Positions 1 through 16,123 of a stretch of DNA of 16,123 nt are shown one piece after another. Both the position numbers and the translations under genes were made by a program. The stretch lies in IMG/VR virus record IMGVR_UViG_3300045988_123035, positions 1 through 16,123 of that record; one strand, written 5' to 3'. The notes beneath the pieces were generated by a model. That model made no database searches. It was not told where the DNA came from and saw only the letters and a list, made by a program, of their open reading frames with translations. The first letter of the stretch is position 1. Each line of letters starts with the position of its first letter. The stretch comes from a virus.

Positions 1-49
1 GCGACCACCGAGATCTACACTCTTTCCCTACACGACGCTCTTCCGATCT
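1..49. other. Illumina TruSeq universal (P5/read-1 side) adapter remnant; synthetic, not biological
   Basis: GCGACCACCGAGATCTACACTCTTTCCCTACACGACGCTCTTCCGATCT is the 3' 49 nt of the TruSeq universal adapter. Its exact reverse complement is at 16075..16123. Confidence 0.97.
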
Positions 50-77
50 AGCGCGGACACTGTTTTCCCCAAAAAGA

Positions 78-91
78 CAAACATACGTTCG
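78..91. promoter_or_regulatory. LexA/SOS (Cheo) box-like site near the genome terminus
   Basis: The minus strand reads CGAACGTATGTTTG. The Gram-positive LexA box is GAAC-N4-GTTC, idealised CGAACATATGTTCG; this copy has one core mismatch. Mirror copy at 16033..16046. Confidence 0.35.
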
Positions 92-149
92 ATAAATCAG
101 ATGTTAAATTCGCTACCTAAAAGTTGATCTATTCCAATTTGTCAATAGT

Positions 150-184
150 AAAAATGCACAAAGATCGACTAAATCTTTGTGCAT
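150..184 (-). terminator. Intrinsic terminator (second, backup) for the leftward late operon, inside the ITR
   Basis: 12-bp stem ATGCACAAAGAT/ATCTTTGTGCAT (154..165 / 173..184) with a 7-nt loop, followed on the minus strand by a U run (A-run 150..153 on plus). Confidence 0.5.
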
Positions 185-249
185 AATGCATATTGATTTT
201 TAAGTTTTCAGACAATTCAACGAGTTTTCAAAGTTGTTCACACAACACG

Positions 250-278
250 AAAAAACAGTGTCCGCGGTAGACGGACAC
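250..278 (-). terminator. Intrinsic terminator for the leftward late operon, inside the ITR
   Basis: On the minus strand: GTGTCCG-loop-CGGACAC hairpin (258..278) followed by TGTTTTTT (A-run 250..255 on plus). It lies about 45 nt downstream of the last stop codon (321..323). Confidence 0.55.
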
Positions 279-295
279 CATTAGTCCGTCTAGCA

Positions 296-309
296 CGAAC
301 ACTTGTTCG
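296..309. promoter_or_regulatory. LexA/SOS (Cheo) box-like palindrome at the inner edge of the ITR
   Basis: CGAACACTTGTTCG has a perfect GAAC-N4-GTTC core with flanking C/G. Mirror copy at 15815..15828, about 34 bp upstream of the -35 of the first early promoter. Confidence 0.4.
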
Positions 310-320
310 ATGTGGATAAC

Positions 321-956
321 TTATAAAATGCTGAAATGAATTACAACCGCAGTTCCTACTCCTAGGGTAACAAACGGCGTTAATCGTGCATGAGTTCGGA
401 ATCCTATATAGCCATTCTCGTCTAATGTATCATCACGAATTATAGAGTATCTATATACGCTTTTGCCCGCTATTTGCGGTGCGTAAATGTCCGATATTTC
501 TATATTTGTTGTATTTTCTGGAATAAGTATATAAAAATACTTGGATTCAGCCGTTACTTTTGCAAAAGCGAGTGAATAACATTCTTTGTTGCATTGATAT
601 ACCGGAAGAATATTAAGTGCGCTATTTTCATATCCGGCTTGAATTTTGAGCGCACTTAAGAGAACGCTTTTTTCAGCAAGATCATTGATAGCGTCTATTC
701 TATCACTGGTTTCTTTTGCAATGCTTGCGGCTAATTTTCCATCTTCGGACGTCCTGTCTACAACTTCTTTATCAACTCGGGCGTTAATCCTTACATCTTC
801 CGCGATTCTGTCCGTTTCTTCCTTTTTCAGCGCTTTATCAATCTGCACAAGTGCATTACTCAACGGTTCTAAAGGTGTGCTTTTTGGTGCATCAAAATTA
901 TAATTTTTTGTTTTGAAAACAATGTTTTCATCTGGATGGTAGTCTCTTTTATACAT
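321..956 (-). CDS. Putative second tail fibre / receptor-binding protein (211 aa)
   Basis: Last gene of the structural operon. ATG at 956 is preceded by GGGGG 8 nt upstream; the GTG at 965 in the ORF track is probably not the start. The central charged helical repeats (ETDRIAEDVRINARVDKEVVDRTSED..ETSDRIDAINDL) followed by a beta-rich C-terminus are typical of fibre proteins. Function is inferred from position and composition only. Confidence 0.5.
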   Translation of the reverse strand: MYKRDYHPDENIVFKTKNYNFDAPKSTPLEPLSNALVQIDKALKKEETDRIAEDVRINARVDKEVVDRTSEDGKLAASIAKETSDRIDAINDLAEKSVLLSALKIQAGYENSALNILPVYQCNKECYSLAFAKVTAESKYFYILIPENTTNIEISDIYAPQIAGKSVYRYSIIRDDTLDENGYIGFRTHARLTPFVTLGVGTAVVIHFSIL

Positions 957-957
957 A

Positions 958-2004
958 TTATACACCCCCTATATTATTTTTAAACCAATCCGGCGTAGTG
1001 TTTGCAAGTTGAGTTTTTCCACCCTCGTAGATGTAAAAACTGCATTCATCTCCACTTGTAATATCTGCCCATGTTGGCACAGTAATTGTAAACTGTGTTT
1101 CGGCAGTTGGTTTTGGTGGGAAAACTATAACCGCCGGATAATATGTTATTTTTGTATGGTTATAAATACTTGCGCCACCGAAAGATGGATTGCTTAAAAA
1201 ATTTGACAAATAGCTATAAGTAGCATCGTCCACAGAAAAAGAATCTATGCTTAAAAGCCCAACATCTTTACCACCCGCTACTGGCGTAACACTTGCGCTA
1301 AATCTTGCGGAGATAATAGCGCTAATAAATCGAATAGTAACTTCGGGGTAGATAAGATCTTGCCAATCCATTGATCCTTTATTAAGTTCGCTAACTTCTG
1401 CCCCCGCCGCATGAACCTCTACATGTCCGTGTCGTTTAATTGGAACACTATTGACAAGGACATTAACATTTGTTGTGTCGCCTTGTACATTATTTATTTT
1501 TGTATTTAATTCGTTTATTTGATTATTGATTGTTTGCTGATAGTTATTCCATTCATTTTCAATTCTGGTTAAAAATTCTTCCGTTTTTTTGATTAACTGG
1601 TTAATTTGATTAACATAATTGCTAAACTGTTCATCCCAGTTGTCGATTTTTTGCGACCACTCATTCCATGTTTGTACCCACTGATCCCACTGTGTTTTCC
1701 AACTGTTAAAAGTTACTTCCCAGTTGTTCCATGTGTCCACCATACTATTCCATTCGCTGATAATCTGATTCAAAAGTTTTGTCGCGTCCTCAATAAATTT
1801 CTTTTGTGCGTCAGTGAGGTCATTAACTTGTTTAATAAGCTGATTAAGCATACTAGCAATTCGACATAATACCTCATAGTATGATAACGCATCATCATAA
1901 ACAAGTGGTTGCGTCTTTTGCACCCAAAACGCAAAGTCTGGAAAGTGTACTTCATACAGTCCAGAATTTACATTAGGGTCAAACGGGTTAATTTTGTTTG
2001 CCAT
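958..2004 (-). CDS. Tail fibre / appendage (receptor-binding) protein with Trp-rich coiled coil (348 aa)
   Basis: RBS GGAG upstream of the ATG at 2004. The N-terminal PLVYDDALSYYEVLCRI motif is common at phage tail-fibre N-termini. A long heptad region is followed by a beta-rich C-terminal domain. The gene occupies the phi29 gp12 position, downstream of the collar genes. Confidence 0.6.
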   Translation of the reverse strand: MANKINPFDPNVNSGLYEVHFPDFAFWVQKTQPLVYDDALSYYEVLCRIASMLNQLIKQVNDLTDAQKKFIEDATKLLNQIISEWNSMVDTWNNWEVTFNSWKTQWDQWVQTWNEWSQKIDNWDEQFSNYVNQINQLIKKTEEFLTRIENEWNNYQQTINNQINELNTKINNVQGDTTNVNVLVNSVPIKRHGHVEVHAAGAEVSELNKGSMDWQDLIYPEVTIRFISAIISARFSASVTPVAGGKDVGLLSIDSFSVDDATYSYLSNFLSNPSFGGASIYNHTKITYYPAVIVFPPKPTAETQFTITVPTWADITSGDECSFYIYEGGKTQLANTTPDWFKNNIGGV

Positions 2005-2017
2005 TTCTTACTCCTTT

Positions 2018-2797
2018 CTACCTCATCCAATCAATAGATAAGCCTAAGTTTCCGCGGTTTCCGTACGCCATCATATTAAAGTCATTTCCATGCTCGGAAA
2101 AATCATCAAAAATTGACATAAATAATTCTTCGCAATCTGCAATGATAGCGTTATTAACATTAACAATGTGTTCACGATACATTACAAGTTCGTTCATTTT
2201 ACTGCCGCGCCATCCTTTTTCTGTCCGATGGCTAGTGTCTACAACTGATGTATTACTCTTACCTGTGTTTTTTTCAGTAACTGCTCGGCTGTTCTCTTCT
2301 GTGCTTTGCCCTCTAGTCATGCCGGACGCATAGTCTGTGCCGGAAAAATTAACTTGTGGGTTATCGCTGTTAATGCGTTGGTCATTAGCGCTACTATTGT
2401 TAGTGTCGTTCATGGCTCTGTCTGCTTGTGATGTATTGCTTCCGTCGCTCGTGTCGGTGTCGTCAAATGTCATGTTTGTATTTTCCAAAATTTGTGATAC
2501 GCTTAAATTACTGTCATACATCGCTTTGTATCTTGGCATGTTTCGTGTCAGCGTGTCATTAAGCTTGAGCTTAAAAAGACCGATTGTCTCGAATCCGATT
2601 TCGCTCATATAAAAATGGATAATAAACATACGCTCGAACTCTACGCGGCTTGTCTCGTCCTCATTGTACCATGGGTACGAAAAATCGAAAAGGTGCGGTC
2701 GTCCTGTGGCTATTTTGTCGTACGTTGTAGCATTTACATTCTTCCAGTCCGTAAAGCTTTCGATATATTCCCTAATTCTGGTCGTATATGTTGCCAT
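2018..2797 (-). CDS. Lower collar protein (phi29 gp11-like), 259 aa
   Basis: The start is taken at the internal ATG 2797 (RBS GGGGGCGGAG), which overlaps the connector gene by 26 nt. It lies directly downstream of the connector, as in phi29. The HFYMSEIGFETIGLFKLKLN..MPRY pattern recalls podophage lower-collar proteins. Confidence 0.6.
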   Translation of the reverse strand: MATYTTRIREYIESFTDWKNVNATTYDKIATGRPHLFDFSYPWYNEDETSRVEFERMFIIHFYMSEIGFETIGLFKLKLNDTLTRNMPRYKAMYDSNLSVSQILENTNMTFDDTDTSDGSNTSQADRAMNDTNNSSANDQRINSDNPQVNFSGTDYASGMTRGQSTEENSRAVTEKNTGKSNTSVVDTSHRTEKGWRGSKMNELVMYREHIVNVNNAIIADCEELFMSIFDDFSEHGNDFNMMAYGNRGNLGLSIDWMR

Positions 2798-3662
2798 TTT
2801 CTCCGCCCCCTCTCTCAAGGTTTTCTTTTCTCTCAACGCCAAGACCGCTACCGATGTAGCTCACATCAACACTAAGCCCAAAAAGGCGGTTAATCTGTTC
2901 GCAAGCGCGCTTTCGCACTCCGAGAAATGATTGGCGGTTAATGAGCGTCAAATCTGCATCTTGTTCGACCTCGCTTGTAATTAAACGCTCTTTTTTTGTA
3001 CCGTCAATGTTATTTATACCAAACTGCACGCAAAAGTCTGCAATTTCTTGTCTCATTGCTGTTGTTAAGTCTCCGAAAACGTTCGGTGGGTTTAGGTTGA
3101 GTACTTTTATATTGTCAATGTTGCTTACGCCGTCTCTGACAGAAATAAAAGGTACAAAGTCATTATACTGTTTAAAAAGGTTTTTTGTGCTTAATCTCTG
3201 GTTATCACTGCCTGCAATAATAACAGGTGTTCTTTGCGCGTAAATGTTTAAATTTCTTGTCATTCTCATATTAGCCAAACTTTCCGCATACATCTGTACA
3301 TAATCTACGCTAGGATAACCAATGGCACTATCCCAAACAATAACGCTGTTTGCTTTATTAAGAGTTTTAAAATACTGCTGTGCATATGCAAAACGCGTAT
3401 TTGGTACGCCGTAAATATCAACAGTTCCGCCAAGGTTGGTTTTCATAATTGCAAATTTTTCGATAACATCATCTTCAAAAAAGACGGCTTGCCCCCACCA
3501 GAACAAATAATCTTCTAAAATTCGCGGCGGAATTTCATCCGGCAATCCTATCCATTCAAAACGGTTCACGATCATTTCATGAAGCATATTGAAATATCGG
3601 ATATAATAATTCCGGTATTGCGGCACACTGAAATATTCCGCGTCTTTTGATTGATTTTTCAT
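2772..3662 (-). CDS. Head-tail connector / upper collar (portal) protein, phi29 gp10 family (296 aa)
   Basis: It aligns by eye with phi29 gp10. [12 protein letters not shown] matches [39 protein letters not shown] matches [39 protein letters not shown] matches [28 protein letters not shown] matches REEACEKINELYGLNVKV. RBS AAGGAG. Confidence 0.9.
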   Translation of the reverse strand: [296 protein letters not shown]

Positions 3663-3679
3663 TTTTTTACTCCTTTTCT

Positions 3680-5365
3680 TTAATTGTTTGCAAGCCCATA
3701 ATTACCGATATCATTAGTATGCCATATTGTCACACCGCGATCAAATATTGATCGTAAAATAACAAGGTAATCAAGATCAATGTTACCGCTGATTGTGCAA
3801 TTACGGGTTTTAACAAAATCCCACGCCGATCTATTGTTGATTGACGGTTGTCCGATCTCGCCTATTTTATAGCCAAACATCGTAAAATAGTCGTCAATTT
3901 TACGTGCATACTCCGCGCGAATTTGCATAGGATAATAACTAATGTGGTCGTTGCCGATAATCTTACTTGCGTTACCGCTCGATGTTGTAACATTTCCGCT
4001 CGGCTGTAAAAAATGATTAACTACTGCTTTTATACCGTCTCCGATAACATCCGACCAATCAGTGCTACTAAGGGTACTTAATGGACTAGATTTAAAAGCA
4101 TCACTCGCGGCTTGCTTTCCTGTTGCTATGGCGTTTCCAGTTCCACTTGCCGCCGCACCCAAAAATCCAAAACCCGCACCAGATAAAGCTTTTCCAACTC
4201 CGTTAAAAACTCCGGCGGCTGTGTCAACACCTTGTGATACTACGTCTCCGCCACTCATTAAAGCACTCGCTCCCGCCGTACTTGTCATCTGTGCAACATA
4301 TGCTTTGTATGCATCTGTCATTATCGCACATTTTGGATAGTCCGAAAACGTAAGCATATCCGTATAATCTTGCGCGAATCCTTTGTACTGTATAGGATAA
4401 GACACAAGCAGAGGGTTAGGTGTCATTGCTACGGTATAAGTAAAACTACAAGCGTCACTTGCAAAAAATTCGTATCTATACTCGATTCCTACTCCGTTGT
4501 TATTATTGCCATATAAAAAATTATACGGATAACAAAATAACTTTTTATTTTTTGGCACATACCCATCAATATTGTCATATTTTTTAGGCAAATTTAACTG
4601 TTTGAATTGTGTTTCTTCTGCGATAAAGCTTGTTGGCATCATAAATGCGTTTAAAATTCCGTCAATAGTACCGTTTGCGTTAGCGGCAATTAAAAATTCA
4701 TTTACGCCGTTTCCATTATCGAAAACGTTAAAAGTGATTGCAGTATACACACCATCCCTAAATTCTCCACCGTTAAAATTTCCGCTCTCGTCAAATGCGC
4801 TCGGTATGACAACGCTCATAATGTTTCTGTCACTTAATTCCGGCGCGTCATAATTCTGATCTGTCTCCTGTTTAACAATATATTCGCCTGTTTCCAATCC
4901 CTCTGGGAAAGTGTATTTACCTATAACATCATCAGACTTTTTTACAATTTGTCGCTCGATATAGCACTTATTGAGCACCATATCAAATTGACAATTTGTC
5001 CAAACGTCCATGATAAAATGCACTCTGCACGAGTTGACAGACAGCGGCTCGACACTTGTTATAAATCCATACGCCCAGTTGTCCATATATCCTACGTTTT
5101 TAAAAGCAATATAGTTCGCACTGTCTGCGTACAACTCGTTCACAGGCGCGGCAAAATCCGCGTAACCTCTTTTAACTGGCGCGGCATTATCGGTGCTATA
5201 GATTGCTTTGCTATCAACATATGCAAAAAGTTCTTCTCGGCTGTTAAAAAGTCGCACATGGTTGTAGGACGAATCCCACGGTATACCTCGGCATATCCTC
5301 ACTTGTGCAACAGGCGCTATTCCATCTACGTTTTTTTGTGTTGGCATCGGTATCATGTTATCCAT
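3680..5365 (-). CDS. Tail knob / distal tube protein, phi29 gp9 family (561 aa)
   Basis: NYIAFKNVGYMDNWAYGFITSVEP..VHFIMDVWTNCQF matches phi29 gp9 YIMFQNADYGNKWFYAFVTELEF..VHFEIDVLQTWMF. The C-terminus FGYKIGEI..FVKTRNCTISGNIDLDYLVILRSIFDRGVTIWHTNDIGNY matches [48 protein letters not shown]. The start is set at ATG 5365 (RBS AGGAAA), because the upstream 15 codons of the ORF cover a hairpin and a parS palindrome. Confidence 0.88.
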   Translation of the reverse strand: MDNMIPMPTQKNVDGIAPVAQVRICRGIPWDSSYNHVRLFNSREELFAYVDSKAIYSTDNAAPVKRGYADFAAPVNELYADSANYIAFKNVGYMDNWAYGFITSVEPLSVNSCRVHFIMDVWTNCQFDMVLNKCYIERQIVKKSDDVIGKYTFPEGLETGEYIVKQETDQNYDAPELSDRNIMSVVIPSAFDESGNFNGGEFRDGVYTAITFNVFDNGNGVNEFLIAANANGTIDGILNAFMMPTSFIAEETQFKQLNLPKKYDNIDGYVPKNKKLFCYPYNFLYGNNNNGVGIEYRYEFFASDACSFTYTVAMTPNPLLVSYPIQYKGFAQDYTDMLTFSDYPKCAIMTDAYKAYVAQMTSTAGASALMSGGDVVSQGVDTAAGVFNGVGKALSGAGFGFLGAAASGTGNAIATGKQAASDAFKSSPLSTLSSTDWSDVIGDGIKAVVNHFLQPSGNVTTSSGNASKIIGNDHISYYPMQIRAEYARKIDDYFTMFGYKIGEIGQPSINNRSAWDFVKTRNCTISGNIDLDYLVILRSIFDRGVTIWHTNDIGNYGLANN

Positions 5366-5380
5366 GCTTTCCTCATTTCT

Positions 5381-5401
5381 AGGGGAGCATTGCGCTCCCC
5401 T
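5381..5401 (-). other. GC-rich RNA stem-loop between the capsid and tail-knob cistrons
   Basis: 8-bp stem AGGGGAGC/GCTCCCCT with a 5-nt loop and no U tract. It lies 7 nt from the parS palindrome and 15 nt upstream of the tail-knob start. Confidence 0.4.
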
Positions 5402-5408
5402 CAAAATC

Positions 5409-5428
5409 AATGTTTCACGTGAAACATT
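5409..5428. promoter_or_regulatory. parS: parS-like perfect palindrome, copy 1 (20 bp; 16-bp core 5411..5426)
   Basis: AATGTTTCACGTGAAACATT. The core TGTTTCACGTGAAACA is the symmetric form of the ParB/Spo0J site TGTTNCACGTGAAACA. It abuts the capsid gene stop codon (5428..5430). Confidence 0.7.
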
Positions 5429-6705
5429 TACTGATTGACTGTAACAGTACCTGTTCCGCTGATCGTGCTGTTATATCTTGATATCGCTTTTACGGTAAGC
5501 GTTGCCGCTTTCTCGTCATTGGCAATATGCAAGATATTCGACCCCGGAATAAAACTTGTATACTGGCTTGTCGCGCCCTCTACGTCAAAATCGAGCATCT
5601 GCGGCGTGTACTGATCTGTGCCTGTTACTAAGGCTGTAACCTCAACATCAGTTCCCACATTTCCGGCGGTATCTGTAACGCTCACGGTTGTAAGTCCGAC
5701 AGTATCCGTAGTAAAAACAATGCAAGGGAAAAACGGCGAATAAGAAAACATTTCCGACATTGTGTAAAAATAATTCCACGTAAGCGCCGCACCATTTCTT
5801 GAATCGGTCAGCGTCCGGAAATTCTCGCGCACATTAAAAAATCTCATATCAAACAGCGCAAGCTTGATATTGGGGTCGTCAAACTTGTCAATGATAATTT
5901 TGCGGACATTGATGTCAACTTTATCCATATTAAAGGCTGTTGCAAGCACTTCAACATCTAACTCCGCGTCAATTTCCGGCGTAGTGATATAAAAGATTGT
6001 CTGATCGTTTGCGCAACTGTCTGCTCCGGCAATATTGTACTCGGGGTGGGGAAATTTCATCTGTCCGATGTAAGCCTTTACAAGCTTTGTCAGCTTTTTA
6101 GCATTTTCTGCACTTGCTGTAGGGTCTGCAACATTAACCGCGTACAGCTGATCTGCCGCACTCGCGCTCTCAATCAGACGTTTCATGCACAAATATTCAT
6201 CCCAATTTGCCGCTGCAAAAAGACTCTGTACTTTTGCATTGATTAAATCGCGCACACCATATTCCGACCGGAACGCTGTACGCAAGTTGTCAAAAGTGAC
6301 TGTAACCGCGTACTGGATAGCGGGTGTGATCTTGTGATACGCCGCCATGACACTTGACTGATAGTAAGCATACAGTTCTGCAACTGTTGCGAACTGGTTA
6401 AACTGCTTACCTTTTGCCATGTTGATAAAAATTTCTTCTTCTGTACCACCGTAACGCATCGGGTCTCTCTTAAGCACTCCGAGAGGATTCTCAAAAAAGA
6501 CTGTCTCGATTCTCTGCTCCATGATCTGCTCTACCAACGCATTTGCAAACGCATTTCTAAGCGGTACAATATTAAGCAAACTTTCGTAAATACTAGAGAT
6601 GTTCTCCGATGTTGCTTCGGGAATCCGGTTCTGATATTCCAGACTCTGCATAGATCTTACTGCATTTAAAATAGCTACGTTCGTAGCCGGAACTTTGTTA
6701 CCCAT
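5428..6705 (-). CDS. Major capsid protein with C-terminal Ig-like (BIG2-type) domain (425 aa)
   Basis: Strong RBS GAGGAG. The gene lies directly downstream of a small acidic scaffold-like gene, as in phi29 genes 7-8. The size and the C-terminal beta-rich segment (TVSVTDTAGNVGTDVEVTALVTG..ATLTVKAIS..GTGTVTV) resemble phi29 gp8 with its Ig-like domain. Confidence 0.75.
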   Translation of the reverse strand: MGNKVPATNVAILNAVRSMQSLEYQNRIPEATSENISSIYESLLNIVPLRNAFANALVEQIMEQRIETVFFENPLGVLKRDPMRYGGTEEEIFINMAKGKQFNQFATVAELYAYYQSSVMAAYHKITPAIQYAVTVTFDNLRTAFRSEYGVRDLINAKVQSLFAAANWDEYLCMKRLIESASAADQLYAVNVADPTASAENAKKLTKLVKAYIGQMKFPHPEYNIAGADSCANDQTIFYITTPEIDAELDVEVLATAFNMDKVDINVRKIIIDKFDDPNIKLALFDMRFFNVRENFRTLTDSRNGAALTWNYFYTMSEMFSYSPFFPCIVFTTDTVGLTTVSVTDTAGNVGTDVEVTALVTGTDQYTPQMLDFDVEGATSQYTSFIPGSNILHIANDEKAATLTVKAISRYNSTISGTGTVTVNQ

Positions 6706-6719
6706 TTTTTTCTCCTCTC

Positions 6720-7010
6720 TTACTCTGTACTGCCGTCAAAGTCAAGCATTTCCGGCGTTACATCTTCGACCACGCCAACATCTGCCTTTGGCTCTTCGAT
6801 GTCTGCTTTCGGTGTTTCCTGTCCGGCTAACATCTCGCCAAAACGCGCAATGTACTTTTCGCGCAAGCCCTCATACCGTTCCTTGTAGCCGTCATCTGTT
6901 ACATTTGCGCCGCTTCTGATGGATTCTGTAATAACATTGATTTCTTCATCCAATTCTTCCGGCGCGTCAATCTTGCCTAAGATTGCTTTTAAAGCTTCAT
7001 CTGCTGTCAT
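6720..7010 (-). CDS. Scaffolding protein (phi29 gp7-like), 96 aa
   Basis: Small, strongly acidic, helix-prone protein immediately upstream of the capsid gene. The call rests on position and composition only. Confidence 0.55.
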   Translation of the reverse strand: MTADEALKAILGKIDAPEELDEEINVITESIRSGANVTDDGYKERYEGLREKYIARFGEMLAGQETPKADIEEPKADVGVVEDVTPEMLDFDGSTE

Positions 7011-7014
7011 TTTT

Positions 7015-8124
7015 CTACCTACCTTTCCCTAAAAATGGTTTTAAATAGTATATAAACGGTGTCTTTCTTGCACTTGGAATAGGTGCTACACCGTATATAT
7101 TGATAGTACAATTTTGATAAATATTTGCATCACTTAAAATAAAGAAACGTATAACAACTCTCCGCAATGCTGTAACATTTACTTTGATATAGCAATAACC
7201 TCTTTCTTTTTTAACAAGTTCCGCACCATATGGTACATTAACTCCCCAATCATAATTTGATCTTACATTAAACCTAACAACAGTACCAACGTTTGCTCTC
7301 TGGCTATACGGTGTTACGTTAATTTCGGGGATGGGTGGCGCGGGTCTGTTTATCCCAATCTGGCATTGTGCAGTAACGCTCTGGCTATCAACCAACCAAA
7401 AGTTTACAACGCTTGTAACTTGTGCGCCGTTTGCGTTTCCGCTAACGATCAAAGCATTATCTTCTTTTGTCGCGGCTAAATACTGTCCAAGATTATAAGT
7501 CCATTCAGAGTTAGCATTAACTGTAATTCTAACGCTTCCCCCATCTATTATACTAGCACTAATAGGCTCTATTGTCAAGACTTTTATTTCCGGCGGCAAG
7601 ATTCCATGCATTTTATTATAAATCTGTTCCGAGTAATCAGCCCTAGTTTCTTGCGCGCCTATTCCTTGATCTTGCGGCTTTTCGTAGTTATGTAGTACAT
7701 AATCACTAGCGCTTCTAAAATCACTTGCATTTAATAAAACGTCTAGTGTAGAGCGGTAAGAGCCTGTTAATTCTTCTGTTGCAAAAGCAATTCCAAGTTC
7801 TAGTGCTCCTATGCTAGTTCCCATTTGTTCTTTTAGATTATATAGTCCTAATTTTCTGCCGGATGATGTCCATTGTGCAAATCCATAACCTTTTTGATCG
7901 TAGACAAAGCTATTTTTGCTATATTCCCCGCTATCAACCTTATTTGTATAATTAACACTAGGTGTCCAAGGTGGTGCAACATTACCTTGTATACAATACG
8001 GTATTATATGACTCTCTGCATACCAATTACCCATTAAAGCCGCGCGCCCGATTTCGTTGGGTATTAAACTAGCAAGCGCTAACCAAGTTTGCCTTATATA
8101 TCCATAATCAACTATAGCCGCCAT
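7015..8124 (-). CDS. Tail-associated peptidoglycan hydrolase (phage tail lysozyme-type N-domain) with two tandem beta-domains (369 aa)
   Basis: N-terminal motifs LMGNWYAES, GYGFAQWTSSGR and HNYEKP fit the phage tail lysozyme family (GNxxxES / GxGxxQWT). The C-terminal half is an internal tandem duplication. ATG 8124 overlaps the ATPase TGA (TGATG). Confidence 0.65.
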   Translation of the reverse strand: MAAIVDYGYIRQTWLALASLIPNEIGRAALMGNWYAESHIIPYCIQGNVAPPWTPSVNYTNKVDSGEYSKNSFVYDQKGYGFAQWTSSGRKLGLYNLKEQMGTSIGALELGIAFATEELTGSYRSTLDVLLNASDFRSASDYVLHNYEKPQDQGIGAQETRADYSEQIYNKMHGILPPEIKVLTIEPISASIIDGGSVRITVNANSEWTYNLGQYLAATKEDNALIVSGNANGAQVTSVVNFWLVDSQSVTAQCQIGINRPAPPIPEINVTPYSQRANVGTVVRFNVRSNYDWGVNVPYGAELVKKERGYCYIKVNVTALRRVVIRFFILSDANIYQNCTINIYGVAPIPSARKTPFIYYLKPFLGKGR

Positions 8125-9176
8125 CACATCAACCTCACACTAAGTATATCAAGCACAATATCCTTACATTTCAGATCTTTAAACCTCAATAAACCTAAGT
8201 CGTAAGACCTCTTAAGATAGTCATAGATAAAACTCTGACTACTCAACATTAAAGTTTCTGCGTTATGACTGCTCGCGTCAAACGTAAAGCGATATTTACA
8301 ACTCTGGTCAACAGTCCTGTCAATATACACAATACCTTTTTCTGGGTACTCTCTAACTGCATAACTATCTTTCCCGCAAACGAGCGTAAATATATAGCGG
8401 CTGTTTCCGCTTACGCTTTCGACAAAAGCTGTTGCATCACACATATAAATACCATCAGCACTACTAATCTGATAAGTGCTATCTTTAAAAATTATACCGA
8501 GTTTGCAAAGTTTTAGTGCATTTTGCGCGTCTTTATTAACAACAAACTGCGCAACCCATCCATGACCACGCAAAAATTTAGTGTTATCTCTTAATCTCTT
8601 ATGTATACCAAAAAAAATAAAATAGGGATTTAAAAGTGTCACATAATTGCCGAGCATATAAACGGGCACTTCCCGCACCTGTTTTCCTTTACCTCTGCAT
8701 ATCGTCCTTAATGTACTCTCAAATTTTGTCAATTCATTTTTTAAATATCCGTTATTCTCAAGGACAAATTCATCAAAAACGATAAGTTCTACGTCTTTAA
8801 ACATTGGGCTGTATTTTTTAAGTTTATCGGTGTTGTTAAAGTATACAGCATATCCAAGTAGTTTAACATTATCATCTTTATCATGTAGCATCATAGCACT
8901 AATCAAACCTTTTACAATACTTTTATTAGTTACGACTTTTCCATACTCTGGACAACTGTCCAAAATATCTTCATACATCTTTCCACTGCTCGAAATTTCG
9001 TCCTGTGTCCGATACAAAAAGGCAACCTGTTTATCATTCTGTACATTTTTCAAACTTTCAATTAAAAGTGCCGTTGTCTTTCCGGCGCTACGGTTTCCAA
9101 TAATCATTCTCAAAATTGGTTCATCATTATCTAAGTCTTTTATGTTTTTTATACTATCAAGATTATAAAAAGACAT
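8124..9176 (-). CDS. DNA encapsidation (packaging) ATPase, phi29 gp16-like (350 aa)
   Basis: Walker A GNRSAGKT and Walker B LIVFDEF, at a size typical of phi29-type small packaging ATPases. The start is set at ATG 9176 (RBS AAAGGGGGAAA), because the longer ORF (to 9233) would run through the tRNA gene. Confidence 0.85.
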   Translation of the reverse strand: MSFYNLDSIKNIKDLDNDEPILRMIIGNRSAGKTTALLIESLKNVQNDKQVAFLYRTQDEISSSGKMYEDILDSCPEYGKVVTNKSIVKGLISAMMLHDKDDNVKLLGYAVYFNNTDKLKKYSPMFKDVELIVFDEFVLENNGYLKNELTKFESTLRTICRGKGKQVREVPVYMLGNYVTLLNPYFIFFGIHKRLRDNTKFLRGHGWVAQFVVNKDAQNALKLCKLGIIFKDSTYQISSADGIYMCDATAFVESVSGNSRYIFTLVCGKDSYAVREYPEKGIVYIDRTVDQSCKYRFTFDASSHNAETLMLSSQSFIYDYLKRSYDLGLLRFKDLKCKDIVLDILSVRLM

Positions 9177-9194
9177 TACGTTTCCCCCTTTAAA

Positions 9195-9265
9195 CTGGAC
9201 TAGCGGGAATCGAACCCGCATTGACGGAGTCAAAATCCGTTGTCTTACCGTTAAACGATAGTCCC
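9195..9265 (-). tRNA. tRNA-Gln (anticodon UUG), no encoded CCA
   Basis: Hand-folded cloverleaf. The acceptor is GGGACUA/UAGUCC(A), with a G1.A72 mismatch. The D arm is GUUU-AACGGUA-AGAC. The anticodon arm is ACGGA-UUUUGAC-UCCGU, with U33 and A37. The variable loop is CAAU. The T arm is GCGGG-UUCGAUU-CCCGC. The discriminator is G. Confidence 0.85.
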
Positions 9266-9266
9266 T

Positions 9267-9292
9267 AGAAATGTTTCACGTGAAACATTTCT
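9267..9292. promoter_or_regulatory. parS: parS-like perfect palindrome, copy 2 (26 bp; 16-bp core 9272..9287)
   Basis: AGAAATGTTTCACGTGAAACATTTCT. It overlaps the holin stop codon by 1 nt and ends 1 nt before the tRNA 5' end. Confidence 0.7.
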
Positions 9293-9621
9293 TATTTCTT
9301 AGGCGCTTTCTCCAAGATCTCTCTTATCTTTTCCGGCACTAACTTTTTATTGATTCTGCTCACATTTTCGAAAATACTGCCGATTTCCATTAAAATAATA
9401 TATACACAAATACTCTCGAGCACCGGAACATTGAATCCCATATCAAGATAACTCTGTCCGTAGTCGATCAGAAAGCCAACTGCCACAATTACAATTTCGC
9501 CGAACTTGTTAAAAAGTCCGTCACGCATTACACTGCTGTTAAAATTACTGTTTTTAACAGCCATAACAATTCCGGTAATAAAATCAAGTACAATAAACAA
9601 CATTACGATAACAATACTCAT
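9292..9621 (-). CDS. Holin (phiLC3 / Phage_holin_4_1-type), 109 aa
   Basis: Three hydrophobic segments and family-typical motifs: LDFITGIVMAVKN....S, then LMEIGSIFEN, then a basic C-tail (PEKIREILEKAPKK). RBS GAGGAG. Confidence 0.85.
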   Translation of the reverse strand: MSIVIVMLFIVLDFITGIVMAVKNSNFNSSVMRDGLFNKFGEIVIVAVGFLIDYGQSYLDMGFNVPVLESICVYIILMEIGSIFENVSRINKKLVPEKIREILEKAPKK

Positions 9622-9772
9622 TTTCTCCTCTTTTCTGCGGCGGTAGCAATTAACAGAATTACCGCCGCGTTGATAGTTTTAGAGTTTCGCGGCATCGGTT
9701 CGCACCAACCACGGCGCGGAGCACGGTTTTTCCCGTTGGTTTACGCTCGCAAAAACCAATCCGGTACTACTC

Positions 9773-9844
9773 CATAGACTCCAATTACGCGGACATAGGA
9801 CATTTTTGTAAGGATTAGGAGGAATTTCGTAATTGGAGTCTATG
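9773..9844. repeat. 17-bp perfect inverted repeat with 38-nt spacer
   Basis: CATAGACTCCAATTACG (9773..9789) pairs with CGTAATTGGAGTCTATG (9828..9844). Confidence 0.9.
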
Positions 9845-9942
9845 CAATAGTACCACATAAATTGTTGTTTTATGCCATGTACGGCAAGCCATGCCGCTCC
9901 ATGCCGGTTTCGCCGTACATGCCATAAATGTCATTCTTACGC

Positions 9943-9970
9943 CGTGCAATGCCGTGGGTGGCATTGCACG
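9943..9970 (-). other. GC-rich 11-bp stem-loop just after the SSB stop codon
   Basis: CGTGCAATGCC / GGCATTGCACG with a 6-nt loop. There is no U tract on either strand, so it is not a classical terminator. Confidence 0.45.
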
Positions 9971-9976
9971 ATGATC

Positions 9977-10375
9977 TTATCTGTCGAACGGGTTGTACGG
10001 CGTAGCGGGAACAAGCTTAGAAATGTCGATACCCTTAAGGTATGCACTCTGGTACTTCTTGCCCTTATACTTGCCCTCAACAACCTTAAACGCGATTTCA
10101 ACCACTGAATCCGTTCCAATCTCTTCCGCTTTGATCGCTGTTTCATCTTCCGGTTTCTGCTCGACACCATCGAGATAGACAGGGAAGTCAAACTGGGTGT
10201 GTGCCTTTACAAGCTTTGTACCGTCATCGGACGTTTTGACCGGACAGTCAATCTCTGTGTTAAGACCCGCTTTCTCGATCAGCTCCGCCGCGGCTTCATC
10301 TGTAATCTCTACCATAATGGAAAACTTTCCGTCATTGGAAAATGTGGAATAAACTCTACCTGTTGCGTATAACAT
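9977..10375 (-). CDS. Putative single-stranded DNA-binding protein (OB-fold type), 132 aa
   Basis: The start is set at ATG 10375 (RBS AAGGAG). It is a small protein in the replication module. The alternating beta-like pattern with the C-terminal ..VVEIAFKVVEGKYKGKKYQSAYLKGIDISKL resembles phage SSBs (DUF2815-like), and the phi29 p5 analogue has a similar size. Weak evidence; inferred. Confidence 0.35.
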   Translation of the reverse strand: MLYATGRVYSTFSNDGKFSIMVEITDEAAAELIEKAGLNTEIDCPVKTSDDGTKLVKAHTQFDFPVYLDGVEQKPEDETAIKAEEIGTDSVVEIAFKVVEGKYKGKKYQSAYLKGIDISKLVPATPYNPFDR

Positions 10376-10431
10376 AACTTTTTTCTCCTTTTCTGATTTG
10401 AATTTAATTATTGGTGTGCAATGTTGCAAGC

Positions 10432-10449
10432 ATGTTTCACGTGAAACAT
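10432..10449. promoter_or_regulatory. parS: parS-like perfect palindrome, copy 3 (18 bp; core 10433..10448)
   Basis: ATGTTTCACGTGAAACAT lies in the 99-bp spacer between the acidic ORF and the SSB gene. It is flanked by direct repeats AATGTTGC (10420..10427 and 10454..10461). Confidence 0.7.
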
Positions 10450-10474
10450 TTAGAATGTTGCTCGCTTACATTCT

Positions 10475-10756
10475 TTACTTCTTTGACGCTTTGTAAGCGT
10501 CGTATTCCTCTGCCGTCATTGAGTTCTCGATGAACGTAGACAGCGGCATGAAGCGGGTTTCCTCTTTCCGGTCAACCTCGATCAGATTACCTTTTGCAAT
10601 ACCGAAAGACTCTAAAATCTCGTCTCTTTCCGCCGCTGTAGTAATCTCATGATCCCATTCTACAACATCTCCCATTTTAATACCATCTTCTGCCGATACC
10701 GTCATAATCTGGTATAATACTTTTGTTGGGATAGTTCTGGAAATTACCTTTTCCAT
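10475..10756 (-). CDS. Hypothetical acidic early protein (93 aa)
   Basis: Good RBS (GAGAGGAAA) and an intact ORF. It lies directly upstream of the putative SSB, the position of dsDNA-binding p6 in phi29. No recognisable motif. Confidence 0.6.
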   Translation of the reverse strand: MEKVISRTIPTKVLYQIMTVSAEDGIKMGDVVEWDHEITTAAERDEILESFGIAKGNLIEVDRKEETRFMPLSTFIENSMTAEEYDAYKASKK

Positions 10757-10849
10757 TTTTTGTTTCCTCTCTTTCTTTAAATAATGTAGCGAAACTGCGT
10801 GACTTGTTAGCTTGCCATCGTCAGACTGTAAGTAGCTATCTTTCCAGTG

Positions 10850-10870
10850 ACGGGAGAATGTGTCTCCCGT
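10850..10870 (-). other. Stem-loop after the 60-aa ORF
   Basis: 8-bp stem ACGGGAGA/TCTCCCGT with a 5-nt loop, starting 5 nt after the TAG at 10876..10878. There is no U tract on the minus strand. Confidence 0.35.
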
Positions 10871-10875
10871 TTCGG

Positions 10876-11058
10876 CTATATTCTAATTGAAACTGCGGTG
10901 CTTGAAAATGTAGTAACTTTATAACCACCGTATTTTAAAACTAAATCAATCGCTTTACCGAGCTTAAAATCAATCGTATCTCCACTTACTATATAGATGG
11001 TTAGTTCTGTTTCGCTATTCCAATCTAAGTTACTTGCAAAAAGTTCTGTAAATGTCAT
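10876..11058 (-). CDS. Hypothetical early protein (60 aa)
   Basis: The start is set at ATG 11058 behind the conserved leader CAAGAAAGCGAGGAAACAAAG. The longer ORF (to 11184) would span this gene's own promoter and overlap the upstream gene. Confidence 0.55.
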   Translation of the reverse strand: MTFTELFASNLDWNSETELTIYIVSGDTIDFKLGKAIDLVLKYGGYKVTTFSSTAVSIRI

Positions 11059-11119
11059 CTTTGTTTCCTCGCTTTCTTGTTTGGTTGCTTTGTTGTTTTG
11101 TATGTTCCTTACATTATCT

Positions 11120-11147
11120 ATTATACGCTTATTGACGGAAATGTCAA
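11120..11147 (-). promoter_or_regulatory. SigA-type promoter (cassette 1)
   Basis: Minus strand: TTGACA, 16 nt, TATAAT, followed by the conserved TGTAAGGA leader start. Confidence 0.7.
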
Positions 11148-11156
11148 GAAATTTTT

Positions 11157-11360
11157 CTAAATTTTTAAATTTTCTTTTAAACAATTTAGAATTGTTTCTT
11201 TTATCTCAAGGTTAGCATCTATAACTTCTGGGGTTGATAATCCAAGTCCTACTAATAAATTATATAACCATAGTCCATTATAAATCATGTGCAAGCTAAT
11301 TTTATCATCAACCACTAATTTCAACACTGCATACACAGCTTCTTCTTTGCTTATTTTCAT
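11157..11360 (-). CDS. Hypothetical early protein (67 aa)
   Basis: The ATG is preceded by the conserved leader GCACAAGAAAGTGAGGA. Hydrophobic central segment (LWLYNLLVGLGL). Confidence 0.55.
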   Translation of the reverse strand: MKISKEEAVYAVLKLVVDDKISLHMIYNGLWLYNLLVGLGLSTPEVIDANLEIKETILNCLKENLKI

Positions 11361-11409
11361 ACAATAATCCTCACTTTCTTGTGCTTTTGTTTGTTATCCT
11401 TACATGATT

Positions 11410-11439
11410 ATAATATCATGTTTATTCTATTTTTGTCAA
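11410..11439 (-). promoter_or_regulatory. SigA-type promoter with extended -10 (cassette 2)
   Basis: Minus strand: TTGACA, then 18 nt ending in TGa, then TATTAT. Near-identical to the promoter at 12049..12077. Confidence 0.65.
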
Positions 11440-11447
11440 TATAATTT

Positions 11448-11681
11448 TTAAAAATTTTGGTTCTTTTGTTCCAATTTTTTCATCAATTCGATTTCTCTCT
11501 TTTCACTAATCGTCATATATTTTTGTCGTAAATCATTGATTGCGTCACAAACTGCTTTTATGTTTGCTTCCGGTACTCTGATAGCGGCGTAAATGTACAG
11601 CTTGCAAGTATTAAAGTCGGACGGTTCGAAGATATGTGCTTCAAACATACGAGATAACTCTAAGTACACTCTTTCTCTCAT
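11448..11681 (-). CDS. Hypothetical early protein (77 aa)
   Basis: ATG 11681 behind the GCACAAGAAAGTGAGGA leader. No recognisable motif. Confidence 0.55.
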   Translation of the reverse strand: MRERVYLELSRMFEAHIFEPSDFNTCKLYIYAAIRVPEANIKAVCDAINDLRQKYMTISEKREIELMKKLEQKNQNF

Positions 11682-11725
11682 TATTATTCCTCACTTTCTT
11701 GTGCTTTGTTATCCTTACACTATGT

Positions 11726-11752
11726 ATTATATACTTATACAGTATATGCCAA
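11726..11752 (-). promoter_or_regulatory. Possible SigA-type promoter (cassette 3, degenerate)
   Basis: Minus strand: TTGGCA, 15 nt, TATAAT, then the TGTAAGGATAAC leader. The short spacer makes this the weakest of the four. Confidence 0.35.
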
Positions 11753-11758
11753 GCAAAA

Positions 11759-12001
11759 TTACAACTTATTTATATATCTTGCCGACTTGTAGTCCATGTG
11801 ACTATCTACTACTATATATGCTACTAATTCGCGAATCGGAAAATCTGTTCTTCTTAAATACCGTTCTACTCTATAGTAAGTTCTATTTCCTACAACATAA
11901 ATTTCTTCTAAAGTGTAATGATGTGTAGAATTGATAAAATGAGTGTTTCTATCTATTGCGGATTTAAGCAATTTTCTCACTGTTTCTTTTCTTATTGCCA
12001 T
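11759..12001 (-). CDS. Hypothetical basic early protein (80 aa)
   Basis: The start is set at ATG 12001 (RBS GAGGA 6 nt upstream). The GTG at 12013 in the ORF track lies inside the RBS. Confidence 0.55.
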   Translation of the reverse strand: MAIRKETVRKLLKSAIDRNTHFINSTHHYTLEEIYVVGNRTYYRVERYLRRTDFPIRELVAYIVVDSHMDYKSARYINKL

Positions 12002-12048
12002 AGTATTCCTCACTTTCTTGTGCTTGTTGTTTATTTCCTTGCATGATT

Positions 12049-12077
12049 ATAATATCATGTTTATTCTATTTTGTCAA
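12049..12077 (-). promoter_or_regulatory. SigA-type promoter with extended -10 (cassette 4)
   Basis: Minus strand: TTGACA, then 17 nt ending in TGa, then TATTAT. It starts 14 nt after the polymerase stop codon. Confidence 0.65.
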
Positions 12078-12090
12078 TAGTAATTTTAAA

Positions 12091-14238
12091 TTATTCGCAA
12101 TTATCTATAAAATTTCTGCCTATAATTTCTGAATATTCATCCGTAATCCCTAAAGTATAAGTTGTGTCTACAATCGCAATGTTTGACGCTGTTGTAAACG
12201 TTGACTTTTTACCCATATAATCTGTTATTGTTATCGAATGTATGTTAGATTCATTAAAATAAGAAACTGTGCGTCCAGAATCAATAAAAAGCTTTCCAAT
12301 TTTAAAATCACTTATGCCGTTTCCGCGCTCTAACTCTGCCGCTCCTTTTTGTTTTGATAGACCAGATACAGTAACATGTAACTTGTTATCTTTGCTATCT
12401 ATGTATGCGTACTTTTTTGCACCTAGCGTCTTAAATTTTTTATAATTACCGTCGTCATCCCATATCCCTAAATAAAAACGCGTTGCAGTACCATCTTCAT
12501 TTTGGCGATCTGCATAATTGCGATAACGTTGTTTTTTTGCTAATAAGTAATCATTCCGGTCTTTAAAGCTTTGTAAATGCTGTTTTCCTATGAATTTTAC
12601 GCTATCAGTGTCGGCGTAGACAAAATCCCACCCAACAGCATCAATCATTTTTTGCAATTCCCATCTTGCATTAGCTGTAATGTACACTCCCCATTGATAG
12701 AGTAAAAACGAATTTTTTGAAGCTGTATAACTAGCTATTGATTCTAACAAATCCGGTGTAACTTTTGTCCACTCTCCGTCTGTGTAAACTATTTCATCAT
12801 GGCATATGTCTGTAACCATAGTACCAAAAACAGAGTTTAAGCTGTTTTTGCTTTTCATGTACTCGTATTCTTTCCCCGCTACATCCTTAAGTTGAGTTTT
12901 TTTGTCGTAAAACTCTAACATAGTGCTTACTATTGGTGCTGGCAAATAATCTTTTTTCGCCATGTAACCGCGTATCCACTCTATATCCTCAAAATGATAT
13001 TGATTGCAGATAATAATAAAGTCTAGTTCCGTGCAAGCATACGTTACCCATTCAGCCGATAACACGCGCCCGTTGTCGTTTATATACTCTTTACTAAATG
13101 ACGTACAATGCGCAAAGTCTATATAAGGCACTGTAACATCATCATGTACTGTTATAGTCTTAAATGTTACATGCATAATGATAGCGTTTTGTTTTTTGTT
13201 ACAATCAGATAATAATTGTGTAAAGTTTTTTGGTGTATACTCTGTAAACGGTGTCATAGGGTACAAATCAGAGCATATACATGATGGATAACTTGACACT
13301 CTATCCATGCTGTATACATTTTCAATTATTGCGTCCGCATAATATCTACTGGCATGTGTGTTACCTCCGCGAAAAGCTTTCCGCAATAATGTATAAACTT
13401 CCGGTGTAGGCATAAGAGTTTCAAACAATTCTCTATAATTCTTGTCCTCTCTGCAAGCTTTGCGCATTTCACGACGCACGTATCCGGTCGATGTTAGAGG
13501 TATTGTTGCTAATGTATCATTGTAATCATCCATTTTTGACAGTATACATTCCTCAAGTCCTTTTACATCATTATAGTCATATGCTAACTCTGTTTTAGTT
13601 TGCGGTGTATCTGGCGTACGCACTTTTTTATAATCATATCTATCTTGTAGCTTATAATGTACACAAAATTTTGAATTTTCACAAAATTTTGCTAAACTCA
13701 TGTTTGATAAAAAATAACTACACCTAAATTCAAAATGCGGAAATGTTTCACGTGAAACATTCAATTTGTTTATTGTTTTTAAATAATCTGACTTTAAACA
13801 GGCATTAAATTTAATGACCTTGTGCGATTCACGCGCAAAAAGTGATTCTATATATAAAAAATCCTTTACAAACATAAATTCATAAGCTAAATTATGTACA
13901 TAAATGACTAATTGTTTTGACGCTGATAATTCTAGGTATTCTCCTAGTTTACTTAAAAACATACTGAATTCTTCCCACCGTCTACCAAAACAAACATTCC
14001 CTTTGTAACAAAACTGCCAATGATACATAAATGCATAAGGTTTTTCACTGTTTATTGTTGTAGATTCTATATCAAATGTTGCAGGGCTATCTATATAAGC
14101 AATAGCCCTTTTGCCTTTTTTTCTAACTGTAGTATAATTCCAATTTATTACGTTGTATGGATAATCGTATACTGTATAAACTGTTTCATTTTTTGTATAT
14201 TCTTTCCCGTTTTTTGTATAAAATGTTTGTATTACCAT
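12091..14238 (-). CDS. Family B DNA polymerase, protein-primed type (715 aa)
   Basis: Exonuclease motifs: Exo I FDIEST, Exo II VHNLAYEF, Exo III YDYNDVKGL. Polymerase motifs: motif A DRVSSYP (DxxSLYP), motif B KNSLNSVFG (KxxxNSxYG), motif C YADTDS (YxDTDS), and KxY GAKKYAY. It sits next to a small basic ORF in a genome with ITRs. Confidence 0.95.
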   Translation of the reverse strand: MVIQTFYTKNGKEYTKNETVYTVYDYPYNVINWNYTTVRKKGKRAIAYIDSPATFDIESTTINSEKPYAFMYHWQFCYKGNVCFGRRWEEFSMFLSKLGEYLELSASKQLVIYVHNLAYEFMFVKDFLYIESLFARESHKVIKFNACLKSDYLKTINKLNVSRETFPHFEFRCSYFLSNMSLAKFCENSKFCVHYKLQDRYDYKKVRTPDTPQTKTELAYDYNDVKGLEECILSKMDDYNDTLATIPLTSTGYVRREMRKACREDKNYRELFETLMPTPEVYTLLRKAFRGGNTHASRYYADAIIENVYSMDRVSSYPSCICSDLYPMTPFTEYTPKNFTQLLSDCNKKQNAIIMHVTFKTITVHDDVTVPYIDFAHCTSFSKEYINDNGRVLSAEWVTYACTELDFIIICNQYHFEDIEWIRGYMAKKDYLPAPIVSTMLEFYDKKTQLKDVAGKEYEYMKSKNSLNSVFGTMVTDICHDEIVYTDGEWTKVTPDLLESIASYTASKNSFLLYQWGVYITANARWELQKMIDAVGWDFVYADTDSVKFIGKQHLQSFKDRNDYLLAKKQRYRNYADRQNEDGTATRFYLGIWDDDGNYKKFKTLGAKKYAYIDSKDNKLHVTVSGLSKQKGAAELERGNGISDFKIGKLFIDSGRTVSYFNESNIHSITITDYMGKKSTFTTASNIAIVDTTYTLGITDEYSEIIGRNFIDNCE
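13742..13761. promoter_or_regulatory. parS: parS-like perfect palindrome, copy 4 (20 bp; core 13744..13759), inside the polymerase ORF
   Basis: AATGTTTCACGTGAAACATT. It is read in frame as N160-V-S-R-E-T-F166 of the polymerase. Confidence 0.7.
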
Positions 14239-14729
14239 AGACTTTTACCTTTTATATACGTGTGCATTGCCGAACTATATTCCTCTAGTTCTAACTTTAT
14301 TTCGTTCGCTGATTTACCCTCTTTGTATAGTAGATCGTATATTTCTATAATATCTTCTGATGGATTGCGCATTTTTAAACTTTTATACTCTTGAGAGTGT
14401 AAAAATGCGTAGAAATCTTGATCAGTTAGCAACTCTTCCGATATTCCTAAATTTCTAAGTGCTTGTGTTCTTTCTTGCCTTATTTCTCTTATCCCTGTTA
14501 ATGTATGACTTCTTGCTGTCACAAATCGCACTAACTTCAAATATGCACGCTGATTATACTTATCTGGGTTCCATTCATCCCTTTTACCTAGTACATTCAG
14601 TACACTTTCTTTCTTATATCCAGCTTTTTCAATCCGCGCTTTTTGCTTGTTAGCAAGCGGCGCTAACTTTTTGTACATGTCGCGCCGCTCTTTTCCACGC
14701 AAAGATAAGAGATAATCTTTGTTATACAT
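14232..14729 (-). CDS. Candidate terminal protein (165 aa from the first ATG; a TTG at 14750 would give 172 aa)
   Basis: It lies immediately upstream of the polymerase and is translationally coupled to it (ATGGTAA overlap), as TP is in phi29-like phages. The N-terminus is basic (RGKERRDMYKKLAPLANKQKARIEKAGYKK) and the C-terminus is Ser/Thr/Tyr-rich. No sequence motif is diagnostic. Confidence 0.4.
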   Translation of the reverse strand: MYNKDYLLSLRGKERRDMYKKLAPLANKQKARIEKAGYKKESVLNVLGKRDEWNPDKYNQRAYLKLVRFVTARSHTLTGIREIRQERTQALRNLGISEELLTDQDFYAFLHSQEYKSLKMRNPSEDIIEIYDLLYKEGKSANEIKLELEEYSSAMHTYIKGKSLW

Positions 14730-14982
14730 TGCGCAAATGCTCGGATGCAAACGCCCAAGCTATGCGTTCGTCAATAATTTTTATAGCCCTGTCTAAGTCA
14801 AAATCGTATCTCTCGATAACTACTGTCACTAATTTTACCGTTTTGTAATTAACGCAAACGGCAAATGTTAAGCCTATAGACCCGTCATCATAAGGGCAAA
14901 TGCTGTCTAGTAATACATTTTCCCATTTTGTGCGCACTCTATAAGCAATAGCTTTTTCCTTATACTCTTGTAATTTTGTCAT
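14722..14982 (-). CDS. Hypothetical early protein (86 aa)
   Basis: RBS GGAGGG 6 nt upstream of the ATG, and an intact ORF between the amidase and the TP candidate. Confidence 0.6.
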   Translation of the reverse strand: MTKLQEYKEKAIAYRVRTKWENVLLDSICPYDDGSIGLTFAVCVNYKTVKLVTVVIERYDFDLDRAIKIIDERIAWAFASEHLRNV

Positions 14983-14984
14983 AA

Positions 14985-15707
14985 TTATCCCTCCGTTATA
15001 ATAGCTTTAAATCCGGCACTTTCAAGCGCTACTAACAAATTATGTGCATTTTCGATATTGTGAAAAGCTCCTTTTTGATCGAGCACAGATACACGATAGA
15101 TCTTAGATTCATCAATCTTTTCGCTTGACACGTCCAATTCATCATTCTTAGCTTCCTCCTCTGCTCTCGGTTCGCATATACACCGTGTTCCTGTGATGCC
15201 GTAAACGATTGCTGCTGCCATTTCATGCGGATTGTAAAAAACAATATCTTTTTTCGAATTGACAAAACAACATTCGATAAGCATCGCGGGCGCTTTTGTC
15301 CGGCGTAAAAAGCCTAGCTTCTTGTTGGTTTTTATGCCCCTGTTCTTAAACCCCAACGAACAAATCGCATTAAGCACATTGCCAGCGTAAACACTTGCTT
15401 TCGAGTTCTCGTCATAAATATATACCTCTGTTCCATTAGCTTCTGAATTGGCGGCAGAATTAAAGTGGATTGAAATATCTAAATCAACCTTGTGTTCGTT
15501 GCATTTATTGATAATACGGGTTAAAACATTAGTTTGAGATATTCCGTCTTCCACCGTGCAATCATAGACTGTGTGACCCATTCTGCGCAACTCGTCAACC
15601 ACAAGTTCTTTTACACGCCTATTCTCGATAGATTCAGAGATAAGCCCTACAGCACCGCAAGCTACTTTTCCGTGCGGGTTATGACCCGCGTGTACATTGA
15701 TTACCAT
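14985..15707 (-). CDS. Endolysin: N-acetylmuramoyl-L-alanine amidase (Amidase_3, CD27L-like) with SPOR-like C-terminal domain (240 aa)
   Basis: INVHAGHN...GA.G, DISIHFNSA..NGTEVYIY, FKNRGIK and PAMLIECCFVNSKKD match the pattern of clostridial phage Amidase_3 endolysins. The C-terminus YRVSVLDQKGAFHNIENAHNLLVALESAGFKAII resembles a SPOR repeat. Confidence 0.88.
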   Translation of the reverse strand: MVINVHAGHNPHGKVACGAVGLISESIENRRVKELVVDELRRMGHTVYDCTVEDGISQTNVLTRIINKCNEHKVDLDISIHFNSAANSEANGTEVYIYDENSKASVYAGNVLNAICSLGFKNRGIKTNKKLGFLRRTKAPAMLIECCFVNSKKDIVFYNPHEMAAAIVYGITGTRCICEPRAEEEAKNDELDVSSEKIDESKIYRVSVLDQKGAFHNIENAHNLLVALESAGFKAIITEG

Positions 15708-15751
15708 TTTATTTTCCTCTCTTTCTGATAGACTATTCCTATCTATAATCC

Positions 15752-15780
15752 ATTTTAAACCTACTATATAAAATTGTCAA
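15752..15780 (-). promoter_or_regulatory. Strong SigA-type early promoter (first promoter inside the right ITR boundary)
   Basis: Minus strand: TTGACA, 17 nt, TAAAAT. It lies about 45 nt upstream of the amidase ATG. Confidence 0.7.
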
Positions 15781-15802
15781 CCAGAACTTTTGTTCATGTA
15801 TG

Positions 15803-16074
15803 AGTTATCCACATCGAACAAGTGTTCGTGCTAGACGGACTAATGGTGTCCGTCTACCGCGGACACTGTTTTTTCGTGTTGTGTGAACAACTTTGAAAAC
15901 TCGTTGAATTGTCTGAAAACTTAAAAATCAATATGCATTATGCACAAAGATTTAGTCGATCTTTGTGCATTTTTACTATTGACAAATTGGAATAGATCAA
16001 CTTTTAGGTAGCGAATTTAACATCTGATTTATCGAACGTATGTTTGTCTTTTTGGGGAAAACAGTGTCCGCGCT
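15803..16074. repeat. Right inverted terminal repeat (272 bp)
   Basis: Exact reverse complement of 50..321. It carries mirror copies of the hairpins/terminators (facing outward on the plus strand) and of the LexA-like boxes. Confidence 0.95.
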
Positions 16075-16123
16075 AGATCGGAAGAGCGTCGTGTAGGGAA
16101 AGAGTGTAGATCTCGGTGGTCGC
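16075..16123. other. Illumina TruSeq P5 adapter remnant (reverse complement); synthetic
   Basis: AGATCGGAAGAGCGTCGTGTAGGGAAAGAGTGTAGATCTCGGTGGTCGC, which is the A-tail base plus the adapter read-through sequence. Confidence 0.97.

Follow-up and report, generated by a model that had tools for sequence, protein, structure and literature searches.

The closest described system is that of phi29, for which five parS sites have been reported together with a dependence on Spo0J of its segregation into the prespore (Meijer et al., as cited in PMC2731898). The conserved chromosomal parS consensus is TGTTNCACGTGAAACA (PMC7022226), and in gut Clostridia ParABS is present, with TGTTTCACGTGAAACA clustered near ori (PMC10197239). 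In C. beijerinckii DSM6423, a linear phage of the HM2 group is maintained stably (PMC5894183, PMC11476376). A preliminary description of the viral genome considered here had drawn on phi29 as a precedent, and rightly so: we recovered four parS copies in phi29, as TGTTTCACGTGGAACA, plus a weaker fifth. On the best reading of its sequence, the present phage would be a further case of the already known phi29 Spo0J/parS strategy.

The window, by which we mean the whole stretch of DNA analysed (IMGVR_UViG_3300045988_123035:1-16123; 16,123 nucleotides), is the complete linear 16-kb genome of a phi29-like podophage from the gut, with inverted terminal repeats of 275 nt at its ends (325 nt if the adapter is counted). 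It encodes a protein-primed PolB that is 45% identical to that of Clostridium phage HM2, the phage being Guelinviridae-like, and it has matches to the Pfam families Phi29_MCP, phi29_gp9, Phage_connector, Podovirus_Gp16 and DNA_pol_B_2. ParA, ParB, integrase and repressor had been said to be missing, and none was detected with Pfam and PHROGs, the search for ParA, ParB and ParBc covering the window's 20 ORFs. The host is probably a Lachnospiraceae-like gut member of the Clostridia; the best chromosomal homologue of the endolysin (54% identical) belongs to a Lachnospiraceae bacterium, which is a weak pointer to the host. A PolB-profile scan of 185,579 species genomes found no close relative, all matches being at 41% identity or below, and the distant PolB matches sat on MAG contigs whose bins had an implausible mixture of taxa. 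No relatives were found among the plasmids of PLSDB, the close relatives sourced from NCBI are whole-metagenome contigs, and a near-identity search among cultured phages matched only the adapter sequence at the ends of the window.

ATGTTTCACGTGAAACAT occurs four times in the window with no mismatch (Table 1), as against 0.02 copies expected by chance; four copies were reached in none of 200 shuffles and there is no fifth copy at three or fewer mismatches. The four copies, their palindromes, their multiplicity beyond chance and their placement, three at gene junctions and one inside the polymerase ORF, had all been noted in the preliminary description, and our search, the reading of the flanks and the ORF coordinates agree with it on each point. 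The same is true of the statement that CACGTG is found nowhere else, each of its four occurrences in the window lying within one of the sites. The 16-bp core of all four is TGTTTCACGTGAAACA, the fully symmetric form of chromosomal parS, and the identification of the motif as parS is borne out by its match to the consensus (PMC7022226). The label SSB, previously given to the 150-aa ORF beside s3, is not borne out by Pfam or PHROGs, in which the ORF has no match.

Table 1. Copies of ATGTTTCACGTGAAACAT in the window, with palindrome lengths obtained by inspection of the flanks.
Site	18-mer	16-bp core	Palindrome	Location	Neighbouring features	Match
s1	5410..5427	5411-5426	20 bp	junction of capsid stop and tail-knob gene	directly adjoins capsid stop (MCP 5428-6705, - strand), ahead of tail-knob gene	perfect; variable among relatives
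s2	9271..9288	9272-9287	26 bp (9267-9292)	between holin stop and tRNA-Gln	holin stop at 9292; tRNA-Gln at 9195-9265	perfect
s3	10432..10449	10433-10448	18 bp	spacer of ~95 nt between 93-aa acidic ORF and 150-aa ORF	stop of 93-aa acidic ORF at 10475; enclosed by outer inverted repeat GCAAGC/GCTTGC	perfect
s4	13743..13760	13744-13759	20 bp	within PolB ORF (12091-14238)	PolB codons 161-165, encoding V-S-R-E-T	perfect

Conservation was assessed over 27 near-full-length relatives, with 82% identity overall. Sites s2, s3 and s4 are 98-100% conserved, compared with 77-89% in their flanks, and fall within the top 1% of all 16-mers. No 16-mer in the genome is better conserved than s3 (100%, in 27 of the 27 relatives), while s2 (99.8%, top 0.2%) is retained even in relatives whose downstream gene differs. 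The flanks of s4 (98.4%, top 1%) tolerate indels among the relatives; its codons (GTT TCA CGT GAA ACA) are unchanged in 20 of the 27, with synonymous positions kept. Among these 20 are the eight genomes that make up a polymerase lineage at 73% amino acid identity, in which just 52% of conserved-residue codons are identical. The conservation supports the view that these three sites are under purifying selection. In contrast, s1 is 85% conserved, the median for 16-mers; its segment of ~23 nt is absent in ~10 genomes, degenerate in ~12 and perfect in a few. The capsid/tail site is an indel polymorphism without constraint. Thus the scan of related podophages that had been proposed finds the motif recurring and three sites conserved, but s1 absent or degenerate in most, and the four copies, all perfect in the window, cannot be treated alike as they had been. 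Compensatory (wobble-keeping) changes at the degenerate copies of s1 were also considered; the events are too few and non-independent, and nothing is concluded from them.

The palindromes might instead serve as hairpins, either in transcripts (3' ends, processing or stability) or in displaced single-strand DNA, with the likeness to parS being incidental. Three of the four sites do lie at gene junctions directly past stop codons, the fold of s2 reaches -12.8 kcal/mol (z = -3.4), and the stem is kept in some degenerate variants of s1. It also fits that 59 of 91 unique parS sites in phi29-like genomes are intergenic, though ~87% of the DNA is coding; such a bias is, however, expected for any 16-bp palindrome that is obliged not to disrupt codons. 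Covariation, which a GC-rich hairpin nearby, past the capsid gene, does display, is not seen at the sites: their sequence, with the loop ACGT, does not vary and shows no compensatory changes. Furthermore, s4 sits within an ORF, the folds of s1, s3 and s4 are no better than those of shuffles (z = -0.7 to -1.8), and the coding strand has no U-tract, the sole terminator-like call being on the non-coding strand and none on the - strand. The identical 16-mer, equal to the host consensus, is moreover found in unrelated phages. A terminator or RNA hairpin was rejected as the main explanation, and we consider a role as hairpins of any of these kinds very improbable.

The recurrence of the motif extends well beyond the near relatives. 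Amongst 80 distant IMG/VR relatives picked by PolB alone, a perfect parS is found in 38, and one with at most one mismatch in 46; the positions differ between clades, a second clade having two sites elsewhere. A parS site is contained in 17 of 80 further, more distant contigs, two of the more distant ones having it in both terminal repeats. Conversely, of the first 120 IMG/VR stretches in which a perfect parS was found, 27 belong to phi29-like phages. The C. perfringens podophages of the Guelinviridae (phiCP7R, phiCPV4, phiZP2, CPS2 and the CPQ series) have five to seven sites each; the seven of phiCP7R (four perfect and three with one mismatch) are all in four gene junctions, and its genome paper makes no mention of them (PMC3362512). 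Two sites occur in B103, and one each in HM2, Hungatella phage CH17P1 and C. symbiosum phage CS229P2. Perfect sites are also present in the phi29-like Enterococcus phage Athos, in gut Microviridae and in an inovirus of the rodent gut (five within 5.8 kb), and the census includes Listeria, Lactobacillus and actinobacterial phages. Overall, about half of the sampled gut phi29-like podophages have a perfect parS, as do all C. perfringens podophages among those listed. The literature, which was incompletely covered, yielded no mention of parS for podophages of Clostridium or of the gut, though a prior description is possible. Comparison of these related phages shows what appears to be the repeated gain of one 16-mer at differing positions.

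This distribution also bears on the suggestion that the palindrome is an operator, bound by an unannotated small early protein of the phage that times gene expression. The window has ~9 small ORFs without a detectable family, and the two best-conserved sites lie in the early/late boundary region. However, the same 16-mer is found in phi29, phiCP7R, Enterococcus phage Athos and the inovirus, whose early genes are unrelated, and it is absent in relatives whose hosts have no parS or a different one. No strong promoter overlaps any site, and a search of the window's ORFs gave no HTH or ParB-like domain. A phage operator is in our view scarcely credible, and it is, like the RNA hairpin, a poorly supported alternative.

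Seventeen cultured phi29-like phages were checked for parS. The Salmonella phage, whose host family is without par genes, has no site, and neither have six others; none was found in the phi29-like phages of Staphylococcus, Streptococcus (two), Lactococcus, Bifidobacterium and Curtobacterium. At one mismatch or fewer, sites are present in seven of the eight from spore-forming lineages, compared with two of the nine others (one-sided hypergeometric p ~0.012, uncorrected for phylogeny). A strict association with spore formers is weakened by Athos, the inovirus and the Listeria, Lactobacillus and actinobacterial phages, and, as parS occurs in the first two of these, a spore-specific role is not required.

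Identity with the consensus, conservation at the level of sequence, repeated gain and the lack of detectable par genes in the phage are the grounds on which we think it probable that the four 18-mers are true parS sites of the chromosomal type, at least three of them selected so that host ParB/Spo0J loads on phage DNA. ParB dimers would nucleate at the phage sites and then spread as CTP clamps along the 16-kb linear genome; the partition complex would tie the phage DNA to the segregation of the host origin (through ParA, SMC and polar anchoring), and, where infection does not at once become productive, the genome would be carried to daughter cells or into the forespore. By analogy with phi29, for which this has been demonstrated, a phage without lysogeny genes would thereby gain a state of persistence or dispersal, and the best reading is that the sites would give this ‘virulent’ phage a plasmid-like or spore-borne persistence. 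The earlier proposal that host ParB is hijacked finds partial support in the consensus match, the conservation and the recurrence, with the exception that s1 is missing or degenerate in most relatives. Its companion, that ParB acts as a roadblock throttling expression, has no support, as loss of Spo0J in B. subtilis left parS-adjacent expression unchanged (PMC7022226). That ParB clamps are retained by capped ends, or by reloading at four sites, is speculation. Against loading for partition, it can be said that the hundreds of genome copies in a productive burst would titrate ParB instead of undergoing partition.

Titration might, indeed, be the function: host ParB would be bound and drawn off the chromosome. 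With four sites per genome and many genome copies, the phage sites would far exceed the one to ten of the host. The segregation of origins, the loading of SMC or the control by Soj/DnaA would be disturbed, and sporulation or division blocked or delayed in favour of lytic growth. The density of ~1 site per 4 kb, compared with the 1-10 sites of a gut bacterial chromosome (PMC10197239), would suit such a sink, as would the block to sporulation, via Soj, when spo0J is lost (PMC7022226). On the other hand, experiments with phi29, according to PMC2731898, point to prespore segregation. Many relatives manage with one or two sites, which is weak for titration, whereas the presence of parS in phages of non-sporulating hosts is in its favour. 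A further consideration is provided by the Spo0A boxes (TGTCGAA) at the early and late promoters of phi29, which suppress the lytic cycle and are essential to its strategy of deferral. In the window TGTCGAA occurs three times, at 1860, 8418 and 9982 (2.2 expected), and no Spo0A box lies close to the strong promoters (15780, 12077, 11439 and 11147). As the boxes are not enriched, we do not claim the phi29 strategy in full, and their absence suggests that deferral of the lytic cycle is not an inbuilt feature, as a ParB sink would have it. Sequence alone does not separate the sink from the partition reading; we regard the sink as unlikely.

Should host ParB partition these genomes, many abundant gut podophages that are at present considered strictly virulent would possess a state that is inherited, as a carrier or in spores. 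More tentatively, and with rather less confidence than in the parS reading itself, we suggest that borrowing of the host centromere may be widespread and repeatedly evolved in small ‘virulent’ phages, rather than peculiar to phi29. The phages would then persist as ParB-partitioned episomes, a third state in addition to lysis and lysogeny, and those of Clostridia would be spore-borne between humans. The phages concerned are abundant in public gut metagenomes, their amidase clusters having 140-564 member sequences, and partitioning by host ParB, if true, would help to account for their persistence and for person-to-person spread with spore-forming Clostridia. It also bears on phage therapy of C. 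perfringens, the podophages of which have the five to seven parS sites described above. Finally, short linear DNA whose ends are capped by protein lends itself naturally to the study of how ParB-CTP sliding clamps are retained.

Like phi29, the window phage is a terminal-protein-primed podophage without par genes and with several chromosomal-type parS sites, partly within ORFs and partly at junctions; those of phi29 work via host ParB/Spo0J, according to PMC2731898. The differences are that all four sites of the window have the fully symmetric, perfect 16-mer inside a common 18-mer, and that they span the central 8 kb, whereas those of phi29 lie in the right half of the genome. Family and host class also differ (Guelinviridae-like and probably gut Clostridia for the window phage), no Spo0A boxes are detectable in the window, and its phage is known here from its sequence. 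The cultured C. perfringens podophages, phiCP7R and others, likewise have several parS sites, but they are distant from the window phage and their sites are often paired, ~25 bp apart. The chromosomal parS of Firmicutes ParABS has the identical 16-bp sequence (PMC7022226, PMC10197239); in the window, however, it occurs at ~1 per 4 kb with no adjoining parAB operon and away from oriC, the viral genome being linear, 16 kb long and capped with protein at its ends. The plasmid-prophages (P1, N15 and the mycobacteriophage parABS elements) likely have the same purpose, stable extrachromosomal inheritance by a ParB-parS complex, but they are temperate and have their own ParA and ParB and private centromeres, whereas the window phage encodes neither protein and would borrow the centromere of its host.

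The 18-mer shared by the four sites (s1 to s4) is present in the window as four exact copies, with no mismatch in any of them, where 0.02 would be expected; no further copy was found there within three mismatches. The preliminary description gave palindromes of 20, 26, 18 and 20 bp, saw no other CACGTG and placed the sites as in the table below, and all of this holds, every CACGTG of the window falling inside s1-s4. Its identification of the 16-bp core as parS is also borne out: the core is a symmetric form of the consensus for chromosomal parS, TGTTNCACGTGAAACA (PMC7022226), a string that, with up to two mismatches, detects the origin-proximal parS clusters of gut Clostridia with ParABS (PMC10197239). 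It can be added that s3 lies asymmetrically within a conserved outer inverted repeat, with ATGTTGC motifs, similar to parS half-sites, on its flanks.

Features of the window, with the conservation of each parS core and its rank among all 16-mers
Feature	Positions	Strand	Remarks
Terminal inverted repeat	1-325 / 15799-16123		perfect, 325 nt
Illumina adapter	1-50, 16074-16123		outer ~50 nt at each end
Lower collar	2018-2842	-	
Connector, gp10	2772-3662	-	
Tail knob, gp9-type	3680-5410	-	
GC-rich hairpin	5379-5397	-	GGGGAGC-GCAAT-GCTCCCC
s1	5410-5427		capsid / tail; 85%; median
Capsid	5428-6705	-	Phi29_MCP
Tail lysozyme	7015-8127	-	
Packaging ATPase, gp16-type	8124-9233	-	
tRNA-Gln	9195-9265		single tRNA in window
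s2	9271-9288		holin / tRNA; 99.8%; top 0.2%
Holin	9292-9621	-	
Non-coding RNA candidate	9622-9976	-	355-nt gap between ORF150 and holin
s3 with outer repeat	10417-10464		GCAAGC...GCTTGC
s3	10432-10449		upstream of ORF150; 100%; best in genome
Upstream module	11362-11456, 11682-11706, 12001-12095		three copies, ~320 nt apart
PolB	12091-14238	-	DNA_pol_B_2
s4	13743-13760		inside PolB; 98.4%; top 1%
Candidate terminal protein	14232-14750	-	assigned by position; no family match
Endolysin	14985-15707	-	Amidase_3

The window encodes a phi29-type gene set, with every long ORF read from the minus strand. Because adapter is still attached at its ends, these give spurious 100% matches to unrelated phage records; beneath the adapter are perfect inverted terminal repeats of ~275 nt, which mark the window as a complete linear genome, ~16.0 kb long. 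As had been stated before, ParA, ParB, integrase and repressor families were not detected in it, with some nine small ORFs lacking annotation. The 150-aa ORF (ORF150), called SSB in the preliminary description, matched no Pfam or PHROG family, and that label is putative. The endolysin joins Amidase_3 to a C-terminus that resembles SPOR; its closest chromosomal homologue belongs to a Lachnospiraceae bacterium (54% identity), and its best phage homologues to Anaerostipes and Dorea phages. The nearest cultured relatives by capsid are phages of Hungatella and C. symbiosum, and close relatives are common in public gut metagenomes. Each copy of the repeated upstream module carries a near-consensus sigma-70 promoter and an RBS, and precedes one of three small early ORFs.

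Conservation was assessed from 36 IMG/VR contigs with a capsid protein 95-99% identical to that of the window, 27 near-full-length genomes being aligned with it (82% overall identity). The expectation that close relatives keep the sites holds for s2, s3 and s4, whose 30-nt flanks are just 77-89% conserved in the 27 relatives, but not for s1, an indel polymorphism that is absent from ~10 genomes, degenerate in ~12 and perfect in a few. s2 is kept even where the downstream gene differs (several close relatives have another sequence in place of the tRNA-Gln, with s2 unchanged), and s4 is kept despite indels in its flanks. In 20 of the 27 relatives all five s4 codons (GTT TCA CGT GAA ACA) are the same. 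Among these 20 is every one of the eight genomes in a polymerase lineage of 73% amino acid identity, where just 52% of conserved residues have identical codons; for that lineage alone, we calculate a chance of 0.52^5, or ~0.04.

In the aligned relatives it is the sequence itself that is conserved, loop included, with no covariation, which is one reason to disfavour an RNA or ssDNA hairpin as the function of the sites. A hairpin also fits poorly with a site inside an ORF, with the lack of a U-tract after the sites on the coding strand, with three of the four sites folding no better than shuffled sequence, and with the same 16-mer being carried by unrelated phages. Compensatory changes are seen in the GC-rich hairpin immediately downstream of s1 and the capsid gene; it occurs in all relatives, with variants such as GGGGGC...GCCCCC, and is probably the true 3' hairpin of the capsid RNA. 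Between s2 and s3, the two best-conserved sites, is a conserved and highly structured non-coding RNA candidate (MFE -144 kcal/mol, z = -8.3), for which RNAalifold on 10 relatives gave 95 pairs, six with compensatory double changes. It had no Rfam family match, phi29 pRNA included, and may have a packaging role akin to that of pRNA; the 59-aa ORF within it (9679-9858) is probably spurious.

The proposed scan of related podophages showed that parS recurs. Among 80 IMG/VR loci retrieved with a PolB profile irrespective of parS, one or more perfect sites are present in 38, and the number rises to 46 when a single mismatch is allowed. A second clade (PolB ~43% identical, genomes ~16 kb) has two conserved sites at other positions, one ~14 nt inside the aligned part of the polymerase and the other ~3.4 kb downstream; in other groups sites are found close to the left end, or at different junctions. 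Still more distant contigs (species genomes or MAGs) have parS in 17 of 80, and two of these phi29-like contigs have it in both inverted terminal repeats, within ~40 nt of the ends (22 and 13931 in L268; 38 and 11249 in L275). In the reverse direction, when the first 120 IMG/VR stretches with a perfect parS are considered, 27 are phi29-like phages. By our calculation a given 16-mer is expected ~3 x 10^-6 times per 14 kb, so that the observed frequencies demand that sites were repeatedly gained and kept. Of the 91 distinct sites in phi29-like genomes, 59 lie outside genes (coding share of the DNA ~87%), a bias to be expected of a 16-bp palindrome, which is easiest to fit between genes.

Cultured phages extend the pattern. 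phi29 itself (B. subtilis) has four copies of TGTTTCACGTGGAACA, in line with the five sites reported, along with evidence for segregation of its genome into the prespore by Spo0J (PMC2731898). B103 (B. subtilis) has two; HM2 (Clostridium) has one perfect site, CH17P1 (Hungatella) and CS229P2 (C. symbiosum) one each, and DK3 (B. cereus) and AD70P3 (Amedibacillus) one with a mismatch. phiCP7R (C. perfringens, NC_017980) has four perfect and three one-mismatch sites, all in four gene junctions and mostly in pairs ~25 bp apart (5096/5122, 8130/8155, 10233, 12108/12133), which go unmentioned in its genome paper (PMC3362512); the C. perfringens podophages listed have five to seven each. GA-1 (Bacillus), 44AHJD (Staphylococcus), C1 and Cp-1 (Streptococcus), asccphi28 (Lactococcus), BP1 (Bifidobacterium) and Thatch (Curtobacterium) have none. 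Nor has astrithr, even allowing four mismatches; this Salmonella phage is a negative control, because Enterobacteriaceae lack par genes (PMC7022226). Presence in 7/8 phages of spore-forming Firmicute hosts against 2/9 others (one-sided hypergeometric p ~ 0.012, in a small sample with no phylogenetic correction) thus indicates that parS tracks such hosts. The link is not exclusive, since phi29-like Athos (LR990834), whose host Enterococcus is non-spore-forming, has a perfect parS at the early/late boundary (4788) and a one-mismatch copy in a p6-like gene (1252).

A blastn census gave parS-like matches in 478 of 50,697 phage records, with ~0.5 perfect sites expected by chance in the whole database by our calculation. 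The main groups are Listeria, Clostridium, Microbacterium, Bacillus, Arthrobacter, Gordonia, Pseudomonas and Lactobacillus phages and Microviridae; enterobacterial phages are not among the ten largest. Matches include the gut Microviridae records MG945524, HQ264138 and MG945849, and a 5,843-nt inovirus from rodent faeces (bajarodino virus 72, PQ006098.1) has five perfect sites (712, 1182, 2767, 4108, 5764), three of them directly 3' of stop codons. Borrowing of host parS may reach ssDNA phages. An operator bound by a phage protein is disfavoured, as the exact host consensus is found in phages whose early genes are unrelated.

The sequences themselves show identity with parS, constraint, recurrence and the absence of par genes from the phage. 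The simplest interpretation is that the sites serve the nucleation of host ParB. By analogy with phi29 and from what is known of ParB, the protein would bind there and spread over the phage DNA, and the resulting partition complex would tie that DNA to the origin-segregation machinery of the host. That the sites instead act as a sink, titrating ParB and so upsetting host segregation or sporulation, seems to us unlikely, though sequence alone does not separate this from recruitment. The suggestion that ParB acts as a roadblock to expression is unsupported: in B. subtilis, genes adjoining parS were unaffected by loss of Spo0J (PMC7022226). ParB recruitment can be tested in cultured systems, and it bears on the persistence of 'virulent' gut phages. 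Episomal persistence of such phages has a documented example in phi6423, a 16.8-kb linear phage that C. beijerinckii DSM6423 carries stably (PMC5894183) and that a review of phi29-like phages places alongside HM2 (PMC11476376).

Spo0A boxes occur in the window at chance frequency, with none near strong promoters, so that the full phi29 strategy is not seen there. A literature search of incomplete coverage found no report of parS in podophages of gut Clostridia, or of the breadth of the trait. The combination of phi29, Spo0J and parS is a kind of system already known; what appears to be new is how widely the trait occurs, and that perfect, conserved parS sites are present in podophages of gut Clostridia that form a different family.

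Follow-up and report, generated by a model that had tools for sequence, protein, structure and literature searches.

The 355-nt gap at positions 9622–9976 of the viral genome considered here (IMG/VR record IMGVR_UViG_3300045988_123035, positions 1 to 16,123; "the window" denotes this whole 16,123-nt stretch) encodes an RNA on the minus, gene-sense strand. This RNA may well be, and we lean towards this reading, a relocated, enlarged and topologically permuted equivalent of the prohead RNA (pRNA) of phage phi29, by analogy in fold, loop complementarity and associated motor genes. To our knowledge, no natural RNA other than pRNA operates within a molecular motor as a ring of identical copies, and pRNA is also a workhorse of RNA nanotechnology. 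It is described in a 2024 review as unique to phi29 and related Bacillus phages (PMC11476376). The analysis presented below suggests, at the level of sequence, that a phi29 prohead-RNA-like motor RNA also exists, in rearranged form, outside Bacillus phages.

When considered from the point of view of genome organisation, the gap is the longest non-coding stretch of the window besides the terminal inverted repeats (321 nt), as the original prediction had stated, with runners-up of only 119 and 102 nt. Its reported enrichment in G+C was borne out as well: positions 9661–9960 contain 49.0% G+C against 38.1% for the whole window, and only 0.5% of 300-nt windows are equally G+C-rich. All genes of the genome are located on one strand, and the gap is bordered by a 131-aa ORF (9977–10372, minus) and by the holin gene (9292–9621, minus), directly upstream of whose Shine-Dalgarno sequence it lies, at the early/late boundary and, as proposed, between the early genes and the holin-tRNA-ATPase block. 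The phi29-type motor genes named in the original prediction are also present, namely a gp16-type DNA encapsidation ATPase (8124–9176, minus; PF05894, E = 4.6e-23; phrog_2150, E = 3.5e-50) and a gp10-type connector or upper collar (2772–3662, minus; PF05352, E = 1.5e-46; phrog_2038, E = 9.1e-60), presumed to be the protein partner and the docking site of the gap RNA, respectively. The profile search also matched PF20934 in the window, and a 715-aa ORF (12091–14238) occupies the place at which relatives carry a gene matching PF03175 (DNA_pol_B_2), so that the phage combines the gp10-type connector and the gp16-type ATPase with a type B DNA polymerase of the protein-primed kind. The gap RNA sits two genes upstream of the ATPase gene, which ends at 8124, overlaps the next gene and is followed by no non-coding gap.

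The whole intergenic region (9622–9976, minus) forms a structured non-coding RNA of roughly 290–330 nt, as indicated by its maintained length, its fold z score and its pairing. The minus-strand RNA folds at -144.2 kcal/mol versus -99.1 ± 5.4 kcal/mol for shuffled sequences (z = -8.3), the plus strand being poorer in this respect (-129.9 kcal/mol, z = -5.4). The minus strand is further identified as the RNA-encoding one by its G-U pairs, some invariant and others frequent, which the opposite strand would turn into A-C mismatches. In the full-length structure, 99.8% of cells are paired in clade 1 (31–41% in slid controls) and 99.0% in clade 2, while the core, compared across both clades, is paired in 96.5% of cells (32–38% in slid controls), with 13 pairs changed on both sides. 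A model-fitted alignment of the core raises these values to 100% of cells and 17 of 26 pairs. Covariation-supported helices in relatives, which had been put forward as a check of the original prediction, were thus found in the form of both-sided pair changes across two clades, and RNAalifold recovers the three-way junction described below independently.

These substitutions also bear on the alternative offered at the outset, that the region might hold the late promoter and its regulator sites, for which no backing was obtained: neither a σ70-like promoter nor an intrinsic terminator was recognized on the coding strand within the gap, and the substitution pattern is that of an RNA. More generally, a DNA-level element, whether a cruciform, a signal for replication or packaging, or a late promoter with palindromic operators, could draw on the facts that the inverted repeats are also palindromic in DNA, that the position marks a transcription-phase boundary and that both strands fold better than shuffles. 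It is nevertheless a very improbable explanation, given that G-U intermediates valid on one strand only keep the pairing, that stems are replaced by unrelated sequences with pairing kept, and that the conserved helices include non-palindromic long-range ones and a three-way junction. Compensatory pairs, together with G-U pairs valid on a single strand, therefore point to an RNA and not to DNA-binding sites. The idea that the gap contains small protein genes has a practically negligible probability: a 59-aa ORF (9679–9858) and a 49-aa ORF (9815–9964) can be read from ATG codons on the minus strand of the window, but of 36 close relatives only 3 and 8, respectively, keep them intact, in a region with indels of 1, 10, 11 and 20 nt; they have no visible ribosome-binding site and no family matches, independent gene callers and other pipelines call nothing, and they were accordingly rejected.

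Each of the 46 related phage contigs carries a single copy of the RNA, invariably on the sense strand, and the gap measures 333–361 nt in all relatives. Within clade 1 the core reaches 98% identity, compared with 85–93% for the flanking coding DNA, and the core motifs remain unchanged even in a clade in which the identity of the neighbouring 131-aa protein has fallen to 38%. No near-identical genomes were found among GenBank phages, where only sequencing-adapter ends matched; a motif scan of the viral collection returned solely contigs already known, the same scan of the metagenome collection added one new contig, and Logan and ENA contigs of both clades provided no further kissing-pair state. 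In the genome collection, 15 motif matches were discarded as chance, with scores of 13–17 bits under R1, the covariance model built from the window core.

Read from its 5' end, the RNA begins with H1 (9944–9969, minus), a hairpin located 6 nt after the upstream stop codon, with a G+C-rich 10–11-bp stem, a 6-nt loop and 100% pairing, whose substitutions consist of G-C to G-U changes plus one compensatory change. It is followed by H2 (9869–9928, minus), a 17-bp stem with a branched apical part bearing GGCAUG repeats; since 10–20 nt of this apical part are deleted in three relatives (L010, L019 and L027), the tip of H2 is dispensable. H3 (9763–9854, minus) is a long hairpin whose arms (9828–9854 and 9763–9789) form 26 bp around a 38-nt apical loop (9790–9827) with a conserved AAAUGUCC and a CCUCC motif. 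Four compensatory pairs support H3 within clade 1, and in clade 2 the stem sequence is fully replaced, with seven compensatory pairs. The loop segment UUCCUCC is common to both clades; five relatives (L002, L005, L020, L027 and L036) have lost CCUCC through a deletion. A link between the UGUCCG motif of the same loop and the genome termini was considered and dropped, one-mismatch copies being scattered genome-wide, and the Rfam matches to H3 are microRNA-like chance matches only. Towards the 3' end, beyond the core, lie an invariant tail, CGAAACUCU (9681–9689, minus; GCGAA[A/C]CUCU in both clades), and H5 (9637–9668, minus), a 9-bp hairpin whose 14-nt loop hardly varies and which immediately precedes the holin Shine-Dalgarno sequence. 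H5 exists in clade 1 only and is therefore placed outside the conserved core. As an alternative fold, the tail could pair with GGAGU of the H3 3' arm; it shows no variation. The four stems originally described from the letters can all be recognized in these hairpins: 11 bp without mismatch at 9943–9953/9960–9970 in H1, 15 bp with one mismatch at 9871–9885/9912–9926 in H2, 17 bp without mismatch at 9773–9789/9828–9844 in H3, within 40-nt arms that are 80% complementary, and 9 bp without mismatch at 9637–9645/9660–9668 in H5.

Several of these elements could also belong to a cis-acting leader of the late (holin-tRNA-ATPase-structural) transcript, controlling its timing or yield by processive antitermination, by RNA processing or stability, or by masking of the holin ribosome-binding site through CCUCC or the CUCU tail. 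Such a leader would be in the right place, directly upstream of the holin Shine-Dalgarno sequence and at the early/late boundary of a genome with all genes on one strand; UUCCUCC is present in the H3 loop of both clades, H5 abuts the Shine-Dalgarno sequence in clade 1, and the RNA has no transcription unit of its own, since no promoter-like or terminator-like site occurs on the minus strand within 9622–9976. However, the gap offers no terminator for read-through, the minimum-energy and centroid folds both leave the Shine-Dalgarno sequence free, CCUCC has been lost from the five relatives mentioned above and H5 is missing from clade 2. Moreover, the strongest constraint falls on the three-way junction and not on the part adjoining the ribosome-binding site, and Rfam cis-regulatory families gave no match on either the whole window or a 481-nt slice (9560–10040). 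A cis-acting leader, which would also leave unexplained the bulge/loop complementarity described next and the terminator-bearing fold found beside the ATPase gene in relatives, is thus a quite unlikely account of the region.

The original prediction had mentioned several alternative pairings in 9700–9760; this segment is indeed paired, and what was presented as a set of alternatives turns out to be part of the best-conserved and most informative portion of the RNA, a three-way-junction core (9690–9763) composed of a closing helix, a C helix with a 5'-side bulge, an E hairpin and a D hairpin, all on the minus strand. In the closing helix, the 5' strand CGGAUUGGU (9755–9763), which abuts the H3 3' arm directly, pairs with the 3' strand ACCGAUGCCG (9690–9699, one bulged base), and six of the nine pairs change on both sides between clades. 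The C helix pairs GAGC (9745–9748) with GCUC (9719–9722), with all four pairs compensatory in the model-fitted alignment. It is followed by the bulge GUAAACCA (9737–9744), equivalent to the CE loop of phi29, and by the E hairpin ACGG-GAAAAA-CCGU (9723–9736), a 4-bp stem (three of four pairs compensatory) with a 6-nt loop that is invariant except for one A-to-G variant in a few sequences. The D hairpin GCGCC-GUGGUU-GGUGC (9702–9717) has three compensatory pairs out of five and an invariant GUGGU in its loop. The AACC of the bulge (9738–9741) is complementary to the GGUU of the D loop (9707–9710), and this complementarity is maintained in all sequences (100% of cells paired) by three sets, namely AACC/GGUU in clade 1, CACC/GGUG in clade 2 and a single AACU/GGUU wobble. 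Within the window family, the covariation of bulge and loop thus amounts to one independent double change plus one wobble, and by our own estimate chance would give a 4-nt match in about 6% of cases for a bulge of 8 nt and a loop of 6 nt. When a permissive, hand-written descriptor of the pRNA core was applied to the window, 21 sites fitted; the descriptor was therefore not discriminating and was dropped as evidence, and topology alone is to be regarded as weak evidence.

The pRNA part of the original prediction is partly supported, at the level of structure and context, by the core fold, the bulge/loop pair, the presence of the gp16/gp10 motor and an either/or distribution addressed below, and it is limited by the lack of a match to the pRNA family model, by the short closing helix and by the additional 5' structure. 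The proposed comparison with that model (Rfam RF00044) yielded no match at E ≤ 10 on the whole window or the 481-nt slice, whereas the same search scores phi29 at 145 bits. It is nevertheless important to stress that pRNAs are defined by kissing loops and a three-way junction of divergent sequence, and that a domain of roughly 75 nt is enough for self-association and motor binding (PMC4201828). A pRNA from a non-Bacillus member of the group, that of Streptococcus phage Cp-1, was likewise proposed from secondary structure, and covariance models based on Bacillus phages are said to be unable to detect it reliably (PMC6266182).

The likeness to phi29 starts with the phage itself, a small podophage that is protein-primed and has both a connector of the gp10 type and an ATPase of the gp16 type. 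At the level of the RNA, the elements of both molecules follow one another identically from 5' to 3' (helix A, helix C, 5' bulge, hairpin E, C', hairpin D and A', according to the Rfam structure). Both also show an E hairpin of 4 bp with a 6-nt loop, a bulge on the 5' side of the C/E arm, AACC as the 3' portion of that bulge with GGUU in the D loop, and a junction with a U-rich strand in a core of about 75 nt. In contrast, the window RNA lacks a long A helix made from paired 5' and 3' ends: its closing helix has 9 bp (one bulge) instead of about 25 bp and is not formed by the ends of the RNA, the chain running on in the 5' direction into H3, H2 and H1 and in the 3' direction into the conserved tail. 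Its C helix is also shorter (4–5 bp versus 9 bp), and the U-rich strand is located between the A and C helices, whereas in phi29 it lies between C and D. With two further 5' hairpins, the total length rises to about 300 nt, compared with 120–174 nt, and about 200 nt of 5' structure have no counterpart in phi29. Finally, the window RNA is internal, at the early/late boundary, in a phage whose host is not Bacillus, whereas the phi29 pRNA is encoded near the left end behind promoter A1.

One of these differences concerns topology. Since the capped 26-bp H3 abuts the closing helix, the window RNA has the layout of a circular permutation, in which a long arm would exist only if H3 stacks on the closing helix. 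Zhang, Tellinghuisen and Guo reportedly found in 1997 that circularly permuted phi29 pRNAs keep activity; in those engineered molecules, as in the window topology, the 5'/3' opening has been moved and the original ends joined, although they are laboratory constructs, while the permutation discussed here would be natural and is deduced from secondary structure.

Another term of comparison is provided by more distant gut phi29-like phages, in which 64 of 70 loci encode a classical-looking pRNA-like RNA of 111–133 nt directly 3' of the ATPase stop codon, with a long terminal helix, a three-way junction and complementarity between bulge and D loop, four of four bulge-loop pairs covarying. The HM2 group (three loci) has the same arrangement, with a 5–6-nt complementarity that differs among loci, and Clostridium phages HM2 and CS229P1 are among the carriers of this pRNA-like RNA after the gp16 ATPase gene. 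As a side observation, neither Rfam nor the annotation of cultured phages such as CS229P1 and HM2 contains these RNAs. They resemble the gap RNA in belonging to phages of the same kind (ATPases 34–44% identical to that of the window), in being present in one copy per genome, in starting right after a stop codon, and in having a C helix, a 5'-side bulge and a D loop complementary to it; the A-rich E loop GUGAAAGAAA corresponds to GAAAAA in the window. They differ in their length of 95–133 nt, in carrying their own intrinsic terminator, in lying directly 3' of the ATPase gene, and in having the classical long A helix from the 5' and 3' ends (GGUAUC...GAUAU) and a 3-nt bulge; the window RNA is neither directly 3' of the ATPase stop codon nor followed by a terminator. 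The two forms have an either/or distribution: the window clade lacks the ATPase-adjacent RNA and the gap in which it would lie, and the distant groups lack the window RNA. R1 found no match in HM2, MT835854, CS229P1, L037 or the 69 loci with ATPases 34–44% identical, and R2, the covariance model of the ATPase-adjacent RNAs, found none in the window, clade 2, HM2 or the left end of phi29, its best score in the gap being 3.9–5.1 bits (E = 0.5–1 in a 355-nt search space), on H3. As R2 finds nothing in the phi29 left end, it provides no bridge to classical pRNA, and as R1 and R2 do not cross-detect, the likeness is one of architecture, with homology undemonstrated.

This lack of model-level homology to any pRNA is an argument for a trans-acting non-coding RNA unrelated to packaging, serving for instance in host take-over, anti-defence or as a decoy, which would resemble pRNA by convergence and whose bulge would pair with the loop of the same molecule as a pseudoknot. 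In favour of this explanation, topologies of this generic kind are common, the extra domains H1–H3 are large and the location is unlike that of all known pRNAs. It is still an unlikely one, because it needs the fold, the placement of AACC/GGUU, the gp16/gp10 motor and the either/or distribution to coincide, and because the genome offers no other pRNA candidate. The latter point, already made in the original prediction, was verified: apart from the gap, only the terminal repeat forms a long non-coding stretch. Structured (z = -6 to -8) and conserved as it is, this repeat was rejected as a pRNA site, since it shows a hairpin of terminator type, boxes resembling promoters and the terminal sequence repeated internally, but no junction with complementary loops.

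If the gap RNA is indeed a pRNA equivalent, the following mechanism can be proposed. The roughly 300-nt minus-strand RNA would probably be transcribed together with the neighbouring genes and then cut out. Its 3' domain (about 9690–9763) would correspond to the part of phi29 pRNA that binds the prohead and forms the ring; on the phi29 pattern, each RNA would pair through its bulge with the loop of its neighbour, and several copies may in this way encircle the empty capsid's connector. The arm, made of the 9-bp closing helix probably stacked on the 26-bp H3, would hold the DNA-pumping gp16 ATPase. In contrast to classical pRNA, this putative arm ends distally in a capping loop, the RNA chain comes in and goes out 9 bp from the junction, two extra hairpins stand at the 5' side, and the gene lies between the early genes and the holin-tRNA-ATPase block, neither at a genome end nor behind the ATPase gene.

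A broader view, which we hold tentatively and with slightly less than even confidence, is that prohead RNA is general to the phi29-type motor and occurs in at least three architectures in gut and clostridial phages: the ATPase-adjacent terminal-helix form, the short HM2 form and the window form. In the same tentative spirit, the last of these may be a natural circular permutation of about 300 nt inside a polycistronic transcript at the early/late boundary. The strongest version, conceivable though somewhat doubtful, has a bifunctional RNA that, as part of the mRNA or through its CCUCC loop, tunes the holin and late genes and, once released, assembles on proheads, which would link lysis timing to packaging.

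Should the gap RNA prove to be a pRNA equivalent, the pRNA system would reach a large uncultured group of gut phages, whose dozens of natural three-way junctions and kissing pairs could be compared and engineered. It would also reveal a natural tolerance of permutation and of large insertions in the ATPase-holding arm, and would open to experiment the question of which pRNA parts the coupling between ATPase and connector truly requires.

The gap at 9622-9976 almost certainly specifies a real, conserved and structured non-coding RNA, which is probably this phage lineage's equivalent of the phi29 prohead (packaging) RNA, or pRNA. It lies in a complete linear genome of 16.1 kb, that of a phi29-like podophage, in which every gene is on the minus strand: an amidase, a possible terminal protein and a 715-aa ORF come first (by its position the type B DNA polymerase, as the PF03175 match of the relatives' gene at the same place would also indicate), followed by several small ORFs, a 131-aa ORF without family and the gap, then the holin (PF05105), tRNA-Gln and the gp16-type ATPase (PF05894), and finally tail lysozyme, scaffold, capsid, gp9-type knob, gp10-type connector and fibres. 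No close relative was found among GenBank phages, the nearest cultured phage being Clostridium phage HM2, whose ATPase is 44% identical to that of the window. The original prediction had described a non-coding island of 355 bp, enriched in G+C and holding four stems, and all of this was borne out (G+C 49.0% versus 38.1%). Folding far exceeds that of shuffled sequence (z = -8.3 for the minus strand, -5.4 for the plus strand), and both sense-strand ORFs of the gap are broken in most close relatives, which effectively excludes them as genes.

Retrieval through the ATPase gave 37 IMG/VR loci, 36 of them in two clades of close relatives (clade 1, the window's own, and clade 2); searches by pattern and by protein contributed a metagenome contig and another 14 loci, these from Logan and ENA assemblies. 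All related contigs of both clades carry a gene-free gap of 333-361 nt at the same place. In the neighbouring 131-aa protein, clade 1 members share 79-99% identity with the window and clade 2 members only about 38%, and the RNA motifs UAUUGCA, AUGGAGUA.UACC, CGUA.ACC, GGAAAAAC, GUGGU and GCGAA.CUCU are invariant across both. Within clade 1 the RNA core is 98% identical, versus 85-93% for the flanking coding DNA, and R1, a covariance model built on the 95-nt core, hits each genome exactly once, on the sense strand every time. Across both clades, 96.5% of cells in the core alignment are paired (32-38% in slid controls) and 13 pairs have changed on both sides; the model-fitted alignment, which is biased toward the structure used for fitting, gives 100% (slid controls 34-39%) and 17 of 26 pairs. 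At full length the values are 99.8% in clade 1 (31-41%; six pairs changed on both sides, four of them in hairpin H3) and 99.0% in clade 2 (31-48%; 15 pairs). G-U pairs are numerous, some of them fixed and others exchanged for G-C or A-U among the sequences, and since minus-strand G-U pairs are A-C mismatches on the plus strand, the strand is settled. The earlier proposal of a pRNA or a late switch is narrowed: a purely DNA-level element is effectively excluded, no sigma-70-like promoter having been found on the coding strand of the gap and the G-U pairs fitting the RNA strand only, and the pRNA alternative is favoured.

Read 5' to 3' on the minus strand, the RNA begins with hairpins H1 (9944-9969) and H2 (9869-9928). 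The tip of H2 (9887-9910) is made of direct GGCAUG repeats and is a dispensable part of the RNA; 10-20 nt of it are deleted in three relatives (loci L010, L019 and L027), consistent with slippage. The long hairpin H3 (arms 9828-9854 and 9763-9789) has a 38-nt loop (9790-9827) with a conserved AAAUGUCC motif and with UUCCUCCU, a stretch similar to the 16S rRNA anti-Shine-Dalgarno end and complementary to the ribosome-binding site of the holin; it occurs in both clades, five relatives having lost it by an 11-nt deletion. Directly after H3, with no linker, begins a three-way junction (about 9690-9763), closed by helix A (9755-9763 with 9690-9699). The single strand UUUUGC leads from the 5' strand of A to helix C (9745-9748 with 9719-9722), whose 5' strand is followed by the bulge GUAAACCA and hairpin E (ACGG-GAAAAA-CCGU); later, one unpaired C precedes hairpin D (GCGCC-GUGGUU-GGUGC), and GA then joins the 3' strand of A. 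In clade 1 the AACC of the bulge and the GGUU of the D loop are complementary; the corresponding pair in clade 2 is CACC/GGUG, and the single clade 1 member with AACU forms a U-G wobble to the loop. An invariant tail, CGAAACUCU (9681-9689), comes after the junction, and H5 (9637-9668) is present in clade 1 and absent in clade 2. Among 36 clade 1 sequences, the 9-bp stem of H5 shows one G-C to G-U change and its 14-nt loop one base that differs in two sequences; this otherwise complete invariance suggests a sequence-specific role: H5 might mark where the RNA is processed, stabilise the holin mRNA at its 5' end, or be bound by a protein. Clade 2 has an extra helix, in which the start of the gap pairs with GCGGC right after the junction, suggesting a single RNA that takes up the entire gap and has defined ends.

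It is possible that this RNA acts in cis as a leader of the late genes, perhaps alongside a role as pRNA, given its position before those genes, the CCUCC motif in the H3 loop and the holin ribosome-binding site adjoining H5. However, the CCUCC motif and H5 are missing in some relatives, a terminator was not found, and the ribosome-binding site is unpaired in predicted folds.

The pRNA reading draws on the junction. According to the Rfam structure line, phi29 pRNA comprises an A helix formed by the termini, one U, a 9-bp C helix, the 5'-side bulge GAUUAAACC, an E hairpin (4-bp stem, 6-nt loop), C', UUU, a D hairpin whose loop is UGGUU, and A'. The window core has the same element order, a bulge on the same side, an equal-sized E hairpin, and identical complementary tetranucleotides in the same relative places, whereas its C helix is shorter, its U-rich strand lies on the opposite side of the junction, and its A helix has 9 bp and is not formed by the RNA ends. 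As the 3' arm of H3 continues directly into the 5' strand of helix A, the two can stack; the resulting arm would be of ~35 bp and capped at its far end, and the chain would enter and leave at a nick 9 bp from the junction, which would be the topology of a circularly permuted pRNA. pRNAs are defined by kissing loops and a three-way junction, the sequence of the junction being strongly divergent among phages, and a domain of ~75 nt is enough to self-associate and to bind the motor (PMC4201828). As a permissive descriptor of the pRNA core matches 21 sites in the window, the likeness gains its weight only from the independent support for the helices, and the bulge/loop covariation within the window's RNA family is a single event. 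With neither promoter nor terminator of its own found, the RNA would have to be processed out of a longer transcript. H1-H3 (about 200 nt) lack a counterpart in phi29 pRNA and weigh against the pRNA reading. That the gap RNA acts in trans in a manner unrelated to pRNA is unlikely.

The strongest support for a pRNA, and an unexpected one, comes from distant relatives. ATPase alignment gave 69 loci with ATPases 34-44% identical to the window's; almost every one of these loci has a gap of some 150-290 nt behind its ATPase gene. The RNA there (111-133 nt) starts with GGUAUC a few bases past the stop codon and ends with GAUAU before an intrinsic terminator; its A helix (about 20 bp, formed by the two ends, with a 3-nt bulge), its three-way junction, C helix with 5'-side bulge, A-rich E loop and D hairpin give a fold like that of textbook pRNA. 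Paired cells amount to 87%, versus 32-42% in slid controls, and 29 of 35 pairs have changed on both sides; pairing between bulge and D loop is retained at 94%, with all four pairs covarying (AGCA/UGCU, UGAC/GUCA, GGCA/UGCC, ACAC/GUGU, AUGC/GCAU and GGAA/UUCC, for example). A covariance model of these RNAs (R2) has a single match in each of 64 loci out of 70, and every match lies immediately 3' of the stop codon of the gp16 ATPase gene. This unannotated family includes the cultured Clostridium phage CS229P1 (locus L046, OP172772.1, 10553-10665) as well as loci L045 (10289-10421), L037 (1815-1926) and L060-L126 (about 4030-4170). In the HM2 group a shorter pRNA-like RNA likewise follows the ATPase gene (HM2 itself, LT600745.1, about 6105-6195; L059, about 4055-4140; L057, about 2450-2535), with a C helix, 6-nt bulge, D loop and E hairpin, then a terminator and a promoter; its bulge/loop complementarity of 5-6 nt covaries among the three sequences (GUAGUC/GACUAC in HM2, UGACU/AGUCA in L059). 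Neither kind was found in Rfam. Behind the ATPase gene of the window's clades there is no gap; ATPase-adjacent RNAs were not found in these clades, nor was the window-type RNA in the distant groups, so that each lineage has exactly one RNA of such fold, at one site or the other.

Other features of the genome were recorded alongside. Its ends are perfect inverted repeats of 321 nt each, or ~272 nt (50-321 and 15803-16074) without the Illumina adapter ACACTCTTTCCCTACACGACGCTCTTCCGATCT (1-49, 16075-16123), which matches unrelated phage records at 100%; since the outermost ~49 nt on each side are adapter, the true termini lie at about 50 and 16074. The repeat is 96-100% conserved in clade 1 and about 70% in clade 2, contains a conserved terminator hairpin (154-184), and has its terminal GCGGACACUGUUUU recurring inverted about 200 nt inward (254-282), so that a single strand could fold into a panhandle-like stem. 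The tRNA-Gln (UUG; 57 bits) lies at 9195-9265, between the holin and ATPase genes, and the mechanical ORF 8124-9233 overruns it, which places the true ATPase start at the ATG at 9176. In some clade 2 relatives the site spans just 44 nt, less than a tRNA needs. Four copies of the perfect 16-nt palindrome TGTTTCACGTGAAACA are present (0.01 expected), at 5411-5426, 9272-9287, 10433-10448 and 13744-13759, three of them intergenic and one within the polymerase gene; the palindrome also stands between ATPase stop and pRNA-like RNA in L060 and L046, and close to terminators in L045 and L061, and may be a shared regulator-binding or RNA-processing site. The cassette AGCACAAGAAAGTGAGGA is repeated upstream of the start codons of three small early ORFs (11360-11385, 11681-11706, 12013-12038), which, with strong consensus promoters on the minus strand at 15780, 12077, 11439 and 11147, suggests a series of early transcription units.

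No covariance model joins any two of the window-type, ATPase-adjacent and HM2 groups, nor any of them to phi29, and their common descent is unproven. Bacillus-based models likewise miss the proposed Cp-1 pRNA (PMC6266182), so the missing bridge at model level is not unusual for pRNAs. A 2024 review treats pRNA as peculiar to phi29 and its relatives among Bacillus phages (PMC11476376), and the literature searched contained no account of pRNA-like RNAs from phi29-like phages of the gut or of clostridia. Relative to known pRNA, the RNA of the present lineage would be new in its hosts, its genomic position, its larger size and its permuted topology.

What the first reader, a model, noticed from the sequence alone, without database searches (positions are those of the whole stretch)
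13742..13761. A perfect parS palindrome embedded in frame inside the DNA polymerase gene
The 20-bp palindrome encodes N160-V-S-R-E-T-F166, between Exo II (VHNLAYEF) and the FEFRCSYFLSNMSLAKF segment. All 18 core bases are identical to the intergenic copies, so the DNA is under dual constraint (protein coding and binding site). A ParB nucleoprotein complex nucleated about 480 nt into the ORF could act as a transcriptional roadblock specifically on the replicase. That would link replication to host ParB abundance, for example at the onset of sporulation.
Basis: partly seen in the sequence, partly recalled or inferred. Interest (0 to 1): 0.65.

Follow-up and report, generated by a model that had tools for sequence, protein, structure and literature searches.

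The report
Host parS site inside phage polymerase gene
A small phi29-like gut phage carries four perfect copies of the bacterial chromosome-segregation site parS. One is written into a dispensable surface loop of its DNA polymerase gene, most likely so that the phage DNA can ride the host's ParB machinery, as phi29 does, rather than to block transcription.

Summary
Window 13742-13761 is a perfect 20-bp palindrome whose 16-bp core equals the chromosomal parS consensus. It encodes N160-F166 of a 715-aa protein-primed DNA polymerase. Three more perfect copies lie just after stop codons.

The window is a complete 16-kb phi29-like podovirus, probably of a gut Clostridia host.

The dual-constraint idea holds, and the DNA is the dominant partner:
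- The peptide sits in a variable hairpin loop that polymerases at or below 49% identity lack.
- Relatives at 60-96% identity keep the same codons while the loop flanks diverge.
- Relatives at 50-52% identity have the loop without parS and carry paired parS upstream instead.
- Other clades placed parS at four other polymerase positions, always in the VSRET frame.

The roadblock interpretation is not supported:
- phi29 itself carries parS inside genes 10, 15 and 17, and its parS sites serve Spo0J-dependent capture into the prespore.
- RNA polymerase crosses ParB-DNA complexes in vitro.
- Loss of Spo0J does not alter expression of genes next to parS in B. subtilis.

Best reading: this is one of a set of host-ParB loading sites used for segregation or spore hitch-hiking. 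It is a new member of the phi29 parS kind. Why every clear intragenic copy lies in the polymerase gene is unexplained.

The parts
13742..13761 (.). Polymerase-internal parS. A perfect 20-bp palindrome AATGTTTCACGTGAAACATT with its 16-bp core at 13744-13759, encoding N160-F166 on the minus strand.
   Evidence: Searches give the sequence, palindrome and frame. In 33 relatives of 60-96% polymerase identity the site is perfect in 25 and has one mismatch in 8. Codon-level conservation is shown.
13735..13794 (-). Lineage-specific loop of the polymerase exonuclease domain, about residues 149-168 (KSDYLKTINKLNVSRETFPH). It carries the parS.
   Evidence: The loop is absent from all polymerases at or below 49% identity. 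It is present without parS in P0156 and P0157. In the AlphaFold model it forms helix 149-156 plus coil 157-167 between strands 141-148 and 168-173, with block pLDDT of 73-75 against 86-95 on either side.
12091..14238 (-). Protein-primed family-B DNA polymerase gene (715 aa).
   Evidence: Pfam DNA_pol_B_2, E = 6e-11. The model has mean pLDDT 90.6, and its best PDB matches are phi29 DNA polymerase with TM-score 0.73-0.77 normalised to the target.
10432..10449 (.). Intergenic parS. An 18-bp perfect palindrome that starts right after the stop of the 93-aa ORF and lies upstream of the 150-aa ORF.
   Evidence: Perfect in every relative of 72% identity or more that reaches this position.
9267..9292 (.). 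Intergenic parS. A 26-bp perfect palindrome between the holin stop and the tRNA-Gln / packaging-ATPase genes.
   Evidence: Perfect in all but one relative of 72% identity or more. The same position after the holin gene is occupied in L074.
5409..5428 (.). Intergenic parS. A 20-bp perfect palindrome between the major capsid protein stop and the tail-knob gene start.
   Evidence: Among the close relatives it is perfect only in L011; it is degenerate (1-2 mismatches) in eight others and absent from the rest. It is therefore a young or poorly maintained copy.

Best explanation
What it is. The palindrome is a real chromosomal-type parS, the loading site for the host's ParB/Spo0J CTP-dependent clamp. 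It is one of four on a complete phi29-like phage genome that has no recognisable ParA or ParB gene of its own.

How it most likely works (inferred). Host ParB nucleates at these sites and spreads over the 16-kb linear genome. The terminal-protein-capped ends would stop the clamps from sliding off. ParB then couples the phage DNA to the host ParA/SMC and origin-anchoring machinery. The infecting genome would thus be delivered into the forespore or inherited by daughter cells during a non-lytic carrier phase. This is the strategy shown experimentally for phi29 with Spo0J.

Why this copy is inside a gene. The polymerase copy is the early-region member of the set. The early region has almost no non-coding DNA, so the site was accommodated in a variable surface loop of the exonuclease domain. 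The peptide (N/D)-V-S-R-E-T-F is a by-product of the DNA sequence, not a functional polymerase motif.

Shown versus inferred.
- Shown here: identity to parS, non-random copy number, DNA-level conservation, the loop location, and repeated independent placement in relatives.
- Inferred: ParB binding, host identity, and the segregation or spore-entrapment outcome.
For: 1. The match to the consensus TGTTNCACGTGAAACA is 16 of 16 bases in four copies, against 0.12 expected. These are the only palindromes of 16 nt or more in the window.
2. There are 125 perfect copies in 888 kb of 69 related phage contigs, where about 2e-4 are expected. Fifty-one of the 69 contigs carry at least one.
3. The phage is phi29-like: Phi29_MCP, connector, gp9 tail knob, gp16 ATPase and DNA_pol_B_2 are all present. 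None of the 20 ORFs scanned against Pfam hits ParA or ParB, and 10 ORFs without annotation gave no PHROGs hit.
4. DNA-level selection. All 8 relatives in the 72-74% clade, and L074 at 60%, keep AAT GTT TCA CGT GAA ACA exactly, while the loop flanks diverge. Codon identity at conserved residues is about 0.53, so seven identical codons have a probability of about 0.012. The 16-mer falls in the lowest 1.1% of diversity windows in the gene.
5. The peptide is not a polymerase motif. The loop is missing at or below 49% identity, and it reads NGNIN or LSSKD in P0156 and P0157. Those two genomes instead carry paired parS between the amidase gene and the next ORF.
6. Independent placements exist in the polymerase gene of other clades, always in the VSRET frame: residues 15-18, about 205, about 612 (the cultured Amedibacillus phage AD70P3) and 640. 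The sisters without a site read TTAIET at the first of these positions.
7. The loop is a lower-confidence surface hairpin in a model that is otherwise confident.
8. Precedent. phi29 has TGTTTCACGTGGAACA in genes 10, 15 and 17 and after gene 16. Published work assigns phi29's parS sites to Spo0J-dependent segregation into the prespore (PMC2731898).
9. phi6423 is listed in the same cluster as Clostridium phage HM2, the closest isolate to this window. It is carried as a linear extrachromosomal element in the spore-former C. beijerinckii DSM 6423 (PMC11476376; PMC5894183).
10. Controls. A related Salmonella phage has no parS, and Enterobacteriaceae lack ParABS (PMC7022226).
11. ParB accumulation needs closed or capped DNA ends (PMC7053999). 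This fits terminal-protein-capped genomes.
Against: - No binding or phenotype data exist for this phage, and the host is unknown. The only lead is that the nearest cellular homologues of the endolysin, at about 54% identity, are in Lachnospiraceae. Sporulation capacity is therefore unverified.
- phi29's companion feature, Spo0A boxes at promoters, is not enriched here: 3 found against 2.2 expected.
- The polymerase copy is less strictly conserved than the intergenic copies. It carries a mismatch in 8 of 33 relatives, against 1 of 64 intergenic copies (Fisher p = 6e-4). It may therefore be the least important member of the set.
- The segregation model does not by itself predict that all clear intragenic copies, at five independent positions, should be in the polymerase gene.
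- Thirteen of the 69 related contigs have no site within two mismatches, so parS is not essential to the lineage.
- The related Acinetobacter phage Phanie also has none.
Confidence: 0.62

Rival explanations
1. ParB bound about 480 nt into the ORF, with spread ParB around it, acts as a transcriptional roadblock or silencer specifically on the replicase. Phage replication would then be tied to host ParB status, for example at the onset of sporulation.
For: - Every clear intragenic parS in this phage group lies in the polymerase gene, at five independent positions.
- Lineages without a polymerase-internal copy often place parS just upstream of the terminal-protein-like and polymerase genes (L076, L077, L033).
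- Some chromosomal ParBs repress genes next to intergenic parS, for example in P. aeruginosa, and repression grows with ParB overproduction (PMC7022226).
Against: - RNA polymerase traverses B. subtilis ParB-DNA condensates with unchanged processivity. Velocity drops slightly only at 200 nM ParB (PMC10681803).
- Loss of Spo0J does not change expression of genes adjacent to parS in B. subtilis (PMC7022226).
- The site is about 2.0 kb downstream of one promoter-like element and about 1.7 kb upstream of the next, so it cannot occlude initiation directly.
- The most strictly conserved copies lie among the late genes.
- phi29's intragenic sites are in structural, lysis and early genes, not in its polymerase.
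- The polymerase makes up about 60% of the coding DNA in the left 3.6 kb. A simple need for a site near the early end would put most intragenic copies there by chance: four of four has a probability of about 0.13, and five of five about 0.08.
Confidence: 0.1
2. Decoy or titration. The replicating phage genome, with four sites per copy and many copies per cell, soaks up host ParB. This would disturb host chromosome segregation, SMC loading, or the Soj/Sda sporulation checkpoint to the phage's benefit.
For: - There are several perfect, high-affinity-type sites per 16 kb, and they are conserved across clades.
- Loss of Spo0J lowers expression of sporulation genes through Soj and Sda in B. subtilis (PMC7022226).
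Against: - There is no direct evidence.
- One or two sites per genome, as in several clades, would already be multiplied by replication, so titration does not explain the conserved positions.
- The published phi29 data point to segregation of the phage DNA itself (PMC2731898).
Confidence: 0.1
3. The palindrome is the operator of a phage-encoded DNA-binding protein, for example one of the unannotated small early ORFs. Its match to parS would then be coincidental or mimicry.
For: About ten small ORFs have no Pfam or PHROGs match, so a novel DNA-binding protein cannot be excluded.
Against: - The same exact 16-mer, equal to the near-universal chromosomal consensus, is kept in phages whose polymerases are only 40-46% identical and whose small ORFs differ.
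- phi29 uses a variant with one mismatch, and published work describes its parS sites as Spo0J-binding sites (PMC2731898).
- No ParB-like or helix-turn-helix domain was detected.
Confidence: 0.05
4. RNA-level function. The palindromes form transcript hairpins that act as terminators, attenuators or mRNA stabilisers at gene ends.
For: - Three copies sit 1-5 nt after stop codons.
- The 9272 copy folds at -12.3 kcal/mol with a z-score of -5.
- The same copy was picked up by the terminator-like scan, though on the non-coding strand.
Against: - The other three hairpins are weak, at -6 to -9 kcal/mol with z-scores between -1 and -1.9, and no U-tract follows on the coding strand.
- A structural element would covary. 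Here the sequence is invariant, and the variants that do occur are one-sided and uncompensated.
- A terminator inside the polymerase ORF would be harmful.
Confidence: 0.03
5. Incidental. The palindrome is a by-product of selection on the peptide NVSRETF.
For: None beyond the fact that the site is in frame.
Against: - The peptide lies in a loop that more distant polymerases lack.
- The codons are invariant where synonymous sites are otherwise half-randomised.
- The same 16-mer recurs three more times in non-coding gaps and at four other polymerase positions in other clades.
Confidence: 0.01

Closest known systems
The parS (Spo0J-binding) sites of Bacillus phage phi29, used for entrapment of the phage genome in the spore (Meijer et al. 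2005, as summarised in PMC2731898)
   Same: - Both are phi29-like protein-primed podoviruses with no ParB gene of their own.
- Both carry several copies of the host chromosomal parS scattered along the genome.
- In both, some copies lie inside coding genes and one lies directly after a gene stop.
   Different: - This phage is only distantly related. Its polymerase is about 17% identical to phi29's in the structural alignment, and its best isolate match is Clostridium phage HM2 at 45%.
- All its genes are on one strand.
- Its sites are perfect palindromes, whereas phi29's strong copies carry one mismatch (G at position 12).
- One copy lies in the polymerase gene, which is not the case in phi29.
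- No Spo0A-box enrichment accompanies the sites.
- The host is probably a gut Clostridia member rather than Bacillus (inference).
Chromosomal parS sites of Bacillota (B. subtilis Spo0J, consensus TGTTNCACGTGAAACA)
   Same: - The 16-bp sequence is identical to the consensus.
- From established knowledge rather than a test here, most B. subtilis chromosomal sites also lie inside genes.
- Loss of Spo0J does not change expression of the genes next to parS (PMC7022226).
   Different: - Here the sites are on a 16-kb linear viral genome rather than around oriC.
- The density is about one site per 4 kb.
Self-encoded ParABS partition cassettes of plasmid-prophages such as P1 and N15
   Same: Both would use a ParB-centromere complex to keep an extrachromosomal phage genome with the host lineage.
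   Different: - Those elements encode their own ParA and ParB and have element-specific centromeres.
- This phage encodes neither and copies the host's chromosomal centromere instead.

Membership tests
Chromosomal-type parS (ParB/Spo0J loading site) | A 16-bp inverted repeat matching TGTTNCACGTGAAACA. | tested here: met
   All 16 bases match at 13744-13759, and three further perfect copies exist. The consensus is quoted in PMC7022226.
Chromosomal-type parS (ParB/Spo0J loading site) | Occurrence beyond chance, and conservation as DNA independent of coding. | tested here: met
   Four copies against 0.12 expected. Codons are identical across relatives of 60-96% identity, and the 16-mer is in the lowest 1.1% of diversity windows in the gene.
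Chromosomal-type parS (ParB/Spo0J loading site) | Specific binding and CTP-dependent loading of the cognate ParB. | not testable with these tools
   This needs EMSA or ChIP with the host's ParB. The host itself is unidentified.
phi29-type phage parS / spore-entrapment strategy | A phi29-like protein-primed podovirus that lacks its own ParB and carries several host-type parS, some of them intragenic. | tested here: met
   The Pfam architecture is phi29-like and contains no ParA or ParB domain. The site census is. phi29 was scanned in the same way for comparison.
phi29-type phage parS / spore-entrapment strategy | Spo0A boxes (TGTCGAA) at phage promoters that suppress the lytic cycle. | tested here: not met
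   Three matches against 2.17 expected, and none at the promoter-like sites. This feature is described for phi29 in PMC2731898.
phi29-type phage parS / spore-entrapment strategy | A spore-forming host and Spo0J-dependent capture of the genome in the forespore. | not testable with these tools
   The host is only inferred to be Lachnospiraceae-like, from endolysin homologues at about 54% identity. phi6423, listed in the same cluster as the window's closest isolate HM2, resides as a linear element in the spore-former C. beijerinckii.
ParB-mediated transcriptional silencing or roadblock (P1 ParB, KorB, P. aeruginosa parS3/4 type) | A site positioned at or next to the promoter of the regulated gene. 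| tested here: not met
   The site is inside the ORF. It lies about 2.0 kb downstream of the promoter-like element at 15780-15752 and about 1.7 kb upstream of the next one.
ParB-mediated transcriptional silencing or roadblock (P1 ParB, KorB, P. aeruginosa parS3/4 type) | A ParB-dependent change in transcription of the gene. | not testable with these tools
The literature on Bacillus ParB argues against an elongation block.
Self-encoded ParABS partition cassette (P1/N15-like plasmid-prophage) | parA and parB genes encoded by the element next to its centromere. | tested here: not met
   None of the 20 ORFs scanned against Pfam hits ParA or ParB, and 10 ORFs without annotation gave no PHROGs hit.

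The most novel reading that the evidence does not exclude
Repeated independent embedding of a ParB loading site in the replicase gene may reflect selection for physical coupling between host ParB and expression of the phage polymerase or terminal protein. The evidence is five different positions in five lineages, all in the VSRET frame, and an upstream intergenic pair in lineages without a polymerase copy. ParB occupancy, or a collision between ParB clamps and RNA polymerase, might throttle the replicase and hold the genome dormant in a forespore or carrier cell. That would be a form of lysis deferral that needs no repressor gene.
Probability: 0.12. Interest if true: 0.8.

Novelty: new member of a known kind. 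Interest (0 to 1): 0.5.

Why it matters
- It extends phi29's trick of borrowing the host centromere from Bacillus phages to a large, uncultured group of small podoviruses from human-gut samples that probably infect Clostridia. If these phages ride into spores or persist as partitioned linear episomes, that would help explain how strictly "lytic" tiny phages persist and spread with spore-forming gut bacteria.
- It is a clean natural example of a DNA-binding site dictating a protein sequence. The same pentapeptide, VSRET, appears at five unrelated places in a polymerase because the DNA is what is selected.
- The polymerase-only pattern of intragenic copies gives a concrete, testable question about ParB and phage replication.

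Tried and rejected
- Near-identity searches of the whole window against phage and plasmid records found only adapter matches or nothing. A protein search of plasmid records with the polymerase also found nothing.
- The genome-contig scan for a host returned two uninformative MAG fragments.
- The Meijer 2005 EMBO J paper is not held. Its content is cited only through PMC2731898.
- Spo0A boxes are not enriched.
- The RNA hairpin or terminator idea is weak on energies, and the sequence is invariant rather than covarying.
- PHROGs and Pfam gave nothing for ten small ORFs, so no phage-encoded binder could be nominated.
- Rfam found no packaging RNA, only a tRNA.
- I considered that the L069 insertion (EDVLRETFP) might be a transplanted cassette from the window clade. 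I rejected this as unnecessary, because the flank preference AAA-parS-TTT across sites explains the N/D before and the F after VSRET.
- I considered polymerase-specific targeting to be shown by the five independent events, but did not accept it. The polymerase is about 60% of the coding DNA in the early 3.6 kb, so a positional requirement alone gives a similar pattern.
Full report
**What the window is.** The 16,123-base window is a whole linear phage contig. Its ends are 325-nt perfect inverted repeats, and all sizeable ORFs lie on the minus strand. Pfam identifies a phi29-type gene set:
- an Amidase_3 endolysin (14985-15707);
- a family-B "organellar and viral" DNA polymerase (12091-14238);
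- a holin (9292-9621);
- a gp16-type packaging ATPase (8124-9233);
- a tail lysozyme (7015-8127);
- the Phi29 major capsid protein (5428-6705);
- the gp9 tail knob (3680-5410);
- the connector (2772-3662).

The AlphaFold model of the polymerase is confident (mean pLDDT 90.6). Its best solved-structure matches are phi29 DNA polymerase (TM-score 0.73-0.77 normalised to the target). The closest named phage is Clostridium phage HM2, at 45% polymerase identity. Sixty-nine IMG/VR contigs carry polymerases 38-96% identical, mostly from one large metagenome-derived set.

The nearest cellular homologues of the endolysin, at about 54% identity, are in Lachnospiraceae genomes. A gut Clostridia host is therefore likely but unproven. 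A scan of isolate and MAG genomes did not reveal a host.

**Checking the observation.** Positions 13742-13761 read AATGTTTCACGTGAAACATT. This is a perfect 20-bp palindrome that cannot be extended. On the coding (minus) strand it is read as AAT GTT TCA CGT GAA ACA TTT, which is N160-F166. It lies between VHNLAYEF (residue 114) and FEFRCSYFLSNMSLAKF (residue 169), and the core starts 479 nt into the ORF.

The 16-nt core TGTTTCACGTGAAACA occurs four times without mismatch, at 5411, 9272, 10433 and 13744. Only 0.12 matches are expected even when three mismatches are allowed. All four copies share ATGTTTCACGTGAAACAT, and they are the only perfect palindromes of 16 nt or more in the window. The three non-polymerase copies fill tiny gaps 1-5 nt after stop codons.

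- In an alignment of the polymerases from all loci, NVSRETF lies in a segment of about 18-21 residues (KSDYLKTINKLNVSRETFPH). Every polymerase at or below 49% identity lacks this segment. In those polymerases the strand before it joins the invariant (F/W)EFRCSYFLSNMSL block through a 2-4 residue turn.
- In the model the segment is a short helix (149-156) plus a coil (157-167) between two β-strands. Its confidence is locally lower, with block pLDDT of 73-75 against 86-95 on either side. This describes a surface hairpin loop. Motif order (Exo II before it, the SLAKF (S/T)Lx2h motif after it) places the loop in the exonuclease domain.
- Within the lineages that have the loop, the residues flanking the site diverge freely. 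Compare LKSDYLKTINKL, LGNDYGKSINKVG and TINKYINAVNSY.
- The six codons AAT GTT TCA CGT GAA ACA are nevertheless identical in all eight members of the 72-74% clade and in a 60% relative, L074.
- Between the window and the 72-74% clade, only about 53% of codons for identical residues are themselves identical. Seven in a row have a probability of about 0.012. The 16-mer falls in the lowest 1.1% of 16-nt diversity windows in the gene.
- Two bridging polymerases, P0156 (52%) and P0157 (50%), have the loop but read NGNIN and LSSKD there. Their genomes instead carry a pair of parS in the gap between the amidase gene and the next ORF. The pair is perfect in L077 at 1181 and 1208, and each copy has two mismatches in L076.

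The loop is therefore a tolerant place into which the site was written, and the peptide is its by-product.

**The same thing happened elsewhere in the polymerase.** Other clades carry parS inside the polymerase gene at other positions, always in the one reading frame that gives V-S-R-E-T. Of the other two frames, one contains TGA and the other gives F-H-V-K.
- Residues 15-18 in the 46% clade (EDVSRETIY). The sisters without a site read TTAIETVY there.
- About residue 205 in L069, inside a private 12-residue insertion, with one mismatch.
- Residue 640 in L043.
- Directly after the KxY motif in the cultured Amedibacillus phage AD70P3 (KKYAF-VSRET-NELG, one mismatch).

These are documented. Flanking bases across 130 perfect sites favour AAA-parS-TTT. 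This preference explains the N or D before the peptide and the F after it. In total, 125 perfect sites occur in 888 kb of the 69 related contigs, 51 of which have at least one. Thirteen contigs have none within two mismatches. Most sites (92 of 154 with at most one mismatch) are intergenic. The few "other ORF" cases are start-codon or spurious-ORF artefacts, or are ambiguous.

**What the site is.** The 16-mer is the near-universal chromosomal parS, the ParB/Spo0J loading site (consensus quoted in PMC7022226). None of the 20 phage ORFs scanned against Pfam shows a ParA or ParB domain, and 10 ORFs without annotation gave no PHROGs hit. Any partner must therefore be the host's ParB.

The direct precedent is phi29. 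Its genome holds TGTTTCACGTGGAACA in gene 10, in gene 15, immediately after gene 16, and in gene 17. The literature describes five parS sites in phi29 through which Spo0J helps segregate the infecting genome into the prespore (PMC2731898).

Three further points fit this picture:
- phi6423 is listed in the same cluster as Clostridium phage HM2, the window's closest isolate. It is maintained as a linear extrachromosomal element in the spore-former C. beijerinckii DSM 6423 (PMC11476376; PMC5894183).
- A related Salmonella phage has no site, and Enterobacteriaceae lack ParABS.
- ParB-CTP clamps accumulate only on DNA whose ends are closed or capped (PMC7053999). Genomes capped by terminal protein would satisfy this condition; that step is inference.

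**Mechanism I favour.** Host ParB loads at the four sites and coats the 16-kb genome. It links the genome to the ParA/SMC and origin-anchoring apparatus, so the phage DNA is carried into forespores or daughter cells during a non-lytic phase. The polymerase copy is simply the early-region member of the set. That region has almost no non-coding DNA, and sister lineages solve the same need with a site in the small gap upstream.

Points against this view, or left open:
- nothing here shows binding or phenotype;
- the host and its sporulation capacity are inferred;
- Spo0A boxes, phi29's companion device, are not enriched;
- the polymerase copy is less strictly kept than the two main intergenic copies, carrying a mismatch in 8 of 33 relatives against 1 of 64 (Fisher p = 6e-4).

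**The roadblock interpretation.** I find no support for a replicase-specific transcriptional roadblock.
- Single-molecule work shows RNA polymerase transcribing steadily through B. subtilis ParB-DNA condensates (PMC10681803).
- Loss of Spo0J leaves genes adjacent to parS unchanged in B. subtilis (PMC7022226).
- The site is 1.7-2.0 kb from the nearest promoter-like elements.
- The best-conserved copies lie among the late genes.

One piece of evidence does lean its way. All clear intragenic copies, at five independent positions, are in the polymerase gene. If placement were random over all coding DNA this would be unlikely, roughly 0.16 to the fifth power. If the requirement is only "a site in the left 3.6 kb", the polymerase supplies about 60% of that DNA and the pattern is unremarkable. 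I therefore keep this rival at about 0.1 and flag the pattern as unexplained.

**Other rivals** are scored low for the reasons given in their entries. They are ParB titration, a phage-encoded binder, RNA hairpins and an incidental palindrome.

**Novelty and score.** The kind, a phi29-family phage borrowing the host centromere, has been known since 2005. This is a new and distant member, from an uncultured gut-associated clade. I found no paper in the held library that describes parS in such phages, but the absence of a hit is weak evidence. The added value is threefold: the clear demonstration that the DNA dictates the peptide, the recurrent writing of VSRET into a polymerase, and a testable question about ParB and the replicase. 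I score interest at 0.5.

Noticed in passing
window 1-49 and 16075-16123: The outermost 49 bases of both ends are Illumina TruSeq universal-adapter sequence (…GATCTACACTCTTTCCCTACACGACGCTCTTCCGATCT). They match unrelated phage records at 100% identity. The true genome ends are therefore at about 50 and 16074, and the real inverted terminal repeat is about 276 nt, not 325.
   Followed up: partly
window 9195-9265 (-): A tRNA-Gln (anticodon UUG) sits 6 nt downstream of the parS at 9272 (Rfam 57 bits; ARAGORN). It overlaps the mechanically called TTG start at 9233 of the packaging-ATPase ORF, so the real start of that gene must lie further downstream.
   Followed up: partly
window 11362-11456, 11682-11706, 12001-12095: Three copies of a repeat of 25-92 nt lie at a spacing of about 320 bp, just downstream of the polymerase gene. 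Two of them carry a near-consensus promoter-like site (TTGACA, 17-18 nt, TATTAT), and each precedes a small ORF of 67-84 aa with no database match. They look like tandemly duplicated small early-gene cassettes.
   Followed up: no
whole window: All genes are co-directional, and the endolysin is the first gene at the polymerase-proximal end. phi29, by contrast, has divergent early and late operons. Rfam found no packaging RNA.
   Followed up: no
L077 1181/1208 and 9195/9222; L076 768/795; L059 4035/4055; L060 4258/4278: Some relatives carry parS as closely spaced pairs, 20-27 bp start to start, in intergenic gaps rather than as single sites.
   Followed up: no
L078 (Amedibacillus phage AD70P3, OP172639.1) 8511-8526: A cultured phage classified in Guelinviridae has a one-mismatch parS (TGTTTCACGTGAAACT) inside its DNA polymerase gene. 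It encodes VSRET directly after the KxY motif. This phage is a tractable system for experiments.
   Followed up: partly
window 14985-15707 (-) and its homologues P0047-P0120: Endolysin homologues at 52-57% identity combine Amidase_3 with a SPOR domain, and the nearest cellular ones are in Lachnospiraceae. The window protein itself shows only Amidase_3 at E<=0.01.
   Followed up: no
window 47-66/252-271 and 142-196 (mirrored at 15853-16077 and 15928-15982): The terminal repeats contain internal hairpin-forming inverted repeats, including terminator-like stems of 12-13 pairs. Their function is unknown; they might be telomere or origin structure.
   Followed up: no
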